Sequence record: PZ445443.1
Direction: 5' to 3' (one strand)
Origin: a phage
Length of the DNA: 64,000 bases
In this document: one piece after another, positions 1-64,000 of the stretch
Position numbering within the stretch: position 1 is the first letter of the stretch
Layout: each line of letters begins with the position of its first letter
Program-made: the position numbers and the translations under genes
Notes under the pieces: generated by a model
Told to the model about the DNA's origin: nothing
Seen by the model: the letters and a program-made list of their open reading frames with translations, nothing else
Database searches by the model: none

Positions 1-486
1 GGAAGATACCTTGACGAAGTTGGTAATCAACTTGGTATTCTTAGGAATGGACTTTCAGATGCTGATTTTCGTGCCACACTAATTATTCAGCAGGCCGCAG
101 CATCAAGGGGCGGGACTCGCGAAGATGTCATCTCCACCTTGCGACAATTGTTCGGAAGAGACAATTTCGATACGTGGAAAGGAGACAACTTCAGGTTTGA
201 CATAAATATTAGAAAAACTTGCTTTGACATATTGCAGTCTATCGATCAGATCTTAGATATGCTACCATTACCTTGTCATTTGCGTCTTACAGAATCGCAA
301 GGGCAAGCTTTTGGTTTTGAAGGGGACTCTACAGCTCTTGGCTTCGGATCAGTGTGGGAAGAAAGCCAATTCGGAGTTGGTGGGCTGGCTACTTTGCTAT
401 ATGTTCCTGACGTAAGACCTGATTGGGACACCACAACCATTTATTGTGAAAGTATTACAGTAAACGCAACTAGACAGGAGGGTTAA
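1..486 (+). CDS. virion structural protein, 5'-truncated at window edge (tail/baseplate module)
   Basis: Frame is open from nt 1 and continuous with ORF 139..486; stop TAA 484-486 overlaps next ATG (TAATG); sits in tail gene block. Confidence 0.45.
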   Translation, partial: GRYLDEVGNQLGILRNGLSDADFRATLIIQQAAASRGGTREDVISTLRQLFGRDNFDTWKGDNFRFDINIRKTCFDILQSIDQILDMLPLPCHLRLTESQGQAFGFEGDSTALGFGSVWEESQFGVGGLATLLYVPDVRPDWDTTTIYCESITVNATRQEG

Positions 487-2558
487 TGGCAACAGCTGTT
501 TTTAAACCTTACCGTGATTACTCTACAATGGCTGCACAGTTTCATTACCGAACAGTTCAGGATACTGCCGTTCCTGGTAGGGATTATAATCATGTTGAGG
601 GCGATGTAACTATCCCAGTTGGGGCAACCAGTATTGAGATCCCAGTGGAAATTGTTGACAAATTACCCAACAGGTTGCCAAGAAGCTTCTTTATGGAGTT
701 TTCATCAAAATCTCAAGGAGTGATGATTGGAACACAAAGGGCGAAATGTACAATAGTTTCAGATGAGAATCTTGACAGGATATCTTGGGATACTGTTGAG
801 GAGAGAATGTTTCACCCAAGATATTGGGTTACAACCACTCAGCAGACTGAAAGTACCTGTATTGTTGCAGATAACAACTGTTGTATTAACCGTTTAGTGT
901 CAAGAACATATGGAGGTATGGCTGGGTGCATTTGGGAAACAGTTGACAAGTATGACCATTTCGGTATTGGGTTTGATGATCACTATGAGATGAGAAACAC
1001 CAAGCTTTGGTTCAGAATGTCAATAACCAACGCCAGCAACTTCTCCACTCCTGAAAAGATGATTATGACTGTAGACCTTGTTGATGGCACAATCATCTAT
1101 GTTCCTTTAGCTCAATATGCTGTCAGCATCTCAGAGGATAAAAATGTTGCAGAAATTCATATTGATTTTGAGGACTGCGTCGGGATGGACCAGAACAACA
1201 ACATGATGGGTGTTGATCCTCGGCAGGTGAGAAGGATTTTAATACCACTTATGCCTAAAGACTGGGTAAGTAATAGCACAGATCCAAGAACGGAAAATGT
1301 AGAGTGTGAGTTGCGCCTAGATCTGCTTCAGCCAGACACAGGCTGGAAAATGATGCAACTTAATAATATCCAGGTGAGAGAGCACGACGTTGGGATCTGC
1401 ACCGCATATGACGATATGTGGAACGTGTCCCCTTTAAGGGTGTTGAACAATATCAAGCGTCTGGGCTATACCGGAACCATAAACCATTATGTTGGTATGA
1501 GTCATTATTATGACTACACATGGTCAGGAACCCAATGGTCTATAAACAGAACAGGAGCGCTAAACGCTGCAGCTTATAAATGGCATGATGATTTTATGTA
1601 CAATGCCAAACGACATAACTTCGACGTTATGCAATCTGTAAGTTTTGAGCTTTTCAGCGATGCCTGCCCGTTGGAATGGACCCAAAGAGACTGGAACGAT
1701 AACTACGCTAAAACAGGGTATACACCTTGTAGCTACCTCCTGTCTCCAACCATTGAAGAGGGTATGAATTTCCTTACTGCAGTATTTAAGAATTTTGCAT
1801 CAGCCGCTATGAGAAACAACCTGCCAGTGATTATGCAGGTTGGTGAACCGTGGTGGTGGTACAATACCGATACTCGTAGACCTTGTATTTATGATTACCC
1901 TACAAAACAGGCGTTTTATGATGAGACAGGCGAGTATGCATTAGATATTGGGACTATTGACGATCCTAAAACTGGCGGTGTTTACGACAAGTATGTAGCA
2001 TTTTGTCGTGGTAAGCTTGGCGCTCGTATTGCGGCTATTTCAAAGGCAATAAAAGCACACGCTGCATCAGCTCAGATGACAGCTTTGCTGTTTTTCCCAA
2101 CCATCATGGAAACCGAGCTTACGCAAAAGCTGAACCTTGCTGACCAATATAAAAAGGAAGCAGGTGCTCTTGATTTCTTCTGCACCGAGTGCTACGATTG
2201 GGTGATGCAGGGAGGTATTGAAAAGGCAAAAGAGTCTGTAAACATACCTATCGTTAAGTTAGGTTGGCAACCGTCTGAAATACAATACCTTGCAGGGTTC
2301 GTTCCTAGTAAAGAGCTTGCTCCGGTATATGGCTACGACCCAACCAGGAATTACCAAGAATTTTTATGGAGATGTATCTGCGGAAACATGGCAACCATAG
2401 AGTATAGATACCCTGAGGTAAAACAGTATGTGTGGGCATACCCGCAAGTAATGTCTGACAGCATCACTGTTACAGCCAGAGATTCTACCGTGCTTCATAT
2501 GGGGCAGGTTGCTCTGAAAGGGTATGTAGAAGATGTTGTCCCTCCAGACTTCTCATAA
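486..2558 (+). CDS. tail/baseplate-associated structural protein (690 aa), function unknown
   Basis: 690-aa ORF; AGGAGG at 474-479; translationally coupled to upstream ORF; immediately upstream of fibre genes. Confidence 0.5.
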   Translation: MATAVFKPYRDYSTMAAQFHYRTVQDTAVPGRDYNHVEGDVTIPVGATSIEIPVEIVDKLPNRLPRSFFMEFSSKSQGVMIGTQRAKCTIVSDENLDRISWDTVEERMFHPRYWVTTTQQTESTCIVADNNCCINRLVSRTYGGMAGCIWETVDKYDHFGIGFDDHYEMRNTKLWFRMSITNASNFSTPEKMIMTVDLVDGTIIYVPLAQYAVSISEDKNVAEIHIDFEDCVGMDQNNNMMGVDPRQVRRILIPLMPKDWVSNSTDPRTENVECELRLDLLQPDTGWKMMQLNNIQVREHDVGICTAYDDMWNVSPLRVLNNIKRLGYTGTINHYVGMSHYYDYTWSGTQWSINRTGALNAAAYKWHDDFMYNAKRHNFDVMQSVSFELFSDACPLEWTQRDWNDNYAKTGYTPCSYLLSPTIEEGMNFLTAVFKNFASAAMRNNLPVIMQVGEPWWWYNTDTRRPCIYDYPTKQAFYDETGEYALDIGTIDDPKTGGVYDKYVAFCRGKLGARIAAISKAIKAHAASAQMTALLFFPTIMETELTQKLNLADQYKKEAGALDFFCTECYDWVMQGGIEKAKESVNIPIVKLGWQPSEIQYLAGFVPSKELAPVYGYDPTRNYQEFLWRCICGNMATIEYRYPEVKQYVWAYPQVMSDSITVTARDSTVLHMGQVALKGYVEDVVPPDFS

Positions 2559-2570
2559 TCAGGAGATAAA

Positions 2571-3611
2571 ATGTCAAAACCTAGTTTTCCATTAGAGATT
2601 TGGGCAGAGGAGGATCAGGTTCTGCCTAACACCCACAGACAGAACAGGCTACGCCCGATTGATGATTTGTGGAGAAAAGGTTGGGATCTTGGTCAAAAGC
2701 CATCCTGTGAAGAACTTAACTATATTTTCAATATGCTCGGAACTTGGGCAAAATACATTGCTGACGAGCAGATCCCCGCTCAAGAAGGCCGTTATCTGGT
2801 ACGTGATAATAACTTGAGCGATCTTTTGAACATCCCTGTTGCCCGTAGAAACCTTGGGATTATCACTAAGGAAGAGGCAGACGCCAGGTATGTAAAAGTT
2901 ACAGGTGATACAATGACAGGCCCCTTGGGGTTGCAACGTATCAACTTTAAAGCTGCCGAGACAGATAAGGCTTGGATAGAGACAACTATTGGCCCAGATA
3001 AGACAACTCTCGACTTTGGGTTAAGTGATAATACCGGGTCGTTTGATGATGGTGGTACATCTACAGTAGATGCGTTTCGTTGGAGATTCCAGCCAACTCA
3101 GCCGGATATTAATCCAGAGTTCACTTTGATGTACCTTAACGCGATCACGGCTAATCGTGCGCTGTTGAAAGTGGTAGGCAATGTTGAAGTTGTCGATAAC
3201 ATGAGGTGCAATAACCTTACTATCAGCAATACAGCAACATTCACCAACTGTAATGTGGCTAGTCAGTTGACGGCTGGGTCAGTATATGTTAATGGTGGTG
3301 CAAGTTGTGACAGTATGGTTGTAAGAAGCCAGCACTGTGTTGTCGGTAACAGAAATGTGGTGCGCTCCGTGAATGGAGTGACGGCTAACGGTAACGGTGA
3401 TGTAACGATCACTATCCCGCAGACAGGTGTGCAAGACATCAGAATCGGTGCAAGACTTGTGGACGGCGTTTCTGAATCTCCAATCCGCAACGGCTACGTT
3501 GTCACAGGCTGGCATTTCGGTGACAAAAAAGAGATGCGTGGTTCAACCTACTGGGCAGGACCTTTACAAAAACTTGTAAATGGTCAATGGATCACTGTTA
3601 ATTATGCATAG
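2571..3611 (+). CDS. tail fibre protein, paralog 1
   Basis: 346 aa; RBS AGGAGA; N-terminal ~200 aa and C-terminal QKLVNGQWITVNYA shared with ORF 4626..5669; followed by Tfa-like gene. Confidence 0.7.
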   Translation: MSKPSFPLEIWAEEDQVLPNTHRQNRLRPIDDLWRKGWDLGQKPSCEELNYIFNMLGTWAKYIADEQIPAQEGRYLVRDNNLSDLLNIPVARRNLGIITKEEADARYVKVTGDTMTGPLGLQRINFKAAETDKAWIETTIGPDKTTLDFGLSDNTGSFDDGGTSTVDAFRWRFQPTQPDINPEFTLMYLNAITANRALLKVVGNVEVVDNMRCNNLTISNTATFTNCNVASQLTAGSVYVNGGASCDSMVVRSQHCVVGNRNVVRSVNGVTANGNGDVTITIPQTGVQDIRIGARLVDGVSESPIRNGYVVTGWHFGDKKEMRGSTYWAGPLQKLVNGQWITVNYA

Positions 3612-3625
3612 ATCGGAGGACTAGC

Positions 3626-4210
3626 ATGAAAATACTTCAAGAGTTTAAACTTTACCAACCGGGATCTGGCGAATACCACTCCAACAAGGAAACCAAGGAG
3701 CTGACCCCTCAAGAGGTCGAGGATTACACCGCATACACTGGGTATTTTTTACGTAATGATGATGGTGATTGGTATGTGCAGTCACGAACATTACGACAAG
3801 AAAATCCAGGGTGTATCTTCCTACTTGTTGACGAGAAGGGAATTCTTAAGACATCTACAGAAGAACCTGATGCCTTATGGCCTGCTCCAGGTCTTCGTGT
3901 GGTTATCGCCAAAAAAGAAGAGGTACCAGAAAACATTATGCTTCACCACGACGCTTTGCGTTTAGTTGGTGATGGATTTGTCACAGACAATGAATTCTTT
4001 GTTCAACAGGCAGAGGGTGTCATAGAGACAGAACTTGCTTGGGCTACTGCTAGAATTGGTGCCTATCAAGACATGATTGACCTTGAATATGATCTTACTG
4101 ATGACCAGAAACGTAACATCAGAGATTTGAAAATGTACAGGGTAAAACTTCTTGAAATAGATACATCTAAAGCCCCTGACATTTTCTTCCCGGAGCGACC
4201 TACCCTCTAA
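3626..4210 (+). CDS. tail fibre assembly chaperone (Tfa/gpG-like)
   Basis: 194 aa; C-terminal LKMYRVKLLEIDTSKAPDIFFPERP fits the conserved Tfa C-terminal signature (YRV-L--ID-S-AP-I-FP--P) as recalled; sits directly 3' of a fibre gene. Confidence 0.7.
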   Translation: MKILQEFKLYQPGSGEYHSNKETKELTPQEVEDYTAYTGYFLRNDDGDWYVQSRTLRQENPGCIFLLVDEKGILKTSTEEPDALWPAPGLRVVIAKKEEVPENIMLHHDALRLVGDGFVTDNEFFVQQAEGVIETELAWATARIGAYQDMIDLEYDLTDDQKRNIRDLKMYRVKLLEIDTSKAPDIFFPERPTL

Positions 4211-4221
4211 GAGGAGGTGTT

Positions 4222-4536
4222 GTGGAGTTGGATTTGGCGGCATTGTACGGTATCTGCATGGGTACCGTTGTCCCGATCTGTGTATGGGCTTTCAACCAGT
4301 GGCACACCAAATGGAAAGGCATTTCCAAGAGGTTGGATGAGCTGGAGAAAGACCTCATCTTAGTGAAAAACAGTATGGTTACAAAAGATAGACTTGATTC
4401 CGTTATCGAGACTCGGTTAAGCAAGCTAGAGGCCGATATTAACGACCTTAAGCAGGATGTCAGGACAGATGTCTCCGGCATCCGAGCTGATGTACAAAAG
4501 ATTTTGCACATGCTCGTAGAGCATAGTAAAAGGTAA
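4222..4536 (+). CDS. small membrane-anchored coiled-coil protein (GTG start)
   Basis: 104 aa; GAGGAGG 4 nt upstream of GTG; N-terminal hydrophobic helix then charged heptad-like region. Confidence 0.4.
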   Translation: MELDLAALYGICMGTVVPICVWAFNQWHTKWKGISKRLDELEKDLILVKNSMVTKDRLDSVIETRLSKLEADINDLKQDVRTDVSGIRADVQKILHMLVEHSKR

Positions 4537-4545
4537 ACAAAGGTC

Positions 4546-4579
4546 AGAACGGAAAGGACTCCGTTCTTGCATTTTGTTC
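4546..4579 (+). terminator. rho-independent terminator
   Basis: Stem AGAACGGA/TCCGTTCT with 6-nt loop followed by TGCATTTTGTTC. Confidence 0.6.
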
Positions 4580-4625
4580 TCTAAAGTGTTAAAATAGTCC
4601 TAAGGAATTTTCTCAGGAGAACGTG

Positions 4626-5669
4626 ATGACTAAACCAGTTATCCCTCTTGATATTTGGGCCAATCAGGATGTTGTGCTTGAAAATACGGGAGAGTTGAAT
4701 AAATCTCAACCAAAAAAAGAAGAGAGATTGAAAGGTTGGGATATGACACAAAGAATGGCATGTGAAGTTGTTAACTTTGAACTTCACATGCTTTCTGCGT
4801 GGTTGAAGCATTTAACAGAAGATGTTGTCCCAGGATGGGATAATAGATTCTTAAGGGTCACTAATAATCTAGCAGACGTTCCAGACAAAGCTGCTGCACG
4901 TCAAGTTCTCAATGTATACTCACCTGAAGAAATGGACGATCTATATGTTGACAAGTCTGGAGACATAATGACTCAGACTCAAACTTTAGGTCTTCAAAGA
5001 ATCGAGTTTGCATCTGCGTCAACAGACAGTGCGGCAATATATACCACCATAACTCCAGACAAGACGACGATGGATTTCTGGATTATGGACAACATCGGTG
5101 GTGCTGACGGCACAGACCTTGATGATCCTTCTCACCAAATAGATGGGTTCCGTTGGAGATTTCAACCTTCTGGTGGGCAGCCTGTGTTTTCAGCTATGAA
5201 GCTCAATGCTATAACTGCCAACCGTGCAAGACTGGCTATCCAAGGAAATCTTGAATGCAACGATGCAAAAAGTTCCTCTGCAAATGCCAATGCGGTCACG
5301 ATACCAAGAGCCACTGTTAATGGACAACAATCCTGCGGAAGCGCTCAAATAGGTGGAAGAGTTGATTGTAACGATGAAACCGTCAGGGGCCAATATGCAA
5401 CAGTTGGTGGAAGAAACGTGGTCCGCAGGGTAAATGGTAACGGCGCAGACAGTAGCGGTAACCTTACTATCCCTATGCCTAGCAGAGGGGTTGATGATGT
5501 AAGGATAGCAAACCGTTTTAAAACCACCTACAGAGAGTCAAGAGTCTACCCTGGACATGTGATGTGCTCTGGTAACTACGCTTATAAACACCCTTATCAA
5601 GGTGATTACTGGACAGGTGCTATCCAAAAACTTGTAAATGGTCAATGGATCACTATATCTTATGCTTAA
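4626..5669 (+). CDS. tail fibre protein, paralog 2
   Basis: 347 aa from ATG 4626 (GTG 4623 also in frame); RBS AGGAGAA; conserved N-terminal domain and C-terminal AIQKLVNGQWITISYA shared with paralog 1, central region divergent. Confidence 0.7.
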   Translation: MTKPVIPLDIWANQDVVLENTGELNKSQPKKEERLKGWDMTQRMACEVVNFELHMLSAWLKHLTEDVVPGWDNRFLRVTNNLADVPDKAAARQVLNVYSPEEMDDLYVDKSGDIMTQTQTLGLQRIEFASASTDSAAIYTTITPDKTTMDFWIMDNIGGADGTDLDDPSHQIDGFRWRFQPSGGQPVFSAMKLNAITANRARLAIQGNLECNDAKSSSANANAVTIPRATVNGQQSCGSAQIGGRVDCNDETVRGQYATVGGRNVVRRVNGNGADSSGNLTIPMPSRGVDDVRIANRFKTTYRESRVYPGHVMCSGNYAYKHPYQGDYWTGAIQKLVNGQWITISYA

Positions 5670-5680
5670 AAAGAGGGTAA

Positions 5681-5947
5681 ATGAAACTAACTCAGTTTTT
5701 ATGGGGACTGGTTGCGGCATCTGATGACCCTACGAAAGTGTCCCAATCTAAGCTATGGTCGAACATAGGCATGGCGGTGATGACTGGGGTGTTTATTCAT
5801 ATGGGGTATAATGATACGCTTCCTGAATGGTATGCGTGGATATACGCGCCTTCAGTAGCTTGCCCCCAGCTTATTAGCAAATTCATCTCGCTCCGGTGGG
5901 GTTGCCAGCACCCTGACCACGTTAAAAACGAAGAGCAAAAAGCTTAA
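5681..5947 (+). CDS. hypothetical protein (88 aa) downstream of fibre paralog 2
   Basis: ORF track; RBS AGAGGG; hydrophobic central segment; no Tfa signature. Confidence 0.45.
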   Translation: MKLTQFLWGLVAASDDPTKVSQSKLWSNIGMAVMTGVFIHMGYNDTLPEWYAWIYAPSVACPQLISKFISLRWGCQHPDHVKNEEQKA

Positions 5948-5956
5948 GGAGAAATC

Positions 5957-7702
5957 ATGGCGCAAGACATGACAAGCTTTGAGCAGGCGGTAGATCAAGT
6001 AATTGTTGATTCTGAACGTTTGCACCTGATTGTCAACGGTAACGCTGTGGATGAAGTTGTCGTAGAGGATGGGACCACCATCCCTACGGTACGAAAAGCC
6101 ATGCTTGACACCCTTTATTTTAAAACGCCACCGATCCCTTGGGCGTATGGTGCATCCACAACAGTTTTTAACCAGCTGTACGAGTTTAAAGGGGACACAG
6201 GCCCTCAGTGGTGGTACGCTCCCGCAGCATCAAAATCTAACCCGGTTAGAATGCCAGCAGATCCTTCACAATCTCCAAACTGGAGATTATATACCGATTC
6301 TGCAGTAATGGCAAAATACTACGCAAAACTTAACAGTCCGAGGTTCGAAGGTGACCCGCGAGTACCTACGCCTCCAATGGACGACAAATCCGAGTCTATA
6401 GCAAACACAGAGTTTGTTGTTGACTATGTGGATAGCATATTTGAAGCCATGGAGGGAATGAAAGTTACTGTAGGGTCTTTGGTGGTAAAAGGTCTTACAG
6501 AACTTGCTAACACTATAGTTGGTGGCACACTCACCTTACATGGGCCTGTTAATGGAGCAGATTCTACTGCACGCTTCAGGAACCTAATCCTCACGGCAAA
6601 TACTTCTACACTTACTTTTGCGTGGAGTGATCCTAAGCATGCAGACTGGAGAAGCACAGAGCTGCAACCTCATGAAGTGTCCACCCACAGGGTTATAGCT
6701 GACACTATAACTTCTGGGAAACCAGTGGCTAATAATAACGATGTGCATTTTGATGGTCTAGGTAATAACTTTTTTGACTACGTGTACATTCGTGGTAATG
6801 CCATGAAGGCAGCAACCGAACCGACATTGCAGGTAGATGGAACCACCAGGGTTAAGAACCTTGAGGTGACAGGCACTGTTACAGGGATAACCTACTCTGT
6901 CGATGGCACCATGATTTACCCTAGCTATATTGAAAGCACTGGGGACGCATTAATAAATGGTGATTTAGAAGTTGGCGGATCTGTAGTTATTCGAGGTACA
7001 GCCTCTATCCAAAACATAGCTCTGAATACCCTAAGAGTCAATGAGCGTGCAACTTTTGAGGGGGAAGGGCTTACAGCCAACAAAGGTGTAATTACCGAGC
7101 TGACAACCACTACTTTAACTGCAACAACTGCAAACTCTGAAAACTGCAACGTTACCAGAAACTTGCAGGTAAATGGAGATGTTAGTTTAAACGCAGCAGG
7201 GACGGGCACCACCTACCTTCACAACCTTGAAATATCCGGCACAGTGACTGGGTGGCTGCCAGACTTCTCTAATGTCAACTTTGTTTGTAATGGCATTAAC
7301 TCCAGTGGCAAGATAACCACCTCTCAAGAAATTGAGGCGGGTAAAACCATTACTGCCCCTACTTTCCACGCAGGAAAGGTAGATTTTGATTTAGAGGAGG
7401 TTGACGCGTCCAGTGGGACATGGACACCTAACGGGCAGGCCAGTATGTATGTTGTCCACGCGAAAGGGGATTTTACAATAGGACAATGGCCTGGTACATC
7501 AGCGGAAGATAAACCTTATCCATTCACTGCGGTTATCTATGTCATTCAGGATGCTGTAGGTCACAACGTGACTTTGCACGATAAGTATGCTATCCTGTCG
7601 GCAACGCCTGTTATTAATAACAAGGCTAATAGTGTTACCTTGCTGCAATTAACATATTGTGGTGTTGGTGATATCGTAGACGTAGTAATTGCACAACGTT
7701 AA
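5957..7702 (+). CDS. tail fibre / tailspike-like protein (581 aa)
   Basis: RBS AAGGAG; Thr/Gly/Asn/Val-rich beta-type repeats typical of fibre shafts; within fibre block. Confidence 0.6.
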   Translation: MAQDMTSFEQAVDQVIVDSERLHLIVNGNAVDEVVVEDGTTIPTVRKAMLDTLYFKTPPIPWAYGASTTVFNQLYEFKGDTGPQWWYAPAASKSNPVRMPADPSQSPNWRLYTDSAVMAKYYAKLNSPRFEGDPRVPTPPMDDKSESIANTEFVVDYVDSIFEAMEGMKVTVGSLVVKGLTELANTIVGGTLTLHGPVNGADSTARFRNLILTANTSTLTFAWSDPKHADWRSTELQPHEVSTHRVIADTITSGKPVANNNDVHFDGLGNNFFDYVYIRGNAMKAATEPTLQVDGTTRVKNLEVTGTVTGITYSVDGTMIYPSYIESTGDALINGDLEVGGSVVIRGTASIQNIALNTLRVNERATFEGEGLTANKGVITELTTTTLTATTANSENCNVTRNLQVNGDVSLNAAGTGTTYLHNLEISGTVTGWLPDFSNVNFVCNGINSSGKITTSQEIEAGKTITAPTFHAGKVDFDLEEVDASSGTWTPNGQASMYVVHAKGDFTIGQWPGTSAEDKPYPFTAVIYVIQDAVGHNVTLHDKYAILSATPVINNKANSVTLLQLTYCGVGDIVDVVIAQR

Positions 7703-7713
7703 TATATATCTAA

Positions 7714-7739
7714 CCGCTCCTGACGGGGCGGTTTTCTTA
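7714..7739 (+). terminator. rho-independent terminator
   Basis: Stem CCGCTCC/GGGGCGG (one GU pair), loop TGAC, then TTTTCTTAT. Confidence 0.5.
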
Positions 7740-7752
7740 TCTGGAGAACACA

Positions 7753-10700
7753 ATGCTTCCAATCCCTTTGCTAAAACTTGGTCGTCATTTCCTCGATAAG
7801 AGGGGTGGAATTAAGGAACTTGCTGTTCTGTCATACCCAATAGACAACAGTGATGGTACAAGCAACACAGTATCCTATGTAAATAGCTTAGCTATACTTT
7901 TTGATGATGGTCAGCTTAATATTACTGGCTATAATAGGTTCGGAGAGTGTCGGACTGGAGATCTTGATACAATAAACTATCCTAATGAGGCAGCTTGGAA
8001 CGTAGACCATGTTTGGAGAGCTGACCGTGCATTTGTAATCCGCACATTCGATAATAAATTTTTCTATATTGGTTGCACAGCTGGTCTTATCGGATCGGAG
8101 GCAGCAGGTGGAAACGATGTTTGTGTCAGAGAGTGGACACCTTTGCCGGAACAGATCGTAACAGGGTTGCATTTGGACACCCATCCTGAGAGACTTGTTG
8201 AAGTAATGGGTGGCGTAAACAATACCGTGTGGGTAATTGCTGCACCAGAGGCTGATGGTATGCTTCACCTGTACGGCTCTGGCAATAATACTTACGGCTC
8301 TCTTCATGTTGACAAAAGTCAACACGCTACTCCAGTTAAGATCGGTGAAACATCTGAAAGTCCAGAGACAGGTCCTTGGAAAAATCCAAGAATTAATTGT
8401 GAAGTTCATGACAACTCGGTTATTTTTGGTGGTCCTAACGGATTCTGGATTGCAGGTTACGACTTTCTGAGAAATAACAGTAGAAACGACCTTGTTTGGC
8501 CTCCTGTGCAGATTACTCGTAACGATTTGAGGGGCATTCCTGCAGATGAGGAGTGGAAAGGGTTTATGTGTGGTCCTAACGGGGCAGTAATTGCTACACA
8601 GAGGATGCATAGACCCGATGACCAGCAGCTTGTTAACGTATTTTATGGTCAAAACATTTGGGGAGATGATACATGGCGGGAACTGAATATCACCTACACC
8701 CATGAGGTAATGATGGCTCGTGGGTACGGCACAAGTGGCATTTTCTTCAATAATGGCACTAAGCAGTATCGTGGGTTCTCTCGCAACTTATGTAATGATA
8801 TTGGTGCACAATCTGCAAACAATAGTCCTAGGGCCGATTTTATCCACTATCAAGCTCTTGCTACAGCTAAATATGTTGAGCAACGCCTGCCAGTCAGCTG
8901 GACAGAGAGTGTTTATTTCCAAGGCATCCACAGAGAAGGTTTCTTAGGTACCTTTACTGTTGTTAATGGTAAACTTTGGTGGTCAGGTATCCCAAGGGGA
9001 AGTTTTACAGGATCTAATAACCTCTTTGGCGGCAGACTTAACAGCCAAGGGTTCACAGAGATTCCGGAGAATTGGTATAAAAATGTCCCGGTAGACAGTT
9101 GGGGTGTTGAGGATATTTTCGACGTTAACGGTGTTAGCAGCGTTAGCAATATTTACATTGGTGACACGGTCAAGATGAAATTGAAGCCTCAGCCAGAGGG
9201 GGCTACGTTCATTATTGACAAGATTGAACTGGTAAATGCTGCAGGCACGGTTGTTACAGATGCAAATTACCAATTCTCCACCAACTGGAACCACGGAGGG
9301 GCCAATGAAGTTGTTGTCACCCAGTATAACAGAAATGTTAACAGACGTGGCCTGTACTCTGTAAAAATAACCTATCATGACAAGCATGGCACAGGCAGAA
9401 CCCATACGACAAGGACTTTGAACTGGAACACCATAGTTCCTGCGTACCCGTCTGATGGTAAATGGCATACTGTCGGTAGAAACAAACAGTTCCATGTTAA
9501 TGATACTGTATACTTTGGGCTGAATGGGACCCAGCCTGCAGTAGAAGGGGATACATCGTATATGGTCAGACTCCACAGAATGGATGCTGGATCAGTCACT
9601 TATGATGTGACCCAAGAGATCTACGATCAAAGACGCGCCACGTATGACAATATTGTGAAAACACAAGCCTTGTGGGAGTTCAATCCTAATGGCAAGGGTG
9701 GTAAAATGTTGCAGGTTAATGAGCAGAACGGAACGTCGTTGACTGTTCACGAACACCCAGACCCTTGGCCTGATCCTGGAAAACCTCACCCAGGAGCTCG
9801 TACACTGAAAATTGTCAGCCATGATGCAGGGTATTTCGGAATACGCTGGGAAGCTACAGTAAGATATGTCGACGGGACAACAAACAACATAGGGATTACA
9901 CTTGGCGGCACTAGTGAAGATAACTCGCTGAAAATTGCCTACACGCCCAGAGGTATCTCTATTGATAATATGGATGTTGTTCGCAATGGTTACGGCGATG
10001 TGAATGTCAAAGTTACTCTTGGCGAACATCTTGGTGGGGAAAGGATCATCATGTATGCCTTTGATCATGATCCACGCACCAATGGAACTTATGCAAATCA
10101 GGCATGGAGTTACCTGATAAATGCACCTGAGCCGAATACTAAAGAGTTCTACTATGGTATGAAGCGAGATGTGTGCAAGAAAACAGGAACACATGACTGG
10201 ATTGCTATCTGCGTTAAAGATGAGCGCACAGCTTGGGATGAGCCTGTTAACAGATGGTTCATAGGTATTCCTACCAGAAGTGATAAGTATGTCGCAGAAT
10301 ATATTGTATGCATGGGCGGTACCAACCTAAACATGTGTTGGAACGAAGATGTAAACAAATACTCTGATTATGACTATATGAGGGATTACTCTTGTAATTT
10401 GTGGTTTAACCAAACTACAGGTTACCCTCCAAGACAGGCGAGAGTAAACCCTGCAATCTTCACAGACACGCAGGTTTTCTTGACAAAACAGGCCAACGAG
10501 GTCCAGACCTTCAAGAACAAATACGACCCTAATAAGTGGTTCTATAACTGCTATGGGGCATTTTTCTGGGGACCTGGAGAATTACCTGGTGGTGGCTCTT
10601 GTTTTGAGGCTGCAACTTACGCCAGTGACAGATTTATGGGCCAGGTCAAGAAATACAAGATAATTCCAGGGCCTGAAACTTTAGGCAACGCTGTCGACCC

Positions 10701-13209
10701 CTATATCATCATGAGTGATCTAAGATCGAACATGGATGGAACATCCATATCTATGCAAGTTCCGGTAACAAACGGATACAAGCGTGTTGTGATGATCATT
10801 AAGTGCGATCTGATAGGTAAGCAAGTTCTTGCAGAGAACGGAACTTCCACCCACCTATTTGAGACTGCTCTGCACTATCAGTTTGCTGATTCACCTTTTG
10901 CAGGGGATAAGAGAATATCTGACACAGACGCTGTGCGATGCAAGAAATTTATGCTAGGTGGTGGGTGGTGGTGGTATGAATTTGACTTAACAGACAAATT
11001 CACCGACACGTCTAAAGTAGTGACGGGGCTTCGTCTAGACCTTGGCGAAAACATGCACAAAAGTGTTTGTGATGGCACCTACGGTGACCCAACAATCTAC
11101 TTAAAGTATGTCTCTTTTGAGCACCCAGAGGATGTTGTTTATGGTCCAAAACTGAGACTGTTTGGCAATTGGATTGCTAAAGACAGGGTAGGTATGGGCA
11201 AGAAGGTAAGAGGCTTCTTAATGGATGCAGGTACAGAGGACATGCTAGTCAATGCAGTGTGGCCTGAATTACCTGGGACTCAGTGGAACAACTCAGCCAA
11301 ATCTATAAACTGGTTCAATATCCACAGGGCTATGTGGACAACCAACTGTTACCTGTGGAAAGAGCTGAATGACGGCGCTTTCGGGTTCACAGGCGGCAGA
11401 AGAATGGCAATCATTTGCTGGACAACGTTGCAAAGATGTTATGACCATGACTACGAGATTGGAGGTAGGGCATGGAAAAATATTAGGGATAGAATCATAA
11501 CCAACTTTGCAGATCCTAACGGTGGTGGAGCGTATGGCTTCGACTGCAGCAGGCTCATCCATTTGAACGGATCCTCTGCCTACAAGAAAGAAGGTTACTC
11601 TGGGTCTATGATAGAATGGGGCCTGGTGAAAGATGCTCGCGTGCTGATGGGTCAACAACTTGCTGCTGCAATAGGTCCTAATGCAGTGCAATCTGTTAAA
11701 CCTGCGTGGTTTGATATCCCATTGTGGTCATCCGGTACACCAGGAACTGCTGCAATCAACCCTACCACGGGGGATCTGGAAATCTCTTGGGAGGACTTGA
11801 AGCAGGTTGGAGGCTGGGATAAAACAGGGTATCAGGTCCAGTGGTGGAGGGCTGACGGATCTTTAGCCGCTGATGAGTTTGTTAAGGACAATTTCTACAC
11901 TATGTCCTCTGCAAAAGCACAGGAATTGTTCGGTCAGGCAACTCCGTCAACGATCACCATGTCTATGTGCTGTAAAGACAACAGGACTGGAGCTTTGGGG
12001 CCAAGGGTTGCTAAAGTTTTCTCAGGTATTAAATGGAATCTACCTGTCCAAAGTATTTCATGGAAGCAAATAGGTGATAACAAGCTGCTGGTTACCCCTG
12101 CCTGTCAGTTCAACGCAACTCTTAACGTTGATCCTGCTGTTGCGGCAAACTCAGCTAAAGCTTCTGACTTCTCTGTGTCTAACACTGCTATGGCAGATGT
12201 TAGGAAGATTGACACGCTGAACGCCAGAATTACCTGTAAAAACACTTATGGCACATTCCAAATCATCAACAACTTCACAGATGCTGATTCTAAGGTAGTG
12301 AGGACAGCAAGCCAGACTCTGAGTTTAGGAACTCTGGCCTATGCGGCCCTGATCACCGAGCAGTCGGCAACACTCCAAGGAGGTGGTGTAGGCAAGTCCA
12401 TTGCAACACCTGTGTGGAAGCCAAATGAGTGGGTTGTGTTTGATTTGACTGTGGACTTCTCCAGCGATAATAACTGGACATGGGTAAGGAATTGTTTGTC
12501 ACAATTGATGGGAGGTCCAAGCTCCGTTAGTGATAGTCACGACTCTACTGACCCGAGTGTGTTCCAGGTAGGTAAAACTCACCCAGAGACTGGAGAAACG
12601 TTGCCTGACAGGAAGTATGCGTTGGTTTGCATCTCTTACGGGAAGGCAGATGTCACCTTCTCAGGGACACACACTTATAACGGAACCTACAATTTCTCAA
12701 GGAAGTATAGTCTCAAAGCAGGGAACATTATAGACGAGGTTGGTGCACTGTATAATCCTGGCAACGGCATAGGGATTGTGGGTGGTCAACTGCAGATGCA
12801 GGAACCTTCTATTACCCCTTCCAACGTATCTGGGATTAGAAAGACTTGGGAAAGTAGCAATACCAACATTGCAACAGTGGATGCTACCACAGGACTGGTA
12901 ACATTTAAAGCTACTGGGAATGTCACCATAAAGTTTGTAGTTACAGATGATGCAGGCCGCAAAACGTCCTCAACATCATTCACTGTCAAACAGATGGCAC
13001 CTCAGTGGTTTATTTGGGAAGGAAATCCTCTTGACGGGGCCTACCCTAGACCTGCAGGAACGTCTAATATGAGGGTCTTTACCGGTCCGGTAATGAACAA
13101 TCCGACCACAACCACCAACCCTACATTTTTGGTGCTTACATACCTGAAATTATTGGCCTACCAAGGAACCAGATACAACTGCTTTTCGGAGCAGGTGTTG
13201 ATGGTCTAG
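7753..13209 (+). CDS. large tail fibre / host-specificity protein (1818 aa) with C-terminal Ig-like (Big_2-type) segment; 3' end probably frameshifted
   Basis: 1818-aa ORF; Big_2-like stretch TWESSNTNIATVDATTGLVTFKATGNVTIKFVVTDDAGRKTSS; a -1 frame continues to 13379. Confidence 0.65.
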   Translation: MLPIPLLKLGRHFLDKRGGIKELAVLSYPIDNSDGTSNTVSYVNSLAILFDDGQLNITGYNRFGECRTGDLDTINYPNEAAWNVDHVWRADRAFVIRTFDNKFFYIGCTAGLIGSEAAGGNDVCVREWTPLPEQIVTGLHLDTHPERLVEVMGGVNNTVWVIAAPEADGMLHLYGSGNNTYGSLHVDKSQHATPVKIGETSESPETGPWKNPRINCEVHDNSVIFGGPNGFWIAGYDFLRNNSRNDLVWPPVQITRNDLRGIPADEEWKGFMCGPNGAVIATQRMHRPDDQQLVNVFYGQNIWGDDTWRELNITYTHEVMMARGYGTSGIFFNNGTKQYRGFSRNLCNDIGAQSANNSPRADFIHYQALATAKYVEQRLPVSWTESVYFQGIHREGFLGTFTVVNGKLWWSGIPRGSFTGSNNLFGGRLNSQGFTEIPENWYKNVPVDSWGVEDIFDVNGVSSVSNIYIGDTVKMKLKPQPEGATFIIDKIELVNAAGTVVTDANYQFSTNWNHGGANEVVVTQYNRNVNRRGLYSVKITYHDKHGTGRTHTTRTLNWNTIVPAYPSDGKWHTVGRNKQFHVNDTVYFGLNGTQPAVEGDTSYMVRLHRMDAGSVTYDVTQEIYDQRRATYDNIVKTQALWEFNPNGKGGKMLQVNEQNGTSLTVHEHPDPWPDPGKPHPGARTLKIVSHDAGYFGIRWEATVRYVDGTTNNIGITLGGTSEDNSLKIAYTPRGISIDNMDVVRNGYGDVNVKVTLGEHLGGERIIMYAFDHDPRTNGTYANQAWSYLINAPEPNTKEFYYGMKRDVCKKTGTHDWIAICVKDERTAWDEPVNRWFIGIPTRSDKYVAEYIVCMGGTNLNMCWNEDVNKYSDYDYMRDYSCNLWFNQTTGYPPRQARVNPAIFTDTQVFLTKQANEVQTFKNKYDPNKWFYNCYGAFFWGPGELPGGGSCFEAATYASDRFMGQVKKYKIIPGPETLGNAVDPYIIMSDLRSNMDGTSISMQVPVTNGYKRVVMIIKCDLIGKQVLAENGTSTHLFETALHYQFADSPFAGDKRISDTDAVRCKKFMLGGGWWWYEFDLTDKFTDTSKVVTGLRLDLGENMHKSVCDGTYGDPTIYLKYVSFEHPEDVVYGPKLRLFGNWIAKDRVGMGKKVRGFLMDAGTEDMLVNAVWPELPGTQWNNSAKSINWFNIHRAMWTTNCYLWKELNDGAFGFTGGRRMAIICWTTLQRCYDHDYEIGGRAWKNIRDRIITNFADPNGGGAYGFDCSRLIHLNGSSAYKKEGYSGSMIEWGLVKDARVLMGQQLAAAIGPNAVQSVKPAWFDIPLWSSGTPGTAAINPTTGDLEISWEDLKQVGGWDKTGYQVQWWRADGSLAADEFVKDNFYTMSSAKAQELFGQATPSTITMSMCCKDNRTGALGPRVAKVFSGIKWNLPVQSISWKQIGDNKLLVTPACQFNATLNVDPAVAANSAKASDFSVSNTAMADVRKIDTLNARITCKNTYGTFQIINNFTDADSKVVRTASQTLSLGTLAYAALITEQSATLQGGGVGKSIATPVWKPNEWVVFDLTVDFSSDNNWTWVRNCLSQLMGGPSSVSDSHDSTDPSVFQVGKTHPETGETLPDRKYALVCISYGKADVTFSGTHTYNGTYNFSRKYSLKAGNIIDEVGALYNPGNGIGIVGGQLQMQEPSITPSNVSGIRKTWESSNTNIATVDATTGLVTFKATGNVTIKFVVTDDAGRKTSSTSFTVKQMAPQWFIWEGNPLDGAYPRPAGTSNMRVFTGPVMNNPTTTTNPTFLVLTYLKLLAYQGTRYNCFSEQVLMV

Positions 13210-13379
13210 CCACTTTTGGGTACAGTGACAACATTGATGCAGCCAGAAGCTCGGGTTGGATTGGATTTAAGTTTCAGTGGAACCCTGGTGGTAGAACATT
13301 AGGTCTTGCAAGCATAGGTGTTATGCTACCTGGTAACCAGCAATACCATCTCGAAGCTTATACAAACTTCCCTAGTTAA
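13068..13379 (+). other. start-less open frame (-1 relative to 7753..13209), likely the true C-terminus of the large fibre protein
   Basis: 103 sense codons with no ATG/GTG/TTG start; TAA at 13377-13379 lies just before terminator; joins the main frame with a one-base change in the T5 run 13126-13130. Confidence 0.4.
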
Positions 13380-13388
13380 CAGGAGGAA

Positions 13389-13425
13389 AATAAAAAGGGG
13401 CCAAACGGCCCCTTTCTTTTTATAA
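13389..13425. terminator. bidirectional rho-independent terminator between convergent transcription units
   Basis: AAAAAGGGGCCaaacGGCCCCTTTCTTTTT: GC stem flanked by A-tract and T-tract; separates + tail genes from - strand genes. Confidence 0.7.
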
Positions 13426-13626
13426 TTAGTAATATTCCCAACACGACCCATCTTCAGACGGCTGGACACGCTTACCTTCATGATCGACATAGGTGTAACC
13501 ACAGCCTTCACAGATAACAGGTGCCGCATAACCTTCCTTCCACTGCTTCTCCGTGATCAATCCTTTCAGATCTCCGCAGTCACGACCAAACAACTCTTCA
13601 GAACAGTCTTTACAAAAATCAGCCAT
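13426..13626 (-). CDS. small zinc-ribbon protein (CxxC...CxxC)
   Basis: 66 aa; CKDC and CEGC cysteine pairs. Confidence 0.5.
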   Translation of the reverse strand: MADFCKDCSEELFGRDCGDLKGLITEKQWKEGYAAPVICEGCGYTYVDHEGKRVQPSEDGSCWEYY

Positions 13627-13692
13627 CTCTATCAGTCTCCATATTTAACCAATCTATATTACATATTGCCGAAGAAACAGTATTTCATTTCA

Positions 13693-13911
13693 TCACAGAT
13701 CTCCAACAACTTCCCAAATACCCCAGTGAGCATCTATATCCTTGATAAAGTATCTTTCTCCACGGTTTGTCCACACACCTACCCCAACTTTACCATCTAT
13801 CCCATTGTATACATCTGCCTCATACTCTTTGCCCGGTGTAAAGTGTACACCCATCATAAGGGCTGTTATTCCGTTAGGATTTTTAAATTTAACAAATTTT
13901 ACTTTGCTCAT
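13693..13911 (-). CDS. hypothetical small protein (72 aa)
   Basis: ORF track; GKEY...IKD pattern resembles the small paralog family seen elsewhere in the window. Confidence 0.5.
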   Translation of the reverse strand: MSKVKFVKFKNPNGITALMMGVHFTPGKEYEADVYNGIDGKVGVGVWTNRGERYFIKDIDAHWGIWEVVGDL

Positions 13912-13912
13912 A

Positions 13913-14242
13913 TTACTTAATCCTTGCAGTTACAGTAGCGCTATACCCCATATAGTTATGAGACATAAAGAATGTAAGCCCTTTAAGTTCAGGATTCTTT
14001 CTAAGAAATCGTTTCAATTTTCGAATGCAATTAACACCATGATCATAGTTTGAGAAATTAAATTTAATACCCTGCTCCATCATAGTGCACACTTCTTCAT
14101 GGGTATGCCATTGTCTATCGTGGTCACAAAACCAGTAACCAATACCTTCTTTTTCTTGGATATGCAACCCCCAAAATACTTTATGCATTGGATATTTTGG
14201 TTTTCTACCATGATAATGTAGTTTAATATTCACATGTGCCAT
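13913..14242 (-). CDS. hypothetical protein (109 aa)
   Basis: ORF track; tightly packed with neighbouring - strand genes; TTGACA-N18-TATTCT promoter-like sequence upstream on - strand. Confidence 0.5.
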   Translation of the reverse strand: MAHVNIKLHYHGRKPKYPMHKVFWGLHIQEKEGIGYWFCDHDRQWHTHEEVCTMMEQGIKFNFSNYDHGVNCIRKLKRFLRKNPELKGLTFFMSHNYMGYSATVTARIK

Positions 14243-14411
14243 TTTTTGTTACTCCGTTCTGTATCTGTGATAATGAGAATAGCAAACTGGGGTGTGTGCT
14301 GTCAACAACATTTTTTAAGCGTTTTGGGGAAGTTTTTTGAAAGGTGGGTGTAATCACAAGAGAGGGTGGAGTTATTGAAGGCACAGGCCTCGTTTGAGGC
14401 CTTAAATTCTA

Positions 14412-14792
14412 TTATGACACTTTGACATAGCGCTCTGACAGGGCTGGAAAGCCAAAAGCAGTACCTATACTACCGTACGCTACCCACCATTGAAGTTCAT
14501 CGTGACACCATTTTCCGATCAGGAAGGTGCTGGGGTAGCGGGTCAGTATTTTGGCATAAGCTTTAGGGTCTGCATCTTCTGGGATAATGATACTTGGAAC
14601 ATCTTTGTTATGACCACAGCAGCAGTTTAGAGTTTTCAATCCTGCCGCCCATAGACTCATGATAGGCTTAACCATGCACTTATCAAGGCACACACGTTTT
14701 TTGCCGTCACGGAGCTTTTTAGGCACATCAACGATAACATTTTGATGCTTGGCACCTTTCACTTTCCAATTATAGGATTTACACTTGCACAT
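14412..14792 (-). CDS. hypothetical Cys-rich protein (126 aa)
   Basis: ORF track; CCCGHN cysteine cluster; no confident family assignment. Confidence 0.45.
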   Translation of the reverse strand: MCKCKSYNWKVKGAKHQNVIVDVPKKLRDGKKRVCLDKCMVKPIMSLWAAGLKTLNCCCGHNKDVPSIIIPEDADPKAYAKILTRYPSTFLIGKWCHDELQWWVAYGSIGTAFGFPALSERYVKVS

Positions 14793-14819
14793 TTAATCAG
14801 TCTCCATCTAGAAAGCAAT

Positions 14820-14993
14820 ACTTTACTTAAAATCTTTGTCACCTATTACGATTGCACGAATCCACTCATTGTGATGTTCAATGGCGGCAAGGCGTAACAT
14901 AATGCAGTGATTGTCATTACTAAACACGGTGCGGTAAGCTTTAGCAGCACCATGATATAACTTCCACATCAGGTAATGATATCTTCGCCTCAT
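14820..14993 (-). CDS. hypothetical small protein (57 aa, below ORF-track cutoff)
   Basis: ATG with GGAG 9 nt upstream; fills gap between flanking - strand genes. Confidence 0.3.
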
Positions 14994-14998
14994 GGCTC

Positions 14999-15469
14999 TT
15001 ACTCCGGTTCAGGATCTGGGTAATCTTCAATAATAAAAGGCCATCCGTTCCGCTTAGCCTCAGACTTATACTCGATCTCCTTCATTGCAAACTCTAACTG
15101 ATTTTTAGCCGGAATACATGCCGGAGAATCATCAATCCAAATATCTGGGTAGATATCAAACTGCGCCAGATAGGCTGCCTTCTGAACACCTCCAGTATAA
15201 AACACACCAACATCAAGCTCCTTGCGCCAATACTCAATGTCTACATTGTCTTGAGTAATGAATCGGAAAGTCACAAGGTAGACTGTCCACCCCTCCTTCT
15301 TCAGATCCCTGATCAGGCGGGAGAAGATGAAAGGGCTCGCATTAAATGTTCCATCAAAGTCAATGGCAATGATGTGTGTGCCGTGGCGTGTCTCATATGG
15401 ATTGCTTGTGGTAAGATTGCTGTAGTTAAAAGGGACCTCTTCCCCGCAGTAGCTGTAGTCCATATTCAC
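14999..15469 (-). CDS. HAD-superfamily phosphatase (nucleotidase-like)
   Basis: 156 aa; IAIDFDGT matches HAD motif I (DxDGT). Confidence 0.6.
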   Translation of the reverse strand: MNMDYSYCGEEVPFNYSNLTTSNPYETRHGTHIIAIDFDGTFNASPFIFSRLIRDLKKEGWTVYLVTFRFITQDNVDIEYWRKELDVGVFYTGGVQKAAYLAQFDIYPDIWIDDSPACIPAKNQLEFAMKEIEYKSEAKRNGWPFIIEDYPDPEPE

Positions 15470-15741
15470 ACCTTCTCGTTGATAAATTTACGGGCGGTTT
15501 GGTGAGTTGTTTCTGCTGTCTTCAGAATGATATTAATTTTATCGTCAAGATCATTCATCTCAGCAGTTAATTCAGGAATCTCTCCGGCATGCATGGTGAA
15601 ATCATACATAGACATGCCCAGAATCTCATTGATTCGGCGGTTGCATTCTGCAGCACGCTGGTTCATTTTCCAAGCCAACACCAGAGCCTCTTGCGTAGCC
15701 TCCAGTGCAAAGTCTAATACGTCAGCTTCTTCTTTCGTCAT
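15466..15741 (-). CDS. hypothetical protein (91 aa)
   Basis: ORF track; overlaps downstream gene start by 4 nt. Confidence 0.45.
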   Translation of the reverse strand: MTKEEADVLDFALEATQEALVLAWKMNQRAAECNRRINEILGMSMYDFTMHAGEIPELTAEMNDLDDKINIILKTAETTHQTARKFINEKV

Positions 15742-15796
15742 CTCAGTCTCTCTTGTTGTATTGTTAGTAGGTGCATGAACACCTTATATCTCACTT

Positions 15797-16363
15797 TTAT
15801 TCAAACTGCAATAGCAAGTCCACCACCGCGCTAGGTCTGTCAACAAATTCCCCAGGTCCACATGCCCACAGAGGGTATCCGTCCACATACCGCCAAATCC
15901 AACCTGCAGTGTGGAGTTCGAGCAGGGCAGTACCGTCCTTACTGTCAACCACTCTTTCCCACAGTGTTGGGCAGCGAAGCTTGAGAATCGGATCACCTCC
16001 CTTATACCCGTCCATGTAGATACCCATTGCAAAGTTCAGCATCATCTTTTTGTGCACTGATCTCTTACTGAGGGTGCTCATCACTTCCTCTTTGTGAATG
16101 TTTGTAAGCTTCTCTTTGGCTACCCACAGATCGTTGCAACCATTGTTCAGCAGATCTTCCAGACACTTGATCCGGAGGTCGTGAATGTCTTTGTCGTGTA
16201 CCGTTGGCACAGGGTCGTAGCGGTATAGCACTGTTGATACAAGGTTGCTCGGGTGTGGGTCTGACAGCAACCCATAACCCCAATACTCTTCTGTATCTGA
16301 AAGGACAAGACACCCAATGTCTCTGTCAAGCTTTCCTGTGTTGTAAGCCACATTGACCGCCAT
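15797..16363 (-). CDS. hypothetical protein (188 aa)
   Basis: ORF track; no recognisable motif. Confidence 0.5.
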   Translation of the reverse strand: MAVNVAYNTGKLDRDIGCLVLSDTEEYWGYGLLSDPHPSNLVSTVLYRYDPVPTVHDKDIHDLRIKCLEDLLNNGCNDLWVAKEKLTNIHKEEVMSTLSKRSVHKKMMLNFAMGIYMDGYKGGDPILKLRCPTLWERVVDSKDGTALLELHTAGWIWRYVDGYPLWACGPGEFVDRPSAVVDLLLQFE

Positions 16364-16365
16364 GA

Positions 16366-16611
16366 CTATAGCTCCACTAGCAAAGTGCTTTCAAAGTGCC
16401 GTTCATGCAGACCGTTGTAAGGGACCACTTCCACAACACCATCACGGACATACGGGGCCATCATAGTGGTATAATCTCCAAACGGGTTGGTATTGTCACT
16501 AACCACAACCACCTTCTGCCCTTCCTTGGCAGAGTGCCAAATAGATCTACACTTCATCAGGTGTTCGAGAGCTCCAGGTAAAATTTTGTTACGTTCTTTA
16601 CGGGTCTTCAT
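16366..16611 (-). CDS. hypothetical small protein (81 aa), possible member of tandem paralog array
   Basis: ORF track; GQKVVVV segment resembles G-x-VV motif of downstream paralogs. Confidence 0.45.
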   Translation of the reverse strand: MKTRKERNKILPGALEHLMKCRSIWHSAKEGQKVVVVSDNTNPFGDYTTMMAPYVRDGVVEVVPYNGLHERHFESTLLVEL

Positions 16612-17057
16612 AACAGATATAGCTCCTTATGAAAGTGGTCTTTTAATTTCTCACTGAGAAACTTCTTGATACCTTCCTCTAAAGTGTTTTCGATGTAGTC
16701 CAGCTTAACTGCTTCGATGGACATATCATAGATTGCCAGCTCTAAGCTGTCAAGTCCCATCATAGCATGAACCATAAGATTTTCATCTTCAGATACATTC
16801 AGGGGACTTCCTATAACATCTGGAGGCAGAATAGTTTCCCAATTATTCTGGGTGGTAGTTCTCCCGCCATCTACTTTACGGCGCAGTTCGAATGTGTTCT
16901 TAGTGTAGAACACTTCATAAGAAACGATACGACTGTCACTCTCATAATAAACGAAGTTCAGGTAGGAGCCTAGCCGCAGTCGGCAAACTTCCACCCCAAA
17001 CCATTGTTTCTTATAAGAATTCAGGCTAATGCTGTCGCATTCACGTTTGCTCAACAC
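16608..17057 (-). CDS. hypothetical protein (149 aa)
   Basis: ORF track; start overlaps upstream stop. Confidence 0.5.
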   Translation of the reverse strand: MLSKRECDSISLNSYKKQWFGVEVCRLRLGSYLNFVYYESDSRIVSYEVFYTKNTFELRRKVDGGRTTTQNNWETILPPDVIGSPLNVSEDENLMVHAMMGLDSLELAIYDMSIEAVKLDYIENTLEEGIKKFLSEKLKDHFHKELYLL

Positions 17058-17073
17058 GGCTATCTCCTTTTTG

Positions 17074-17307
17074 TTAATCTTCGTAAATCAGGATTTCTGC
17101 TTTAGGTTTTCGTGCTTTCAGGTCCAGCTCTATCCAGTGCACCATAGCTGTTTCAAGAAAAACAGCTTGGATGCATCCGTCCTCAGCGTGCCCCACCAAC
17201 ATAACGAGATCTTCACCTTCGTCATCTGCATCACGAACATAAAGAATCTCTCCAGATTCGAAGTCTTTCACAACCTGATTGCTAGATAATTTTCGAATTT
17301 TTGCCAT
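17074..17307 (-). CDS. small paralog family protein (77 aa)
   Basis: ORF track; same length class and hydrophobic/acidic pattern as the three 87-aa paralogs. Confidence 0.5.
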   Translation of the reverse strand: MAKIRKLSSNQVVKDFESGEILYVRDADDEGEDLVMLVGHAEDGCIQAVFLETAMVHWIELDLKARKPKAEILIYED

Positions 17308-17308
17308 A

Positions 17309-17572
17309 TCAGAAACCCTCTAAAAAGCTCTTGTAGAAAACAATCTCAGTATCCACACCAGTCACAATCTTGTCGTTCCTGATTTCATCGGTAAGATAGG
17401 TGTCAAAACGCAGAACCTGTGTGGTGTTGTCACACATCCACTCAGCTGTGACCATTGCGAAAATCTTAGCATCTTCATTATCTGGTGTGAATGTTACCAC
17501 CTCACCGCACTTAAACTTTTCGATAGGCTGAGTGTTAGCTTTCGGTTCTGCGATAGTGATTTTTGTGGTCAT
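17309..17572 (-). CDS. small paralog family protein (87 aa)
   Basis: ORF track; CGEVV motif shared with neighbour; ATGA start/stop overlap. Confidence 0.55.
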   Translation of the reverse strand: MTTKITIAEPKANTQPIEKFKCGEVVTFTPDNEDAKIFAMVTAEWMCDNTTQVLRFDTYLTDEIRNDKIVTGVDTEIVFYKSFLEGF

Positions 17573-17835
17573 TATTCTCCTCCTTCTTTTGAATAGCTTG
17601 TCTCTCCAAGGATGGTAATTTTGGTGTCAAGCTCTGTAACTTTCATGTTTGGCGGCAGATCGTACAACTCATTATTTTCTAAATCGAACCCCCACACACA
17701 ATGTTCTCCTGTTTTGACAATCATAACTATGTTTTGAATACCGTCTCCGTCGCAACTTACCACGGTCCCACACGGAAAACTGTCTGCACGCTTTTTGTTC
17801 TTCACCTTAGAATTGAATACAATGCTAGTAGCCAT
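17572..17835 (-). CDS. small paralog family protein (87 aa)
   Basis: ORF track; MAT...KK...CGTVV...VK...FDL...LP...V-E-D...ILGE aligns with neighbour. Confidence 0.55.
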   Translation of the reverse strand: MATSIVFNSKVKNKKRADSFPCGTVVSCDGDGIQNIVMIVKTGEHCVWGFDLENNELYDLPPNMKVTELDTKITILGETSYSKEGGE

Positions 17836-18098
17836 TATTGTTCCTCCACCATAACTTCGCCAAGAATTTCTATGCAGGCATCCATTTCTGTAACAACCAA
17901 ACTGTGAGGTAGTTCTACAAACACCTTTCTGAACAGGTCAAATACCCCAACATATATGTTTGCAGGATGTGATTTTACAACAAGTGCTGTATTCACATCC
18001 CCAAGTTCATCAACAAACATCACCACAGCGCCTGGAGCTACTGAGGACAGATACTTCTTAGTTTTACGGTTTGATGCAAATTTTAACTCTGTTGCCAT
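17835..18098 (-). CDS. small paralog family protein (87 aa)
   Basis: ORF track; MAT...KK...GAVV...VK...FDL...LP...V-E-D...ILGE aligns with neighbour. Confidence 0.55.
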   Translation of the reverse strand: MATELKFASNRKTKKYLSSVAPGAVVMFVDELGDVNTALVVKSHPANIYVGVFDLFRKVFVELPHSLVVTEMDACIEILGEVMVEEQ

Positions 18099-18113
18099 AA
18101 ATAACCTCCTCTC

Positions 18114-19574
18114 TTACTTAGCGTACTCGATTAATTCCACAGTTTTCCCAAAGCTCGGGATATAATTTTTATTATACCCTTCAGTGAGGACCCATAGAGT
18201 ATCGTACTTTTTCCACTTGTTGTCAACAGCCTTTTGTTCAAAGTTATGCTCAAAGTATAGGTCGGTCAGGACGATGACATCTTTTGCATTCGGTATGTTG
18301 GCATCCAGATACTCGAACACGCAAGCAGCTGTTGTGCCCCATGTTGAGTGGACCTCATAGTTGATCATCTCGTCTATGTTGCCGCGAGTGTATACTTTAA
18401 CCTCTCCAACCTCAGTTGACCAACAGAACATTGTAACCTTAAACTCTTTATACAGATTGCACAATCCGGTGATTTCATTGAACATTTTCTTTAAAGTTCT
18501 CTGAGAGATCGAGCCAGAAACGTCTAAAGCCACCACAATATCTATAGTGTTTTCCGGATTACGACCAGGAACAATAACGTGCTGGTTCTTGTTTATAGCC
18601 CCAACTTTTCGCATTGTGCTGGTCAAAGACCCAGATCGGCGACCAGGTTTTCTGTAGGTCAGTTCGGCCTTTCTTTTAGACAACATGCGTTGCTTAATGA
18701 TGTCTATATAGTTGATTACAGGCTTACCTCTGTTCTTGACAAACTCACGCACCGCCTCAGGGCAACGGCCTCCGGACGCTTGCATTGCTGCCTCCAGCAT
18801 ATCGCCAGAGTCCTGCATGGCCTGATCTTTATCAGATTGGCTGATTACAGGTTGTGGCTGATCATACCCCATAGCCTTTCCAAGATTATCACTGGTGCCA
18901 CCATTCCCACTCATGTGATCATCGGTTTGTCGCTTATCACCTTGAGAGTTCTCACCTTTACCGCTCTTACTTTTACCGTTATTCTGATCTCTTTGCTTAT
19001 CAAGAACTGCATAAACGTTCTCAGCAATCCATCCATGAAACTTCATGTCGCAGTAGCAGCTGGCTAAGAAGCCAAAAGGCTTACCTTTCACGAACGTAGT
19101 GCTTTTCCCCTTCGGGAAGAAAACACAAGGAGGTTTGCTAAAGTCAACCACAAGGCCTGTGTTGATAACGTGATCACAAGCAATATTGAACAGTTCCGGC
19201 TCAAAGCTTTTACCACGGACCAGGTGATCACAGATAATATGCCCCACCTCATGTGACAGAAGGAAGGCCACCTCTTTCACAGATTTTGGGGAATAGAAAA
19301 CTTCAGCCATCTCAAACTGCTCGTCAGTTAGAGAAGCCTTAAGAATAGCCTTGCGTTCATCAGCCAATCCCATAATGAACTCAGGACTGTAATAGATGCG
19401 TTTATGGTCGGTTGCCATGGTGGAGCACCATGTGTGGTTTTCTACGAACTGCAACCCTGACAGTAGTGTGCCATAAAACGGCAGCTTTTCAAGGAGATAC
19501 ATACGTGCAGCCTGCAACATTCTCAGGGCATCATCTTTCTGTGAGGTAATGATTTCTGAACTTCTGCTATCCAT
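18114..19574 (-). CDS. VWA-domain protein with N-terminal metallopeptidase-like domain (HExxH)
   Basis: HEVGHIICDH zinc-binding motif; VVALDVSGSI MIDAS-type motif; ATG at 19574 with GGAG 5 nt upstream (ORF track starts at TTG 19595). Confidence 0.7.
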   Translation of the reverse strand: MDSRSSEIITSQKDDALRMLQAARMYLLEKLPFYGTLLSGLQFVENHTWCSTMATDHKRIYYSPEFIMGLADERKAILKASLTDEQFEMAEVFYSPKSVKEVAFLLSHEVGHIICDHLVRGKSFEPELFNIACDHVINTGLVVDFSKPPCVFFPKGKSTTFVKGKPFGFLASCYCDMKFHGWIAENVYAVLDKQRDQNNGKSKSGKGENSQGDKRQTDDHMSGNGGTSDNLGKAMGYDQPQPVISQSDKDQAMQDSGDMLEAAMQASGGRCPEAVREFVKNRGKPVINYIDIIKQRMLSKRKAELTYRKPGRRSGSLTSTMRKVGAINKNQHVIVPGRNPENTIDIVVALDVSGSISQRTLKKMFNEITGLCNLYKEFKVTMFCWSTEVGEVKVYTRGNIDEMINYEVHSTWGTTAACVFEYLDANIPNAKDVIVLTDLYFEHNFEQKAVDNKWKKYDTLWVLTEGYNKNYIPSFGKTVELIEYAK

Positions 19575-19584
19575 TAAAACTCCA

Positions 19585-19605
19585 GAAGGGGCCAATGGCC
19601 CCTGT
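19585..19605 (-). terminator. intergenic GC hairpin (terminator/attenuator or processing site)
   Basis: AGGGGCCAaTGGCCCCT palindrome between two - strand genes. Confidence 0.35.
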
Positions 19606-19607
19606 CA

Positions 19608-20648
19608 TTATTTAACGTGTTTGAAAATACCTGCCAACTCGGTCATTGTCATGCGGGTGGTCTTCATAAGATCTGTCATAGCTTTCTCCATAATTGGAGA
19701 TACTACCATAAAGTTTCCTTTAGTGAAACCTTTATTCCAGTCGGTCACCAACAGTGGTTTAAGTCCAGCTCCGAGACGTTCACCAGTTAAAGCACAGCAT
19801 TTGCGAATATACGAACTCTTAAATTGGCTGAACGACAGATCAACTTTCATACCTGCATCGTAGAACGTTTGACAATAGAAAGTGTAAGCCTTAGCAATCT
19901 CAACATCATCAGGCAGTGCAGGAACCTCTTCTGCAATCCCCTCTTCGACCTCCTGAGGCTCTTTTTCCTCTTCAGAGTTCTGTTCTTCAACTTCTTCTGT
20001 CACAGTCTCGTTCACGATGTCTGAAATGTGTTTGTTGGCTGCACGATCAGCCATGAAATTTTTAAAGTCCTGCATTGGTGACATATCTTCTTCCTCTTCG
20101 TCAAATAGTGCTAGTTTATCTTCTTCTGTCCCGTATTGCAAGATGAAATCTTCAAAAGTATAATCACCTTTCAATTTCTCCATACGCTCTTCGCTCAGGT
20201 GGAGCATCATCTGCTGGACAATTTTTCGATCAGTTTTGTCTTTAATCAGGATTGCAGTCTTTTTATCTACCAGACAGTCTTTCAGAGCATTGCACCTCAA
20301 CCCTACCACACAACAATTGTCAATTGCGTAAGGGCCTTCATCATCTATACGCTCCAAAGATGGGTAGAAAGGATTCCCCAGCCCGTTTTCATCTGTGTGC
20401 ATGTCAAAAGGTATAAGGGTATAGTCGCATACTCCATCTCCTAAAAGTTTTTTACCAAATAGGAGGTATTCTTCCCATGACAGGTCGAACTCTATATCTC
20501 GTTTCCGTGCGTTATTCTGTTTGCGTCTATATTTTTTGAGCAAGCGCTCTAACTCTTCTGGTGTATAATATTTTTCAAGATTCATGAGTCGTCTCTCGTG
20601 CTCTGTAAGTGAAGAAATCGTATCAATTGTCTCAACAGATGTCAACAT
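19608..20648 (-). CDS. hypothetical protein with acidic central region (346 aa)
   Basis: ORF track; ATG at 20648 (track uses TTG 20651); Glu-rich low-complexity segment. Confidence 0.5.
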   Translation of the reverse strand: MLTSVETIDTISSLTEHERRLMNLEKYYTPEELERLLKKYRRKQNNARKRDIEFDLSWEEYLLFGKKLLGDGVCDYTLIPFDMHTDENGLGNPFYPSLERIDDEGPYAIDNCCVVGLRCNALKDCLVDKKTAILIKDKTDRKIVQQMMLHLSEERMEKLKGDYTFEDFILQYGTEEDKLALFDEEEEDMSPMQDFKNFMADRAANKHISDIVNETVTEEVEEQNSEEEKEPQEVEEGIAEEVPALPDDVEIAKAYTFYCQTFYDAGMKVDLSFSQFKSSYIRKCCALTGERLGAGLKPLLVTDWNKGFTKGNFMVVSPIMEKAMTDLMKTTRMTMTELAGIFKHVK

Positions 20649-20658
20649 CAAAAACGTG

Positions 20659-20687
20659 TTGACTTTACTCTAACTCTACAATATAGT
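20659..20687 (+). promoter_or_regulatory. sigma70-type promoter for the + strand replication module
   Basis: TTGACT (20659-20664), 17-nt spacer, TATAGT (20682-20687); in divergent intergenic region 41 nt before ATG 20728. Confidence 0.6.
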
Positions 20688-20727
20688 GCACCCATTCGAA
20701 AGAAAACTAACATAGGAGCACTTACTT

Positions 20728-21627
20728 ATGGCAAATCTTAACAGTTTTAGTACGCGGTGGAAACAGGACATAACAACCAATCTTTCAGCTGGGGACATCC
20801 TTTCTGCAATTTACGAGGCTTTAGATGATAAAGCTACTTCAAAAGCGGTTTGTACCAACCCGCTAATTCCTGTAGTGATGAAGGTTATTGAGCGTAGATT
20901 GGTATCTGGGTCTGATAAGTGGACATATTTAGATAATGAAGGACACACCTATTCCAATGGGTACGTCGATATAAAAGTAGAATACGCGGTATCATACCGC
21001 CGGAGCGGTTCTGTAACTTTCAACTTCTCTGGAGGTTTTCGATCTCTGGCTACCTCACCTTTTGTTTCCTCAGAGGAGAAGTATGAGCTGCCATTTCTTT
21101 GGATGATGGCTAACGCGACAGGAAAAACCCCCGTTAGCATCCGAGTAAAATACAACTACAACGGATCTAGTAAGATCTATGCCGAAAGTGTCTCAGCAAG
21201 TTTTTATTTTGTGATGGGGGATGGAATCCTCAAACATATAAAGATGTGCGATATGCATGATGTTATAAATGAAGTGACTGATAAGAATGTTCTAGTGAAA
21301 GACCTCAACAATTTTTATACACCCGGAGACTATTACGTCAGCCGTCCACTGTGCATCTTTAATGCCGCACACCCTCTAGGTGAGTATTTGATCGCCAATA
21401 GCGATATTGCCAATAACCGCTTCGAGGTAGCAAGAGTTCAGAATGAGGTATTGACATCTTGCAAGAGCGGTGATAAGTTTACCGAAGAAGAGATGGGTGT
21501 TTTAGAAATGATGGGATATAAGTGCAGCCTTTGGGTAGATGAGGTGTTTAATGATTGCATCTGTGGACAGGATATTTACCCATTAAAGAAGTATACTGAT
21601 ACAAGTTTAATTTATGCGAGGGTTTGA
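20728..21627 (+). CDS. hypothetical protein (299 aa)
   Basis: ORF track; AGGAG RBS. Confidence 0.55.
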   Translation: MANLNSFSTRWKQDITTNLSAGDILSAIYEALDDKATSKAVCTNPLIPVVMKVIERRLVSGSDKWTYLDNEGHTYSNGYVDIKVEYAVSYRRSGSVTFNFSGGFRSLATSPFVSSEEKYELPFLWMMANATGKTPVSIRVKYNYNGSSKIYAESVSASFYFVMGDGILKHIKMCDMHDVINEVTDKNVLVKDLNNFYTPGDYYVSRPLCIFNAAHPLGEYLIANSDIANNRFEVARVQNEVLTSCKSGDKFTEEEMGVLEMMGYKCSLWVDEVFNDCICGQDIYPLKKYTDTSLIYARV

Positions 21628-21923
21628 CTATGATGAAGGCATGTGGTAATGTATATTACGTCGGTGAACATGTTCAGGCAGACAGTGTGTGGAAATCTAT
21701 TAAGTCCACCACTGACGATGCCTTTCTGAGTGGACTATGTTTCCCCAATCCGGGAGACATCCTCCCTCATCCTGGAGATTTTGTTGTCAACAAGATGGAC
21801 GGTTATACCGTGTGCCTGATGGTTGAAAAAATCTTTTTAGACACTAGACACAATCACCGTCTTGTGTTAAAATTTCAAGAATGTAAAATGACAATTGCCA
21901 AAGGAGACCTTACCGATGTCTAA
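21624..21923 (+). CDS. hypothetical protein (99 aa)
   Basis: ORF track; ATGA overlap with upstream gene. Confidence 0.5.
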   Translation: MTMMKACGNVYYVGEHVQADSVWKSIKSTTDDAFLSGLCFPNPGDILPHPGDFVVNKMDGYTVCLMVEKIFLDTRHNHRLVLKFQECKMTIAKGDLTDV

Positions 21924-22272
21924 AGTTACTTATCGTGCAGCTATTTACTGCAATGAACACCCAATCAACAATGATGGTCACTGCCTTTTTAAAGAAAATC
22001 AGTTGGGATGTATTGTCCTCCCTGATGAAGGGAAAGGTTATCTGATTGCATTGACAGGGTTTGAACCTGAAGCTCTGGAAGCCAATCTGGACTACCTGGT
22101 AGAAGAGGGTGCTGCAGACCTGGTTGCCAATGGCTTCTCCATAAGCCTTGACGAAGTGGAGCGCTTCATGGGCAATTACCGTGTAGTGCGTGAGTTTACT
22201 ATCGAGGTGGAAACTCCAGAGTGGGGTAGCCATGAAACTAATGCCGAAGAAAAAGAAGAGGAGGTAGAATAA
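21916..22272 (+). CDS. hypothetical acidic protein (118 aa)
   Basis: ATG 21916 with AAGGAG 9 nt upstream; acidic C-terminus. Confidence 0.45.
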   Translation: MSKVTYRAAIYCNEHPINNDGHCLFKENQLGCIVLPDEGKGYLIALTGFEPEALEANLDYLVEEGAADLVANGFSISLDEVERFMGNYRVVREFTIEVETPEWGSHETNAEEKEEEVE

Positions 22273-22529
22273 TGAAAGTGCAGATCTTGACTAATGCCGA
22301 GAAGATGTTTATTGAAGATACACCTTTTGAAGCTGGTGAGCTCCAGTTCATTTATTTTGTTGACTTAGATAAGGTGTTCCCTGCACTGAATCTTGGTCTG
22401 GATGAAGTTCCTCATAAGGTTTTGTGCCAAGTTGTTCGTGCATTAGCGGCAGATGGGGAGTTCCACACCCTTGAAGATGTCCAGACCTACGGGTATCTTG
22501 AACTACAACGAGAAGAAGAGGTGGACTGA
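22272..22529 (+). CDS. hypothetical protein (85 aa)
   Basis: ORF track; TAATG coupling. Confidence 0.5.
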   Translation: MKVQILTNAEKMFIEDTPFEAGELQFIYFVDLDKVFPALNLGLDEVPHKVLCQVVRALAADGEFHTLEDVQTYGYLELQREEEVD

Positions 22530-22531
22530 TA

Positions 22532-22912
22532 ATGGCCCGGTGGAAGACAACAGTTGACCTTCATGATCAGTGGTTAGGACGCATCACTGAAGACGGGAAG
22601 CTAGTGGAGTGGGACAATAAGCATGTTAGCGAGTTGGCAAGTATTGTGGCTGGCAAGTTACGCTCCAAGTTCCCTGAACAACTGGATCCTGATAGTTCAA
22701 AGTTCGATCCTGAGTTGGAGGATGTTGTATACTACTTCGACACCGTTGATGACTACGACGCGTGGTTTGCAGCACGGGAGCTTTACCCACAAGGCTCTGC
22801 TATGCGTCAGATGGAAGAAGATTATCCTCCGTGTGAGCAATTCAATAGTGCAATGACTTGCCTCTATGATTGGGCAGATAAGAACCTTGTCTGGATTCGG
22901 ACTGCATTTTAG
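22532..22912 (+). CDS. hypothetical protein (126 aa)
   Basis: ORF track. Confidence 0.5.
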   Translation: MARWKTTVDLHDQWLGRITEDGKLVEWDNKHVSELASIVAGKLRSKFPEQLDPDSSKFDPELEDVVYYFDTVDDYDAWFAARELYPQGSAMRQMEEDYPPCEQFNSAMTCLYDWADKNLVWIRTAF

Positions 22913-22956
22913 TGGGCAGGAATGGCGGCAAGGATGCTGCTTAAGGAGTAGTAGAG

Positions 22957-23226
22957 ATGTTATACCAGCAATATGAACTTCGTGCAGAAAAAGAGTTAAA
23001 TTTTGACAAAGATATTCACAGATATTATTATGGGAAAGTTAGAGGGCAAGCAAGAAAGTGTACTCCAACACTCTTTTATGCCAGCAGACGACTAGCGCCA
23101 GAAGAGGCAACAGCAGAAAGGGTTGCGTACAACTGGAGAGTCACGTATGATATTGACAGATCCGATGTGATATCTGTTTTGGAAAACTTTGAAAACACTT
23201 ACACACAAGTAGAGGACTTTTACTAA
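22957..23226 (+). CDS. hypothetical protein (89 aa)
   Basis: ORF track; RBS AAGGAG. Confidence 0.5.
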   Translation: MLYQQYELRAEKELNFDKDIHRYYYGKVRGQARKCTPTLFYASRRLAPEEATAERVAYNWRVTYDIDRSDVISVLENFENTYTQVEDFY

Positions 23227-24410
23227 TGTCAAGAAACGTATTCGAAAGTGGTCAAATCACTGTCCGTGAGTTGCCAGCTATTATTCAGTTTGCCCAACGT
23301 CATAGCCGATCTGTCCTAATTTTGGGACCAATGGGTGTGGGTAAAAGCCAGGTGATGAAGCAGATCGCTGATAATATGTTCGGTGAGCGAGATGACAACC
23401 TTGTTGACGTGCGACTGTCAGATAAAGATCCTGCCGACTTATCTGGGCTACCTATCCCTGTAGAGGCGGATGGAACTACACGTACAGTGTTTGCAATTCC
23501 AGAATTTTGGCCTGCGGATCCTGACTGGAGCGGAATTATCTTTCTGGATGAGCTCACTCATGCAGATAACTACCTGCAAAAGGTTGCAATGCAAATTATG
23601 CTTGACCACAAGTGCGGTACCTATGCATTCCCTAAGGGTTCTGTTTTTGTGGCTGCTGGTAACCGTTCTACAGATGGTGCGGTTCTTTCGGCGCTCGAAG
23701 CCCCTCTGGCTAACCGTTTTATCATTGTAGAGGTTACAAGCAATGCAGAGGTGTTTATTGAGGACTACGCATTCCTTAATGGGGTGCACTCCTCTGTAAT
23801 TGGATATCTGAAAAGAGTTCCATCAGCTATCGATAATTATGAGGCCATGGCTGAGATTAATTGTCCATCTTTTGCCACACCGCGATCTTGGGTTGCTGCA
23901 TCTGATATCTTGCACGATTTTGACAGCGGTATTATTTCTGACGCTATGGCCCGTGTTCTTCTGCAAGGTGCTATTGGTCACACTGCAGCGGTAGAGATCT
24001 GGACATACCACACCAAGAAACGCAATTTACCTGAAATCGGTCGGATTATGGCAGGTGGTTGCAAAGAATACGTAGGTCCTAAGCAGCCAGACATTTTGTG
24101 GATTCTTGGATCTGAAGGTTGTATCGCTATTCGTAATATGATGGAAAATGCAAGTATCTCAGACGAAGATCTTGTCAGCTGCGTGGCAAACTTCCTCGAT
24201 TTCCTTTGGGAAAACTTCAAGGACGAGAACCGAGATTTTGTATTCTCAGTCTTTATGGCGATGATGAAACCTAATGCCTTAGGAAATGCCTTGCTTATCG
24301 GCAAAGGGCGTGACAAGATTGTTGCTCAGCTGATCAAAGCATACCCAAACCTGATGAAGATTGTAAAAGAGTTTGGTGAAGAGTTTAGCGCCATTTTGGC
24401 TAAAGCTTAA
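23226..24410 (+). CDS. AAA+ ATPase (MoxR/CobS-like)
   Basis: Walker A GPMGVGKS; Walker B-like IIFLDELTHAD; size and organisation typical of MoxR-type ATPases that pair with VWA proteins. Confidence 0.7.
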   Translation: MSRNVFESGQITVRELPAIIQFAQRHSRSVLILGPMGVGKSQVMKQIADNMFGERDDNLVDVRLSDKDPADLSGLPIPVEADGTTRTVFAIPEFWPADPDWSGIIFLDELTHADNYLQKVAMQIMLDHKCGTYAFPKGSVFVAAGNRSTDGAVLSALEAPLANRFIIVEVTSNAEVFIEDYAFLNGVHSSVIGYLKRVPSAIDNYEAMAEINCPSFATPRSWVAASDILHDFDSGIISDAMARVLLQGAIGHTAAVEIWTYHTKKRNLPEIGRIMAGGCKEYVGPKQPDILWILGSEGCIAIRNMMENASISDEDLVSCVANFLDFLWENFKDENRDFVFSVFMAMMKPNALGNALLIGKGRDKIVAQLIKAYPNLMKIVKEFGEEFSAILAKA

Positions 24411-24419
24411 GGGGGTTGT

Positions 24420-24800
24420 ATGGCTAAAGTAGGTAAGCGGGGAAACTACCTGGTGGTATTGACCGAGGAGCCGGAGAAGGAGTACGAATGCAGCTCCACT
24501 TGCGTGATCGATATCCGAGAAAAAGATGTAGATGAAATCTGGTTTAAAATATTGGACGCTTGCGACAGCAGTGATTATTTCTTCATCTATGTCAACGATA
24601 AGGCTGGGTTCTTCCATGACGACGGAGAGTTGCCGTATGAAATCTATGAACTTGTAGAGGCTTGCCATCGTGGAGATGCGGAGTTGTTTGGCTTACGGCT
24701 GAAAAGCGGTAAATTCTTCTATCAAGATGAGTGCATGAATCTTCATAACTTTGTAGAGGGAACTTGCAACGATGGAGAGATTTTGGCACACTACGATTAA
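24420..24800 (+). CDS. hypothetical protein (126 aa)
   Basis: ORF track; RBS AAGGGGG. Confidence 0.5.
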   Translation: MAKVGKRGNYLVVLTEEPEKEYECSSTCVIDIREKDVDEIWFKILDACDSSDYFFIYVNDKAGFFHDDGELPYEIYELVEACHRGDAELFGLRLKSGKFFYQDECMNLHNFVEGTCNDGEILAHYD

Positions 24801-24812
24801 TTTCTAAGACCT

Positions 24813-24841
24813 CCCCCGCTTCGGCGGGGATTTTCTATTTG
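24813..24841 (+). terminator. rho-independent terminator
   Basis: CCCCCGC-TTCG-GCGGGGG stem-loop followed by ATTTTCTATTT. Confidence 0.65.
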
Positions 24842-24849
24842 GAGTTATT

Positions 24850-25350
24850 GTGAAAATTAAGATCTTTGCTATTATTTTGAGCGCATTTTTATCGCTGCCT
24901 GTTGTTGCAGCACCAAAACAAAAAGTATACCATACTTGCAAGCCATCAGATACTAAGGAAAACATTCTAGCATGCAATATCTACAGGGAAGCTAGAGGGG
25001 ATGGCACGATGGGTATGCTGGCATCTGGGTTTGCCACCCTAAACAGGAAATCTCACCCCAAATACCCAGACACCATAAGAAAGATTGTCTACCAACCTAA
25101 CCAGTTTTCGTGGACAAACCACGGCAAAACTTTTAAGGTGACAGAAAAAGATTCATGGGATCACGCTAAAAGTCTTGCAAAGATGCTTCTAAAGGTCTAT
25201 AATAACAACCATGTTGCATACATGGCTATGGATATAACAGGTGGAGCAACACACTACCATACAACCAAAGTACGACCGAAATGGGCAAAAAAGATGCAGA
25301 GGACAGCTCAATTCGGGAGCCATATCTACTACAAGGAGCGCAATAAATGA
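24850..25350 (+). CDS. secreted cell-wall hydrolase, SleB/CwlJ-like (GTG start)
   Basis: N-terminal signal peptide MKIKIFAIILSAFLSLPVVAAP; NIYREARGDG...LNR...QPNQFSW matches SleB-type hydrolase pattern; GGAG 6 nt upstream of GTG. Confidence 0.65.
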   Translation: MKIKIFAIILSAFLSLPVVAAPKQKVYHTCKPSDTKENILACNIYREARGDGTMGMLASGFATLNRKSHPKYPDTIRKIVYQPNQFSWTNHGKTFKVTEKDSWDHAKSLAKMLLKVYNNNHVAYMAMDITGGATHYHTTKVRPKWAKKMQRTAQFGSHIYYKERNK

Positions 25351-27329
25351 TTGTAAACAGTAATGAAACTAAAGCAGTGCTAACCGGAAATATGGAGGTC
25401 ACCAGGGGCTCAATTTCTCTGAACAAAGAGACTTTTGGGCTAATCATTAAAGGGATTTACGAAGATAAGGTGCTGGCAAGCTGCCGTGAACCAATCTTCA
25501 ACGCTGTAGACTCCCATGTTGAGTCTGGACGGGGTGATGTACCGATCATCATTCACTCTCCTACAGACCTTGAACCATACTTCTTTGTGCAGGACGTTGG
25601 ATTGGGCATGTCAGAAGAGATGGTCCGCAACACGTTCATGAACCTTGGAGAGTCAACCAAGCGCAACAGTAACGCTCTGGTAGGTAATAAAGGTGTTGGT
25701 TCAAAGGCTCCGTTCAGCATGGTGGACACTTTCGATGTTATCAGTGTGCACAATGGTGTTGAAAGCACATATCTATTGTTCTTGGATCAGGGTATCCCAA
25801 ACGTTACCAAGATCCGCGAGCGGAAGACTGAAGAGCACAACGGGGTAAAAGTTCAGTTTCATGTTAAGAAAGAGCATGTCCTGAAATATCGCACTGCTAT
25901 TGCATCGTGCTTACGCTATGCGAAGTTTCCGTTCACCGTCACCGATCCCATGACCAGTAAGATGTTAGAAGGTGACAAGGTTGAGGCACAGTATCATTAC
26001 GAGAAGGATGGCTGGAAAATGACCATCCTGAAAGGTTATACCAGTTCTGATGAGAGCCGTGTTGTGATGGGTCACCAACCTTACCGCTCTAAGTTCCTGG
26101 AGACATTGACCGATTACCCTGCAATCTGCGTGGAAATTCCTATCGGGGATTGCAATATTAACCCTGGGCGTGAATGGACCATTGAGGGCCATGACGACGG
26201 TGGATTCCAGGATCGCCTGGAGGCCTTTGTTAAAGAAGGTATACGTCTTCGCGGGGCAGAAGTTGTTGCAGAACTGGAGACGGCAAAAACCTCAGCAGAA
26301 GCACGTGAAATGATGAAGAATAGTGGGGTGTTCGGACACATCTTCGGCAAAAACTTTATGTGGAACCGTTGGGAAGAAACAGGGCTTGGCGACTTAGGCG
26401 ATTGTGAAATTTTCGCTGGCGGCTTAAATAAAGGCCGCATAGGCTATGCTCGTTACGGAAAGTCGGAGTTCTTACGAGGTGTATACCTTGTATTTAACGA
26501 CGGAGACGGCAAATATAACCGAAATAAGTGTAACTACTTAAGCGAGATCACCGGACGCAACGTTTTCTATTGCCGTAACACGGATCTGGTGGAAGAGTTT
26601 AAAGAAGCGGCACACCACCCGTTCTTTGCAGATACGGTCAAATTGTTATCAGAGCTCCCTCGCCGACCTGCGAAGAAAGGTGAAACAAAAACTCATTACG
26701 AGCCAGGTTATTGGGTTAAAAAGCTTGAGAAGGATGGTTACTTCCGTCGTGAACGTATTACTAAGGCAGAGTTCAAGAAGATTAAGCACTGCATTCCTTA
26801 TGAGGGTGATATCCAACGTGGAAGTTGTTGGCTGGGACAGCTGAGTAACATCTACCAGCAAAATTATGACCGTGTGCGTGCGGCACTCCAGATTCCTGAA
26901 GGGGAAGACCTGTACCTGGTATCAGAATCCCGTCTGCTTTGGACTAATCCTGATTGCCAGTATGTTACAGAGAAAAATGTGGAACATTTGTTGAAAGAGG
27001 ACGCCTGGAAATTCTTACTGACTCGCGCAGCAAATGAAACTTCATATGACAGCCTGTATAGACAATTAGGGAAAATTATCCCCATGCAGGATTTTGGAAA
27101 TTATCGGCCACATTTCCACAAGTGGGAAGGTAACACCGCGTGGAAGCACAGTGAGCTAAATCATCGTGCCAAAATCTTAATCGCCAACCGGGTTAAGTGC
27201 GGGAAGGCCTATATTGCAAGATTGGAAAAGAAATATCCACTTTTGAAGCATGTGGGCTTGAAATATTGGGACACTCCTGCTATGATTGAATACCGTGAAC
27301 TGATCGATACAAAGAATAACATCAAATAA
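25347..27329 (+). CDS. rIIA: rIIA-like protein (GHKL-type ATPase fold)
   Basis: 660 aa; N-terminal NAVDSH...QDVGLGMS...GNKGVGSKAPF resembles T4 rIIA as recalled; adjacent to rIIB-like gene. Confidence 0.65.
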   Translation: MIVNSNETKAVLTGNMEVTRGSISLNKETFGLIIKGIYEDKVLASCREPIFNAVDSHVESGRGDVPIIIHSPTDLEPYFFVQDVGLGMSEEMVRNTFMNLGESTKRNSNALVGNKGVGSKAPFSMVDTFDVISVHNGVESTYLLFLDQGIPNVTKIRERKTEEHNGVKVQFHVKKEHVLKYRTAIASCLRYAKFPFTVTDPMTSKMLEGDKVEAQYHYEKDGWKMTILKGYTSSDESRVVMGHQPYRSKFLETLTDYPAICVEIPIGDCNINPGREWTIEGHDDGGFQDRLEAFVKEGIRLRGAEVVAELETAKTSAEAREMMKNSGVFGHIFGKNFMWNRWEETGLGDLGDCEIFAGGLNKGRIGYARYGKSEFLRGVYLVFNDGDGKYNRNKCNYLSEITGRNVFYCRNTDLVEEFKEAAHHPFFADTVKLLSELPRRPAKKGETKTHYEPGYWVKKLEKDGYFRRERITKAEFKKIKHCIPYEGDIQRGSCWLGQLSNIYQQNYDRVRAALQIPEGEDLYLVSESRLLWTNPDCQYVTEKNVEHLLKEDAWKFLLTRAANETSYDSLYRQLGKIIPMQDFGNYRPHFHKWEGNTAWKHSELNHRAKILIANRVKCGKAYIARLEKKYPLLKHVGLKYWDTPAMIEYRELIDTKNNIK

Positions 27330-27339
27330 GGAGACCAAG

Positions 27340-28545
27340 ATGATTTTCATCTACGAACATTTCAAAACTCGTAAAGAAGCACGTGACCGCCGTGCAGAAC
27401 TTGAGAAGAAGGGTTTCACATGTGCCATTGAGAAAGGCGACACAACCTGGACACTGGCAGTTGGTGCCCCAGAGTTGTTCGATCCTGACCGTGACAGCGT
27501 CTGCTACACCCGTGAGGATTTTGAAACCCGTGAAGAGGCCCGTTTATTTAGATATGGGCTGGAAGATAACGGTAAGTACGCCATGATCTTAGACTTAGGC
27601 GAAGGTTCCGTTAAACGTTGGGGCGTGGTATACCCACTGTGTGTTGTTCACGGTGTGGGGTTTACTGGGGTAGCAATCAAGTCAGAAGAACCTTTAGTAG
27701 AAGTCAAAGATCCGGTGCTGGAAGTGGTGAGCAGTGTGTCTCAGCAACAGACTCGAAGCATCGAGCCTTTGGTAGTTATTTGCGGGGAACTCCTCCAGAT
27801 CACCTGCAACGAAGGAATTTTTGAAATTCGCCGCAGCGAAAGTGAGGAAGTTTACCAGAAAGTCTTCGACCATATCTCTGTTCAGGAATATGATGAGGCA
27901 ATTGGTGAAATCCTTGTCTGGCTGGAACGCAAGAATGAGTTCACCACACTTGCAGACAACCTGATCATGAAAGATGGTAAGCTCTACTACTACGGTGTAG
28001 AGATGCGATCCACCATTGCAAAGAAAATTGAGAAAGATTATGCAGACGGAACGCTGGATGACCGCTATGTGAAATTCCTCGTTCGCCTGCTACGCAATCC
28101 TTCTGCAAAATCTGTAAACATGCTCTACGATTTTATGCAGGCCAATGATATTCAGATTGCAGAAGATGGTCGAATCATTTGCTACAAAGGGGTTCAGTTT
28201 AACGGCAGCAAGTGGGTGGATTGGCACAGTGGTAAAGTCCCACAATACCAAGGTGCTTTTGTATCCATGCCTCGTAACTTTGTAGAGGATGATCCTGAAG
28301 CTGCGTGCTCCTATGGCTTACACTGCGCCAGCAAAGAGTATGCAAAGAGCTACGGCACTGTAATGACTGTCATGGTTGACCCTGCAGATGTAGTTAGTGT
28401 GCCATATCAACACAATAGCGCTAAGTGCCGTGCATGCCGCTATGAGATTGTGGTAGCTCCGGAAGCACGCAAAGATGGAGACCCTATTGAATATGTAGTT
28501 GATCGTGACGGTAACACTATCGACATTCTTTACGAGGAGGCGTAA
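27340..28545 (+). CDS. rIIB: rIIB-like protein
   Basis: 401 aa; FLVRLLRNPSAKSVNMLYDFMQANDIQIAEDG and GLHCASKEYAKSYG...VDPADVVSVP...NSAKCRACRYEIV resemble conserved rIIB blocks as recalled; follows rIIA. Confidence 0.6.
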   Translation: MIFIYEHFKTRKEARDRRAELEKKGFTCAIEKGDTTWTLAVGAPELFDPDRDSVCYTREDFETREEARLFRYGLEDNGKYAMILDLGEGSVKRWGVVYPLCVVHGVGFTGVAIKSEEPLVEVKDPVLEVVSSVSQQQTRSIEPLVVICGELLQITCNEGIFEIRRSESEEVYQKVFDHISVQEYDEAIGEILVWLERKNEFTTLADNLIMKDGKLYYYGVEMRSTIAKKIEKDYADGTLDDRYVKFLVRLLRNPSAKSVNMLYDFMQANDIQIAEDGRIICYKGVQFNGSKWVDWHSGKVPQYQGAFVSMPRNFVEDDPEAACSYGLHCASKEYAKSYGTVMTVMVDPADVVSVPYQHNSAKCRACRYEIVVAPEARKDGDPIEYVVDRDGNTIDILYEEA

Positions 28546-29915
28546 TGGAAAAAGGGCAGTATGATGTAGGCACAGATGCTGCCCTCGTTGCAATCATGAG
28601 CGGTGAGAATGTCTTCGTTTCAGGACCTGCAGGTTGTGGGAAGACGTATCTCATCAACATGATCCAGTCAATGTATGGAGACTCTTGCATAACGGTTGCC
28701 CCGACAGGGGTAGCCGCTTTAAACGTTAATGGAGCAACAGCACACCGAACCTTCGATCTTGCAGCAGGTGTGAGCATGGAGTCAGACTGGACCGCAATAA
28801 GGGCAAAAACAGCAAAGCCTTTGAAAAGCAAGGCATTTACCATCCTAATTATCGATGAAATCTCTATGATCCGTGCTGATAAGTTTATAGAGATGGATAG
28901 GAAACTTCGCTTCCTTCGAAAAAATGACAAACCTTTCGGAGGCATACAGGTCATATTGTTTGGCGACTTTTACCAGGCACCTCCTGTTGTCTCTTCTATG
29001 GAGAAGGAAGCCTACTTCAACTTCTACCATACGGACCTGTGTTGCTATACCGAATCTTGGAAAGAGCTTGACCTCCACAACATAGCCCTAGTAGATCAGT
29101 TCCGACAGGAGTCTATTCGATTTGCCACAATGCTCAACTGTGTTCGTGAAGGTCGCCGCATAAAAGAGGTTGTAGCAGAACTTAATGCTCGCTGTTACAA
29201 AGGTGGTGTACCAACAGATGCTCTCACAATTTGCGCCACCAACAAACAAGCAGAGGAAGTGAACAGAAGGTTCTATGATGCCATCAACGCCCCAGAGAAG
29301 GTATACACTGGGGAAATGAAGGGTAAGTTTCCCTCCACCCTGCCAGTTGAGCAGGAGATGAAGTTGAAAATTGGCATGAAAGTTATGATAACCGCCAACG
29401 ATGTTGACCCGACGCACAAAGTACCTTATTATGTTAACGGAACACGTGCCACAATTGTTAAATTTAAGAACAAGGCGGTGGTGGTAGAGCTTGAAGATGG
29501 AACACAGGTTGACATAGAGCAGAGGTTGTGGGAGAATAACGAGTATAAGCCCTCTCAGAGATACAACATTGCAGAAAGGAAGATGGAGAAGTTTATAGAG
29601 AGGGTGGTGATTGGGTCATACAAGCAACTTCCTCTAAAATCTGGGTACGCCGTAACATCTCATAAAAGTCAAGGACTTACGCTAGATTGTTACAACCTAG
29701 ACCTTGGAAAGAACGGAGCTTTCTCTCCTGGGATGACGTATGTTGCTTTGAGTCGAGTTAAGACAATACAAGGAATAAACTTGTTGCGTCCACTAAGAGA
29801 AGTTGACATTATTGTTGACCCGCGAGTCGTAGAGTTTTACAATACAACATTCCCTGACTTAGACAAAATTGTCAGGAAAGATTTTGAAACCAGAGCTGAA
29901 GAGGGGGACGTATGA
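28545..29915 (+). CDS. Pif1/RecD-family DNA helicase
   Basis: Walker A GPAGCGKTY; IIDEISM; FGGIQVILFGDFYQAPPV matches the Pif1 signature. Confidence 0.75.
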   Translation: MEKGQYDVGTDAALVAIMSGENVFVSGPAGCGKTYLINMIQSMYGDSCITVAPTGVAALNVNGATAHRTFDLAAGVSMESDWTAIRAKTAKPLKSKAFTILIIDEISMIRADKFIEMDRKLRFLRKNDKPFGGIQVILFGDFYQAPPVVSSMEKEAYFNFYHTDLCCYTESWKELDLHNIALVDQFRQESIRFATMLNCVREGRRIKEVVAELNARCYKGGVPTDALTICATNKQAEEVNRRFYDAINAPEKVYTGEMKGKFPSTLPVEQEMKLKIGMKVMITANDVDPTHKVPYYVNGTRATIVKFKNKAVVVELEDGTQVDIEQRLWENNEYKPSQRYNIAERKMEKFIERVVIGSYKQLPLKSGYAVTSHKSQGLTLDCYNLDLGKNGAFSPGMTYVALSRVKTIQGINLLRPLREVDIIVDPRVVEFYNTTFPDLDKIVRKDFETRAEEGDV

Positions 29916-30253
29916 GTTTGTGGAGAAATATAGTTAACTACGTGTGTGGCAATCCAACTCCTGAAGAGAAGGATGTTGTGATTCACGATTTTACTAAAAG
30001 ATCTCGTGAAAAAGATCTACTGCTAACAAAGGTGACTGATAAAGATCCTGCAGTAGGGGACTGGGCAGGTTTTGCGTTCACATCGGACAAATACACCTTT
30101 AACAAAGGTGACTATCTTGTTGTGGATTTTAACGAGGACATCGAGGGTGCTGAACCTTACTATCAGACCCTTATTGTTGCAGGGTGTGTTGATCTCTCTG
30201 CAGGCATGCACAGTTTGATTCTTTTTGAGCTTGACTCTGAAGACCTTCAGTAG
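29912..30253 (+). CDS. hypothetical protein (113 aa)
   Basis: ORF track; ATGA coupling to helicase gene. Confidence 0.5.
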   Translation: MSLWRNIVNYVCGNPTPEEKDVVIHDFTKRSREKDLLLTKVTDKDPAVGDWAGFAFTSDKYTFNKGDYLVVDFNEDIEGAEPYYQTLIVAGCVDLSAGMHSLILFELDSEDLQ

Positions 30254-30270
30254 TAAGATGTGAGTCTAAA

Positions 30271-30288
30271 GGGGAGGCACTCCTCCCC
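30271..30288 (+). promoter_or_regulatory. intergenic GC stem-loop (no U-tract)
   Basis: GGGGAGG-cact-CCTCCCC between two + strand genes. Confidence 0.3.
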
Positions 30289-30315
30289 ACAAAAAACTAG
30301 GGAGAGCACCAAACG

Positions 30316-31641
30316 ATGAGCAAAACCAAATTAGAACTAACCTGGATAGGTAAAAACGAGCGCAAAAAGTTAGAGCCGCACATTTTGTTAGAAGATTCTA
30401 GCAAGTCTTACCACAGCCAGAAAGTGACCGAAAACGATATTTTTGATAATAAACTGATTTTTGGAGATAACTTATTAGCATTGAAGGCGCTAGAGCAAGA
30501 GTATGCAGGCAAAGTGAAGTGTGTTTACATAGACCCACCATTCAATACTGGAAGGGCTTTTGAGCACTACGATGATAGCCTAGAGCATTCCATTTGGCTG
30601 GGCTTAATGAGGGATAGGTTAGAAATAATTCGTAATCTTCTAAGTGATGATGGGGTAATATTCGTTCACTTAGATGATTGCGAAATGGCGTATTTAAAAG
30701 TTTTGATGGACGAGATTTTTGGTCGTGCAAATCAGTTAAATACCATATCGATGACCACAAATTCCCCTTCGGGATTTAAGGCAACAGGAGCCACAGTTTT
30801 CTCCACAGCAAACTTTTTGCTTGTATATGCAAAAGATCGCACCCAGAAACCGCTTAACAAAATCTATATACCTAAAGGGTATGATACAGGATATAACAAA
30901 TACCTATTAAACCCGGATGACCATTATAAAAATTGGACGTGGTGCGGTATTGCCGATGCGTTTGCAAAGGCCAATGGCTATAAAGATGCAAAAGAAGCCA
31001 AGAAAAAACTTCCTGACACATTCGATGATGAATTAGCACAATTCGCAATTGATAATGCAGAACGTGTATTTCAATCTGTTGCAATTGGTGGTGGTGCTAA
31101 AATAAAGAGAAAAGAAACTATCGAGAAGTCAAAGAAAGATAGGGATAAGGTCTATGTACATCCAAATGAGGATATTGAAGGATTTTATATCGCAAATGGT
31201 AGGCAAATGGTCTTTTACTCCAATAGGCTTTTGGAAATTGACGGGAAAATGCAACCTGCGGAACTAATAACTGATGTTTGGACAGACATTAGTTGGAATG
31301 GAATAGCAAATGAAGGCGGCGTTAGTTTCAAAAATGGGAAAAAACCAGAAGCGCTTTTGAAGCGGATTTTCGAAATGTGTACGCGAGAAGGTGATTTGGT
31401 ATTGGATTCATTTGGTGGTTCGGGAACTACTGCTGCTGTAGCTCACAAGATGAAAAGACGTTGGATCTCAATCGAGCTAGGTGATCATTGTCATACCCAT
31501 ATTATTCCGCGCTTGGAAAAAGTGATCGATGGTGAAGATCAAGGTGGTATTTCTGAGTCTGTAAACTGGCAAGGTGGTGGTGGTTTCCGTTATTACAAAC
31601 TTACCCCGACCTTAATTGCGAAAGATAAGTCTGATCAATAA
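30316..31641 (+). CDS. DNA methyltransferase (N6-adenine or N4-cytosine, beta-class)
   Basis: Motif IV VYIDPPFN precedes motif I LDSFGGSGTT. Confidence 0.8.
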   Translation: MSKTKLELTWIGKNERKKLEPHILLEDSSKSYHSQKVTENDIFDNKLIFGDNLLALKALEQEYAGKVKCVYIDPPFNTGRAFEHYDDSLEHSIWLGLMRDRLEIIRNLLSDDGVIFVHLDDCEMAYLKVLMDEIFGRANQLNTISMTTNSPSGFKATGATVFSTANFLLVYAKDRTQKPLNKIYIPKGYDTGYNKYLLNPDDHYKNWTWCGIADAFAKANGYKDAKEAKKKLPDTFDDELAQFAIDNAERVFQSVAIGGGAKIKRKETIEKSKKDRDKVYVHPNEDIEGFYIANGRQMVFYSNRLLEIDGKMQPAELITDVWTDISWNGIANEGGVSFKNGKKPEALLKRIFEMCTREGDLVLDSFGGSGTTAAVAHKMKRRWISIELGDHCHTHIIPRLEKVIDGEDQGGISESVNWQGGGGFRYYKLTPTLIAKDKSDQ

Positions 31642-31654
31642 AGAGTACAATCAA

Positions 31655-31960
31655 ATGATGAAACGTTATAAACCATACACTTTTGAAATCGATTTCGAAC
31701 TTGACGATATGTTCACTGTGGAAGCTCAGGCAGTTGTCCAGTTGCCAGACCCAGAGTGCCGTGATTCTGATGTTGACTATTATGGATTTAGACAGATCAC
31801 TGATGTGCATGTTTACCACAACGGCGAAGAGATTGACTTCCACCAACTGCCAAACGCTGTGCGCCACTCAATTTACAAACGTGCAGCCCGTGAACTAGAG
31901 TCCTATCTGGATGCAGCTACAACAGCGGCTGCATTTGCTGAAGAAGTAGGAGGTTTCTGA
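31655..31960 (+). CDS. hypothetical protein (101 aa)
   Basis: In-frame ATG downstream of methyltransferase stop; ORF-track start 31616 would overlap the methyltransferase gene. Confidence 0.4.
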   Translation: MMKRYKPYTFEIDFELDDMFTVEAQAVVQLPDPECRDSDVDYYGFRQITDVHVYHNGEEIDFHQLPNAVRHSIYKRAARELESYLDAATTAAAFAEEVGGF

Positions 31961-32355
31961 TGATTACAGGTGTGAAGGTTATCCAATACCACTTAACCAA
32001 ATTGGAAGATGCTGAAAAAGAGCTTGCAGAAGTTCTGAACAGCGGGTATACTTTTCTATCATGCGCCTGCTCAGACACCTACGTTGTGTGGACACTTATC
32101 CGGAAGGAAGATCCTGCAGGGATCTTGGTGCCAAATCCTAAGATTATTAGTGAGGTGGATGACTACTCTCAGGACGGCCTGCCAGAAGGTTGGGAAGTAT
32201 GGGAAGGTGGTGAAAACCCTGCACCAGGTAAGTGGGTAAAATACAAACTACGTAGCGGTGCACAGTACGCTGACTACTCTGATGACCTAGACTGGAGTCA
32301 TTCTTCACCAGGATCATCTGCAAGTTCATATGATATCGTAGCTTTTCAGGAATAA
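31960..32355 (+). CDS. hypothetical protein (131 aa)
   Basis: ORF track; TGATG coupling. Confidence 0.5.
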   Translation: MITGVKVIQYHLTKLEDAEKELAEVLNSGYTFLSCACSDTYVVWTLIRKEDPAGILVPNPKIISEVDDYSQDGLPEGWEVWEGGENPAPGKWVKYKLRSGAQYADYSDDLDWSHSSPGSSASSYDIVAFQE

Positions 32356-32367
32356 GGAGAAGAAGGT

Positions 32368-32850
32368 ATGTCAGATTTTATGTGGAAAGTAGGTTACGCA
32401 ACCCCTGAAATGTGTGAGGCTTGCTTTGTTAAAATAGGCCGCGAGGATATCGACAAAGTGATCCTTAAGTTTCGTGATGTGGCTGTGATCGGCAACCGAG
32501 TGCTTAAGCACTTAAAGAATCTGAAGCTCACCAAAAAGAAGTTCTTCGGACTTTTCGAAGAGAAGGTTGATGCTTGGACTCATTGCATTCAGGAAGCCAA
32601 ATCTCACTACAGTGCCATCGTTACTCCAGAACGGGTAGCAAAGATGGAAGGATTCATCAACAGCACAGAATTTGAGTGCCTAAAGGCTGCCCTTGATAGC
32701 TATCCAAAGTGCCTCAAACACCTTGACAAGTATGCAGAAAAGGATGGTGAAATGTATCTCACCCTGGACGCATATTATGAGATGCAAGAAATTTTAAATT
32801 TAGATTTGACATTGGTATCCACCGAGTATACAATAGGTATCCGGGTTTAA
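32368..32850 (+). CDS. hypothetical protein (160 aa)
   Basis: ORF track; RBS AAGGAG. Confidence 0.5.
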   Translation: MSDFMWKVGYATPEMCEACFVKIGREDIDKVILKFRDVAVIGNRVLKHLKNLKLTKKKFFGLFEEKVDAWTHCIQEAKSHYSAIVTPERVAKMEGFINSTEFECLKAALDSYPKCLKHLDKYAEKDGEMYLTLDAYYEMQEILNLDLTLVSTEYTIGIRV

Positions 32851-32856
32851 CACTAG

Positions 32857-32884
32857 GCCCTGCCCGAAAGGGTGGGGCTTTTTG
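32857..32884 (+). terminator. rho-independent terminator (copy 1 of a repeated hairpin)
   Basis: GCCCTGCCC-GAAA-GGGTGGGGC followed by TTTTT; same hairpin recurs at 43631. Confidence 0.65.
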
Positions 32885-32901
32885 CATTAGGAGACAGCAA
32901 A

Positions 32902-33666
32902 TTGAAATTTATCTACAAAGAACACTACCACAAAGGTGTTGTGTGGAGTCTATTTGACGGGTCTGGTGGTGCAGTCATTGACTGGGCAAAAGCTGGGTAC
33001 CTGTGCCTGTGCTTTAATGCAGAAGGTGCTGATCACGGCAGTTATGCAGAGGTTATAACCGATCATCCCAACATTCACTATGTGGATTATTGGATTGACC
33101 CATGGTTCCCTCAGGAAACTTTTTGCATGTACCCAGCTCCAGACTTTATTCTTGCATTTCCTCCGTGCACGCATTTAGCGGTATCAGGTGCTGCACATTT
33201 TAAGAAAAAGCTGGCTAAGGACCCCATGATCCAAATTAATGCTGTAAAGGATGCTCGGGTTGCGGAAGAGCTGGGAGAGATTTACGATTGCCCGTGGCAT
33301 GTAGAGAATCCTGTGGGTGTTATGTCCACACTGTGGCGTAAACCTGATTACCGTTTTCATCCTTCTGACTATGGTGGGTATTTACCGGAGGATGATGTAA
33401 ACCCTTGGTTTCCTGAATTTATAGCTCCACGTGATGCCTATCCAAAAATAACTTGCGGCTGGATAGGTAATGGATTTATAATCCCGCCCACAAAACCTGT
33501 CCCGCAAATAGTTGACGCGGTTAGCGGGTATTCCATGCAACACGCCAAGCTGGGTGGAAAGAGTGCAAGAACGAAGATGATTCGAAGCCTCACACCACGT
33601 GGCTGGGCAAAAGCCGTATTCCTGGCAAACGAGCCTGTAGTAAGGAGCAGAATTAATGGGAAGTAA
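32902..33666 (+). CDS. DNA (cytosine-5) methyltransferase-like protein, short form (TTG start)
   Basis: LFDGSGG (motif I-like), FPPCTHLAVSG (PC motif IV-like), HVENPVG (ENV motif VI-like); AGGAGA 7 nt before TTG 32902; track GTG 32872 lies inside terminator hairpin. Confidence 0.5.
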   Translation: MKFIYKEHYHKGVVWSLFDGSGGAVIDWAKAGYLCLCFNAEGADHGSYAEVITDHPNIHYVDYWIDPWFPQETFCMYPAPDFILAFPPCTHLAVSGAAHFKKKLAKDPMIQINAVKDARVAEELGEIYDCPWHVENPVGVMSTLWRKPDYRFHPSDYGGYLPEDDVNPWFPEFIAPRDAYPKITCGWIGNGFIIPPTKPVPQIVDAVSGYSMQHAKLGGKSARTKMIRSLTPRGWAKAVFLANEPVVRSRINGK

Positions 33667-35734
33667 ATTTATGGCATCTGCATACAACCGTTTCGGTGAG
33701 CCAAACCCGAAAGCAACTAAGTATAAAAGTGGGGGAAGTGTGAAACGAGACTATCGTGATGAAAAAGAAGTTGAAACTGTAGAGACTGTTTTAGAAAATA
33801 CTAAAATTGTCCCTGTCCCACAACAAAATATCGGTCTGATGGCTGCACAATATTTTGGTGTGCGATCAGCATTGTCACAAGAAGACGGTGTGACAGTCAC
33901 TGCAACATATTTCCCATATTACGACCGCTACGGAAATCTGTCCGGTTTCAAAAAGCGTGACTGGACGATTCCTAAAGAGCAAAGGGGCCATTTCTCAGTT
34001 GTTGGCATAGTAAAGGCTAACTCTCAGATGTTTGGGCAAAAGCTGTGTGCATCTTCCAACAACCGTAAGCAAATTAACGTTTGTGAGGGGGAAGGTGATG
34101 TTATTGCAGCATGGCAGGCTGCATATCAGATACAAGTAAAAGGGATTCTCACCAACGCTAAAGCCCCGGCAAAGGTGAAGCAGTGGGCTAAAGAGGTCCA
34201 GGACGGGATCGACGCAGTTATCAACGGTGGTGATCTGGCAGGAAAACCCTGCCTGCCTTTTGTTGGAATTAACTGTGGATGTGCAAACGCAGTAGATACT
34301 TTTGCAAACAATGAGAAGTTTATCCGTAGCTATGGAACAGTTGTGCTGGCAATGGATAACGATGCAGCTAACGAGGTAGAGAAGCAAAAACACGTCATTA
34401 AAGGTGTTGAGGCCACGCACAATATCGCAGCATTTTTGATGGCCGATAACGTTTACCACGTAGAATACCCTGGTGAAGTAAACGACCCTGACGGTGTAAA
34501 AGATATCCGAGACATGCTGAAGGCTAAAAAGCTGGAAGATATTGTCAACATGTTCCGGCACCCTGTTAAATATGTGCCTGATGCTGTGTCGGATTTAGAA
34601 GACTTCTCTATCGAGTCTTTGCGGAAAAAGACTTCCAACGGGGTAGATATCAGCGCAGAGTTCCCAAAACTGCAAAAAATGCTAAAAGGCTTGCACAAAG
34701 GGACACTCGTAATGCTTACAGGTCCGTCAGGTGGCGGTAAAACAACCGTAGCTAAAAAACTGGAACACTGTATTGCAAGATACCTAATGGACCCGACATG
34801 TCCGAAGGCCGATGACTACGAAGAGGATGATCGTCTATGCATGATCCATCTTGAGGAGGACCCAGAGGAAGCAATTAACTCCTTGTATGCAAACCAGTTA
34901 GGGTTTGATGTTAAAGAGTTTGTTGAAGATCCTAGCCAGTTTTTAACTGATCAAGAACACGCAGAGATTCACCAATCATGGGCAAAAGCTGGAAAAATCA
35001 AAGTGTTCAAACATTTCGGATCTATTCCGGTGGACGAGTTGATTACTAAGCTTAAGCAAATGGTTTGCCTGTACCATTGTCGTTATATTGTACTGGATCA
35101 CCTGTCCATGGTAATTTCAGGGCTTAATGTTAAGGATGAGCGAAAAGAACTGGACATGGCTATGACCCAACTGGCTGCGTTTTGTAAGCAGTTTAACGTG
35201 TTTATCTTGGTGATCGCTCACCTCAAACGTACAGAGATTGTGCCTCCTAAGGACAAGGATGGTAACCCGTTACCTTTCTGGTATCCTGTGCGAAAAGAGA
35301 ATTTGCGAGGATCGGCGGGGCTTGAACAGTTGAGTTGGGTAGTCATAGGTGTCGAGGCCGAAGAAATGGTGGATCGTTCTCGTGGACGTGTCCGTCTGGT
35401 AGGTCTTAAAAACCGTCCAGCAAAAGCTCTAGGTATTGCTGACACTTTGGTTATGGACCCGCACACAGGTAAGTTCCATGATGCCAGTAATTGGTACTGG
35501 GACAAAGAAATGCAAATGTTTACAGATGGAGAAGGTGGGGAGGTTGTTTGGAGACCTCAGGCTATGTTTGAGGATCAGGAGCATGCAGTTGTAGAAACAC
35601 CTATGGGCAAGGTTGTGGCTGATAAGGTTGTAACTCCTACTGTTAAGCCTGTTGACACGCAGGAAGAACTCCAGTACGATGATCCGTCCTCTGACCATGT
35701 TCCTGGTTTTGAGGATGATGAAACACCTTTTTAA
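33656..35734 (+). CDS. primase-helicase (Toprim primase fused to DnaB/gp4-like helicase)
   Basis: Toprim-like CEGEGD and AMDNDAAN; Walker A GPSGGGKTT; RBS AAGGAG. Confidence 0.8.
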   Translation: MGSKFMASAYNRFGEPNPKATKYKSGGSVKRDYRDEKEVETVETVLENTKIVPVPQQNIGLMAAQYFGVRSALSQEDGVTVTATYFPYYDRYGNLSGFKKRDWTIPKEQRGHFSVVGIVKANSQMFGQKLCASSNNRKQINVCEGEGDVIAAWQAAYQIQVKGILTNAKAPAKVKQWAKEVQDGIDAVINGGDLAGKPCLPFVGINCGCANAVDTFANNEKFIRSYGTVVLAMDNDAANEVEKQKHVIKGVEATHNIAAFLMADNVYHVEYPGEVNDPDGVKDIRDMLKAKKLEDIVNMFRHPVKYVPDAVSDLEDFSIESLRKKTSNGVDISAEFPKLQKMLKGLHKGTLVMLTGPSGGGKTTVAKKLEHCIARYLMDPTCPKADDYEEDDRLCMIHLEEDPEEAINSLYANQLGFDVKEFVEDPSQFLTDQEHAEIHQSWAKAGKIKVFKHFGSIPVDELITKLKQMVCLYHCRYIVLDHLSMVISGLNVKDERKELDMAMTQLAAFCKQFNVFILVIAHLKRTEIVPPKDKDGNPLPFWYPVRKENLRGSAGLEQLSWVVIGVEAEEMVDRSRGRVRLVGLKNRPAKALGIADTLVMDPHTGKFHDASNWYWDKEMQMFTDGEGGEVVWRPQAMFEDQEHAVVETPMGKVVADKVVTPTVKPVDTQEELQYDDPSSDHVPGFEDDETPF

Positions 35735-35792
35735 TGTTTAACAAAGAGTGGGAGGGGTAGTACAACCGCCTCCCCTTTAAGGAGAACTGTAT

Positions 35793-38570
35793 ATGAGCAT
35801 GTGGTCTTTCGATTTTGAGTCATCCGGTTTGCTGGAAGACCCAGATCTTTATTATCACTGCGGCCTGTTTAAAGAGCTGAATAAGAACCGTTTTATGCTG
35901 TTCCTTCCTCTAAATGACCGCACACACTACTCCGAGGAGGATATAGAGAAGGCTAAGAACTTTATTCTGGCAAAGAAAACTCTTTATAAAGATTTTGAAG
36001 TTCGCATAGCAGATTTTTCGGAGTTAGAAGGTTGGCTTACAGGCAATTCCGACTGGTCACCAACAGCTTTGAACTGCCATAACTGCTACAGTTATGACTT
36101 TATGCTGATGGAAAGATTATCCGGTATTCATTTTGATATGTTCCGTGATCCTAAATGCATGGGGACTATCAACGACCACCAGGTCAACCTGTTTGATACG
36201 TTGGCGATGAGCCGAATCTTATGGCCTGATCGCCCTTTACCAAAAGGTTGTCCGGACTCTGTATTCAACCCGGTTACTAAGAAAATGCAGCCTGTCGGTC
36301 CTCACGGCCTTATGGCATGGGGCTACGCCCTTGGTAACCAGAAAGTTCAAATTGATGACTGGCGCGATCTTCCGTTGTGGAAGTATGTGGATCGTGTATT
36401 CGAGGACGTTATCATCCAGGAGCTGCTCTGGAAAGAGCTGGTAGCGGAATCAAAAGGTGTATTCTACGGCAAATCTGACATGCAGAACTTTATGTACGAT
36501 CCTGCCAAAGAGAAGCCGAAAGGGTTCAAGAAGATCACCTGGAAGAACGCATTACGCCGAGGCATGCTGCAGCACTTCCTGATGGAGCTGCAGGCCCGTC
36601 AGGGTGTGTATTTTGACATAGATGGGGCTATTGCTTTACGTGACCGTTGCGATGCGTGGATGAAAGAAATCGCTGATCGTGTTGAACCGCAACTACCTTT
36701 AAAAGAGCTGTCAATGTCTCAGCGGCCCAAGTTCCCTGAAAAGCCGTTTAACCAAGATGGGACAATCTCCAATAATGGTTGGAAATGGTTAAAAGATAAG
36801 CTTGGCTATCCTGTAGATATGAGCGCTTTAGAGTTCAAAGCCCCGCCTAAGCGAGCATTTACCTCTACAGGAGATGTCAGTAAGATGGGGATAAAATGGT
36901 GTGAAGAGATGGGCTGCAAAGACCCCGATAAGATGGCTGATTTCTTGAGAGGCTATATTAAGGGCACCTCCACACCACAACCTTTACCTAAAGAGCTAAT
37001 GGATCAGGCAATAAGTGATCTACAGCAGAAGCGAATGCCGGACTGCAAGATACCTATGAAAATCAGCAACCAGGACGACATTAAGCGATACCTGATCAGT
37101 GCTGGTTGGCTTCCGACAATGTGGAGAACTAAGGATGTAACTAAAGACAGCAAGAAGAAAGCTCTACCTGATGCAGATGTTGATGCACGAGTATATGCAT
37201 ATATGGACGAGCTTTTAGAGTCAGAGTATTGTGACCTGATTATCAACTTCTGGAACAAAACTGATGCTAAGTTCCAGACAACCGTGCACAAGTTCCGAAG
37301 CTTTCCTAACTCCGAAAGGATTAAAAAGGAAGTATTCGGGAAAATACGTAGAAAAGCTAGGGCACTTATTACTTCTCCGCAACTGAAAGATACGTTTGGA
37401 CACCTATGCCCTAATCTTGAAAAATTGAACGGAGAGATGGCTAAAGATATCGTCTTGTGGTTATCATTGCGAAACCGCAGATCGGTACTTGATCCAATCA
37501 AGGAGGATAAGGTTGATACTGGTCTTCTTAATCACCCACGTTTGAAGATTGACCATAAGCTTCCTGCTAAAAGTTCTGGGTTAACAAACACTTCCCGACA
37601 GAAACACAGTATTTGTGCAAACATGCCTAAACCATCTCCTAAAGTGGTTATGGGTAAAGAGATGCGTAGTCTGTGGGGTGTTCCTCCAGGATACTTTGAG
37701 ATCGGTATTGACGGGTCCAACTTAGAGCAGCTTATCGGGGCTTGGGGTGCCTTTGAGTTCGACAACGGCCTGTATTACGATGTTGTAAGTAACGGGGACG
37801 CACACCAAAACAATGCTGAGGCATATACAAAAGTAGCAGGTAGAGAGGTGTCTCGTAACGACGGTAAACCTATCACGTATGGGGTTATGTATGGGGCACA
37901 AAAAGATAAAGTTGCAGATATGCTGGACATCTCTCCAGAGTTGGGACAAAGGGTAATCGATGCACTCTGGGATGCCAACCCTGGTCTTAAGGGGCGTAAA
38001 GAAGATCTGGAGAAATTCTGGGAAGCAACGGGTAAGAAGTTTATCTACTCTTTTGATGGTCATGCTATCTGGACCCGATCTAAACACTCTTTACTTAATG
38101 CATACCAACAAAATGGCGGCGCATCGTTGTGTGACTTAGTTGGGATACTCATGCACCATCAAATGGTGAAGCGTGGGTGGTACGATGAAGGTGTTCGTCG
38201 TATTATCTATTACCATGACGAATATCAGCTTCAAGTCCCTGACACACCGAAGTATAAGACTGTGTACACCTTCGACACAATCGAAGAACTGGAAGCATTT
38301 AAGGCAGAGCAGGAGGCCAAACTTCATGTGTTCGACGGTCATAAGTACAAAAAGGCACGCAAGGATGAGGACGGAAACGAAGTGGTTGACAGAGACGGAA
38401 ACACGGTGTACGATCCTATCCTGAACGATGACGGAAAGCTTGAACTTATCTGGAGCCCTGTGGGTGAAATGGTGGTGCATTGCTTCTGGCAAGCTTCTAA
38501 AATGATGGGCGTCCCGTTCCAGATCACAGGTGAATACCTGTGTGGTCGTAATTGGGGTGATTGTCACTAA
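35793..38570 (+). CDS. DNA polymerase, family A, with 3'-5' exonuclease domain
   Basis: 925 aa; Exo I-like FDFES; motif B-like KPITYGVMYG; motif C-like YHDEYQ; RBS AAGGAGA. Confidence 0.85.
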   Translation: MSMWSFDFESSGLLEDPDLYYHCGLFKELNKNRFMLFLPLNDRTHYSEEDIEKAKNFILAKKTLYKDFEVRIADFSELEGWLTGNSDWSPTALNCHNCYSYDFMLMERLSGIHFDMFRDPKCMGTINDHQVNLFDTLAMSRILWPDRPLPKGCPDSVFNPVTKKMQPVGPHGLMAWGYALGNQKVQIDDWRDLPLWKYVDRVFEDVIIQELLWKELVAESKGVFYGKSDMQNFMYDPAKEKPKGFKKITWKNALRRGMLQHFLMELQARQGVYFDIDGAIALRDRCDAWMKEIADRVEPQLPLKELSMSQRPKFPEKPFNQDGTISNNGWKWLKDKLGYPVDMSALEFKAPPKRAFTSTGDVSKMGIKWCEEMGCKDPDKMADFLRGYIKGTSTPQPLPKELMDQAISDLQQKRMPDCKIPMKISNQDDIKRYLISAGWLPTMWRTKDVTKDSKKKALPDADVDARVYAYMDELLESEYCDLIINFWNKTDAKFQTTVHKFRSFPNSERIKKEVFGKIRRKARALITSPQLKDTFGHLCPNLEKLNGEMAKDIVLWLSLRNRRSVLDPIKEDKVDTGLLNHPRLKIDHKLPAKSSGLTNTSRQKHSICANMPKPSPKVVMGKEMRSLWGVPPGYFEIGIDGSNLEQLIGAWGAFEFDNGLYYDVVSNGDAHQNNAEAYTKVAGREVSRNDGKPITYGVMYGAQKDKVADMLDISPELGQRVIDALWDANPGLKGRKEDLEKFWEATGKKFIYSFDGHAIWTRSKHSLLNAYQQNGGASLCDLVGILMHHQMVKRGWYDEGVRRIIYYHDEYQLQVPDTPKYKTVYTFDTIEELEAFKAEQEAKLHVFDGHKYKKARKDEDGNEVVDRDGNTVYDPILNDDGKLELIWSPVGEMVVHCFWQASKMMGVPFQITGEYLCGRNWGDCH

Positions 38571-38586
38571 TGTAAACTATCAACAC

Positions 38587-38904
38587 ATGGAAGTGTTGTT
38601 GAGCAAAGAGGAGACTTTTATGGTAGTAGAACCAACAAAAACATTTACATCCATGACTATCCCTGTTATTATGCAGGTGGAGTGTGTTCAGGTATCTCAA
38701 GTGTGGCCAGGCACTAAAATCCCAACAGGGCCTGATTTCTTTCAGGTTGGGAAAGTGTACAATGTCTGGAAGGCACCAGATTGTCACCCTTTCATTAAAG
38801 ATGACCGTGGAATGCTGTGGTATCTTGGAAATGATTTGACACTGCACCTTGGGAATGCTATTATTGCAGTATTCAGACTTAACAAGAAGGAGACTGATCA
38901 ATGA
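38587..38904 (+). CDS. small paralog family protein (105 aa)
   Basis: FFQVGKVYNV...IKDDRGMLWYL aligns with the two downstream paralogs; start uncertain (GTG 38530 also possible). Confidence 0.45.
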   Translation: MEVLLSKEETFMVVEPTKTFTSMTIPVIMQVECVQVSQVWPGTKIPTGPDFFQVGKVYNVWKAPDCHPFIKDDRGMLWYLGNDLTLHLGNAIIAVFRLNKKETDQ

Positions 38905-39128
38905 CGACTTTGGTTAAAGCTACCTTTGTAGAAGAAAAGATGACAGACCTGTCATTCTTTAAAGAAGGAAAGACCTACGAGGTTTATTACGATAAAGCTC
39001 GTGCAAACAAGATGATTAAAGACGAGGAAGGGATTGCCTGGTTTATCTCCCATCTGGCAAACGGTGAGTATCATATCTACGGAACCACCCTGCTTGCCAA
39101 GTTTGTAGCTGTTGAAGAGGACCTATGA
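38901..39128 (+). CDS. small paralog family protein (75 aa)
   Basis: FFKEGKTYEV...IKDEEGIAWFI; RBS AAGGAG; ATGA coupling. Confidence 0.55.
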   Translation: MTTLVKATFVEEKMTDLSFFKEGKTYEVYYDKARANKMIKDEEGIAWFISHLANGEYHIYGTTLLAKFVAVEEDL

Positions 39129-39319
39129 AAGTAAAGTATCTGGCTGAGGGCATGAGTAGGTATTTCACCCTTGGTGAAGAATATTGGCCCTTTACAAGCA
39201 ACGGCGATGTCTACGTGAAAGATAATTTCGGCACGCCGTGGTTTCTGCACTCTAATGGGCTGGGATACTCCATTTACTGCGGTGCAGTGAACAACACAAC
39301 TCTTGCAGAGTTCGTTTAG
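39125..39319 (+). CDS. small paralog family protein (64 aa)
   Basis: YFTLGEEYWPF...VKDNFGTPWFL; ATGA coupling. Confidence 0.55.
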   Translation: MKVKYLAEGMSRYFTLGEEYWPFTSNGDVYVKDNFGTPWFLHSNGLGYSIYCGAVNNTTLAEFV

Positions 39320-39329
39320 AGGAGGTAGG

Positions 39330-39701
39330 ATGTTAGTAAAAGGTACCCACACAGTCAAACAACGTATTGAAGTTGAGATTGATGATTGTGAGCTGAAGCA
39401 TATTTTACGGTCATGCTCCAACGTTTTGCTCCTTAGTATTCTTCAGGAGCGAGCGGAGAACGAGTTCTTAAATGCATTGGCAGGCCGTCCCGGTGACTTC
39501 TGTGTGCGTAAGCGTGGTGACAACAAGTCATGGTTGTGGGAAATCGATGCCGACTGGGATTACCACAAAAATGAGGGTATAGATGAGCCTATTCGTGAAC
39601 TGACTGACAAAGAGATTCAGATGTACAATGAAGTTTGTCATTGGGCAACACGCCAACAAATTTACCTAGACCCTGTGTGGCTGATTGAAAATAGCCATTG
39701 A
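39330..39701 (+). CDS. hypothetical protein (123 aa)
   Basis: ATG 39330 with GAGGAGG upstream. Confidence 0.5.
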   Translation: MLVKGTHTVKQRIEVEIDDCELKHILRSCSNVLLLSILQERAENEFLNALAGRPGDFCVRKRGDNKSWLWEIDADWDYHKNEGIDEPIRELTDKEIQMYNEVCHWATRQQIYLDPVWLIENSH

Positions 39702-39777
39702 CAAGAAGTAAGATTAGATATAAGATGCTTCGCACAAACAGAGTGTTGATTTTTAAATAACTAAGGAGACTGCTAAG

Positions 39778-40032
39778 ATGAAAATTACTTTGAAGTCAGA
39801 ATGCGTTGCAAATGACCGAGCTTTTAAAGATTGCACAGTCGGTGCAATTTATGAAGCAGAGTTTTGTGAGAACCCTCTGGTAAAAGCCCTCCTGGAAGAA
39901 GGGGCCCCTTTATCACAAGAAGAGATCGATGAGCTGGAAAACTCAGCACAGTGCCTTACCTTTAAAGATGATGAAGGAGACTCTGTATGGTGCACTGTTA
40001 ATGAAGTAGTTTTTGTAAAACCTGAACATTAA
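39778..40032 (+). CDS. small paralog family protein (84 aa)
   Basis: FKDCTVGAIYEAE...FKDDEGDSVWCTV; RBS AAGGAGA. Confidence 0.55.
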   Translation: MKITLKSECVANDRAFKDCTVGAIYEAEFCENPLVKALLEEGAPLSQEEIDELENSAQCLTFKDDEGDSVWCTVNEVVFVKPEH

Positions 40033-40035
40033 TAC

Positions 40036-40064
40036 TTGACAACAGTGATGGGGCCTAATATAAT
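40036..40064 (+). promoter_or_regulatory. sigma70-type promoter with -10 flanked by GGGCC/GGCCC inverted repeat
   Basis: TTGACA (40036-40041), 17-nt spacer, TATAAT (40059-40064); inverted repeat GGGCC...GGCCC brackets the -10. Confidence 0.5.
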
Positions 40065-40095
40065 GGCCCTATCAAAACGAAAGGGGACCACAGCA

Positions 40096-40356
40096 ATGAC
40101 CAAACAATACCAACGAATTAAAGCCAAGGTTAAGCCAGACTATCTGGAGAAAGACTTTGCTTTTCGGGACTGCACAGCCGACAAAGTTTACACAGGGGCT
40201 GTCCTGTTGAACGATAAACTTGAAGTAGATGTGCTGGGTAAAGAGGCCGTTATCGAGGATGACAACGGTGACTGTGTTTTCTGCACCACACGGGAGCTAG
40301 AAGTCTTAGAATACTTCGGTGAAATCTTCAACTCTTTAGACGACGAGGAAGCGTGA
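40096..40356 (+). CDS. small paralog family protein (86 aa)
   Basis: FRDCTADKVYTGA...EDDNGDCVFCTT parallels ORF 39778..40032; ATG 40096 downstream of promoter (track start 40036 lies in promoter). Confidence 0.5.
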   Translation: MTKQYQRIKAKVKPDYLEKDFAFRDCTADKVYTGAVLLNDKLEVDVLGKEAVIEDDNGDCVFCTTRELEVLEYFGEIFNSLDDEEA

Positions 40357-40745
40357 TGAAAAATATTTGGGATATTGATATCTTTGAAGCCTCTAAGCTT
40401 GACGGTGCTGATGGAGTTATTATGGTGTCTGATGGCAAGGCAACACTAACTTCCGGAGATATCATCTATGCCTTGGACGAGCTGGCGCTTCTGAAATCTA
40501 CCGGTAACACTTTAGAGGAGCGTCTTCAAGGCTTCGCCTTCAAAGAAGGCACAAATACAGCCATGATGTGCACCACACGGACAGTTCAGGTGGGTAACGG
40601 TGTCTATATGATCATTGCTGTGTGTCCTAAATTCAGCAACGTCAACAAAGATGATGCTGACGCTGTCAACGATGTGGTTGTTCTCTTCGTGGGTGACGCT
40701 ATGGCAGACCTGATGAATGCAGGAGAAGCGGCAAATGAAGACTGA
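40353..40745 (+). CDS. hypothetical protein (130 aa)
   Basis: ORF track; ATGA coupling. Confidence 0.5.
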   Translation: MMKNIWDIDIFEASKLDGADGVIMVSDGKATLTSGDIIYALDELALLKSTGNTLEERLQGFAFKEGTNTAMMCTTRTVQVGNGVYMIIAVCPKFSNVNKDDADAVNDVVVLFVGDAMADLMNAGEAANED

Positions 40746-41037
40746 AAACATTACCCCAGCAGGGTTCTTAAAAGTATACCGTGAACTGCTATATACTACA
40801 GAGGACAGTGTTCTAGAGTATCCAGAATATCTTTTGCTGTATAAGTATCTACAGGAAGCTGGTGAAAATCTGCCAGTTAGTGCAGAAGGCGGTCCGAACT
40901 GGGTATACAGCGCATGGAGAAAGGTTGACATTCTCCCAGATCCAGGTAAAGATATGGTAGTTTGGCAGCTTATCAACAACATCGGGATTCCAATCTTTGA
41001 TGAAGCTGTTAAAATCTATTTTGAACTTGACGATTAA
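40735..41037 (+). CDS. hypothetical protein (100 aa)
   Basis: ATG 40735 with AGGAGAA upstream, overlapping upstream stop. Confidence 0.45.
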   Translation: MKTENITPAGFLKVYRELLYTTEDSVLEYPEYLLLYKYLQEAGENLPVSAEGGPNWVYSAWRKVDILPDPGKDMVVWQLINNIGIPIFDEAVKIYFELDD

Positions 41038-41054
41038 TATCAGGAGACCTTAAG

Positions 41055-41300
41055 ATGACTGAAGTAGTTGCTCGCGCAGGACAGAAAGTACGTTGTGTTG
41101 AAGTAGGTTTTGGTGGCAAAGGGTGTCAAAACTTGACTCAAGGTAAGGAATACGCTGTTATTTCTGGTGGTGGCGACGAAAGTATTGTGTTCGAGGGCCA
41201 CATCCTGGATGCTGAAAACTTTGAAATCTTTGACGACGATGGGGATCCAATCACCTGCCTGCTGGACGGGAATTGGGGAACTTTCGAAGTGATTGGCTAA
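41055..41300 (+). CDS. small paralog family protein (81 aa)
   Basis: GKEYAV...FDDDGDPITCLL; RBS AGGAGA. Confidence 0.55.
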   Translation: MTEVVARAGQKVRCVEVGFGGKGCQNLTQGKEYAVISGGGDESIVFEGHILDAENFEIFDDDGDPITCLLDGNWGTFEVIG

Positions 41301-41383
41301 CAAATACCTATTGTAATTTGCAGAAGGGGATGCTAAAATAGTGTCTCCTTCTATGTTGTTCAAATAAAATCGGAGATTCCATA

Positions 41384-41749
41384 ATGGAACAAATGAACGA
41401 TCAAGCGTCGGTTGCGATGAACGAGCAAGAACAACCTCAAGAATTTTTCTTAGGGTTAAGTAAAGATCAAGTGTCTCTTCTACTAGTGCTTTCTTCTTTC
41501 ATGGGAAGACTTCAGGAGCTCACACAACAACCAGAGGCTGAACAATTATTTCAAGCTCTGCGTGAAGAAGAAAAATATCGTCGTTTGGACTATGCCTTAG
41601 GTTGGGTAGCTCAACAACGAGATATGCTGATGGCCCTCTCTGGGACCACAAGTTTTGCAATGGGGCTGTTGGCTCAAGTTCAGGACAAATTAATTCAAGC
41701 AGGGTTTGCACACACGGCAAACACTAACGAAGAACAAGGAGACAAATAA
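41384..41749 (+). CDS. hypothetical protein (121 aa)
   Basis: ORF track; RBS GGAGA. Confidence 0.5.
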   Translation: MEQMNDQASVAMNEQEQPQEFFLGLSKDQVSLLLVLSSFMGRLQELTQQPEAEQLFQALREEEKYRRLDYALGWVAQQRDMLMALSGTTSFAMGLLAQVQDKLIQAGFAHTANTNEEQGDK

Positions 41750-43020
41750 TGAGCGTTATTCAACAATTCGCTAACCCGATGAATCCGCGTGAAACTGTTT
41801 TACTGGCTCACGGCATGATTAAACGTGTCAGCATCAAGCCTATCAAAGGTGCTGATCCTACAACAGGTATTAAAACCACTGTGTGGCAAGGTAAGAAAAT
41901 TGAATCCAGCCACACCATCTCTTTACTGATTTCTGAACTGGATTCCTCTGATAACCTGCTTCAAGGTGGTGAAGAAGTCTGGATCAGTATGGGTGATAAA
42001 CTGCTTAAACCGGGTCATCAAGACTCTGTCTCTGTTAAAATTGATGACAAGTGGGAAACCGTAACACCGGGATGGATCGTAAATATCCCTTTGAAGGCAA
42101 ACGAGCATAACGGTAAGACCTATTACAAAGGCTCACTGGCTAAGATGGTCAAGCTGGGTGCAGGAGAGGCTCCAGCAGCGACTCAGCAGCAAAAACAGCA
42201 ACAAGGTGCACAATCACAAGGCCAGAAGCAGAAACCTCAGCAGAATGCCAATCAGGACGTTTTACGCATCTATGGTGATGTGACTCAGATTGTTGGCAAC
42301 GTGGTTACTGTTAATGACCACAAGATTGGCGAAGGTGCTATGGTTGTCACTGATGAGCAGCTTAAAGACCTGGTGGTAGGTGGTCGTGTTGCAGCCATTG
42401 TTGACAAAGACACCGGAAACATTATCAGTGGTTTCAAAGCCTATCCACCTAAGGCAGAGAACGGCACCCAAGGCTCTGGTGGCAAGCGTAAATCCTCTTA
42501 CGACCCTATTGGTGTGGAGACGGGACATAGCATCAATGCGTTGCAAATCATCCTAGATCGCGGGTTTAAGGTGGACGACCCACTAAGCGTGGCTAAAACA
42601 CTGCACGTAGTCACCATTGAGCTTAAGAAAGAGTATGCTCAAGCCACCAACCGAACTGAAGATGAAGTAGGTGCCAGTGTCGGTAATGCGGTGTTGAACG
42701 CTTGTCGCCGTATTGACAAGAAAACGAAAGTTGATGATTTTGCAGCGGCAATTACTGCAGAAGCAAAAGATGTCTTGACTAATCTGGCTGAGCCGTTGTA
42801 CGATTGGATCAAGAACGGTGCTGGGTCCACTGACCATCAAGAACCTCAAGCTGCCAAACAGGAAGCTGCTTCACAGCAAAATACTGTAGACGCTCCTCCT
42901 GTAAATGACGAGGAAGATGACCCGATGGGTCAGAATCCGGCGCAGTATGACTTCTGTGATGACATACCTTTCGCTCCGGTAGGTTTGCAATATGGCAAAA
43001 GTAGAATCCACGCATTGTAA
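41749..43020 (+). CDS. putative ssDNA-binding/replication protein with SSB-like acidic DDIPF motif near C-terminus
   Basis: 423 aa; Gln-rich linker; ...DFCDDIPF resembles the E. coli SSB C-terminal tip but is followed by 15 more residues; in replication module. Confidence 0.4.
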
Positions 43021-43615
43021 GAGGTGCATCAAGTGCGGAGAGGTGAAAGACCTCTCCGAGTTCTACAAACACCAAAAGATGTCTGACGGTCATCTTAATA
43101 AGTGCAAAGAGTGTTGCAAGAAGGCCAGTAGGGAGGCTGACCAATTTTCCTACGACTCTTCAGAAAAAGGTGTAATACGCGTGCTGTACAAGGCTCAAAA
43201 GTGCAACAGCAAGCAAAGAGGTCACCCGCCTCCGACTTACACCAAAAAAGAGTTTAAGGAGTGGCTATACCTAAACGGTTACAAAGAGTTGTATGATCAA
43301 TGGGTAGCCAGCGGATACGACAAAAGGAAAAAGCCTTCTTGTGACAGGATAGATGATTTCAAAGGGTACTCTTTTGATAATATCCGTTTAACGACTTGGG
43401 GAGAAAATAAAGACAAGCAGACAGAGGATATTCTGTTGCATAGAAGCACCAGCGGTAGACGGTGTAAAAATGTAAGGAGGCTGGACATGAATGGCAACGT
43501 TCTTAAAGAATGGGTGTCCCACAACTCTTGTAGAAGAGAAACCGGAATATGTGTTGATTACTACATTCATGAAAAAATTCCAGCCCCAGATGGATACCTC
43601 TATGAATACTTTTAG
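42992..43615 (+). CDS. HNH-like (homing-type) endonuclease
   Basis: N-terminal Cys/His cluster CKRCIKCGE...KH...[10 protein letters not shown]; basic C-terminal region; overlaps 3' end of upstream gene. Confidence 0.45.
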
Positions 43616-43630
43616 CACCTAACTAACATA

Positions 43631-43659
43631 GCCCTGCCCGAAAGGGTGGGGCATTTTTG
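43631..43659 (+). terminator. rho-independent terminator (copy 2 of repeated hairpin)
   Basis: GCCCTGCCC-GAAA-GGGTGGGGC then ATTTTTGT; matches hairpin at 32857. Confidence 0.65.
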
Positions 43660-43677
43660 TATAAGGAGATCTGAAAA

Positions 43678-44094
43678 ATGACATTAGAAGATATCATTGT
43701 TAAGCCTGAGAACTATGACCAATACAACCTGTCAACTCAATCTGTAGACCTTGGATGCGCCACGGTCAGTGCGTGGCTGGTTAACGGAAAAGAGCTGGAT
43801 AAATGCTTAGAAGCTCACATGTCTATTAACAAGTTTCTGGATGAAAATACTCACTGGCTTGATGGTGCAGGCGTATATGCTTCATGGTTGGAGAGTATGG
43901 GATTCGACTACCAATCTGAAGAGGGGTGGTGGAGCTATTTAGCTATCTGTCCAGAGACGCTACAATGCTTCATGAAATATTCTGAAGATTTGGAGTACCG
44001 GGCGGTGGTTGATAGTGCTATTGCCCGTTATAGCCGTAAACCTTTTTCCCACGACATTAAAACTGTGGAAGAATTTGTTGAAGTTTTCTGTTGA
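43678..44094 (+). CDS. hypothetical protein (138 aa)
   Basis: ORF track; RBS AAGGAGA. Confidence 0.5.
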   Translation: MTLEDIIVKPENYDQYNLSTQSVDLGCATVSAWLVNGKELDKCLEAHMSINKFLDENTHWLDGAGVYASWLESMGFDYQSEEGWWSYLAICPETLQCFMKYSEDLEYRAVVDSAIARYSRKPFSHDIKTVEEFVEVFC

Positions 44095-44190
44095 CATAGA
44101 TTGAAAGGTGTGCAATTATAACTTCATAGAACGGGAGGACGTGATGAACGAAGAAAACTGGGATGTATAACTAACAGGAGGCCACTGCCC

Positions 44191-44388
44191 ATGATTTATC
44201 GAATCCGTGTAAGAGAAGATGCACCAGGCTGTTACTTTGACTGGCGTGGGTGGTGGTTTCTCCACCCAATGGATGGACTCACAGATAGAATGCTGGATGC
44301 TGCCCTTTACACAGATACCGACATAGAATATAATCTCTATCTGAAGGACGGTATAGATAACGGCCTGTTTGAAGCAATTCCTGCGTAA
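44191..44388 (+). CDS. hypothetical protein (65 aa)
   Basis: ORF track; RBS AGGAGG. Confidence 0.45.
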   Translation: MIYRIRVREDAPGCYFDWRGWWFLHPMDGLTDRMLDAALYTDTDIEYNLYLKDGIDNGLFEAIPA

Positions 44389-44456
44389 GAGACTGTGATA
44401 GCTATGTTTTATGATCTTCCTGTAGCGCCACCACCTGTTGAACCCGGAGAACTAAG

Positions 44457-44882
44457 ATGATCTATGAAATGCCAAAACTGATTCGTGACGATGCCCAAAA
44501 CGCTCACACCATTATTATGGGCAAACGCATGGATATTATTTGTCATAAAGATTTCTGGGAAGGAAGTTACTTCACAGAGTATTTTGGTAAACTGGACAAT
44601 GGTCTGCTGATCCAGTTCTACACCGATGCGGAAAACAACATTACCTGGGAGTTCGAAACTGAAGATGTCCATAAACTTTTCACCTTCCTCGGTATTAAGG
44701 TTAAGGCCAAGTTTGAAGAAGGTGAGTGCGACGATTGTGGATTTTATGAGGTAACAGATTTCTACCTTCCTAGCGGTAAGAACCTTTACTATGAAAGCCA
44801 CTTCGGTAACTCCAATATGCCACAGTGCTGGACTGAGTTTTTTGAAATTGCGGAAGAGGAGCTGGCTTACCGTGATTATTGA
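44457..44882 (+). CDS. hypothetical protein (141 aa)
   Basis: ORF track; RBS GGAGAA. Confidence 0.5.
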   Translation: MIYEMPKLIRDDAQNAHTIIMGKRMDIICHKDFWEGSYFTEYFGKLDNGLLIQFYTDAENNITWEFETEDVHKLFTFLGIKVKAKFEEGECDDCGFYEVTDFYLPSGKNLYYESHFGNSNMPQCWTEFFEIAEEELAYRDY

Positions 44883-45330
44883 TACTGTGGAGGGAGATTT
44901 AATCTCCCTTTTTAAGATCGGTGCTGGTCACCTGATCCACGGTTGTAACTGCTTCCACACAATGGGCAAGGGTATAGCAAAACAGATTGCCCGTGAGTTT
45001 CCTCAAGCACTGTCAGCCGACAAAGAGACTAGATACGGTTGCCTAAGTAAACTGGGTGCGTTCTCCCGATGGGAGCACTTATCTCCGATAGGTATTGTCT
45101 ACGGAATCAATCTATATACCCAGTTCTACCCAGGACCTAATGCTGAGTATTTCTCAATCCTGAAAGGCTTTGAGCTAGTCAATGAAGTATTCAGCGGATC
45201 GACTTTACCATTCTACATCCCTAAGATCGGGTGCGGCATAGGCGGTTTGAAGTGGGAACACGTAGAGGACGTTATCAACCTTGCCACTTTCGACATAGAT
45301 ATTGTCGTGGTGGAGTACAAAAAGTGTTGA
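44872..45330 (+). CDS. macro-domain protein (ADP-ribose binding/processing)
   Basis: HGCNCFHTMGKGIA and IPKIGCGIGGL resemble macro-domain glycine-rich motifs; GTG 44872 with GAGGAG upstream (track start 44791 overlaps upstream gene). Confidence 0.55.
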   Translation: MIIDTVEGDLISLFKIGAGHLIHGCNCFHTMGKGIAKQIAREFPQALSADKETRYGCLSKLGAFSRWEHLSPIGIVYGINLYTQFYPGPNAEYFSILKGFELVNEVFSGSTLPFYIPKIGCGIGGLKWEHVEDVINLATFDIDIVVVEYKKC

Positions 45331-45384
45331 CGACCATCTTCTGAGGTGATATAGTTTCCACGACAACTAAGAGAGGAGAGCACT

Positions 45385-45555
45385 GTGGAGACTAAAATCT
45401 TAATTCTTGCTGTGGTAGATACAACCGAAGGAGCTATATTCGAATCTGCAGGAGGGTATTTCTACCTACCATACGGAAAAAGAACTTCCGAGCCAAGTAA
45501 AGATTCAATCCTCAAAGTGTTCCCGTGTGCTTTCTGGCTGGAGATTTTGGTATAA
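45385..45555 (+). CDS. hypothetical small protein (56 aa, below ORF-track cutoff)
   Basis: GTG with strong AGAGAGGAGAG upstream; fills a 250-nt gap. Confidence 0.3.
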   Translation: METKILILAVVDTTEGAIFESAGGYFYLPYGKRTSEPSKDSILKVFPCAFWLEILV

Positions 45556-45581
45556 GATTGCAGAGGATTTGGGAGAGAATT

Positions 45582-45776
45582 ATGAGAAACAAGAAAGAAC
45601 TTTACTCTGGTGAGTGGATCAACGATCAACAGGTGGGAGAGGTAACCTGCTTCCGATGTTTTACCAGGTACAATCTTAAAACTGCACCAAAAAGTGTTCC
45701 AAAGACTGACGGTTACTACATAAAAGAACCTCATTGCCCAAAATGTAAATGCCGATTGTACTGGAGCAATCTGTAA
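45582..45776 (+). CDS. small zinc-ribbon protein (64 aa)
   Basis: CFRC...CPKCKC cysteine pairs; ATG 45582 with GGGAGAG upstream. Confidence 0.45.
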   Translation: MRNKKELYSGEWINDQQVGEVTCFRCFTRYNLKTAPKSVPKTDGYYIKEPHCPKCKCRLYWSNL

Positions 45777-45780
45777 GAGG

Positions 45781-45808
45781 TTGACATCTGAAAACTGCAG
45801 TGTATAAT
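45781..45808 (+). promoter_or_regulatory. sigma70-type promoter
   Basis: TTGACA (45781-45786), 16-nt spacer, TATAAT (45803-45808). Confidence 0.6.
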
Positions 45809-45839
45809 ATACGCATAAACTAACAGAGGGCGATGTATT

Positions 45840-46031
45840 ATGGTAATTTTTAACCGGGATGGTATCATAGTTAGACAGCACCCGTTCCTTGAATACTATC
45901 AAATTGAGCAATGGTGCTACGGGGATTGCAGTCACTCCTATGGGCAAAGTTGGGGATATCGTACAGTTTTTGAATCCACAGACCTTGACAAAGTAAAACA
46001 GAAAGTTTTAGAACTTCTTAACAACAAGTGA
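45840..46031 (+). CDS. hypothetical protein (63 aa)
   Basis: ORF track; 30 nt downstream of promoter. Confidence 0.5.
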   Translation: MVIFNRDGIIVRQHPFLEYYQIEQWCYGDCSHSYGQSWGYRTVFESTDLDKVKQKVLELLNNK

Positions 46032-46041
46032 GTATCGTGCC

Positions 46042-46374
46042 ATGGTAACATTGGAAAGACGTAAAGCTATTGCCGCCACACTGGCAGACATCTTTTGGGA
46101 TTGTAATTTAAAATCTACCCGAAATTGTGGTGCATCTGTAGATGTATTATTCCCACGGCCTACTATTGTTGCAATGGGCAACCTGCTCGATGTGGTATAT
46201 GGAGCATGGGACAAGGAAGGTGGATTCTATATCTGGCAACCTGACTACGGGACTTGGAAAGAGGTTAGTGGTTCTTCGGACTTCACTCCTGCAGTGGCTA
46301 AAATGGATGGCTGGAAAATCTATGTCGGTAACGACATGGAACTGAAAGGCGAAATTGTTTACTGGTTACCTTAA
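46042..46374 (+). CDS. hypothetical protein (110 aa)
   Basis: ORF track. Confidence 0.5.
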   Translation: MVTLERRKAIAATLADIFWDCNLKSTRNCGASVDVLFPRPTIVAMGNLLDVVYGAWDKEGGFYIWQPDYGTWKEVSGSSDFTPAVAKMDGWKIYVGNDMELKGEIVYWLP

Positions 46375-46395
46375 GAAAGTCCAGGAGATAAAGTT

Positions 46396-46641
46396 ATGAA
46401 CAAAGGGTGGACATTTGTAGACGGCGTTAAAAACATGCCTCTAGGAAAGTATATTGTAGCCATGGCAGATGAGAATGGCAAGGTGGATTTCGGAGTTTGC
46501 GAGGTTGTTCTTGCAGGATCTGGTGACTATGCTCACAAAACTGGGATAATTAACGGTCATTTCTACTTTGATTACAACCCTGTTGTGGCGTATATGGCTA
46601 TGCCAGAGTTAGAGCTCCCAAAGGAGGGTGCAGATGTTTAA
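46396..46641 (+). CDS. hypothetical small protein (81 aa)
   Basis: ORF track; RBS AGGAGA. Confidence 0.5.
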   Translation: MNKGWTFVDGVKNMPLGKYIVAMADENGKVDFGVCEVVLAGSGDYAHKTGIINGHFYFDYNPVVAYMAMPELELPKEGADV

Positions 46642-46831
46642 GCTTAAATCTGCATGGAACATCGCTGTAGGGGACGAGATCCGCATCCCAGGTGGAAAGA
46701 CCATTATGAAGATATCACGTATCGAGTATGAAGGTGATCGTGTATTTCATATCTTTGCAGAAGATGGTCGAGAAATTTATATACAGGCAGGCTCTCACAT
46801 CTATATCCGTAAGAAAGGGGACGACAAATGA
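46634..46831 (+). CDS. hypothetical small protein (65 aa)
   Basis: ATG 46634 with AAGGAGGG 5 nt upstream. Confidence 0.5.
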   Translation: MFKLKSAWNIAVGDEIRIPGGKTIMKISRIEYEGDRVFHIFAEDGREIYIQAGSHIYIRKKGDDK

Positions 46832-47160
46832 CAGAGATCATCGTTTCAACTGCAGGGTATGTATTCCTGACAATCATTGCGCTGGCTATTCTGGTGGCGG
46901 TGTATGGATTTGTTATCCTGCCTATTCTTGAGACATTTAGTTTGTGTCGGTGTTGGAGAAAAGCTTACGGACCACAACCGTGGAAAGACTGGTTCCATTT
47001 GGTGCGTATAGCGTTCTCTTATGCCTATGACCACTCCAGCAGTGCATGCGTAACCGGGTACCATGCCTACAACTGGAACTGGGAAGGTGTGGGAAGGTGG
47101 ACTGTTACAAAAACTATACCCTTGCGTTTATATAAAGGAAAGAACAAACTGGGCACCTGA
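46828..47160 (+). CDS. predicted membrane protein (110 aa)
   Basis: ORF track; hydrophobic segment VFLTIIALAILVAVYGFVILPIL; ATGA coupling. Confidence 0.5.
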   Translation: MTEIIVSTAGYVFLTIIALAILVAVYGFVILPILETFSLCRCWRKAYGPQPWKDWFHLVRIAFSYAYDHSSSACVTGYHAYNWNWEGVGRWTVTKTIPLRLYKGKNKLGT

Positions 47161-47164
47161 TATT

Positions 47165-47700
47165 TTTAAATTGCCAAGTTGCCAGAAATCAGGAGAATTT
47201 CTAAAATGGATTTTCTCCTGATATTTTGAACACATAGATATTTTAAAATTCTTAGAAAATCAGAAAATGGATCGAAAACTAAAATGGATTTTTTCAACAC
47301 AGGCGCGGAAAATTGTGCCAATCTATCTAGCCGTTTGCACCATATTCGAGATCACCGTTCCAGATTTCCTACACATACACACCTCTCCACCATACCTTTC
47401 TCCACTCACTCTTAGTGATTTATGACGGAAAACCCATCACTATCTTGAAGTTGCGGTGCAGTTTTCCAAGTACTCGATCTGTTTTTCGTTTCAAAGATTG
47501 AATTTTCTGAAAATTTTTCTCGATAAATTTCTCAGTACTCGATCTGTTTTTCGTTTTCTGAATCGGATTTTCTGGAAATCGTTCCGGCTCTCGACCTGAA
47601 ATTTTTGGGGACGAAATCGATTTTTCGTTTTCAGAAATGGATTTTTAAAATTTCTATATAGGAATATTTTAGTGGATACTATTTTATAGGAAATTGTTAC
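47165..47700. repeat. AT-rich non-coding region with inverted and direct repeats (origin-like)
   Basis: Inverted repeat TCAGGAGAA/TTCTCCTGA (47189-47221); 23-bp direct repeat AGTACTCGATCTGTTTTTCGTTT at 47469 and 47534; recurring AAAATGGAT and TTTCGTTTTC motifs; no ORF. Confidence 0.45.
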
Positions 47701-47759
47701 GGAGGGTAATTAGCGTGCTAATTAAATTTATTAAATGTGAGGAGTTCTCATTTAGAATT

Positions 47760-48110
47760 TTGAATGATAATCATTCTCGTTTGCAGAATAACGGGCAGGC
47801 CCGGTGATTGTCTCCCGGCCCCTGTTGCCCCGGCTTGTTATTATAGTATCACACAGGACAAAGAAAGCAAGGATTTTTTGCATAAATTTTTAAATGATAA
47901 TGATAACCGTTCTCATTTTATGCAGCGCCCATCCCCGGTGGTTGTCTCCCCCGTCACCGGTGCCTGCCGTCCTTTCGATAGGTATATTGTGCTACCTGGC
48001 GGGGCCGCTGTCAACACCTTTCAAAAAAAAAATTATAACCAGGTGCGCCCACTGCCAGTACCTGGCGGGGCCAACCTGGCAGGTCCGCGCTATAAAGTGA
48101 ACAGATGAAG
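47760..48110. repeat. two related GC-rich structured elements in an AT-rich intergenic region
   Basis: Both units share AATGATAAT...TTCTC-TTT-GCAG...CCGGTG-TTGTCTCCC; further TGGCGGGGCC repeats at ~47998 and ~48062; track ORF 47764..48108 is Pro/Gly-rich and coincides with the repeats. Confidence 0.35.
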
Positions 48111-48302
48111 AAGAGGTACATAAATGAAAGGTAATATGATCCCCTGGAAAATGTAGCTATTAATGACGCTGAGGCTATCGCCCTGGTTGAAAAGGCTATG
48201 GCGGGAGCGTTGGAACATAAAGAAGAGTACGAAAAAATGATGGTTAACCTGGCAGGGGCGGCGGCTGGAGAATTCTGCCCAAAAAATAATTTTAACTAAT
48301 GG

Positions 48303-48331
48303 TTGACAGCTCGGACAGTTCTTGTTATTCT
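48303..48331 (+). promoter_or_regulatory. sigma70-like promoter (weak -10)
   Basis: TTGACA (48303-48308), 17-nt spacer, TATTCT. Confidence 0.35.
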
Positions 48332-48383
48332 TATCCTCGCAAGGTGAACAACACCACACTAATTAACAGAGAGGATAAAAATC

Positions 48384-48581
48384 ATGAACGCCTACGGAAT
48401 CAAAGTACGTCGCAGCACTCGCCAGGTGGTCACCGATCAAATGGTTTGCCGGGTGGATGTAACCATCAACAACGGGCAAGGCCTTTATAAATTTCGTCGC
48501 GGTCATAGCTATACCCTGCAACAGCTTAACCGTTGCTCCCTGACAAAAGGTCAGATCAACCACTGGTTTAATAAAAAATAA
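48384..48581 (+). CDS. early small protein (65 aa)
   Basis: ORF track; RBS GAGGA. Confidence 0.5.
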   Translation: MNAYGIKVRRSTRQVVTDQMVCRVDVTINNGQGLYKFRRGHSYTLQQLNRCSLTKGQINHWFNKK

Positions 48582-48584
48582 ATA

Positions 48585-48613
48585 TTGACATGTGGTCTGA
48601 CACAAAATATACT
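48585..48613 (+). promoter_or_regulatory. sigma70-type promoter
   Basis: TTGACA (48585-48590), 17-nt spacer, TATACT (48608-48613). Confidence 0.6.
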
Positions 48614-48645
48614 GAAATCACAAAAGACACTAAGAGGATAAAATC

Positions 48646-49044
48646 ATGAAAACCACAACCTTTAATTTTGATAATGCCGACTTCTCTTTTTCTGATGTTA
48701 AAAGCTGCCGCCGTGATCGCGGATTCTACAAGGCCTATAATCTGGTGGGCCTGGACGATGACAATAATTTGCACGAAGTAGCTGAGATCCGGTATTATGC
48801 CGCCGCCAGCGGTAACACTCATTACTGTGTATTTTGGATTCACGACAACAAGAACAATAAGTACGGTTATACTGGCGGCAAGGCGAGCGGTCACGGTTAT
48901 GATAAAGCCAACGCTGCACTTGAAAGCGCATTAAGTGCCATGGGAATCACTGCCGACGGCTGGATCTATGAAGAAGAGTTTTTGGCGGCACTTGCTAACC
49001 ACTTGGGCTATAAAAAGCACATTGTAACATGCGCCCACGAATAA
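48646..49044 (+). CDS. early protein (132 aa)
   Basis: ORF track; RBS AAGAGGA. Confidence 0.55.
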   Translation: MKTTTFNFDNADFSFSDVKSCRRDRGFYKAYNLVGLDDDNNLHEVAEIRYYAAASGNTHYCVFWIHDNKNNKYGYTGGKASGHGYDKANAALESALSAMGITADGWIYEEEFLAALANHLGYKKHIVTCAHE

Positions 49045-49058
49045 AAAAAAAAAAATTA

Positions 49059-49086
49059 TTGACACGCTGCAAAATTCAAGTAAACT
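49059..49086 (+). promoter_or_regulatory. sigma70-type promoter
   Basis: TTGACA (49059-49064), 16-nt spacer, TAAACT (49081-49086); preceded by A-tract. Confidence 0.55.
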
Positions 49087-49096
49087 AGGCACAAAA

Positions 49097-49114
49097 GGCG
49101 GGAAACATCCCGCC
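49097..49114 (+). promoter_or_regulatory. conserved 5' leader hairpin (GGCGGG-loop-CCCGCC)
   Basis: GGCGGGaaacatCCCGCC ~11 nt after the -10 and before the SD; related copies at 49770, 51619, 55721. Confidence 0.45.
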
Positions 49115-49131
49115 AACACAGAGGAAAAGCT

Positions 49132-49527
49132 ATGAATAAGAACGTACGCCGCATCATGAACGAACTGGCAAACGATGAAAAAATTATTGACATGCATTTG
49201 GTCAACATTTGCCGCCGTTGTGTAACATATAACAACCGCGCCGCAAAAGCGCGTGAGATGAACGCAAAAGGCACCTTAAAGCCCTTTCAGGTGGTTGTAA
49301 AATCTATAACTAATGCAGCAGGCCAGGCGCATGATCACAACAACGAGAGCACTAATATTGATCCGTCTTACGTAATGAAACGGATCCGGACTTGCAAGAA
49401 TAAAGAGCAGGTGTATAACGTCATAGATTGGCTTGATTCCATGGGCGACGTGGTTTATAATAGGTTTTCTGCAGCTATCGAGATCCAGCTTGACAGGTTG
49501 GACGGGAAAGTACTAAAAACTTATTAA
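49132..49527 (+). CDS. early protein (131 aa)
   Basis: ORF track; RBS AGAGGAAAAG. Confidence 0.55.
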   Translation: MNKNVRRIMNELANDEKIIDMHLVNICRRCVTYNNRAAKAREMNAKGTLKPFQVVVKSITNAAGQAHDHNNESTNIDPSYVMKRIRTCKNKEQVYNVIDWLDSMGDVVYNRFSAAIEIQLDRLDGKVLKTY

Positions 49528-49530
49528 GCT

Positions 49531-49575
49531 TATTTTTAGATGGCCTTGACTCCAGGGCCATCAATAAAGTAAACT
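49531..49575 (+). promoter_or_regulatory. repeated 45-bp hairpin/promoter element, copy 1
   Basis: TATTTTTAGATGGCCTTGACTCCAGGGCCATCAATAAAGTAAACT; inverted repeat GATGGCC/GGCCATC encloses TTGACT; TAAACT 18 nt downstream as candidate -10. Confidence 0.5.
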
Positions 49576-49608
49576 AACCACAGTTAAGCGGAAAAGGGGG
49601 GCTTGAAG

Positions 49609-49728
49609 ATGAGTACTACACGCCAACACACAAAGGTAACTATTATCGTTTGCATCATTGGTTACATCCTGGCGCAAATGTTGATGGGTAGCGCCAATGA
49701 TTTCGCAAAATTTTTCTTAAACTTTTAA
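49609..49728 (+). CDS. small hydrophobic protein (39 aa, below ORF-track cutoff)
   Basis: ATG 49609 with AAAAGGGGGG upstream; MSTTRQHTKVTIIVCIIGYILAQMLMGSANDFAKFFLNF; downstream of element copy 1. Confidence 0.4.
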   Translation: MSTTRQHTKVTIIVCIIGYILAQMLMGSANDFAKFFLNF

Positions 49729-49756
49729 TTGACAAGCTAACTTAAATCAGTATAAT
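49729..49756 (+). promoter_or_regulatory. sigma70 consensus promoter
   Basis: TTGACA (49729-49734), 16-nt spacer, TATAAT (49751-49756). Confidence 0.65.
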
Positions 49757-49809
49757 ACTAAGCACATAAACGGGAAAACTTCCCAGAACACACAAAAGGA
49801 GAAAACATT

Positions 49810-50160
49810 ATGAATACTTCCATCACTATGACCACCGAAGAAAAAGCCCTGCAGATCGCCGCTCTGAAAAAACAGATTGCAGAACTGGAAGACAAGATCG
49901 ACAATTTTGAAATCGACGAAGACAAATACGATGATAAATATGATGAATGGTTGGACGAGATCCACGGCGAAATTATGATCGGTTGTATCTCTTTCCTCCC
50001 TTCACGTATCCTTAGGGAGCTGGATCCTATCGCTTACCGTTGCGGCTTTAGCGATTATATTGATAGCCTAGATATTGAAGATGACGAAGAATACCAGGAA
50101 TTGCAGACAGAGCTTGAAGAAGCAAAAGAAGAGCTTGCAGAACTGGAAGAAAACGAGTAA
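49810..50160 (+). CDS. early acidic coiled-coil protein (116 aa)
   Basis: ORF track; RBS AAAGGAGAA; Glu/Asp-rich heptad-like sequence. Confidence 0.55.
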   Translation: MNTSITMTTEEKALQIAALKKQIAELEDKIDNFEIDEDKYDDKYDEWLDEIHGEIMIGCISFLPSRILRELDPIAYRCGFSDYIDSLDIEDDEEYQELQTELEEAKEELAELEENE

Positions 50161-50163
50161 ATT

Positions 50164-50208
50164 TATTTTTAGATGGCCTTGACTCCAGGGCCATCAATAA
50201 AGTAAACT
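50164..50208 (+). promoter_or_regulatory. repeated 45-bp hairpin/promoter element, copy 2
   Basis: Near-identical to copy 1; TTGACT 50179-50184, TAAACT 50203-50208; starts right after upstream stop codon. Confidence 0.5.
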
Positions 50209-50249
50209 TTACACTGTTAACACTGAACTAATACAGAGGAGTTAAAACC

Positions 50250-50495
50250 ATGGCAGCACTAATCACCAAATATTATGCCCCTACCAACACCAAAAGCGCC
50301 CGTATCATGGTAAAAGGCTTCGGACGTAAAAAGGTTTACACCTGGGATTATTCCCTAGACATGGAAGACAACTACACCAACGCAATGACCGATTTTATTA
50401 ATGAACTAAATAAGCAGATCTTGACAAGTTATAAAGTGACAGATATTGCTTATATAGGTGAAGGCGGGATCTGTTTTGTGGGCATTGTGAAATAG
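50250..50495 (+). CDS. early small protein (81 aa)
   Basis: ORF track; RBS AGAGGAG. Confidence 0.55.
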   Translation: MAALITKYYAPTNTKSARIMVKGFGRKKVYTWDYSLDMEDNYTNAMTDFINELNKQILTSYKVTDIAYIGEGGICFVGIVK

Positions 50496-50496
50496 T

Positions 50497-50540
50497 TATT
50501 TTTTCGGTGGTCCTGGCTGCAGGGCCATCTATAAAGATAA
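50497..50540 (+). promoter_or_regulatory. degenerate copy of the hairpin/promoter element
   Basis: TTTTCGGTGGTCCTGGCTGCAGGGCCATCTATAAAG: keeps the GGGCCATC arm and A/T-rich 3' part but lacks TTGACT. Confidence 0.3.
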
Positions 50541-50569
50541 TTTATTAACACCATGAAAGGAGAAAGTAC

Positions 50570-50923
50570 ATGATCAGCGGGGCTAGTTTTATTATTGGCG
50601 CTATTGCTACGGCTTTAATTGTAAACAAGATCCAGGATAAAAAGGAAAGAGGAAGTACCGCCCTTGCAGAATATCCATTTTGGACATTTAACGATAACGA
50701 AGATTATATTATAAAGTATAAAAATAAAGAGGGTGACCAAGTAACACCGCGACCGATCCCAGCTTACAAGATGCAGGAAACACTATACCGCCTGGAGGCG
50801 GGGGGCGCAAAAATTGTAGACTTTTGGGGATACGACCACACAGATCAGGAAGTTATAAAGCGCCGTATCCGGGCTATTCAGGCCAATATTGAAGTTAGCA
50901 AGGGGGGAATATATGAAAATTAA
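50570..50923 (+). CDS. early membrane-anchored protein (117 aa)
   Basis: ORF track; RBS AAAGGAGAAAG; N-terminal hydrophobic helix ISGASFIIGAIATALIV. Confidence 0.5.
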   Translation: MISGASFIIGAIATALIVNKIQDKKERGSTALAEYPFWTFNDNEDYIIKYKNKEGDQVTPRPIPAYKMQETLYRLEAGGAKIVDFWGYDHTDQEVIKRRIRAIQANIEVSKGGIYEN

Positions 50924-51110
50924 TTTCGAGAAAATTGTAAAGCGCCCTCATGATTCCGAAGAGCTGCCAGAACGCCGCCAGCGTAACAATAAACTGAATA
51001 AGCCAAAAAGGTTTGGGAAGATCTGGCGTAATCATTATGATCGTAAATTGCCCGGCCTACTTTTGGAGCGTGAACGACAGGCAGAACGATACCGCCATAA
51101 AGACAAATAA
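50913..51110 (+). CDS. early basic small protein (65 aa)
   Basis: ATG 50913 with AAGGGGGG upstream; Arg/Lys-rich. Confidence 0.45.
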   Translation: MKINFEKIVKRPHDSEELPERRQRNNKLNKPKRFGKIWRNHYDRKLPGLLLERERQAERYRHKDK

Positions 51111-51116
51111 CAACCA

Positions 51117-51146
51117 ACGCCCAGCCATTGTGCGGGGCTTTTTATT
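51117..51146 (+). terminator. putative terminator (short stem + T-tract)
   Basis: GCCC...GGGC short stem followed by TTTTTATTTC. Confidence 0.35.
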
Positions 51147-51268
51147 TCTATCCTACGAATAGCGCCCCTGGTTGGCCCTGTAAGCGCCAAAAAGGCCCCC
51201 ACCTATGCAATCGCCCCCTTTAACCTGAAAACATCGCCCAGGGCCGTTTCATGGCGTTAAAAATATCA

Positions 51269-51296
51269 TTGACATCGTCAACAGGTTAGCTATACT
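51269..51296 (+). promoter_or_regulatory. sigma70-type promoter
   Basis: TTGACA (51269-51274), 16-nt spacer, TATACT (51291-51296). Confidence 0.6.
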
Positions 51297-51328
51297 AACC
51301 ACATCAAAGAGAGAAAGGAGTAAACGCC

Positions 51329-51601
51329 ATGCGTAAATTAAAAAATTTTGATAAAGTTGATGTTATCCTGAATAATTTTTACTACTGCAACAACAAGGCT
51401 ATTTGGTGGCGTGATAGTTCCACCGATAAAGTCAGGGCGCGCTTTCTTCAGGGGCACTGGCAAGGCCGCCCGGTGATTAAAATCATGGGGCAATTGGTAG
51501 CGTTTAAAAATTGCCGCCGTGTTGATGACGTTGAGGAGATTTTAAACATTTTGCGCCACAATAATTTAAAAAAAATAGTGTTGACAAGTAAGCCTCAATA
51601 A
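51329..51601 (+). CDS. early protein (90 aa)
   Basis: ORF track; RBS AAAGGAG. Confidence 0.5.
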   Translation: MRKLKNFDKVDVILNNFYYCNNKAIWWRDSSTDKVRARFLQGHWQGRPVIKIMGQLVAFKNCRRVDDVEEILNILRHNNLKKIVLTSKPQ

Positions 51602-51609
51602 GTATACTT
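51581..51609 (+). promoter_or_regulatory. sigma70-type promoter (overlaps 3' end of upstream gene)
   Basis: TTGACA (51581-51586), 17-nt spacer, TATACT (51604-51609); followed by leader hairpin GGCGGGaaaactTCCCGCC (51619-51637). Confidence 0.6.
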
Positions 51610-51665
51610 AAACACACAGGCGGGAAAACTTCCCGCCACTAACAAAGAAAATAGGAGAAAATATC

Positions 51666-52289
51666 ATGACCACCGTTAACATTACCGCAGGTTACAATTT
51701 ATCTTTCGACGTGCTGACCGACGAACAAAAAGAAAAAGCCGTTGAAATGGTCCGCGAAAGAGAAGAACACAGCGGGGATAACTTTTTTGCAGAAAGTGTA
51801 ATTGAATACTATAAAGAATATGTTTTTCCAGAGTATGGCCTTGAAGATACCGAAGTACATTGGTCAGGCTTTTGGTGCCAGGGTGACGGCGCGTCAATCA
51901 GTGCTGAAAACGTGGATTTAGAAAAATTTTTGCGTAAAGTAAAGGCCCTGACCAAGTTCCGATCAATTCGTCACTTGTTCGGCACAATGCACGATGGCGA
52001 GTTATCAGCCAGTGTTGAACGCGACAAGTACAGCCATTACAGCCATGAAAACACTGTAAGCGGGTACATTGATACCACTTGGCTAGATCTGACCGCCAAA
52101 CAAGAAAACAAAGTTGAAGAGCTGGAAGAGCTGATCACCGAGACGGTACGGGAGCTATCCCGCAAGGTTTACGTAGACCTGGAGGAGGCCTATCTTGAAC
52201 AGTTTACTACCGAAAACCTGATCGGCCTTATTGAAGCCAATGATTGGCGGTTTGATGTGGATGAATATGGGGAGATGAGTTTTTCATAA
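51666..52289 (+). CDS. early protein (207 aa)
   Basis: ORF track; RBS AGGAGAA. Confidence 0.55.
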   Translation: MTTVNITAGYNLSFDVLTDEQKEKAVEMVREREEHSGDNFFAESVIEYYKEYVFPEYGLEDTEVHWSGFWCQGDGASISAENVDLEKFLRKVKALTKFRSIRHLFGTMHDGELSASVERDKYSHYSHENTVSGYIDTTWLDLTAKQENKVEELEELITETVRELSRKVYVDLEEAYLEQFTTENLIGLIEANDWRFDVDEYGEMSFS

Positions 52290-52297
52290 ATAAAGTG

Positions 52298-52325
52298 TTG
52301 CAATAATCTAAAAACCTGCTATATT
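52298..52325 (+). promoter_or_regulatory. sigma70-like promoter
   Basis: TTGCAA (52298-52303), 16-nt spacer, TATATT (52320-52325). Confidence 0.45.
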
Positions 52326-52378
52326 AAAACTCAAGGGGCGAGATGACTTGCCCCACACAAAACAAAGAGGATAACATC

Positions 52379-52759
52379 ATGAAAAACACCACCAAGGCCA
52401 TTGACACCGTTATGTTTAACCTGGTTACATTCCGTGAAGATATGAAAGATCTTCCACGTGAAACAGTGTGCGACCATATCGAAAACTATCGCAAACTTAT
52501 TAAAGAATTGCCATTGAAACGAGATCAGTACGCGGCTAACGCCATGCTTAACGCCATGATCAAAAAGATGATTCAGTGTGATTTAACTCTGGCCTATGAT
52601 TATGCAGGTGGTCGTTTTGCAGTATACAATCAGCCCGTGCCTGGTATGAGCACCACCGAAGAATTGCACGCGCTCAATCTAAAACAAGATGTGTGGGATA
52701 GTATGCCCCGCGTGGTGGTATGGGTAGAAAGCGGAAAGATTTACGGCGATAATTTTTAA
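52379..52759 (+). CDS. early protein (126 aa)
   Basis: ATG 52379 with AAGAGGA upstream (track start 52343 lacks RBS). Confidence 0.5.
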   Translation: MKNTTKAIDTVMFNLVTFREDMKDLPRETVCDHIENYRKLIKELPLKRDQYAANAMLNAMIKKMIQCDLTLAYDYAGGRFAVYNQPVPGMSTTEELHALNLKQDVWDSMPRVVVWVESGKIYGDNF

Positions 52760-52770
52760 TCAGGTAACAG

Positions 52771-52798
52771 GCGGCGGCATATTTGCCGCCTTATTGTT
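52771..52798 (+). terminator. rho-independent terminator
   Basis: GGCGGC-atattt-GCCGCC followed by TTATTGTT. Confidence 0.55.
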
Positions 52799-52826
52799 AA
52801 TCAGAACTGTAAAAGAGGTACATAGA

Positions 52827-53198
52827 ATGGAATTTATCATTTTGGCTATATTAGTTGCCTTGTTTAACGCCTGGATCGCTGGCAAGATGGGTAGATCCGC
52901 CTTTTTATGGTTTATTATATCTATCTTCCTGGGAGTGGTTGCAACTATTGTATTGGTTATCCTTGCAATTGTTGACAAGGGGAATAATAGAAAGGGTAAA
53001 GTATTTTCAGACCTGTACGACGCTCAAACGTTTGTCAACGCCTATTATAGTGATCTTCCAGTCTCCCTACGTTGCAGCCTTGCACAACAGGTTTTCGATG
53101 AAGCTAAAACCAGAGATCACGCCCATGAGATTTGTTTAACTGAGGCGGATCGCCTATTTGAGAGGAATAGAAAATATGTGGACCAGCCGTTTAAATAA
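52827..53198 (+). CDS. early membrane protein (123 aa, two predicted TM helices)
   Basis: ATG 52827 with AAGAGG upstream; MEFIILAILVALFNAWIAG...FLWFIISIFLGVVATIVLVILAIV. Confidence 0.5.
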   Translation: MEFIILAILVALFNAWIAGKMGRSAFLWFIISIFLGVVATIVLVILAIVDKGNNRKGKVFSDLYDAQTFVNAYYSDLPVSLRCSLAQQVFDEAKTRDHAHEICLTEADRLFERNRKYVDQPFK

Positions 53199-53397
53199 TG
53201 CCACGTTAATTAACCCCTTTAGTGAAGATTTGAAGCCAGCCGCCTGGCGTGATGGATTCAATAACGAAAGCTTTATTTTCAGGCCTGATCTTAAGGAATT
53301 TTATAACAATGGATCGAACAACGACAGAGATAATTTTTCTTGTAATGTGCGTGGTGATAATACTCCTGGGGGCCATTGCAAACCACGTCACTGCTAA
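53176..53397 (+). CDS. hypothetical small protein (73 aa); frame choice uncertain
   Basis: ATG 53176 with GAGAGGAA upstream; competes with overlapping ORF 53249..53434 in another frame. Confidence 0.3.
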   Translation: MWTSRLNNATLINPFSEDLKPAAWRDGFNNESFIFRPDLKEFYNNGSNNDRDNFSCNVRGDNTPGGHCKPRHC

Positions 53398-53417
53398 CAG
53401 GAGGGAAGGGGGAGACG

Positions 53418-53537
53418 ATGACACCCAAGGATAAGCCCCGCACCGATAAGGCGCGCCGTGTTATGGTATGGCTTGAGATCATCGCCCTTGAAATATTGTT
53501 AGGCGTAGGGATGTATTTTATCGCTGTAAGTAACTGA
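53418..53537 (+). CDS. small hydrophobic protein (39 aa, below ORF-track cutoff)
   Basis: ATG 53418 with GGAGGGAAGGGGGAG upstream; MTPKDKPRTDKARRVMVWLEIIALEILLGVGMYFIAVSN; followed by terminator. Confidence 0.4.
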   Translation: MTPKDKPRTDKARRVMVWLEIIALEILLGVGMYFIAVSN

Positions 53538-53541
53538 TAAC

Positions 53542-53581
53542 GGCCCCCGATCCCTGGGGGCCTAACTTTTTAATTTTTTTT
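53542..53581 (+). terminator. rho-independent terminator
   Basis: GGCCCCC-gatccct-GGGGGCC followed by TAACTTTTTAATTTTTTTT. Confidence 0.6.
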
Positions 53582-53679
53582 CTCCCTGGGTGTTGCAATC
53601 CGATCCAGAATATGGATAATAACAATCAACGGGGAGACACTCCCCACCGCACAGACAAAGTTCCAAAAGGAGAAACAAA

Positions 53680-53880
53680 ATGAGCAATAATATCCGCGTT
53701 ATTAACTTCAAAAAAGAAGAAAAAATTGCTGTACTGGTTGATGGTCAAGAAATCTTCAAGGGCGATTATGAAGATCATCAAACGGCGATTAGTATCACTC
53801 GCGTGATTGGTTACCATAATTTCTACCCCCAAGGCGCTGAGGCAGCAGTTAAACGAATCAAAGAGATTGTAGGCCTGTAA
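53680..53880 (+). CDS. early small protein (66 aa)
   Basis: ORF track; RBS AAAAGGAGAAA. Confidence 0.55.
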   Translation: MSNNIRVINFKKEEKIAVLVDGQEIFKGDYEDHQTAISITRVIGYHNFYPQGAEAAVKRIKEIVGL

Positions 53881-53884
53881 AATT

Positions 53885-53929
53885 TATTTTTAGATGGCCT
53901 TGACTCCAGGGCCATCAATAAAGTAAATT
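53885..53929 (+). promoter_or_regulatory. repeated 45-bp hairpin/promoter element, copy 3
   Basis: TATTTTTAGATGGCCTTGACTCCAGGGCCATCAATAAAGTAAATT; TTGACT 53900-53905, TAAATT 53924-53929; starts right after upstream stop. Confidence 0.5.
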
Positions 53930-53964
53930 TAAACCCTGTTAAAATACCACGCAGTTAACAAGGA

Positions 53965-54273
53965 GTGATAGACATGTTTATCCAGGCTAATAATCTTTAT
54001 TTCTTTGATGGTCAGATCGTAGATGGTGTGGAAGTGGAGATCACCGGGTGCCCTGGCGGTCAGGCTATGACTTTCCGGAATAATGCCTTTGATGATTCTC
54101 ATATCGTTATGAAAATGGAAGTTACGAAGCTGGACGACAAGAAAGCACTCATTGACTATTCTGTGAAAGATCATCCAGACTACCACATGATCTATGGTGA
54201 TTTGTGCATTGTTGACCGTGACAAGGTAGGCGGCATTGTGATCGCTATTGTGAACGATGTTTTCTCAAACTAA
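53965..54273 (+). CDS. early protein (102 aa)
   Basis: ORF track; RBS AAGGAG. Confidence 0.55.
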   Translation: MIDMFIQANNLYFFDGQIVDGVEVEITGCPGGQAMTFRNNAFDDSHIVMKMEVTKLDDKKALIDYSVKDHPDYHMIYGDLCIVDRDKVGGIVIAIVNDVFSN

Positions 54274-54290
54274 TTTCAGCAGGTGATTTT

Positions 54291-54641
54291 ATGAAAGTCA
54301 AACTATATTACCTTAATGAGCTTAACCCCCTTGCCCAGGTCCGCGCCCTGGCTAATACCTTGATTTGTGAGAAATCTGTATATTGTGTTGAGCTTAACGC
54401 CATGCGTGAACGTCTCAAAGGTGGTTACTTTGACATCCATGCTGCAATCAACGGCCTGAATATGGAATTTATACGCCTACGTAACAGCCGCCGGAATCTG
54501 GCAAGAATGGAACAAGATCCGGCCCACCTTCGTAAACTGGTTATTGAAAATCATCTGATGTTCAATGCCGAGGGTGATTATTACCATTTTAACCGCAAAC
54601 GTTGGTACCGTGGCGGCAATACAGACAAGGATGCAAAATAA
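54291..54641 (+). CDS. early protein (116 aa)
   Basis: ORF track; weak RBS. Confidence 0.5.
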   Translation: MKVKLYYLNELNPLAQVRALANTLICEKSVYCVELNAMRERLKGGYFDIHAAINGLNMEFIRLRNSRRNLARMEQDPAHLRKLVIENHLMFNAEGDYYHFNRKRWYRGGNTDKDAK

Positions 54642-54677
54642 GGCCCCTAGCAGGGCCTGCAGCGATATAATCACATA

Positions 54678-54711
54678 AAGGCCATGCAACCGCATGGCCT
54701 TTATTATTTTG
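54678..54711 (+). terminator. rho-independent terminator
   Basis: GGCCATGC-aacc-GCATGGCC followed by TTTATTATTTT; a second hairpin AGGCCC...GGGCCT lies just upstream. Confidence 0.6.
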
Positions 54712-54758
54712 GCGTTACAACGGCATACGGAGCGCTTAAAAATTTTTTAAATAAGTAC

Positions 54759-54787
54759 TTGCATCATGTCCGACAATATGGATAATA
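54759..54787 (+). promoter_or_regulatory. sigma70-like promoter
   Basis: TTGCAT, 17-nt spacer, ATAATA. Confidence 0.4.
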
Positions 54788-54845
54788 AGAGTTGTCGAAG
54801 GGGCTATGCCTCCAATCATTAACCGGATAGATAGGAGTTAAAATC

Positions 54846-55130
54846 ATGGCTATTGTTACCGCTGGTGATGTAGTAGAAATGGAAGCAAAATACTTAAAAA
54901 CTGGTATGCATATCCTACGCAACGATCTTGAACTGGTCCTGACAATGGTTGACTATAACCCAGGGCAAGATTATCCAAGTGTTGACTACTTTTTTGAGTA
55001 TGTCGATGAAGAGCTAAAAGAGGATGAGGCCTACTGCGGAGAATTCTGCAACTACTTTTGCCCTGACGAGGTTGTAAAAGTTATCTACCAACCTGGCGTA
55101 CCTTTCCCGCTACACGCTATCAATAAATAA
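54846..55130 (+). CDS. early protein (94 aa)
   Basis: ORF track; RBS TAGGAG. Confidence 0.55.
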   Translation: MAIVTAGDVVEMEAKYLKTGMHILRNDLELVLTMVDYNPGQDYPSVDYFFEYVDEELKEDEAYCGEFCNYFCPDEVVKVIYQPGVPFPLHAINK

Positions 55131-55185
55131 ACCTGGCGGGGCCGAAAAGGCCCCCAATTATGAAAATAAAGAGAGGCAAATCATC

Positions 55186-55419
55186 ATGATGGAACAAATT
55201 AAACGCGCCGAGGCTATTAATGGCAACGTGATCTATTTTGTCAGCAAAAACGAAAAAGGCGTACCCTATGCGGCGGTAATAGTACAGCCTGACGGCGATT
55301 ATTGGTGCACTGTGTACGGCGCTTATTCTTTTGGGCGTCCAGTGCATGATAAAATTTTGAAAGTAGCGAACCCTACCGGGAAAAATATCACAGCAGAAAA
55401 ATTTTTTGAAAATAGTTGA
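55186..55419 (+). CDS. early small protein (77 aa)
   Basis: ORF track; RBS AGAGAGG. Confidence 0.5.
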   Translation: MMEQIKRAEAINGNVIYFVSKNEKGVPYAAVIVQPDGDYWCTVYGAYSFGRPVHDKILKVANPTGKNITAEKFFENS

Positions 55420-55443
55420 CACGACCATATAAGACTGTAGTAT
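55416..55443 (+). promoter_or_regulatory. sigma70-like promoter
   Basis: TTGACA (55416-55421), 16-nt spacer, TAGTAT. Confidence 0.5.
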
Positions 55444-55496
55444 ATAAATCAAAGGGGGGCAACAAGCCCCACCAACCACAAAGAGGATAAAAAATC

Positions 55497-55676
55497 ATGG
55501 CTATTATTGCAAAGACTGAGATCGTAGGCTTAGATTCTATTCTTCTCGCATATGAGGAAGCTATAGAAATGTATGTGGTTTCCTATGGTGAATATATCCG
55601 TGAATATAAATCTATTGATCTAGCTTTTGAATGTTATATTCGCCAGGTCAATAAAGCATATGATGATTATCGTTAA
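55497..55676 (+). CDS. early small protein (59 aa, below ORF-track cutoff)
   Basis: ATG 55497 with AAGAGGA upstream; promoter and GC hairpin in leader. Confidence 0.45.
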   Translation: MAIIAKTEIVGLDSILLAYEEAIEMYVVSYGEYIREYKSIDLAFECYIRQVNKAYDDYR

Positions 55677-55682
55677 AATAGT

Positions 55683-55710
55683 TTGACAACAGTCAACAAT
55701 CTGGTAAAGT
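55683..55710 (+). promoter_or_regulatory. sigma70-like promoter
   Basis: TTGACA (55683-55688), 16-nt spacer, TAAAGT; followed by leader hairpin GCGGGAatactTCCCGC (55721-55740). Confidence 0.45.
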
Positions 55711-55758
55711 GTACTACATAGCGCGGGAATACTTCCCGCCATTAATGAGGATAATTTA

Positions 55759-55896
55759 ATGAAAACTTTCAACGCAACAGTCTCGACAATTGGTTATATT
55801 ATTACAGTACAAGCCGTGGATCTGGTAGCAGCAGCAAACAAGATTAAAAAGATGATTCCGCCAGGCAGTGAATTTTCCGTTTGGAAAGTAAAATAA
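55759..55896 (+). CDS. early small protein (45 aa, below ORF-track cutoff)
   Basis: ATG 55759 with GAGGA upstream; MKTFNATVSTIGYIITVQAVDLVAAANKIKKMIPPGSEFSVWKVK. Confidence 0.4.
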   Translation: MKTFNATVSTIGYIITVQAVDLVAAANKIKKMIPPGSEFSVWKVK

Positions 55897-55899
55897 ATC

Positions 55900-55927
55900 T
55901 TGACAATAGTTTATTACTTGATAGACT
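55900..55927 (+). promoter_or_regulatory. sigma70-like promoter
   Basis: TTGACA (55900-55905), 16-nt spacer, TAGACT. Confidence 0.5.
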
Positions 55928-56094
55928 GTATTTCGTAGGGCGGGGCAATAAGGCAACGCCCATTAATGATGGTAGAATCATGTTAGATAAAATTTTCACG
56001 GTTGTAGTAGTTGGCCTGGCATTATAGGTTGGAGTGGTTGCAACTATGGCTAACATGATCCTATCTTCCCATGGTATCGGTTAAGGTGAATCAA

Positions 56095-56310
56095 ATGATC
56101 ACGAATAAGACAGGTAAAACGGAATTCTTGCGCGGCTTGCAGATCGGCAAGCCAGAGATCTGGTATTGCACTAAAACACCACGTGACGAAATGAAAGACT
56201 TCACCGCCACGCTGCAACGGGTAAAGATATCCATCACGCAGAAAAAGGCCTTGATAGTGGTGGAAGGTGAGATCCCTCAAACCGTTGTTATAGTTGAGCG
56301 TACAGCATAG
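56095..56310 (+). CDS. early small protein (71 aa)
   Basis: ATG 56095 with AAGGTG upstream (track start 56071 lacks RBS). Confidence 0.45.
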   Translation: MITNKTGKTEFLRGLQIGKPEIWYCTKTPRDEMKDFTATLQRVKISITQKKALIVVEGEIPQTVVIVERTA

Positions 56311-56401
56311 TTTAATTTATAGCGATACCTGAAAATTAACCAATAAATCATAAACAGGCGGTTACCGCCGCCTTAAACGTAGCAGAAAGAGGCTAGACAC
56401 A

Positions 56402-56686
56402 ATGAAAAAGATGATCGCAGTAGTTGCCCTGGTTGTTGGACTTAATGCACCTGTAATGGCTAAAGAGCTGGCAAAAGAGGTTAATCTAACGGATATCCAT
56501 GCCGTCAATCAAATCGGGGTTACTTATCGCTTATGCCTTGCCGCTAAAACTTTTAATGACGGTACAACAGAGTACTACGGATTCGAAGGTATCCGGTGCG
56601 GTGAGCTTGCTCGCGACCTTAAGGAAGATCCAGACCTGGAAGATCTGCCCATCACCGTAAACGGTAAAGCTTACGTAAACCGTTAA
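56402..56686 (+). CDS. early secreted/periplasmic protein (94 aa) with cleavable signal peptide
   Basis: MKKMIAVVALVVGLNAPVMA-KE signal peptide without lipobox Cys; RBS AAGAGG. Confidence 0.6.
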   Translation: MKKMIAVVALVVGLNAPVMAKELAKEVNLTDIHAVNQIGVTYRLCLAAKTFNDGTTEYYGFEGIRCGELARDLKEDPDLEDLPITVNGKAYVNR

Positions 56687-56688
56687 CC

Positions 56689-56823
56689 ATGAGAAAGATA
56701 ATCATCACCTTGGGGATTGTGGCGGGATCGCTGGCGCTCTTTCCCCTTATGGTTAGGTATGTGCTGATCAGTATTGTCCTGGTAGTCAGTGATCTATTGG
56801 AAACGGTTGGCACCTTGTTTTAA
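56689..56823 (+). CDS. small hydrophobic protein (44 aa, below ORF-track cutoff)
   Basis: ATG 56689 2 nt after upstream stop (coupling); MRKIIITLGIVAGSLALFPLMVRYVLISIVLVVSDLLETVGTLF. Confidence 0.35.
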   Translation: MRKIIITLGIVAGSLALFPLMVRYVLISIVLVVSDLLETVGTLF

Positions 56824-56835
56824 AGAGCGGTAAAA

Positions 56836-57027
56836 ATGAATATCGAACAAGTTAGAAAAGTATTAGCGGTACTGCGTTATCATAATCATAGAAAGGTCAT
56901 AGACGATCCTGATTATGTTGATTCAAGCCTGGAAGGGGATACACTACAAGCTATAAGTAACATGCAAGAATTGCTAAAGCGCATGACAGAGAAAAACCGA
57001 CCGGACTACATAGGCGAAAAAATATAA
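56836..57027 (+). CDS. early small protein (63 aa)
   Basis: ORF track. Confidence 0.5.
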   Translation: MNIEQVRKVLAVLRYHNHRKVIDDPDYVDSSLEGDTLQAISNMQELLKRMTEKNRPDYIGEKI

Positions 57028-57043
57028 TATTTATAAACTACAA

Positions 57044-57080
57044 AACAGGGCTTGCAATGGTCCTGTTTTTTGTTATACTT
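57044..57080 (+). terminator. putative terminator
   Basis: ACAGG...CCTGT stem followed by TTTTTTGTT. Confidence 0.45.
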
Positions 57081-57155
57081 GTTTCACGGCAGGCACCTGG
57101 CGACGGGTGGAGACAATCACCGGGCCTGCCTGTCATATAAGAACTATAAAAACCG

Positions 57156-57184
57156 TTGACATCTGCCATGGGGTGGGGTAACAT
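57156..57184 (+). promoter_or_regulatory. sigma70-like promoter
   Basis: TTGACA (57156-57161), 17-nt spacer, TAACAT. Confidence 0.5.
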
Positions 57185-57238
57185 TTATCTTGAAGGGGCA
57201 AAAGTGCCCACACAACAACCAGGAGAGAGGAAAACACT

Positions 57239-57511
57239 ATGTCAAGCTGGATTAATCAAGAAGTCGAATCACGTTTTAATGCTATTTGGGATCTCATCGA
57301 AAAAGAGGACGGAACATCAAGCCCCTACCTCAACAATTTGGAATTCCATTTTGTGGAAGCGATGAACGCAGAACATGATCACGAAGGTGGCGCGGATGAG
57401 TTCGCTAAAGGTTATGGCTTTAACAATGCCAACGAAATGATCGAGGCGGTAGTACTCCAGGCTGAGGAAGATTATCAATTAAAAACGCTTGAATTCTGCC
57501 GCCATAAGTAA
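57239..57511 (+). CDS. early protein (90 aa)
   Basis: ORF track; RBS GGAGAGAGG. Confidence 0.55.
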   Translation: MSSWINQEVESRFNAIWDLIEKEDGTSSPYLNNLEFHFVEAMNAEHDHEGGADEFAKGYGFNNANEMIEAVVLQAEEDYQLKTLEFCRHK

Positions 57512-57571
57512 TAAGATAATGACACGGGCCAAAAGGCCCACTAATCAGAACCGCACAAAGAGGTAAACATC

Positions 57572-57835
57572 ATGAAACGTCTTGACCAGCTCAAACTAGT
57601 TCAATATATGGCTTATCGTGTTCTTGAAGTCCAGAAAGGTAGCAAAAAAGAGGTTTGCGAGAAAGCTTATAAGATCTTTACCCGCAAAAAAGATGACTGG
57701 ATGCTACGCCAGACCAAAAAAGCCGATATACTGGGGTACCTGGAAGAAGAGATCCGCCTTGAAGAACAAGAAGAGATCCGCCGTAGTGAGGCAGATTATC
57801 AGGCAGCTTGGGAAAACTGGATGAGCAACAAATAA
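57572..57835 (+). CDS. early basic protein (87 aa)
   Basis: ORF track; RBS AAGAGG. Confidence 0.5.
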   Translation: MKRLDQLKLVQYMAYRVLEVQKGSKKEVCEKAYKIFTRKKDDWMLRQTKKADILGYLEEEIRLEEQEEIRRSEADYQAAWENWMSNK

Positions 57836-57902
57836 TACAACAAGTTACATGGTCAGGGGGGCAATAAAGCCCCTTGATCGCATGAAAATTATGCTATCTC
57901 TG

Positions 57903-57931
57903 GTTGACAGGGATCGGCAGTTTTGCTATAT
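57903..57931 (+). promoter_or_regulatory. sigma70-type promoter
   Basis: TTGACA (57903-57908), 17-nt spacer, TATATT (57926-57931). Confidence 0.55.
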
Positions 57932-57981
57932 TCTTTTTTAAAGGGAAGTTGTAAGAAAATTAACTAAGAGGTAAAAACACC

Positions 57982-58401
57982 ATGAATATTAAATCTGATA
58001 ATCCGGCATATAGCTTTGATAACGCTTTTTGTCACGGTCCGGCGGCGAAAGGTTTTGAAATTGATGGTAAACTAGTTATTGTCAATGTTGACGGGGAAGA
58101 GGTTGCAGTGTATCCGGTGGCAGACGTTAAAAGCCGTTTACAATGCCGCATCGATGTTACCGCATATCAGCTTGATCCGGTCCGCGTAGTCTCCCTGGTC
58201 CTGGAGGAAGAAATCAAAGCAATGCACCACAGCAATAAGTTTATCGGTGACGCGCAAGATAATATGAAGGTATGCCGCTATAAAGTTAATGAAGTGCTTA
58301 AAGAATATGGATTTAAGGATCTGATGATCAAACGTGATGAAAAATTTCGTTATCGTAACGACCTGGCAAATCGAATCTATGAAATATACGAATCATTATA
58401 A
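57982..58401 (+). CDS. early protein (139 aa)
   Basis: ORF track; RBS AAGAGG. Confidence 0.55.
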   Translation: MNIKSDNPAYSFDNAFCHGPAAKGFEIDGKLVIVNVDGEEVAVYPVADVKSRLQCRIDVTAYQLDPVRVVSLVLEEEIKAMHHSNKFIGDAQDNMKVCRYKVNEVLKEYGFKDLMIKRDEKFRYRNDLANRIYEIYESL

Positions 58402-58420
58402 TTTTTTAACTGAATTATCA

Positions 58421-58445
58421 AGGGGCTTAGGCCCCTTTCTTTTTG
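58421..58445 (+). terminator. rho-independent terminator closing the early cluster
   Basis: AGGGGC-ttag-GCCCCT followed by TTCTTTTT. Confidence 0.65.
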
Positions 58446-59039
58446 TCTGCTCTTCCCCTACCATAAACGGCCATACATGGCAAGTGGAATAATTGACGAG
58501 CCATCAATCCCACACACTGTACAAATATACATGTAAAATAACTATTGCATAACTTTTCATTGTGTGGTAGCAGGGCCATTTTTACACGTTTTTCCTTCCA
58601 AAATTGCACGTAATGCAGCATTTGCACAAAATTTAACCTGATGCATATCTTCAATAGCTTGTCAACAACTAAAAATCTTTATAAGTCATACACTTACATA
58701 ACTACAAAAGCGTTTTCTACGTGAAAAATCGAGTATAACTATAGCCGCCAGACCTCAGAATTTACGTACGCTCGACATTCTATAGCCTGCTAAGCATTTA
58801 TTCCAACCATAGAATAACGGAATAGTCAATACCTGCATAAAATAATTATTCGTGTAAACTGCATAACATAAATCGGCCCAGGTGTCAACATTTTTCGTAA
58901 ACAGTCCGAAATTATCACTATGAGTTATCATAAACAGGGAAATCTTTAGTCGTCTAATGTTTACTGTACATTACTATACTGACTGGAATCATTAGATGAC
59001 TAAGAGAAAGATAAGAAATAATTAACAATACAATTATTT

Positions 59040-59345
59040 TATCTGTAACAATAAGGCAACTATGCAAACGAATGGCATGGCGCGACGGAGTCGCGACATA
59101 ATATAAAAGCAGTAACCATCACCCCCGTGATAGTTTGTCTGCAAACTATTAATCAGATCATAGTTGCCTTGTATTTAGTTAATCATGACATAACAAGCAA
59201 GGCAACTATAGATCTGCTAATAGTTGCCCTGCTTTTATATTATGTCATAGAAACACCCGAAGGGGTGACCAAAGGTCACCTGGCATGGCCAGTGAAAGAT
59301 TATTAACTTGCTAATAGTTATCATGCAAACGAATGGCATGGCTGA
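59040..59345. repeat. palindrome-rich segment bounded by a 20-bp direct repeat
   Basis: ATGCAAACGAATGGCATGGC at 59062-59081 and 59323-59342; palindromes CGCGACggaGTCGCG, GATAGTTTGtctgCAAACTATT, GGCAACTAT...ATAGTTGCC, GGTGACCaaaGGTCACC; long-range inverted repeat GACATAATATAAAAGCAG / CTGCTTTTATATTATGTC. Confidence 0.45.
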
Positions 59346-59350
59346 TTATC

Positions 59351-59490
59351 GGTGTGTAAACAGTCAATCATGTAAATGGTTAGCATGTGAACAATCAGGA
59401 ATGTAAACAATCCAGTGTGTAAACTAATAGGTGTGTAAAAGTGTCATGTTGTGTCAGTTAGGTCACATTATGTCATATTGTGTCAGACAA
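59351..59490. repeat. iteron-like array of TGTAAAC / TGTCA(G/T) short repeats
   Basis: GTGTGTAAACAG, CATGTAAATGG, CATGTGAACAA, AATGTAAACAA, GTGTGTAAACTA, GTGTGTAAAAG at ~16-bp spacing, then TGTCAT/TGTCAG repeats. Confidence 0.45.
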
Positions 59491-60012
59491 GTTTTTCTCC
59501 TCTTTGTCAAGTGCTGCATGAAAAATTTACAATCTGGTATGGTAGCATTTTTGCGGCCCTGTTTACATTCAGGGGTGTATGTATAATCCTTGTTGTGTGG
59601 GCGTTTAGACGTCTGGACGGTCAGAAGTCTGCAGGTTAATATCTAATCTATTGGCTGCTAACTATATCCCACACAAATAGTAAGAAATATGATTGTTATA
59701 TGCGTAAACTGTAACTCATGTTATCAATCCCTGTATGTATCGCCAGTGGTGCGCATAATGGGTATTATGTTAAATTGCCCGTAATGATAAAGGTTCTCAC
59801 AATGATAGGTATTCTCATTCACCCCCACAAAATAGATTGCAAATGTTGTGCCACTGTGTGAACGGCCTAGCCTATTAATTTGCCTCACTGCCTCGATATT
59901 TGAGAATTGTTATAAGAATGAGAAGTATTCCCATTTCGTCCGCCTGGCAGCACTCCTGTAGGTCAGGTCAAAATCGTGGTAGAACTGGACCTGTTCAGAT
60001 ATTTCTGGCTGA

Positions 60013-61202
60013 CTCTTCAGGTCTGTGTGGGAAAAGCCAACCTCTCCGGCGGGGCAGGGGATAGGTCAATTAAAAAATTTACGTGGTGTATGAAGCGCTC
60101 TTCAGGTAAGGCAGGTATTATGGGATGAAACCCTCTTCAGGCAATGATATTTGTGGGTGTGATATTTGCTGGAAAGCCAGATATGACGGGACTCCCGGCG
60201 GGGCAGGGGTGGTACAGACAGGGAAAATATGAAGGATGTGGTTGGGTAGATTGATCAGACAGGTAGAGTATGGAATATGTTACAAGTATGTTAAATATGG
60301 AGGTTGAATATCTGTAGGATTTGTGTGTAAAATCAAAGACTTAAGTGGTGTTGTGGTATTTTCTATAAATAATTCAAGTTTAATAGGTGATATTTGTCTC
60401 TATCCGCTTTGTGTGGTAAACAGATTCAGATGAGATTGGTTTACAAGTGTATACATAATATACAAATTAAAGATACAAGAAACCCCCCTCCCCCTTCGGC
60501 TACCATTCACCTTTTCCTCTGACTGGTACTTAAACACTTATTCAGACTCTTCAGGTTATCACCTATATATCATATGGCAGTGACTGGTGTCCTCCGGCCC
60601 CTCTTTCGTCACCCGTCCGCTTCGCCATGCTAATGCCATAGCCAATGGTTCGGTTGTTCACCCTGTTCACTCAGGTGTATCTCCATACCCCTTCAAACCG
60701 AAGAGAACAGAAAACCCGAATTACTCGGTAAAAGAAAAGAGAAGAACTTAATTTTATCAGGATAGGCAAGAATGTCAAGGCATGACTGCTCACTAAACAA
60801 GCAAACAGTCATGTGTGGGAGGTAAGTGATTGTGGTGGTAGGAAATTTAGTTGAAAGATGTGTTATAGGTGCTTCCAGCACTTTAGCCGGGCAGCTAATT
60901 GTGTGTCAGTCCAGCGGTTCATCCTCTACTTCACTGAAATCAATGTTCATGGTCTCCTCCCAACCATCGATCTCAGCACAAGAGTGGAGTTCTTTAGGGT
61001 TTACTCCCAAAGCCTCAGCAACAGAGTCTATATTTAACACCTCTGGCAGGTATGATTCATCAAATTCAAGGTAAATCAGGCCACGAGTGTTGTCAGCCCC
61101 ACCAAATATTTCTATCTTCATGAAATCTCCTCTGGAAATGAGAGTGTGAACAGGGTTTTATGCGTTCCAATACGCTGGAATTATACACGTTTGCCTCTTC
61201 AG
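60013..61202. repeat. dispersed CTCTTCAGG 9-mers (5 copies) and two copies of CTC(C)CGGCGGGGCAGGGG
   Basis: CTCTTCAGG at 60013, 60098, 60133, 60547, 61194; CCGGCGGGGCAGGGG at 60046-60060 and 60195-60209. Confidence 0.4.
60906..61121 (-). CDS. hypothetical acidic small protein (71 aa)
   Basis: ORF track; ATG 61121 with GAGGAG 6 nt upstream. Confidence 0.5.
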   Translation of the reverse strand: MKIEIFGGADNTRGLIYLEFDESYLPEVLNIDSVAEALGVNPKELHSCAEIDGWEETMNIDFSEVEDEPLD

Positions 61203-61242
61203 GCCATGCTTTAGCATGAGGAACCTGTGTGGGCTCGGTGCT

Positions 61243-61656
61243 TCATAGTCTACCACCTCTGAACTCTTCGTGCTCAGGCATAATAGAGAACCAGATATCT
61301 ACGATGTCTCCCCACGTTAGGTCATCAGCCTCAGGATCTACCTGGAGCGAAGATGGAGAATCTTCAGAATCGAAGTTTTCCTCTTTCACTGGCTCAGCCA
61401 AGGGACATATAGCCACTCCTTTGGATGTCTCTTCAGATGCATGTGTGTTTATCATGTTCCACCCGTGAGTATTCCGGCAACAGCCACTATGGACGTAATG
61501 ATCATCAGAATCACCACCAAAACCTCTGACAATGTTTTCATTGTGTATCCCATATTCTCCAAACGATGTGTGGATACTATCACTGGAGCGACAATGTGTC
61601 AACAGAAACGCCGCGAGGGTTTGGTTAAAATCCGAGCGTATGGTGATTTGGGTCAA
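61243..61656 (-). CDS. hypothetical protein (137 aa); start uncertain
   Basis: ORF track; TTG start without clear RBS; competing + strand ORFs are Ser-rich and less plausible. Confidence 0.35.
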   Translation of the reverse strand: MTQITIRSDFNQTLAAFLLTHCRSSDSIHTSFGEYGIHNENIVRGFGGDSDDHYVHSGCCRNTHGWNMINTHASEETSKGVAICPLAEPVKEENFDSEDSPSSLQVDPEADDLTWGDIVDIWFSIMPEHEEFRGGRL

Positions 61657-61759
61657 AACGGACGTGCGTTCTCGCTACGCTCGAAATATAGAGTTGTTTG
61701 CAGGAAGCTCTTAAACGCTCTGTAATGAGATTAACTACCCAAGGTATGCAATCGTGCAC

Positions 61760-61790
61760 CAGATAAAGAAAAGGACGCCACAGAGCGTCC
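61760..61790 (-). terminator. rho-independent terminator (- strand)
   Basis: GGACGC-cacaga-GCGTCC with T-rich run on - strand. Confidence 0.5.
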
Positions 61791-61815
61791 TAGGTGTCTT
61801 AAATTTGATATTTTG

Positions 61816-62115
61816 CTATACCCACGAGGGCTTATCAAGATTGGAGTAGCTGAAAGGTGTCAAAAGGTGACTGTCAAAATCTCTCAAACTATCCAAATCT
61901 TTTTCCTCGTCCTGACACCATCTGTGCCTACATTTATTGTTGTAGTGCATGGAATGCATAGCGTTCTGCAACTTAACAGGCACAAGTGATTCAGGAGTAG
62001 ATAGTATTGTAGGGTATGCCAGAACCACCTCAAACAGTGGAAACACATCGAAACTAAAGTCTACCTCTGCAGAGGTTGATGGCATATAGGAGTATTTAGC
62101 CGCCTTTGTAGACAT
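61816..62115 (-). CDS. hypothetical protein (99 aa)
   Basis: ATG 62115 with GAGGTGG upstream (track start GTG 62127). Confidence 0.45.
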   Translation of the reverse strand: MSTKAAKYSYMPSTSAEVDFSFDVFPLFEVVLAYPTILSTPESLVPVKLQNAMHSMHYNNKCRHRWCQDEEKDLDSLRDFDSHLLTPFSYSNLDKPSWV

Positions 62116-62123
62116 AATCCACC

Positions 62124-62450
62124 TCACACAGGTTTGATAATACCTTCACCGAATAACTCTTCATATCTAATCTTATCCGGATCCCACTCCTGGATAATTT
62201 CGAAGACAATATCCAACCCAGGAATAATCACTTCTCCAGTGTCAAGTTTGGCAAGAACAAAACCAGAAGGCTGAATGGTTTCCCAGTTGCGACGATTGGA
62301 ATAGAAGACCTCGAAAATATCACCGACCTTGATCTGTTGATCAAGATGTTCAAGATTCTCTTTCATATAGACGCAGCGGATTTTTCGTGCAGGCCATAGA
62401 CCACCTGCATCACGTTCATTTAGCTCTTTCACAGTGATTGGCATTCTCAT
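62124..62450 (-). CDS. hypothetical protein (108 aa)
   Basis: ATG 62450; track start 62501 would put a perfect GC hairpin in codons 2-8. Confidence 0.45.
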   Translation of the reverse strand: MRMPITVKELNERDAGGLWPARKIRCVYMKENLEHLDQQIKVGDIFEVFYSNRRNWETIQPSGFVLAKLDTGEVIIPGLDIVFEIIQEWDPDKIRYEELFGEGIIKPV

Positions 62451-62475
62451 AGCTGGTTCCTTTTGCAAATAGTGA

Positions 62476-62500
62476 AAGAGGGGCCGTAGCCCCTCTGCCA
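62476..62500 (-). terminator. GC hairpin, putative terminator/attenuator (- strand)
   Basis: AGAGGGGC-cgta-GCCCCTCT just downstream of - strand gene 62503..62808. Confidence 0.4.
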
Positions 62501-62502
62501 TA

Positions 62503-62808
62503 TTATTCTACAGAGCGTTTGAACAGAATGTCTGCCTCAGACATGTGCTCAACCTCTTCTTCAATCTTAGCGCGACGTTTTTCAGCTTCGTAGCGGATAT
62601 CAAACTCTGTAGCCACCAAAGATTTGATGAATTTAGGAGAATACAGATGATCCTGCTTCTCAACAAGAATGATATCCTTGATGGCATCTTTCAAATCTTT
62701 AATCTGAAGCTGGAGTTCCACCAGTTCTTCAATTGTTTTGCGAAGGCGATCACGTTCTGCAGTGTCAGAAGGAAGAGAGGTGAACAGTTCAACTTTAGAT
62801 TTAGCCAT
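62503..62808 (-). CDS. hypothetical coiled-coil protein (101 aa)
   Basis: ORF track; ATG 62808 with AAGGAG upstream; charged heptad-like sequence. Confidence 0.55.
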   Translation of the reverse strand: MAKSKVELFTSLPSDTAERDRLRKTIEELVELQLQIKDLKDAIKDIILVEKQDHLYSPKFIKSLVATEFDIRYEAEKRRAKIEEEVEHMSEADILFKRSVE

Positions 62809-62836
62809 AGTAAGAGTCTCCTTATGTTGTTTTAAA

Positions 62837-63088
62837 TTAACGTTCTACAAAAATACCGTTCAGTTCAATAACCAGGAATTTCTGGTCTTCACTATCGTCT
62901 CGTGCCAACACCTCACAGACGTATCGGTCATCCCCATCATCATCGCAGTCAAATACAAGACTGAGGACTTTATCATGATAAACCTTCGCCACTATCGCCT
63001 CGTAAGTATTGCCGATTGTGAATCCAAGATAATCTCCAATGCATTTGACAACAACATGATCGCCAGCATTCAAGTCAATCTTCGTCAT
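62837..63088 (-). CDS. small paralog family protein (83 aa)
   Basis: ATG 63088 with AAGGGG upstream; GNTYEAIV...FDCDDDGDDRYVCEV matches the G-x-x-Y ... DDDGD ... C pattern of the + strand paralogs. Confidence 0.5.
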   Translation of the reverse strand: MTKIDLNAGDHVVVKCIGDYLGFTIGNTYEAIVAKVYHDKVLSLVFDCDDDGDDRYVCEVLARDDSEDQKFLVIELNGIFVER

Positions 63089-63243
63089 TACTGCGCCCCT
63101 TGGGTAATAATACTGTATGTAAAACTTTAACCAGAGATGTGAATAACGCCCCAAAACACACCGATAGCGCTAAAACAGACAAGGCCATCATTAAAGCTTC
63201 AGTAAAATCAGTCACCCCTCACCTCTTGTTAGTCACTATACTG

Positions 63244-63507
63244 TCATTTATCCTTGCCGTCAAGAACTTTTTTAAATCTTTCAGGGATATCGCCTGTTCT
63301 TAGATAGCTCATGACCTCACAAGGTTCCCACTTAAATTTCTTACAAAGCAGGGCGGCTGAGATTGTTTCATTGCGAAAAGAAAGGATATTAATATCCCAT
63401 TCTGAGAACCCCAACTTCCGAAGGGTAGCTACAGAAATCCTCACCGCAACCCAGCAGCAAAAACATGCAACAAACGCCACTGCTATAACCCACATCAGGA
63501 TGTTCAT
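63244..63507 (-). CDS. small membrane protein (87 aa)
   Basis: ATG 63507 with GAGGTG upstream; N-terminal hydrophobic helix WVIAVAFVACFCCWVAV. Confidence 0.5.
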   Translation of the reverse strand: MNILMWVIAVAFVACFCCWVAVRISVATLRKLGFSEWDINILSFRNETISAALLCKKFKWEPCEVMSYLRTGDIPERFKKVLDGKDK

Positions 63508-63596
63508 ACAAGCACCTCACTGAAATACAAGACACAGTGTTAAGGTTACTGACCAGCAAATAATTAACAGTGCCGTTGCAACCTTGGCAAGATTTA

Positions 63597-63884
63597 TCAT
63601 AGTGCCTCTAAGATTTCATATCCTTCGGGTCGGAATACAAGCCACTCCGTGGCTCCGTTTGGTCGATACGCTTTATACAGAACAACCTGATCTCGGCACA
63701 TGCACATAGCTACATAGTTTTCATCCACACCTGCAGCCTGCATTGCAGCTTCTTCTCCGGCAACTGCTTTGCTTACAACCTCCTTGGTAGGCAGGTGTGC
63801 GATCAGCTCGTCACCATCATTAATTCCAAAATGACTGAGTTCTCCATTGGTATCTTTAATCTTAATCTTAACCAGATCTTTCAT
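63597..63884 (-). CDS. hypothetical protein (95 aa)
   Basis: ATG 63884 with GGAGGA upstream. Confidence 0.5.
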   Translation of the reverse strand: MKDLVKIKIKDTNGELSHFGINDGDELIAHLPTKEVVSKAVAGEEAAMQAAGVDENYVAMCMCRDQVVLYKAYRPNGATEWLVFRPEGYEILEAL

Positions 63885-64000
63885 TAGTCTTCCTCCAGGT
63901 TCAAAGGCCCTAAGATTTCATATGCCAGATTAGAAGTTACCAGAGGGTCTTCTGCATCTTTAGTATTGTACCACCCGTGAATAACCAGAGTCCCACTTTG
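63884..64000 (-). CDS. hypothetical protein, 5'-truncated at window edge; C-terminus resembles ORF 63597..63884
   Basis: Open - strand frame ending TAA at 63884-63886 (TAATG overlap with next gene); C-terminal ...LAYEILGPL parallels ...EGYEILEAL. Confidence 0.4.
   Translation of the reverse strand, partial: QSGTLVIHGWYNTKDAEDPLVTSNLAYEILGPLNLEED

Follow-up and report, generated by a model that had tools for sequence, protein, structure and literature searches.

An SSB-type tip followed by a conserved 15-residue extension in a vequintavirus SSB-like protein, at a site of endonuclease gene traffic

The 64,000-nucleotide window analysed here, from the Vequintavirus genome PZ445443.1 (an rV5-type phage), encodes a 423-residue SSB-like protein in which the SSB-type tip is internal: DFCDDIPF is followed by 15 more residues and only then by TAA. 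We consider it probable, if well short of assured, that this is the long-tail allele of its family carrying a selected capped-tip module, that an HNH endonuclease gene has settled at a hot spot there, and that the cap blocks canonical docking and forms a distinct motif. The SSB-like family and the SSB tip were already known. The SSB tip is a textbook case of a motif that is active solely when it forms the free end of its protein, and it organises some 17-20 host genome-maintenance proteins. The anatomy of the cap, its distribution, the selection on it and the structure of the cassette that contains it are matters of observation.

Gene neighbourhood and domain architecture

The SSB-like gene begins at an ATG that overlaps the stop of gp210 (TAATG), a gene whose position is syntenic throughout the Vequintavirinae, and ends with a TAA stop at 43018-43020. 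Together with the overlapping endonuclease gene, these genes form a transcription unit closed by an intrinsic terminator (Table 1). The product is the representative of a 533-member sequence cluster and matches phrog_4477 of the PHROGs with an E-value of 2.3e-172, profile positions 1-393 aligning with residues 1-408. It is rV5 gp209, a member of a phage SSB-like family already known, and the rV5 annotation of the two ORFs is identical (gp209 and gp208). Pfam and NCBIfam give no significant match for either the SSB-like protein or the endonuclease, and the assignment of both rests on PHROGs and structure. A locus search with the single SSB-like protein returned 2 IMG/VR loci; the family was not found in the DARNA preprint.

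Table 1. Features of the SSB-like gene, its extension and its neighbours (positions in the window)
Feature	Position	Strand	Remarks
Upstream gene, 121 aa	41384..41749	+	rV5 gp210, phrog_7310
SSB-like protein, 423 aa, long-tail allele	41749..43020	+	rV5 gp209 / Bas52_0087 family, phrog_4477
N-terminal OB-fold-like beta domain, residues 1-141	41749..42171	+	
Gln-rich disordered linker, residues 142-168	42172..42252	+	pLDDT <50, sequence
Second small beta domain, residues 171-232	42259..42444	+	
Four-helix bundle, residues 253-355	42505..42813	+	predicted structure
Acidic disordered tail ending in SSB-type tip DFCDDIPF	42826..42972	+	tip 42949-42972
Cassette left flank	42914..42972	+	10-11 differences/56 nt vs HNH-less genomes; background 0-3 per 60
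15-residue extension [15 protein letters not shown]	42973..43017	+	conserved motif capping tip
Overlap of SSB-like and HNH ORFs, 29 nt	42992..43020	+	
Putative free-standing homing endonuclease, 207 aa	42992..43615	+	rV5 gp208, phrog_1035 'endonuclease VII', E 7.2e-41
Catalytic beta-beta-alpha region [25 protein letters not shown]...	43334..43438	+	R119, Y126, N139 invariant
Cassette right flank	43604..43660	+	5 differences/54 nt, background beyond
Intrinsic terminator	43631..43652	+	common to all three genus configurations

By structure the SSB-like core is an OB fold, whose absence the first-pass annotation would have taken as a refutation, and PF00436 (Pfam) gives no profile match to it. 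Sequence homology between the OB domain and canonical SSB was considered and rejected, since hhalign gave a probability of 0.24% for the family N-domain against canonical SSB OB domains. The disordered linker contains a Gln-rich stretch at about residues 145-170. The second small beta domain, termed a second OB fold in the available passages of the DRT10 preprint (bioRxiv 10.64898/2026.04.29.721553), is missing in the Stephanstirmvirinae versions of about 305-320 residues.

The tip and its extension

Re-reading the ORF bore out the first-pass description of a 423-residue protein with a Gln-rich linker and an acidic tail in which DFCDDIPF precedes 15 further residues, and confirmed that this extension overlaps the start of the HNH-like ORF, by 29 nt. 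The recognition of DDIPF as the SSB C-terminal motif also holds. One Asp of the tip is replaced by Cys; all 37 homologues compared, with identity down to 24%, have P407 and F408, so the tip is no chance match. In alleles of 408 residues from sister phages the protein ends at the tip; in the 423-residue allele 15 residues lie beyond F408, whose carboxylate is not free. The suggestion that the stop had been mis-set can be dropped, because there is no in-frame stop between IPF and the TAA.

The extension conforms to AP[IV]GLQY-x4-[IL]-[YH]-x-[LIM], and tip and extension together make a module, D-F-x-D-D-I-P-F-A-P-[IV]-G-L-Q-Y-x4-[IL]-[YH]-x-[LIM]-COOH, within whose extension the N-terminal half, AP[IV]GLQY, shows the strongest conservation. 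Over its 15 codons, pS is 0.78 (saturated) and pN is 0.23 (pN/pS 0.29), and the extension is under purifying selection at the protein level. The tip itself, DFDDDIPF, is strictly kept in capped proteins, which would be unexpected if the cap simply abolished its function; because of this conservation the tip may yet have a use, for instance once a protease has removed the cap.

AlphaFold2 (AF2) predicts the extension with pLDDT <50 and no docking onto the domains of its own protein, and the structure therefore offers no hint of a partner. No match to the extension motif came up in a literature search, and a PDB sequence search with the tail returned ordinary SSB tips and SSB-tagged myosin constructs and no structure with the extension. 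The beta-clamp motif (QL[SD]LF), the PIP box and the BRC FxxA motif fit the extension poorly and were rejected by eye. Frameshifting or readthrough as a source of both tail forms from one gene was likewise rejected, as no alternative frame 3' of IPF yields an IPF-stop and the short-tail alleles carry unrelated DNA 3' of their stop.

The extension beyond the genus

The orthologues of PVP-SE1, Seu621 and ESCO9, which have no HNH gene next to them, end in DDIPFAPIGL[QP]YGRNF[IL]HC[IF]-stop, with a terminator directly after the extension. Among family representatives the extension is present in 27 of 71, and tail state changes at least 14 times on a core tree, a quick neighbour-joining tree that is blurred by recombination. 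A word-indexed search with the 44-residue tail found 4 proteins only; the breadth came from an exhaustive profile search (50% clustering), in which 46 of 59 tail-profile matches, some of them PF00436 SSBs, have the extension. Full-length canonical PF00436 SSBs that carry it come from Pseudoalteromonas, a Vibrio plasmid, Oceanisphaera and Glaciecola, and one canonical SSB with the extension lies in a prophage; such SSBs belong to plasmids and prophages of Gammaproteobacteria. The extension thus can be recognised between proteins whose cores are 24-30% identical and between SSB families that are not homologous. Judged by these comparisons of sequence, it is an old, translated and selected peptide motif, and ancestral.

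The overlapping endonuclease

The HNH ORF lies at a +1 offset from the SSB-like frame, and its ATG falls within the extension codons for Q-Y-G (CAA TAT GGC). An AGG-containing stretch, GGTAGG, 8 nt upstream of this ATG is the likely Shine-Dalgarno sequence. In a relative, L007, the HNH start is a downstream in-frame ATG, which is destroyed here (TAT to CAC).

The 207-residue product opens with a Cys4 zinc ribbon, continues with a PacI-like His-Me finger and closes with a NUMOD-like region. Residues C12, C15, C38, C41, R119, Y126 and N139 are invariant in the HNH homologues; N139 is a probable metal ligand and the four cysteines are probable zinc ligands. The canonical HNH catalytic His is not present, and its position is taken by Arg119, invariant in 34 homologues. 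PacI-type enzymes are also without that His and use Tyr (PMC5714182). The AF2 model (pLDDT 92) has strands at 115-119 and 131-135, followed by a helix at 136-149, and its best Foldseek matches are I-HmuI (prob 0.98) and PacI (prob 0.99), with E-values of only about 2e-3. A profile search for HNH residues, suggested in the first-pass annotation, gave a divided answer: Pfam has no HNH match for the protein, and phrog_3377, 'HNH endonuclease', matches residues 101-180. Homologues carry NUMOD-type Pfam matches. On its predicted structure, the ORF appears to be a free-standing homing endonuclease of the PacI/I-HmuI type.

Tail configurations and endonuclease traffic

Vequintavirus records fall into three configurations: the extension with HNH (31), IPF-stop with HNH (18, +2) and IPF-stop without HNH (65). 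Within the genus the extension occurs only together with this HNH gene (31/31 records) and is missing in about 85 of about 116 sequenced vequintaviruses; it is therefore dispensable for growth. Both tail forms are viable in near-identical phages. In the BASEL collection EmilHeitz and MaxBurger have the capped tip, WalterGehring and HeinrichReichert combine a free tip with an HNH gene, and RudolfGeigy (Bas52) has the free tip and no HNH gene.

The extension and the HNH gene act as a single cassette together with short diverged flanks (Table 1). Breakpoints cluster exactly at the IPF/AP boundary, and in EPFV3 the breakpoint comes exactly after IPF. Tip-codon variants differ between the sampled configurations. 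Phage L009 has kept the extension, its HNH gene being reduced to a remnant by an internal deletion of about 557 nt; V18 has a partial HNH copy; L014 has a third HNH variant after IPF-stop; and in a Mydovirus (K54_rec6) an unrelated classical HNH gene stands exactly in place of the extension. Presence and absence among near-identical genomes, with the decayed copies in V18 and L009, indicate that the endonuclease gene is mobile. Evidence of homing is indirect, lying in the diverged flanks and the tip-codon variants, and such flanks could instead have arisen by ordinary mosaic recombination. Because the tail has flipped at least 14 times and an unrelated HNH gene has replaced the extension in another lineage, the 3' end of the gene is a hot spot for endonuclease genes, at which the tip is switched between its free and capped forms.

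Origin and role of the extension

The terminal Phe must offer a free alpha-carboxylate to the canonical SSB partners (ExoI, chi, PriA, RecQ and others), and the Keck laboratory has reportedly solved ExoI, RecQ and PriA in complex with the SSB-Ct peptide. In the capped form this carboxylate would be locked in a peptide bond, so that the capped tail could not dock canonically. The 23-residue composite would then probably be a distinct short linear motif, with a different partner or an altered specificity. Our best guess is that the cap both blocks docking through the Phe carboxylate and forms a longer motif for partner binding; we infer this effect on partners, as we do the endonuclease target. 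The extension codons lend a ribosome-binding site and a start codon to the settled homing endonuclease, and insertion, decay and short-tract recombination of the endonuclease gene may switch the tail repeatedly between IPF-COOH and the capped form.

The first-pass annotation proposed instead that insertion of a mobile gene had altered the tip. Taken strictly, the HNH insertion would have created the extension, with translation continuing into the new DNA, and would have spoilt a DDIPF tip that had until then been terminal. The mobility of the gene stands, given the three record classes (31, 18(+2) and 65), and two facts do fit the larger claim: all 31 extended records in Vequintavirus have this HNH gene and the 65 without it end at IPF-stop, and extension, gene and flanks act as one unit. 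However, the extension as a by-product of insertion does not survive the comparison proposed with it, namely whether orthologues without HNH end at DDIPF, since PVP-SE1, Seu621 and ESCO9 keep the extension. Unrelated PF00436 SSBs carry it as well, it is under purifying selection, L009 lost HNH and retained it, and other HNH insertions remove it. This origin is very improbable. We give still less credence to conservation at the DNA level, as an endonuclease site, an RBS and start or a recombination site, with the peptide irrelevant. The HNH gene does take its start and a likely Shine-Dalgarno sequence from the extension codons, and the breakpoints lie exactly at the IPF/AP boundary, but synonymous change is saturated (pS 0.78 against pN 0.23) and the motif is kept where nothing is encoded downstream.

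Two further explanations accept the peptide as such. It might be close to neutral and dispensable, an appendage that spreads solely because it hitch-hikes with 3' cassettes as they recombine, as the absence of the extension from about three quarters of sequenced vequintaviruses and its frequent gain and loss would allow; yet the 15-mer is still recognisable across 24-30% identical cores and non-homologous SSB families, and pN is much lower than pS, which makes neutrality improbable. Alternatively, the extension might be a pro-peptide, trimmed by a protease of host or phage to expose IPF-COOH, or a C-terminal degron (ClpXP/Lon), and set the amount or timing of active protein. That capped proteins keep DFDDDIPF so strictly, as if the tip were eventually freed, agrees with this, as do the disorder of the extension, the conserved small and hydrophobic residues at its end and the viability of both forms in near-identical phages. 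That end, [YH]-[AC]-[LIM]-COOH, is reminiscent of the ssrA tag (YALAA), but the likeness is limited to 3-4 residues, and a terminal degron would not need AP[IV]GLQY, the most conserved part. We hold the pro-peptide or degron to be unlikely, if not negligible.

A widespread capped tip on the SSBs of mobile elements would mean either deliberate masking of the tip or a longer, unrecognised interaction motif. The broadest version is unlikely as a whole: that DDIPF plus 15 residues is a previously unrecognised capped SSB tip of Gammaproteobacteria phages, prophages and plasmids which blocks host recruitment or sensing (e.g., by ExoI/SbcB) and may give a private partner, HNH traffic toggling the tip and an arms race with DRT10, Retron-Eco8, AbpAB, Hna and DARNA keeping both alleles. 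The locus also illustrates how selfish endonuclease genes remodel a functional gene end without killing the host gene, by inserting exactly where a stop leaves a working tip.

Comparison with known systems

The T-even Seg and Mob genes are free-standing homing endonuclease genes that occupy sites between conserved genes and, as they spread, co-convert flanking markers. The HNH gene resembles them in its presence or absence in near-identical genomes, its short diverged flanks and decayed copies, and its place ahead of a terminator, where a conserved replication-type gene ends. It differs in that its insertion point is a functional peptide boundary, so that its coming and going alters the C-terminus of the host gene; homing here is putative. 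As to the enzyme, PacI (PDB 3LDY) and I-HmuI (PDB 1U3E), both of the His-Me finger/HNH type, are the top two structural matches of the 207-residue protein, with weak E-values (2e-3 in structure, 0.16 in sequence). PacI shares the motif C-DR-x-D-x-F-x-GYS-x2-N-x-RL; as in PacI, the catalytic His is missing and the Tyr is present (Tyr126, invariant in the family). I-HmuI-like enzymes have NUMOD-type Pfam matches, as do the homologues of the 207-residue protein. The gene is free-standing, whereas I-HmuI is intron-encoded and PacI is a restriction enzyme.

Bacterial SSB (PF00436; E. coli SSB, ending in MDFDDDIPF-COOH) has a tip like that of the 423-residue protein, preceded by a disordered low-complexity linker. 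The phage tip can be aligned, though weakly, with PDB SSB chains and with the tail of the PRK09010 SSB model. Compared with PF00436 SSBs, the phage protein has two extra domains, an internal tip and no profile homology in the core.

The closest comparison is Bas52_0087 of Escherichia phage RudolfGeigy, described as the SSB-like trigger of the DRT10/UG17 reverse-transcriptase defence and called SSB-like from Phold and AF2 predictions (bioRxiv 10.64898/2026.04.29.721553). It is identical to the 423-residue protein at 402 of 408 positions over residues 1-408, with the same predicted architecture and an acidic tip. It is the short-tail allele, of 408 residues, ending in YSFDDDIPF-stop with no HNH gene downstream, where the 423-residue protein has DFCDDIPF, the 15 residues and HNH. 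The available passages of the preprint describe the FDDDIPF C-tip alone and do not mention a long-tail form; they place DRT10-escape substitutions of Bas52 at D252 and Y351 and report that host ExoI, a tip binder, modulates DRT10 (bioRxiv 10.64898/2026.04.29.721553). By alignment with Bas52_0087 both residues are present in the 423-residue protein, D252 just N-terminal of helix 1 and Y351 in helix 4, and at least 90% of 37 homologues share D252. Since, on those passages, the short-tail orthologue triggers DRT10 and a tip binder modulates it, the near-isogenic natural phages with capped (EmilHeitz, MaxBurger) and free (RudolfGeigy) tips provide a direct test of the role of the tip in sensing.

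Layout of the locus

The window derives from a Vequintavirus; in this region, rV5, CM1, and some 115 further records are 97-98% identical to it. The first-pass annotation described an SSB-like gene overlapped by an HNH-like endonuclease gene, with a DFCDDIPF tip followed by 15 extra residues (the extension, or cap). Both ORFs, which overlap by 29 nt, the tip, and the extra residues are borne out at matching coordinates. The rV5 annotation has the same boundaries, for gp209 (hypothetical) and gp208 (endonuclease).

Features of the SSB-like/HNH locus and of the SSB-like protein
Feature	Position	Strand	Basis
SSB-like ORF, 423 aa	41749-43020	+	ORF call
Tip DFCDDIPF	42949-42972	+	translation
15-residue extension, then TAA	42973-43017	+	translation
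HNH ORF, 207 aa, +1 frame	42992-43615	+	ORF call
Strong intrinsic terminator, downstream of both ORFs	43631-43652		sequence
Beta domain	residues 1-141		AlphaFold2 model
Gln-rich linker, disordered	residues 142-168		AlphaFold2 model
Second beta domain, small	residues 171-232		AlphaFold2 model
Four-helix bundle	residues 253-355		AlphaFold2 model
Disordered tail, extension included	residues 360-423		AlphaFold2 model

Upstream lies a 121-aa gene (41384-41749; rV5 gp210, phrog_7310) whose terminal TAATG overlaps the SSB-like start; its product may be a translationally coupled partner of the SSB-like protein. A gp210 homologue also adjoins the SSB-like gene in L007 (a relative from a 75%-identity clade), Seu621, and PVP-SE1 (66%, 34%, and 25% identity), and an unrelated gene of ~130 aa takes its position in Stephanstirmvirinae. 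Downstream, positions 43754-43850, within a 138-aa gene (43678-44094; gp207 homologue), differ from rV5 at 8-13 sites per 60 nt versus 0-3 elsewhere, a small mosaic patch unconnected with the HNH cassette. Matched by gene order, ORF 44791-45330 appears to correspond to an rV5_ev146 gene annotated as Macro-domain (Poa1p-like, ADP-ribose-binding); its homologue in the metagenomic relative L009 gives a faint Macro match. Across the region, 16 records named "Campylobacter phage" (MG0656xx, with C. jejuni as host) share 95-98% identity with rV5-like coliphages, and their host assignment or samples look doubtful.

The SSB-like protein

The 423-aa protein has no significant match in Pfam or NCBIfam. 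It belongs to phrog_4477 (PHROGs, E 2.3e-172), whose 393-position profile stops at the DDIPF Phe (residue 408). Its AlphaFold2 model was built from an alignment of 37 homologues. Over residues 1-408 it is identical at 402 of 408 positions to Bas52_0087 of phage RudolfGeigy. A 2026 preprint describes Bas52_0087 as an SSB-like protein with two OB folds, a disordered C-terminus, and an FDDDIPF tip, in which D252V or Y351C allows the phage to escape the DRT10 reverse-transcriptase defence, itself modulated by host ExoI/SbcB (bioRxiv 10.64898/2026.04.29.721553). Both D252 and Y351 are kept in the window protein. This published account settles what the protein is. The SSB-like call is supported, with ssDNA binding predicted, and the gene family is one already described. 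Cys403 (42955-42957) stands where the tip otherwise has one of its three conserved Asp. Among the sequences read, DFCDDIPF goes with the extension and HNH in the window, rV5, and the 533-member protein cluster P0001; EPFV3 and P0005, apparent derivatives of the cassette, stop directly after it.

The extension with and without the endonuclease

In configuration A (31 records), the window's type, the extension is accompanied by the overlapping 207-aa HNH. Configuration B (18 records) ends at EFDDSIPF, and a 192-aa HNH with a different N-terminus begins 9 nt later; two records beyond the 18 are B-like with the HNH copy partly deleted. Configuration C (65 records) ends at AFDDDIPF, followed by a terminator and without the HNH. 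Within the genus Vequintavirus, then, the extension is found only alongside the HNH, which agrees with what would be predicted if, as first proposed, HNH insertion had produced the extension and altered the partner-recruiting tip.

Outside the genus, relatives without the HNH still extend past DDIPF, and insertion as the origin of the extension is refuted on the very test that the first-pass annotation set for it. The protein of Salmonella phage PVP-SE1 terminates in DFDDDIPFAPIGLQYGRNFIHCI, with a terminator directly next, that of Klebsiella phage Seu621 in APIGLPYGRNFIHCI, and that of Justusliebigvirus ESCO9 (315 aa, annotated SSB) in APIGLQYGRNFLHCF. L009 (83% identical) keeps the extension; all that survives of its HNH after an internal deletion of ~557 nt is 15 nt at the 5' end and 23 nt at the 3' end. 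In a set of 71 family representatives, 27 have the extension and the other 44 stop at PF, with at least 14 tail-state changes on a tree of the protein core. Pairwise, the 15 extension codons give pS 0.78 (saturated) versus pN 0.23; conservation lies in the peptide rather than in the DNA.

Phage V18 (KY683736 / NC_041937) matches the HNH junction in two pieces at 70% coverage, its region being ~40 nt shorter, and probably holds a decaying endonuclease copy. L011, L012, and L013, which belong to the 75%-identity clade and lack the HNH, share a conserved 9-codon mini-ORF (MFNEENWDV, then stop) with its own Shine-Dalgarno, ~30-110 nt past the SSB-like stop and just 5' of the terminator.

A recurrent landing site

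Compared with configuration C genomes, the window has 10-11 differences in the last 56 nt 5' of the junction and 5 in the 54 nt 3' of the HNH, versus a background of 0-3 per 60 nt. Because divergence is raised on both flanks, the tip codons, extension, HNH, and short 3' flank act as a single imported cassette. In EPFV3, a stop follows the A-type tip and C-type DNA comes next, with the breakpoint exactly past IPF. In L007, the extension again occurs with an overlapping HNH, which starts at an ATG within the I-Y-A-L codons of the extension. In the window, a TAT-to-CAC change (Y to H) has removed this ATG, and the HNH start has shifted to an in-frame ATG within Q-Y-G. L014 (3702-4430) carries a third PacI-like HNH variant (242 aa), which from its predicted start overlaps the end of a DWDWDESIPF-stop allele by ~35 nt. 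In Mydovirus K54_rec6 (L019 2694-3119), an unrelated classical HNH (141 aa, HHCDY...HHEEWH) sits exactly in place of the DNA that encodes the extension in the sister phage Seu621 (L018 2674-2721), and its tip reads DDQIPF against DDDIPF in Seu621; here an independent endonuclease has taken up the same codon boundary.

Together, EPFV3, L007, L014, and K54_rec6 indicate that endonuclease genes land repeatedly at the SSB-like 3' end. A stop just past the IPF codon preserves a canonical free tip, so insertions at this point are tolerated; this also accounts for extension loss being always exact. The extension would be ancestral in the Vequintavirinae/Stephanstirmvirinae family, with endonuclease insertion, decay, and short-tract recombination generating the tail dimorphism. 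The window's genus most likely regained the extension jointly with the HNH, from a donor that had diverged.

Possible roles of the cap

Partners of the SSB tip recognise both the side chain and the alpha-carboxylate of the terminal Phe. The 423-aa form ties this carboxylate up in a peptide bond, which should abolish or alter canonical docking. DFDDDIPF is nevertheless strictly conserved in capped proteins. Conservation of the tip despite the cap favours the reading in which tip and extension would make up one composite linear motif of 23 residues, with a partner or specificity of its own. The main alternative is that the extension is a removable cap or a degron; it is disordered in the AlphaFold2 model. 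Most sequenced vequintaviruses do without the extension, so it is dispensable for growth. Being dispensable, often switched, and carried on a protein now known to be sensed by DRT10, a defence dependent on a host nuclease (ExoI/SbcB) that binds the SSB tip, the extension could plausibly act in host interaction or counter-defence.

Comparison with known systems

A tail-profile search of 1.84 billion cluster representatives (E <=1e-3) gave 59 matches, 46 of which have DDIPF followed by AP[IV]GL[QMP][YHEF]...[ILM]. Extension-bearing matches include canonical PF00436 SSBs, such as WP_045988842.1 (Pseudoalteromonas piscicida), and several families of 250-480 aa without Pfam assignment. Scanning one genome per species with a degenerate-DNA query turned up 8 loci. 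Six hold full-length canonical SSBs ending DDIPFAP[IV]GLQYP-x-[LIV][LV]-x-x-[MC] (Pseudoalteromonas, a Vibrio plasmid, a Vibrio MAG, Oceanisphaera, Glaciecola, and a Parasphingorhabdus MAG); Providencia and a second Oceanisphaera have only 65-aa C-terminal fragments. A capped prophage SSB adjoins an integrase. The capped prophage SSB of L010 (4669-5192) is called as two ORFs, one of 110 aa with PF00436 and one of 63 aa with the tail (a frameshift, pseudogene, or assembly error), and lies beside an integrase, YfdP, DUF2303, and a Rv2179c-like exonuclease. The cores of capped canonical SSBs are not homologous to the rV5 family, and the tail module has therefore passed between gene families. As a tail type, the extension is general among mobile-element SSBs.

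The HNH-like call for the 207-aa ORF also held up. It matches phrog_1035 ("endonuclease VII", E 7.2e-41) and, more weakly, HNH PHROGs; C12, C15, C38, C41, R119, Y126, and N139 are invariant among 34 homologues, some of which have NUMOD-type Pfam matches. Its model (pLDDT 92) has I-HmuI and PacI as its best two PDB matches, and its motif matches PacI C-DR-S-D-S-F-E-GYS-P-Q-N-A-RL. PacI is a documented His-Me finger without the catalytic His, using Tyr instead (PMC5714182). PHROGs, invariant residues, structure, and motif together place it in the HNH superfamily as a PacI-like variant, built like a free-standing phage homing endonuclease and with predicted activity. The endonuclease itself is ordinary. 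The extension motif was found in no paper of the library searched and in no PDB chain; what is new compared with known systems is that the capped tip forms a conserved module and that endonuclease cassettes toggle it.

What the first reader, a model, noticed from the sequence alone, without database searches (positions are those of the whole stretch)
44872..45330. Phage-encoded macro-domain protein
ORF 44872-45330 carries glycine-rich motifs (HGCNCFHTMGKGIA, IPKIGCGIGGL) consistent with a macro (ADP-ribose binding or hydrolase) domain. In a lytic phage, such a protein could reverse host ADP-ribosylation of DNA or proteins, for example from toxin or defence ADP-ribosyltransferases, or process NAD-derived signals.
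Basis: partly seen in the sequence, partly recalled or inferred. Interest (0 to 1): 0.55.

Follow-up and report, generated by a model that had tools for sequence, protein, structure and literature searches.

The report
Phage macrodomain, likely anti-DarT2 enzyme
This rV5-like coliphage gene encodes a small ADP-ribose-removing (macro) enzyme, an ortholog of phage T4 Tk.4/AdfM, which was recently shown to protect T4 from the DNA-ADP-ribosylating DarTG2 defence, so it is a real but largely already-explained gene.

Summary
ORF 44872-45330 (+, GTG start, 152 aa) is a stand-alone macrodomain: Pfam Macro scores above its cut-off, PHROG 335 gives E = 1.7e-58, and the AF2 model has pLDDT 97. The closest folds are BT1257/SCO6735, DarG, Poa1p and TARG1.

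The window is an rV5-like Vequintavirus. Near-identical GenBank records already call this gene 'macro domain protein' or 'phosphatase'. It belongs to the T4 Tk.4 family, which occurs in 2,770 of 50,697 phage records. It is 39% identical to T4 Tk.4 and 69% identical to the syntenic Krischvirus Tk.4.

A 2025 preprint found tk.4 to be the only T4 gene needed against DarTG2 and named it AdfM.

One refinement is new. DarG, TARG1 and PhiKZ AdfM have a catalytic Lys, but this whole family has an invariant Gln (Q84) paired with an invariant Asn (N26). That is the arrangement of SCO6735, a Lys-less hydrolase of thymidine-linked ADP-ribose on DNA. The gene is an orphan: it has no DarT partner and no DarT-binding domain.

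Verdict: a new member of a known kind, of modest interest.

The parts
44872..45330 (+). Macrodomain gene (152 aa plus stop), ortholog of T4 Tk.4/AdfM
44856..44861 (+). Shine-Dalgarno-like GAGGAG, 10 nt upstream of the GTG start
   Evidence: Read directly from the sequence.
44947..44949 (+). Codon AAC for Asn26. Invariant in the family. Equivalent to SCO6735 N27, Taq DarG N22 and PhiKZ AdfM N23.
   Evidence: Roles of the equivalent residues are from PMC9411070 and PMC13309987.
45121..45123 (+). Codon CAG for Gln84. Invariant in the family. It occupies the position of the catalytic Lys of TARG1 (K84), DarG (K80) and PhiKZ AdfM (K78), and of the essential Gln85 of SCO6735.
44962..44979 (+). First glycine-rich loop, MGKGIA (residues 31-36; G34 and A36 invariant)
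45220..45246 (+). Second glycine-rich (diphosphate-binding) loop, PKIGCGIGG (residues 117-125). P117 and G120 are invariant. G122 is equivalent to SCO6735 G128.
44457..44882 (+). Upstream ORF of 141 aa (phrog_8157, function unknown). Its stop overlaps the macro start, so the two are probably translationally coupled. It is not a conserved partner of the macro gene.
44306..44334 (+). Sigma-70-like promoter match (TTTACA-17-TATAAT, 11 of 12) upstream of the ORF141-macro pair. Consensus match only.
43631..43652 (+). Strong intrinsic-terminator-like hairpin (9 pairs, 7 of them GC, followed by a T tract) that closes the preceding unit. The block containing the macro gene starts after it.
   Evidence: A terminator is annotated at the same place in HdK5.

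Best explanation
The gene encodes a stand-alone, orphan 'antitoxin-like' macrodomain of the T4 Tk.4/AdfM family. It is probably made early from host-type promoters. It most likely binds ADP-ribose attached by a host DarT2 toxin to thymidines in single-stranded phage DNA and hydrolyses the ribose-base bond, releasing ADP-ribose so that replication can proceed in DarTG2-carrying E. coli. Unlike DarG, the chemistry probably does not use a catalytic lysine. An invariant Gln84, held in place by the invariant Asn26, would position the distal ribose for attack by water, as proposed for SCO6735. What is shown here: the fold, the family membership, the residue equivalences and the orphan context. What is shown elsewhere for relatives: T4 tk.4 is needed against DarTG2, and SCO6735 removes thymidine-linked ADP-ribose from DNA in a Gln85- and Asn27-dependent way. 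What is inferred: that this Vequintavirus protein has the same substrate and the same role.
Against: There is no experiment on any Vequintavirus protein. At 39% identity to T4 Tk.4, substrate specificity could differ. The T4 evidence is genetic and comes from a preprint; the enzymology of Tk.4 has not been reported. The catalytic Lys of DarG, TARG1 and PhiKZ AdfM is absent. The protein also lacks SCO6735's longer lysine-bearing mobile loop (K89, K94), which contributes to that enzyme's DNA activity, and it has Gly rather than Val/Ile at the SCO6735 V25 position. Sequence and fold scores do not separate DarG, SCO6735/BT1257, TARG1 and Poa1p as the nearest relative. The T5 correlation rests on a single phage.
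Confidence: 0.68

Rival explanations
1. It is an ADP-ribose-1''-phosphate phosphatase or O-acetyl-ADP-ribose deacetylase, a Poa1p-like small-molecule enzyme that clears by-products of RNA repair or sirtuin reactions. This is what the common 'phosphatase' annotation implies.
Against: Poa1p scores lowest among the class members against the family profile (55 bits against 62-67). Poa1p has Ser, not Gln, at the position after the conserved Thr, according to my recollection of the sequence rather than a test. F152 of Poa1p aligns with G124. The only genetic phenotype known for a family member concerns DarTG2. No KptA/Tpt1 or sirtuin was seen near the gene. The 'phosphatase' label is inherited annotation, not an experiment.
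Confidence: 0.1
2. It removes mono-ADP-ribose from proteins (Glu/Asp-linked, as TARG1 does). That could undo host ADP-ribosyltransferase toxins acting on phage or host proteins, or tune the phage's own ADP-ribosylation of host targets.
For: TARG1 is the top Foldseek hit (E = 2e-10, TM 0.78). SCO6735 also de-modifies auto-ADP-ribosylated PARP1 E988Q. Myoviruses often carry ADP-ribosyltransferases (PMC9503650).
Against: The TARG1 catalytic dyad is missing: K84 is Q84 and D125 is G124. No ADP-ribosyltransferase gene was seen in the annotated parts of the window. The T4 phenotype is specific to DarTG2.
Confidence: 0.1
3. It binds or degrades ADP-ribose-derived immune signals (Thoeris gcADPR or His-ADPR), or removes ADP-ribose from RNA (for example CmdTAC-type mRNA modification), rather than acting on DNA.
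Confidence: 0.07

Closest known systems
T4 Tk.4 = AdfM (anti-DarT factor Macrodomain; HIDEN-SEQ preprint 10.1101/2025.11.20.689424)
   Same: Stand-alone macrodomain of about 150 aa from a virulent myovirus. Collinear over the full length at 39% identity. Same PHROG 335. Same invariant residues: HGCNC, NLYTQ and P-x-IG-x-G.
   Different: The genomic locus differs: T4-like phages carry it between vs and tk, whereas here it lies in a block of unknown ORFs downstream of the DNA polymerase. The Vequintavirus protein has not been tested. Krischvirus Tk.4, at 69% identity, is much closer to it than T4 Tk.4 is.
Streptomyces coelicolor SCO6735 and Bacteroides BT1257 (PDB 5E3B, 2FG1/2AFC)
   Different: Only 24-26% identity. 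The phage protein lacks the longer Lys-bearing mobile loop and has Gly rather than Val/Ile at the V25 position. SCO6735 is a cellular protein, not a phage one.
DarG2 antitoxin macrodomain (Thermus aquaticus, M. tuberculosis; PDB 5M31, 5M3E, 5M3I)
   Different: There is no C-terminal DarT-binding domain and no adjacent darT. The score is far below the equivalog cut-off (45 against 250 bits). The catalytic Lys80 is replaced by Gln.
Chimallivirus AdfM (PhiKZ gp104; PMC13309987)
   Same: A phage-encoded orphan macrodomain that removes DarT2 ADP-ribose from DNA. Homologous (hhalign probability 97.5%) and also collected in PHROG 335.
   Different: Only about 20% identity. It is DarG-type, with Lys78 at the catalytic position. 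It is imported into the phage nucleus, a compartment that Vequintaviruses are not known to form.
Human TARG1/OARD1 and yeast Poa1p
   Different: The TARG1 K84/D125 dyad is absent. Poa1p acts on a small molecule, and its F152 aligns with a Gly here.

Membership tests
Macro domain superfamily (Pfam PF01661) | Profile score above the curated gathering threshold | tested here: met
   28 bits against a cut-off of 22, E = 2.2e-6.
Macro domain superfamily (Pfam PF01661) | Three-layer alpha/beta/alpha macro fold with two Gly-rich ADP-ribose-binding loops | tested here: met
ALC1-like / TARG1-like macrodomain class | Closer in structure to TARG1, DarG, SCO6735 and Poa1p than to MacroD, nsp3, macroH2A or PARG types | tested here: met
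T4 Tk.4 / AdfM family (PHROG 335, Gln-type) | Full-length homology to T4 Tk.4 and membership of the same profile family | tested here: met
   BLASTP 39% identity, E = 9e-41, residues 1-150. PHROG 335 gives 1.7e-58 for the window protein and 1.3e-65 for T4 Tk.4.
T4 Tk.4 / AdfM family (PHROG 335, Gln-type) | Link to the syntenic tk.4 locus of T4-like phages | tested here: met
   69% identity to Krischvirus ECD7 'Tk.4', which lies between vs and tk. The window gene itself is at a different locus.
T4 Tk.4 / AdfM family (PHROG 335, Gln-type) | Required for growth on DarTG2-expressing hosts | not testable with these tools
   Shown only for T4. Needs phage genetics.
DarG2 antitoxin (NCBIfam NF048014 equivalog) | Score at or above the equivalog cut-off, with the full two-domain architecture (macro plus C-terminal DarT-binding domain) | tested here: not met
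   45.3 bits against a cut-off of 250. The match covers only profile positions 3-141 of 338, and the protein is 152 aa.
DarG2 antitoxin (NCBIfam NF048014 equivalog) | Catalytic lysine (Taq K80) | tested here: not met
   Gln84 aligns with the Lys of Mtb DarG.
DarG2 antitoxin (NCBIfam NF048014 equivalog) | Conserved active-site Asn (Taq N22) | tested here: met
   N26 is invariant and aligned.
DarG2 antitoxin (NCBIfam NF048014 equivalog) | Encoded next to a darT toxin gene | tested here: not met
   None of the ten flanking ORFs has a PADLOC or Pfam hit. PHROGs assigns eight of them only to families of unknown function; protein 1 is also of unknown function and protein 2 is a homing endonuclease.
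Chimallivirus AdfM (PhiKZ gp104 type) | Active-site pair Asn23 and Lys78 | tested here: not met
   The Asn is conserved, but Lys78 aligns with Gln84. Overall identity is about 20% (hhalign probability 97.5%).
SCO6735-type Gln macrodomain hydrolases | Gln at the TARG1-K84 position, the supporting Asn (N27) and Gly128 | tested here: met
   Q84, N26 and G122 align with Q85, N27 and G128. All three are invariant or at least 90% conserved in the family.
SCO6735-type Gln macrodomain hydrolases | Val/Ile at position 25 and an extended mobile loop with Lys89 and Lys94 | tested here: not met
   Gly24 lies at the V25 position. The loop after Gln84 is short (QFYPGPN) and about 5-6 residues shorter than in SCO6735 and BT1257. 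Some phage homologs (Pakpunavirus, Phapecoctavirus) do have longer loops.
SCO6735-type Gln macrodomain hydrolases | Hydrolysis of thymidine-linked ADP-ribose on DNA | not testable with these tools
   Biochemical assay needed.
TARG1 | Catalytic Lys84/Asp125 dyad | tested here: not met
   Q84 and G124 occupy these columns.
Poa1p (ADP-ribose-1''-phosphate phosphatase) | Residues probed in the Poa1p structures (H23, S30, F152) | tested here: inconclusive
   H23 is conserved (at least 90%). Position 30 is Thr here and variable in the family. F152 aligns with G124. I did not read the Poa1p paper, so the roles of these residues are not established here.

The most novel reading that the evidence does not exclude
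The name 'AdfM' covers two catalytically different phage macrodomain lineages. The PhiKZ type keeps DarG's catalytic Lys. The far more widespread Tk.4 type, which includes this Vequintavirus protein, T4, and Felix-O1-like, Pakpunavirus and other phages (2,770 phage genomes in all), has an invariant Asn/Gln pair like SCO6735 and ALC1 and works without a lysine. If so, phages recruited a non-DarG branch of the ALC1-like class. That branch may have a broader substrate range than the host antitoxin it functionally mimics, for example protein or RNA ADP-ribose, or DarT2 variants.
Probability: 0.5. Interest if true: 0.4.

Novelty: new member of a known kind. Interest (0 to 1): 0.3.

Why it matters
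The result adds the Vequintavirinae, a group of broad-host-range coliphages used in therapy collections, to the phages predicted to carry an enzymatic answer to DarTG2. It also shows that the common 'phosphatase' or 'hypothetical protein' label on roughly 5% of sequenced phage genomes probably hides an anti-DarT2 factor. The Gln-for-Lys observation gives a concrete, cheap test (Q84A and N26S mutants) of whether phage AdfM enzymes of the Tk.4 type use the SCO6735 mechanism rather than the DarG mechanism. That matters for predicting which DarT variants or other ADP-ribosyl linkages they can reverse. It does not open a new kind of biology.

Tried and rejected
1. One search was a mistake. It hit only Streptomyces phages and is not used as evidence.

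2. and one search failed because a search term was shorter than three characters.

3. The regex survey of the catalytic motif in all 93 hits gave a few apparent non-Gln cases. These were first-match artefacts or fragments. Alignment A1 shows Gln84 invariant in all 58 full-length sequences.

4. I tested whether the translationally coupled upstream ORF141 is a conserved partner, for example a stand-in for DarG's DarT-binding domain. It is rejected. It occurs in 176 records against 2,770 for the macro gene, and in Krischvirus it lies next to a methyltransferase, not next to Tk.4.

6. I looked for NAD or ADP-ribose genes (ADP-ribosyltransferase, NADAR, Nampt) near the gene using relatives' annotations. 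None was seen in the window's span, but those annotations are mostly 'hypothetical protein', so absence is weak evidence.

7. I could not measure the N26-Q84 distance in the AF2 model, because model coordinates are not exposed to the script tool.

8. The preprint on Thoeris II and Migulavirinae and the PhiKZ antisense-oligomer screen mention macro domains only in other contexts.

Full report
**Observation.** The + strand frame containing the reported ORF is open from 44791 to the stop codon at 45328-45330. It is preceded by GAGGAG at 44856-44861. Independent annotators of the near-identical phages HdK5 and EmilHeitz call the same 459-nt CDS, and the N-termini of homologs start at the equivalent residue. 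The two quoted motifs are present at residues 23-36 and 116-126.

**Which genome.** A 2.8-kb stretch around the gene is 99.3-99.4% identical to Escherichia phages nom, naswa, APECc02 and HdK5, and 98.5% identical to EmilHeitz (Bas49). All are Vequintavirus, the rV5-like virulent myoviruses. Several of these records already label the gene 'macro domain protein', 'phosphatase' or 'phage T4-like protein ... with Macro domain'. Others, including the curated BASEL record, call it hypothetical.

**What the protein is.**
- Profile hits: Pfam Macro is above its gathering threshold (28 against 22 bits). PHROG 335 ('phosphatase') matches at 1.7e-58. The only meaningful NCBIfam and PADLOC hits are to DarG, and only to its N-terminal macro half.
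- Structure: an AF2 model built on 58 homologs is very confident (pLDDT 97.2, pTM 0.91).

The protein is therefore a macrodomain of the ALC1-like (TARG1/DarG/SCO6735/Poa1p) class. Scores do not single out one member as the closest.

**Family and orthology.** tblastn finds a homolog in 2,770 of 50,697 phage records. These include T4-like phages, Felixounavirus, Pakpunavirus, Kuttervirus, Phapecoctavirus, and jumbo Vibrio and Aeromonas phages. T4 itself has one at 39% identity. It is collinear over the full length (E = 9e-41) and is the gene next to vs, that is tk.4. The Krischvirus ECD7 protein annotated 'Tk.4' lies between vs and tk and is 69% identical to the window protein. That ties the window protein firmly to the Tk.4 group, although in Vequintavirus the gene sits at a different locus. 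BFVD fold hits agree (Acinetobacter phage 133 tk.4, TM 0.89).

**What is known about that family.**
- A bioRxiv preprint of November 2025 (HIDEN-SEQ, 10.1101/2025.11.20.689424) infected DarTG2-expressing E. coli with a T4 transposon library. It found tk.4 as the single significant hit, and a clean knockout became DarTG2-sensitive. The authors named the gene adfM and proposed enzymatic removal of ADP-ribose from DNA.
- Independently, a 2026 Cell Reports paper gave the name AdfM to the PhiKZ gp104 macrodomain. It showed removal of DarT2-made ADP-ribose from DNA in vitro, with N23 and K78 as the putative active-site residues.
- DarT2 ADP-ribosylates thymidine in single-stranded DNA and blocks replication. 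NADAR-type factors (AdfN) act only on DarT1's guanine adducts.

For this phage it remains an inference from homology.

**Active site: the one point that goes beyond the literature I could find.** In an alignment of 58 homologs, G24, N26, G34, A36, N80, Q84, P117 and G120 are invariant. Gln84, in the motif N-L-Y-T-Q, occupies the column of the catalytic Lys of TARG1 (K84), Mtb DarG and PhiKZ AdfM (K78). That same column is Gln in BT1257 and SCO6735. Eight phage lineages as far apart as a Rhodococcus phage all have Gln.

According to PMC9411070, SCO6735 Q85A is inactive and N27S nearly so. The wild type cleaves thymidine-linked ADP-ribose on DNA efficiently and protects against DarT, and Gln at this position separates SCO6735 and ALC1 homologs from TARG1 and DarG. 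The phage family keeps the equivalents of N27, Q85 and G128 (N26, Q84, G122). It lacks SCO6735's longer Lys-bearing loop and has Gly at the V25 position.

The HIDEN-SEQ text compares Tk.4 only with Mtb DarG and never mentions lysine, glutamine or SCO6735. I therefore propose that Tk.4-type AdfM enzymes, including this one, work by the Lys-independent, Gln-positioned mechanism, and that the two proteins named 'AdfM' represent different catalytic types. This is inference.

**Context.**
- The gene lies downstream of the DNA polymerase, in a long same-strand block of small ORFs.
- A strong terminator-like hairpin at 43631-43652 precedes the block. It is annotated as a terminator in HdK5.
- Sigma-70-like promoter matches are enriched (29 against 14.9 +/- 3.1). 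One lies at 44306-44334, upstream of the ORF141-macro pair. This fits early expression but is only a consensus match.
- None of the ten flanking ORFs has a Pfam or PADLOC hit. PHROGs gives only families of unknown function, plus one HNH/EndoVII-like homing endonuclease. There is no darT, so the gene is an orphan.
- The overlapping upstream ORF141 is not a conserved partner.

**Phyletic check.** T5, the DarTG2-sensitive control in both studies, has no homolog in a six-frame profile search (best E = 0.36). The window (1.6e-61, a single copy) and PhiKZ gp104 (3.8e-14) were both recovered. This is consistent with the hypothesis but rests on one phage.

**Rivals.** The 'phosphatase' label implies Poa1p-like activity on ADP-ribose-1''-phosphate. 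It rests on inherited annotation and on a shared N-terminal motif. Protein de-ADP-ribosylation is possible, since SCO6735 has that side activity, but the TARG1 dyad is absent. Roles in Thoeris-signal or RNA-ADPr reversal have no specific support. I put about 0.68 on the anti-DarT2 DNA hydrolase reading.

**Verdict.** This is a real, correctly identified macrodomain gene. It is already annotated as such in relatives, and its likely role has been established for the T4 ortholog. It is a new member of a known kind, of modest interest. The Gln-type active site is a small refinement that can be tested directly.

Noticed in passing
window 42992-43615 (+): A 207-aa HNH/EndoVII-like homing endonuclease (phrog_1035, E = 7e-41) overlaps the 3' end of the 423-aa gene at 41749-43020. 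It is present in nom, EmilHeitz (bas49_0090), CM1 and I29 but absent at this site in HdK5/naswa-type relatives, so it looks like a mobile insertion.
   Followed up: partly
window 41500-49500, e.g. 45781-45808 (+): Sigma-70-like promoter matches occur at twice the shuffled expectation (29 against 14.9 +/- 3.1), nearly all on the + strand. They include a perfect TTGACA-16-TATAAT at 45781-45808 and a match at 45327-45355 that begins at the macro gene's stop codon.
   Followed up: no
GenBank records MG065635, MG065647, MG065644 (matches to window 43600-46400): Sixteen records named 'Campylobacter phage' with host C. jejuni are 92-96% identical to this E. coli Vequintavirus region. The host assignment or naming of those records looks doubtful.
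   Followed up: no
L004 21352-21945 (phage Alma, OV101294): Annotation slip. The label 'Putative macro domain protein' sits on the neighbouring 171-nt ORF, while the true macro ORF is called short (369 nt) and named 'Phi92_gp185'.
   Followed up: no
L017 2501-2956 (Krischvirus ECD7 Tk.4): The Krischvirus Tk.4 protein is 69% identical to the Vequintavirus protein, whereas T4 Tk.4 is only 39% identical. This suggests lateral exchange of the gene between Vequintavirinae and Krischvirus.
   Followed up: partly
window 44457-44882 (+); L016 2501-2932: ORF141 (phrog_8157, no Pfam or PADLOC hit) is translationally coupled to the macro gene here. Its homologs in Krischvirus, at 39% identity, sit directly upstream of a DNA N-methyltransferase instead.
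   Followed up: partly
homologs P0058, P0062, P0079 (alignment A1): Some family members carry extensions. P0058 and P0062 have a hydrophobic, membrane-anchor-like N-terminus (MIELSIILFLSLCITLLIKYY...). Kuttervirus-type proteins of about 199-205 aa have an acidic C-terminal tail.
   Followed up: no
BFVD A0A481YV05 (Marseillevirus LCMAC103): The best viral fold hit (TM 0.92, 39% identity) is a 302-aa giant-virus protein labelled 'SNF2 subfamily protein'. This recalls ALC1, which joins an SNF2 ATPase to a Gln-type macro domain.
   Followed up: no
H55, Acinetobacter phage phi1_092033 (PQ859668) 88178-88633: In this phage the macro homolog lies next to a nicotinamide phosphoribosyltransferase gene, a link to NAD salvage that is not seen in the window.
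   Followed up: no
window about 1-23600 (by homology to L015): By comparison with EmilHeitz, the upstream part of the window carries the multi-tail-fibre cluster (lateral fibres with glycosidase, deacetylase and intimin-like domains), a putative metallopeptidase, an anti-sigma factor, a fucosyltransferase, a MoxR ATPase and rIIA/rIIB. Further downstream are N6-adenine and Dcm-like methyltransferases and an intein- or endonuclease-interrupted DNA polymerase.
   Followed up: no

What the first reader, a model, noticed from the sequence alone, without database searches (positions are those of the whole stretch)
47165..47700. AT-rich origin-like region with inverted and direct repeats
A ~550-bp ORF-free, AT-rich segment between the replication module and the early cluster contains a 9-bp inverted repeat with 15-nt loop (47189-47221), a 23-bp direct repeat AGTACTCGATCTGTTTTTCGTTT (47469 and 47534) and several AAAATGGAT/TTTCGTTTTC iterons. 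This is typical of a replication origin or packaging signal.
Basis: partly seen in the sequence, partly recalled or inferred. Interest (0 to 1): 0.5.

Follow-up and report, generated by a model that had tools for sequence, protein, structure and literature searches.

The report
Essential non-coding origin-like module, rV5-like phage
The flagged AT-rich repeats are real and lie in a roughly 1-kb non-coding block that rV5-like and phi92-like phages all keep and that tolerates almost no transposon insertions in a close relative; it is not the packaging end, and it is most likely the still-unmapped origin of DNA replication.

Summary
The window is a Vequintavirus (rV5-like coliphage).

The packaging reading fails. 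The 459-bp terminal repeat determined for LL12 and Gotham maps to window 59486-59944, 12 kb away.

The finding is the left two-thirds of a ~960-bp non-coding module (47161-48120). Six other genera from two subfamilies share its layout:
- an AT-rich block;
- a variable C-rich spacer;
- exactly three direct repeats, 63-78 bp apart;
- Fur-box-like palindromes inside promoter-like sites.

Segment 47460-48000 is better conserved than the flanking genes. The small ORFs annotated there are truncated or frameshifted among relatives.

In published transposon data for phage Bas54, 0 of 11 TA sites are hit at window 47646-47707. This is also the least stable duplex in all 64 kb. The flanking genes are saturated with insertions.

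Best explanation, p≈0.5: a replication origin made of iteron-like units plus an unwinding element, possibly activated by transcription. The left part probably terminates upstream transcription.

Rivals are an operator/promoter/sRNA hub, a T5-like DNA-entry boundary, and a transposon cold spot. No replication data exist, no initiator was identified, and base skew gives no support.

The parts
47161..48120 (.). Whole non-coding module, between the stop of the 110-aa ORF (46828-47160) and the small ORF ending at 48299.
   Evidence: No ORF is conserved in 13 Vequintavirus genomes. The same ~960-bp gap with the same order of elements occurs in Certrevirus CR9. The layout is shared by PVP-SE1, KpS8, Av-05, phi92 and tuntematon.
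47188..47222 (+). Hairpin: 10-bp stem and 15-nt loop. The 5' arm is Shine-Dalgarno-like (AAGGAGGA in most relatives). The loop carries the first AAAATGGATTTT motif and a T-rich tail follows. Probably an RNA hairpin that ends or attenuates upstream + strand transcripts.
   Evidence: For the 7 core pairs, all 56 cells pair across 8 distinct sequences. Three pairs change on both sides. None of 500 shuffles reached the observed pairing or covariation score. The G.U cells pair only on the + strand.
47158..47244 (+). Three copies of YTGATATTT (47158, 47219, 47236) in the left AT-rich block.
   Evidence: families D8, D9. The same motif is repeated at the left edge of the module in CR9 (4 copies) and phi92 (2 copies). 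GATATTTTAAAATT recurs in KpS8.
47204..47293 (+). Left set of box-3-like motifs: AAATGGATTTTC at 47204, AAATGGATCG at 47265, AAATGGATTTTT at 47282.
   Evidence: These are conserved islands (47195-47226 and 47237-47297) within an otherwise variable stretch. PVP-SE1 has GAAATGGTTTT twice in the same relative position.
47331..47410 (+). C-rich, G-poor tract inside the variable spacer. Either a rut-like site for + strand RNA or a G-rich stretch of minus-strand RNA.
   Evidence: It has the highest C-minus-G excess of any 80-nt window in the 64 kb (0.325), although the surrounding + strand has G>C. The composition (C 31-36, G 6-11 of ~87 nt) is kept in all 13 genomes while the sequence diverges.
47469..47533 (+). 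Iteron-like unit A: GTACTCGATC, then TTTTCGTTTC, then GATTGAATTTTC.
   Evidence: Overlaps the annotated Bas54 ORF bas54_0100: 1 of 3 TA sites hit, mean count 5 against about 200 in neighbours.
47534..47607 (+). Iteron-like unit B: GTACTCGATC, then TTTTCGTTTTC, then GAATCGGATTTTC.
   Evidence: 98% column identity across 13 genomes. Homologous to the CR9 repeat GGTCTCGATCGACTTTTCGTTTTCTAAATCGTATTTTC.
47608..47660 (+). Iteron-like unit C. Its first box is degenerate and it contains the palindrome ACGAAA-TCGATT-TTTCGT, then GAAATGGATTTTT.
   Evidence: Lies within bas54_0101, classed 'Essential'.
47636..47735 (.). Candidate DNA unwinding element.
   Evidence: The 60-bp window starting at 47640 is the least stable duplex of the whole 64 kb (-62.3 kcal/mol; mean -80.2, sd 4.4). 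The 100-bp window at 47636 ranks second. All 11 TA sites of Bas54 that map to 47646-47707 carry no transposon insertion.
47760..47815 (+). Promoter-like site TTGAAT-N18-CAGAAT with a Fur-box-like palindrome in its spacer (47760-47778; 15 of 19 to GATAATGATAATCATTATC), followed by AACGGGCAGGCCCGGTGATTGTCTCC.
   Evidence: This is the most widely conserved sequence of the module: 74-83% identity to CR9, phiTE, KP13-16, tuntematon and phi92. It lies in bas54_0102: 5 of 15 TA sites hit, 'Strong fitness defect'.
47896..47914 (+). Second Fur-box-like palindrome (16 of 19), in a second copy of the palindrome-plus-GC-rich unit (134-136 nt repeat).
   Evidence: the only match with <=3 mismatches in the window, against 0.04 expected. 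families D5 and D6.
47986..48014 (-). Sigma-70-like promoter on the minus strand, TTGACA-17-CACAAT, with a GC-rich spacer. It points leftward toward the AT-rich element.
   Evidence: Equivalent minus-strand promoters (TTGACA or TTGCAA, a 17-18 nt GC-rich spacer, a TATAAT-like hexamer) are present at the homologous place in all eight other phages aligned. No transcription start data exist.

Best explanation
The finding is part of an essential, non-coding, cis-acting module (window 47161-48120). It is shared by Vequintavirinae and by the two Stephanstirmvirinae genera examined. Most likely it is the origin of DNA replication, or one of them.

Proposed working (inferred unless marked otherwise):
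1. + strand transcripts from the upstream gene array are stopped at the left border. The stops are the 47188-47222 RNA hairpin with its U-rich tail and the unusually C-rich, G-poor tract at 47331-47410. This would insulate the core from read-through.
2. Three phased iteron-like units (47469, 47534, 47608; 65 and 74 bp apart) and a second set of the same short motif at 47204-47293 bind an unidentified protein.
3. The adjacent 47636-47735 segment, the least stable duplex of the window, opens. The phage's T7-type replisome loads there (DnaB-like helicase at 33656-35734, family-A polymerase at 35793-38570).
4. Promoter-like sites on both strands immediately to the right (47760-48014) carry Fur-box-like operators. 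They may activate or prime initiation by transcription, as at the T7 primary origin, T4 oriF/oriG or lambda ori.

Shown here: the repeats, their conservation and geometry, the absence of conserved coding, the low duplex stability, and the location away from the genome termini.

Shown by others in a close relative: intolerance to transposon insertion.

Inferred: that replication starts here, which protein binds, and the roles of transcription and of the left border.
For: 1. Identity and location. The window is 88-96% identical to Vequintavirus genomes. The terminal repeat is 12 kb away, so the module's essentiality is not a packaging effect.

2. Conservation. Segment 47460-48000 shows 91-98% column identity, above the flanking coding sequence. 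Segment 47160-47460 shows 74-88%.

3. Non-coding. The annotated ORFs differ between records. They are truncated, lack starts or are frameshifted among 13 genomes. The bas54_0101-like ORF is 18, 28 or 34 aa; the bas54_0102-like ORF is 53-132 aa. ORFs from the motif ATGs are 7-99 aa.

4. Architecture kept across six other genera. There are three direct repeats with start-to-start spacing of 78+63 (CR9), 75+67 (PVP-SE1), 74+67 (KpS8), 75+67 (Av-05) and 67+75 (phi92), against 65+74 here. In tuntematon the tool detected only two copies of a 72-nt repeat, 138 nt apart. In all six the repeats lie next to a palindrome cluster.

5. Experiment in Bas54 (= MaxBurger MZ501093), bioRxiv 10.1101/2025.11.20.689424, Extended Data Table 8:
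- bas54_0101: 0 of 11 TA sites hit, 'Essential';
- bas54_0100: 1 of 3;
- bas54_0102: 5 of 15, 'Strong fitness defect';
- mean counts 0, 5 and 12.7, against 150-560 in neighbours;
- flanking genes 0093-0099 and 0104-0109 are 73-100% saturated.
The TA-site counts 3, 11 and 15 are reproduced exactly from the sequence, which fixes the mapping to the window.

6. The 11 unhit sites coincide with the least stable 60-bp duplex of the 64 kb.

7. The repeat segment shows no sign of structured RNA: z = +0.22 and -0.13, and no Rfam match.

8. A T7-type replisome is encoded upstream. The rV5 genome paper could not locate an origin (PMC3606486).
Against: - No replication data exist: no marker frequency, 2D gels or autonomous replication test.
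- No cognate initiator gene is adjacent. The neighbouring proteins have no informative Pfam or PHROG match.
- DnaA-box-like sites are not conserved. GATC is not enriched here.
- GC and AT skew change at the module in the direction opposite to that expected for a bidirectional origin. The change is better explained by gene class. The rV5 authors likewise saw only transcription-linked skew.
- In relatives the least stable duplex is near the module but not always next to the third repeat.
- A second insertion-free non-coding region, the 2.5 kb around the terminal repeat, could hold the origin instead or as well.
- Absence of insertions could partly reflect a Himar1 cold spot in AT-rich, protein-bound DNA.
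- Per-site transposon data for the left part (window 47161-47454) were not available.
Confidence: 0.5

Rival explanations
1. Regulatory hub rather than origin. The module would be an array of operators and promoters, with a small non-coding RNA in most genera. It would control the switch between the upstream replication and middle genes and the downstream early-type genes. The repeats would be binding sites for a transcription factor. The module would be essential because the temporal programme collapses without it.
For: - Fur-box-like palindromes sit in the spacers of promoter-like sites (47760-47789). They occur as arrays of 3-5 with 29-nt spacing in CR9, tuntematon and phi92.
- Minus-strand sigma-70-like promoters are conserved in eight other phages. 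In the seven aligned outside Vequintavirus they precede a conserved stretch of about 125 nt.
- The same palindrome occurs inside promoter-like sites in the terminal repeat.
- Strong + strand promoters are dense downstream.
- KP13-16 carries TTGACA-TTTCGGATTTTAAAATC-CATAAT twice.
Against: - The segment with zero insertions (47646-47707) is the AT-rich stretch between the repeats and the palindromes, not the promoter and palindrome part, which tolerates 5 of 15.
- Genes downstream (bas54_0104-0109) and upstream (0093-0099) are dispensable and saturated with insertions. Loss of a promoter serving them should therefore not be lethal.
- The repeat motifs are confined to this locus rather than spread over promoters.
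- The repeats show no RNA structure signal.
Confidence: 0.22
2. DNA-entry or other DNA-handling boundary, comparable to the injection-stop region that ends the first-step-transfer segment of phage T5. The module would mark the inner edge of a terminal segment of small, mostly dispensable genes that enters or acts first.
For: - The module lies 12.2-12.8 kb from the physical end at 59944. That is about 8.9% of a 137-kb genome.
- The genes between it and the end are small, are preceded by many sigma-70-like promoters, and are almost all non-essential in Bas54.
- The region is rich in direct and inverted repeats, as described for T5 (my recollection of the T5 literature, not checked here).
- It shares a palindrome with the terminal repeat.
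Against: - Nothing is known of two-step DNA transfer in this group.
- The resemblance rests on position and repeat content only.
- The positions of the module relative to the true ends in the other genera were not determined.
Confidence: 0.07
3. The annotated small ORFs (bas54_0100, 0101 and 0102 and their counterparts) are real, and one of them is an essential small protein.
For: - They are annotated in several records. The HIDEN-SEQ table classes bas54_0101 as an essential gene.
- The 48-codon frame over units A and B stays open in 12 of 13 genomes.
Against: - bas54_0101 has a TTG start and no ribosome-binding site. It is cut to 18 codons in this window and 28 in five genomes.
- The bas54_0100 frame lacks a start codon in most genomes, begins with TAG in NHEP1, and encodes low-complexity F/L/S text typical of T-rich DNA.
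- The bas54_0102 frame ranges from 53 to 132 codons, is frameshifted in ev156, and runs across an A-run of variable length.
- CR9 keeps the nucleotide elements without these ORFs.
Confidence: 0.05
4. Packaging signal or genome terminus.
For: - The Fur-box-like palindrome of the module also occurs four times in the right part of the terminal repeat. The last copy ends about 10 nt from the physical end.
- A factor acting at the ends might therefore also bind here.
Against: - The termini are at 59486-59944 (PMC6658697, PMC7471380).
- Apart from the palindrome, there is no sequence similarity between the module and the terminal region.
- No known packaging system recognises a site 12 kb from its cut.
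Confidence: 0.03
5. Functionally neutral AT-rich spacer. The repeats would be slippage products, and the lack of transposon insertions a technical cold spot.
For: AT-rich, curved or nucleoid-protein-bound DNA can be under-hit by transposons. This is general knowledge and was not tested here.
Against: - Conservation is higher than in the flanking genes.
- The same three-unit geometry is kept in six other genera at protein identities near 40%.
- The stretch CGATCGGTTTTTC of unit 2 is identical in four genera.
- TA-rich neighbours are hit normally.
Confidence: 0.03

Closest known systems
Primary origin of phage T7 (promoters phi1.1A/B followed by a 61-bp AT-rich region; established literature, from memory)
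   Same: - Both phages use a replisome of a family-A polymerase plus a DnaB-like (gp4-type) helicase.
- Both have promoter-like sites next to a very AT-rich, easily melted segment.
- Both also have related elements near the genome ends. In T7 these are phiOL and phiOR; here it is the shared palindrome in the terminal repeat.
   Different: - There is no phage RNA polymerase here, so the promoters would be host sigma-70 type.
- T7 has no three-unit iteron array and no operator palindromes.
- The T7 primary origin is dispensable, whereas this segment takes no insertions in Bas54.
- No primer or transcript data exist.
Iteron-type origins: lambda ori (four 19-bp dyad-symmetric repeats plus an AT-rich region), P1 oriR, theta plasmids (established literature, from memory)
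   Same: - Direct repeats in one orientation lie beside an AT-rich unwinding region.
- 19-bp dyad-symmetric sites occur in arrays of 2-5 on the other side.
- The element is unique in the genome.
   Different: - The units are 63-78 bp apart rather than about 20.
- No initiator gene overlaps or adjoins the repeats.
- DnaA boxes and GATC clusters are not conserved.
T4 oriF(uvsY) and oriG(34) R-loop origins (established literature, from memory)
   Same: A promoter fires into a downstream unwinding element. Here the minus-strand promoter at 48014-47986, and a TATAAT at 47845-47840, point into 47735-47636. Further on, the leftward RNA would be G-rich (47410-47331), a feature that favours R-loops.
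   Different: - The T4 origins are individually dispensable and have no iteron array.
- Promoter use here is unverified.
Vibrio phage ICP1 replication origins mapped by read coverage (PMC7145576)
   Same: - It is a myovirus with a related family-A polymerase (per PMC3606486).
- It starts bidirectional replication at an internal site and later uses a second site at a genome end.
- That matches the two insertion-free non-coding loci here: this module and the terminal-repeat region.
   Different: - No sequence or architectural counterpart was seen. ICP1 at 52-68 kb has no comparable ~1-kb gap.
- The ICP1 origin sequence itself is not defined in that paper.
Injection-stop region at the end of the first-step-transfer DNA of phage T5 (from memory)
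   Same: It is a repeat- and palindrome-rich non-coding region about 8-9% from a genome end, bordering a block of small early genes.
   Different: - There is no evidence of two-step transfer in Vequintavirinae.
- No sequence comparison was made.

Membership tests
Iteron-type replication origin | Three or more direct repeats in one orientation, more than chance, confined to one locus | tested here: met
   Three 65-74-bp units and 5-6 copies of the short motif. None of 1000 local shuffles reached this, and there is no other cluster in the window.
Iteron-type replication origin | Adjacent AT-rich DNA unwinding element | tested here: met
   The 60-bp window starting at 47640 is the least stable duplex of the 64 kb. 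This is only partly reproduced in other genera.
Iteron-type replication origin | Cognate initiator protein encoded at or next to the repeats | tested here: not met
   Neighbouring ORFs have no Pfam match and only 'unknown function' PHROGs. The CR9 'DNA binding protein' and the minus-strand ORF of phi92, Av-05 and PVP-SE1 have no homologue in the window.
Iteron-type replication origin | Host DnaA boxes or GATC clusters, as in oriC and P1 oriR | tested here: not met
   One 7-8 of 9 DnaA-like site at 47671-47679 is lost in the FV3 clade. GATC occurs 4 times in 536 bp against 4.6 per kb overall.
Iteron-type replication origin | Replication starts there, or the segment supports autonomous or phage-dependent replication | not testable with these tools
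   Needs marker-frequency sequencing, 2D gels or a plasmid assay.
Transcription-primed origin (T7 / T4 oriF type) | Promoter directed into the AT-rich element | tested here: inconclusive
   Consensus matches exist on both strands. The minus-strand promoter is conserved across genera. There are no start-site data.
Transcription-primed origin (T7 / T4 oriF type) | T7-type replisome (family-A polymerase, gp4-like helicase) | tested here: met
   DNA_pol_A, DnaB_C and PIF1 domains are encoded at 28.5-38.6 kb.
Packaging site / genome terminus | Coincides with or adjoins the physical ends of virion DNA | tested here: not met
   The terminal repeat maps to 59486-59944.
Fur box (for the palindromes just right of the finding) | Match to the 19-bp consensus GATAATGATAATCATTATC | tested here: met
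   15 of 19 at 47760-47778 and 16 of 19 at 47896-47914. There is one match with <=3 mismatches against 0.04 expected. The phage version is TGAGAAT-n-ATTCTCA.
Fur box (for the palindromes just right of the finding) | Bound by Fur, with iron-dependent regulation | not testable with these tools
   Needs EMSA or ChIP, or infection of a fur mutant. A phage-encoded binder is equally possible.
Intrinsic terminator (for the 47188-47222 hairpin) | G+C-rich stem, short loop, U-run | tested here: inconclusive
   The stem is supported by compensatory changes and is followed by TTTTGATATTT in most relatives. However, the loop is 15 nt and the terminator scan did not call it.
Structured non-coding RNA gene (for the repeat segment) | Folding energy below shuffles, or a match to a described family | tested here: not met
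   z = +0.22 and -0.13. Rfam gives only chance-level matches.
Type III antitoxin-like RNA repeats (pseudo-ToxI of phiTE) | Tandem ~36-nt repeats resembling ToxI, at the phiTE escape locus | tested here: not met
   The phiTE locus is at 106.7 kb, between phiTE_202 and 203 (PMC3475682). The module homologue lies near 39.5 kb. The period and sequence also differ.

The most novel reading that the evidence does not exclude
The module is the single essential origin of replication of two phage subfamilies. Its firing would be gated by an operator that is also built into the terminal repeat, ending about 10 nt from the genome end. One factor, possibly host Fur, would then couple replication start and end processing to the host's iron state. 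Under this reading, three 'essential hypothetical genes' in the Bas54 transposon map are one cis-acting element.
Probability: 0.12. Interest if true: 0.8.

Novelty: new variant of a known kind. Interest (0 to 1): 0.58.

Why it matters
- rV5-like and phi92-like phages are widely used in therapy and biocontrol cocktails. Their origin of replication has never been located; the rV5 genome paper tried and failed.
- A defined, essential, roughly 300-500-bp cis element gives a direct target for marker-frequency and plasmid assays.
- It tells engineers where not to insert cargo.
- The shared Fur-like operator at the module and at the genome end is a testable lead to host-state control of a strictly lytic phage.

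Tried and rejected
- Rfam: scans of the window (46000-49500) and of the CR9 module gave only chance-level matches.
- tRNAs: none in the window.
- RNA folding: both strands of 47455-47740 and 47740-48020 gave z-scores between +0.22 and -1.64, so no structured RNA.
- GATC enrichment: not present here.
- DnaA box: one weak site, not conserved.
- GC and AT skew: a shift at the module, but in the wrong direction for an origin.
- Pseudo-ToxI antitoxin mimicry: that locus is elsewhere in phiTE.
- ICP1 around 60 kb: no comparable gap.
- E. coli genomes: no homologue, so the module was not captured from the host.
- Plasmids: the only hit is a 137.5-kb record that is itself a Vequintavirus genome.
- IMG/VR pattern scan: one contig only.
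- Flanking proteins: Pfam and PHROG searches were uninformative.
- Per-TA-site transposon counts for the intergenic parts: the stored supplement is truncated, so only gene-level values were usable.
- Whether orthologous repeat units are more alike than paralogous ones: 0.77 against 0.75, no clear difference, so that argument was dropped.
- CRISPRi-ART paper: it contains no genome-wide data for the Vequintavirus EdH4.
- phi92 genome paper: not held in the library.
Full report
**What the window is**

Window 46800-48300 matches 121 phage records. All but a few are Vequintavirus (rV5-like myoviruses of about 137 kb), at 88-96% identity. In rV5 itself the finding lies at about 117.0-117.7 kb, on the reverse strand of the record. 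It sits inside the long co-directional transcription unit '10-1-238-164' of the genome paper.

Upstream on the same strand are a PIF1-like helicase, a DNA methylase, a DnaB-like helicase and a family-A DNA polymerase (28.5-38.6 kb). About 9 kb of small ORFs follow. Downstream are more small ORFs preceded by many sigma-70-like promoters.

**The observation**

Everything described is there.
- The inverted repeat has 10-bp arms (47188-47197 and 47213-47222) and a 15-nt loop.
- The 23-nt repeat at 47469 and 47534 is the head of a longer unit present three times, at 47469, 47534 and 47608 (spacing 65 and 74).
- AAATGGATTTTC with up to two mismatches occurs five times at 47204-47646, always on the + strand. 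None of 1000 dinucleotide-preserving shuffles of the region reached that number, and no such cluster exists elsewhere in the window.
- G+C is 34.5% against 43.6% for the window. There are two AT-rich blocks on either side of a spacer of ordinary composition.

**Not a packaging site**

[quoted passage not shown] Both repeats align at 95-96% to window 59486-59944. Records deposited with true ends break at the same boundary. The finding is 12 kb from there and lies between co-directional genes.

**Not coding**

Annotators disagree on which small ORFs to call in the gap. I traced each candidate frame through an alignment of 13 genomes.
- The frame over units A and B lacks a start codon in most genomes and begins with TAG in one.
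- The frame over unit C and the AT-rich stretch is 18 codons here and 28 or 34 elsewhere.
- The frame over the palindromes ranges from 53 to 132 codons, with a frameshift in one genome.
- ORFs opening at the ATG inside the AAAATGGAT motifs are 3-99 codons long.

The non-coding gap runs from 47161 to about 48120.

**Conservation within the genus**

Column identity to the window is 74-88% over 47160-47460, with two conserved islands at 47195-47226 and 47237-47297. It is 91-98% over 47460-48000, higher than in the flanking genes. There are almost no indels. The hairpin lies in the more variable left part.

**Conservation beyond the genus**

The downstream 132-aa protein has about 40%-identical homologues in Certrevirus. 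Certrevirus CR9 has a 960-bp gap with the same order of elements:
- an AT-rich block with TGATATTT repeats;
- a C/A-rich spacer;
- three direct repeats 78 and 63 bp apart, GGTCTCGATCGnnTTTTCGTTTTCTAAATCGTATTTTC, recognisably the same unit as GTACTCGATCTGTTTTTCGTTTTCTGAATCGGATTTTC here;
- four 19-bp palindromes of the type AATGAGAATCGTTCTCATT;
- CAGAATAGCGGGCAGGTCCGGTGTTTGTCTCC, which is window 47784-47815.

PVP-SE1 (Seunavirus), KpS8 (Mydovirus) and Av-05 (Avunavirus) each have three such units, spaced 75+67, 74+67 and 75+67 bp. phi92 (subfamily Stephanstirmvirinae) has three units spaced 67+75 bp. Tuntematon, of the same subfamily, showed two copies of a 72-nt repeat 138 nt apart. The repeat sequence in these two differs from that of the Vequintavirinae, but the repeats hold the same position next to the same palindromes.

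In the six genomes with three units, the distance from the first unit to the third is always 139-142 bp. The stretch CGATCGGTTTTTC of unit 2 is identical in four genera. Overall, however, orthologous units are not clearly more alike than paralogous ones (0.77 against 0.75).

**Experimental evidence from a close relative**

A preprint describing transposon-insertion sequencing of phages includes Bas54, which is phage MaxBurger (MZ501093). This is one of the genomes that matched the window. Its gene-level table gives the following.

| Bas54 ORF | Window coordinates | TA sites hit | Class | Mean count |
|---|---|---|---|---|
| bas54_0099 | 46828-47160 | 18 of 21 | Non-essential | 220 |
| bas54_0100 | 47453-47599 (units A, B) | 1 of 3 | not classified | 5 |
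| bas54_0101 | 47605-47709 | 0 of 11 | Essential | 0 |
| bas54_0102 | 47764-48038 | 5 of 15 | Strong fitness defect | 12.7 |
| bas54_0103 | 48124-48300 | 12 of 14 | Intermediate | 152 |
| bas54_0104-0109 | downstream | 91-100% | Non-essential | 337-3479 where quoted |

I recomputed the TA sites from the sequence and obtained exactly 3, 11 and 15 for the three ORFs, so the mapping is secure. The 11 unhit sites fall at window 47646-47707.

The authors comment only on the other insertion-free non-coding region, the 2.5 kb between bas54_0134 and 0135. That region is the terminal-repeat region. Because the three 'genes' are not genes, the essential thing must be the DNA itself or an RNA made from it.

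**Properties of the essential core**

The 60-bp window starting at 47640 is the least stable duplex of the entire 64 kb by nearest-neighbour energy: -62.3 kcal/mol, against a mean of -80.2 and an sd of 4.4. The 100-bp window at 47636 ranks second, behind one next to the terminal repeat.

Neither strand of 47455-47740 folds better than shuffled sequence. Rfam finds nothing. The short AT-rich palindromes inside the units change register from unit to unit, so I do not count them as covariation. This points to a function of the DNA rather than of a structured RNA.

**The left part**

The hairpin is real. Over seven core pairs, every one of 56 cells pairs in eight distinct sequences. Three pairs show changes on both sides. 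No shuffle reached the observed pairing or covariation score.

The G.U cells work only on the + strand, so this is an RNA hairpin of the rightward transcript. Its 5' arm is AAGGAGGA in most relatives and TTTTGATATTT follows it. I read it as a terminator or attenuator of upstream transcripts. The 15-nt loop is atypical, though, and the simple scan did not call it.

Downstream, 47331-47410 has the highest C-over-G excess of any 80-nt window in the 64 kb, in a strand that otherwise has G>C. This composition is kept in all 13 genomes while the sequence drifts. It fits a Rho-utilisation site for rightward RNA. Equally, it fits a G-rich stretch of leftward RNA.

**The right flank**

Each unit is a Fur-box-like palindrome followed by a GC-rich stretch.
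- The palindromes match the 19-bp Fur consensus at 15 and 16 positions. Only one match with up to 3 mismatches occurs in the window, against 0.04 expected.
- The first palindrome sits in the 18-nt spacer of TTGAAT...CAGAAT. That arrangement is conserved in CR9 as TTGAAC...CAGAAT.
- On the minus strand, TTGACA-17-CACAAT at 48014-47986 points leftward.
- All eight other phages aligned have an equivalent minus-strand promoter with a GC-rich spacer. In the seven outside Vequintavirus it is followed by about 125 nt conserved at 80-84% across genera.

**An unexpected link to the genome end**

The degenerate palindrome TGAkAATnATTmTCA with up to two mismatches has 10 matches in the window, against 1.3 expected.
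- Two are in the module.
- Four are in the right part of the terminal repeat, as two tandem pairs (59785 and 59803; 59901 and 59919).
- The last of these ends about 10 nt from the physical end.
- They are conserved in Gotham and LL12.

The same DNA-binding factor therefore probably acts at both loci. Whether it is host Fur or a phage protein cannot be decided here.

**Interpretation**

In a lytic phage, an essential non-coding element that is not the packaging site and serves no essential neighbouring gene is most simply an origin of replication. Three features fit that class:
- phased direct repeats;
- an adjoining segment that melts most easily;
- operator-bearing promoter-like sites alongside.

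With a T7-type replisome and no phage RNA polymerase, I favour a transcription-assisted origin of the T7, T4-oriF or lambda kind. ICP1, a myovirus with a related polymerase, uses an internal origin early and a site at a genome end late (PMC7145576). That parallels the two insertion-free non-coding loci here, although I found no sequence counterpart in ICP1.

Several points count against the origin reading:
- there are no replication data;
- no initiator gene was found nearby;
- there are no conserved DnaA boxes or GATC clusters;
- base skews do not support it;
- the unwinding element is less sharply placed in other genera;
- a transposon cold spot cannot be fully excluded.

I put the origin reading at about 0.5. 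I put the weaker statement, that this is an essential conserved cis-acting element, at about 0.85.

The main rival is an operator/promoter/sRNA hub (about 0.2). Smaller shares go to a T5-like DNA-entry boundary (the module lies 8.9% from the end), to real small proteins, to packaging and to a neutral spacer.

**Novelty**

I found no paper that describes this module. The rV5 paper reports that skew analysis did not reveal an origin. The transposon study lists the three ORFs as genes. The kind of element is known. New here are:
- the architecture of three units 63-78 bp apart, with the first-to-third distance fixed at about 140 bp;
- arrays of Fur-like operators;
- the same operator at the genome end;
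- conservation across two subfamilies.

Noticed in passing
window 59785-59933 (inside the terminal repeat 59486-59944): Four Fur-box-like palindromes lie in the terminal repeat as two tandem pairs 18 nt apart. The last ends about 10 nt from the physical genome end. They are conserved in Gotham and LL12 and are the same motif as at 47765 and 47901. In the whole window there are 10 matches against 1.3 expected.
   Followed up: partly
L019:4382-4545, L021:2501-2657, L020, L023, L024, L025, L017, L016; window 47835-48014: A minus-strand sigma-70-like promoter (TTGACA or TTGCAA, GC-rich 17-18 nt spacer, TATAAT-like hexamer) is followed by about 125 nt conserved at 80-84% across Certrevirus, Seunavirus, Mydovirus, Avunavirus and the two Stephanstirmvirinae genera. 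In most records nothing is annotated under it. It is a candidate small RNA with no Rfam match. Vequintavirus has a diverged version in two copies.
   Followed up: partly
window 47331-47410: This tract has the highest C-over-G excess of the whole 64 kb on a strand that otherwise has G>C. The composition is conserved while the sequence diverges. It could be a rut-like site or a leftward G-rich transcript.
   Followed up: partly
window about 47160 to 48120 as a boundary: Base skews of the + strand change across the module. GC skew is 0.126 to the left and 0.05-0.07 to the right. AT skew is 0.07-0.08 to the left and 0.13-0.14 to the right. This suggests two gene populations of different history or expression class.
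   Followed up: no
L013:794-1438 (phage 241Ecol014PP), inserted at window ~47148: One relative carries an extra 645-bp ORF immediately upstream of the module. PVP-SE1 has an HNH endonuclease gene in the equivalent position (L023:696-1283). The left border therefore tolerates, or attracts, insertions.
   Followed up: no
window 48023-48032 and 48073: An A10 run varies in length among relatives (-1 to +6). A 49-nt segment with CCTGGCAGG-type repeats is present in most relatives but absent here.
   Followed up: no
window 59442-59457 and 59471-59486: The direct repeat TGTCATRTTGTGTCAG ends exactly at the left boundary of the terminal repeat. It is a candidate terminase recognition or cleavage element.
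   Followed up: no
phage records MG0656xx: Sixteen to eighteen records named 'Campylobacter phage' with host C. jejuni are 82-92% identical to E. coli Vequintavirus genomes across this region. The host labels are probably wrong.
   Followed up: no
plasmid record CP057073.1: A 137,565-bp E. coli 'plasmid' from cattle faeces matches the module at 89% over 96% of the query and has the size of a Vequintavirus genome.
   Followed up: no
L017:1002-1046 and 1188-1232 (Klebsiella phage KP13-16): Two copies of TTGACA-TTTCGGATTTTAAAATC-CATAAT occur here. This is a consensus promoter whose spacer holds the palindrome GGATTTTAAAATCC, related to the ATGGATTTTTAAAATTTC stretch of the window (47637-47654).
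   Followed up: no
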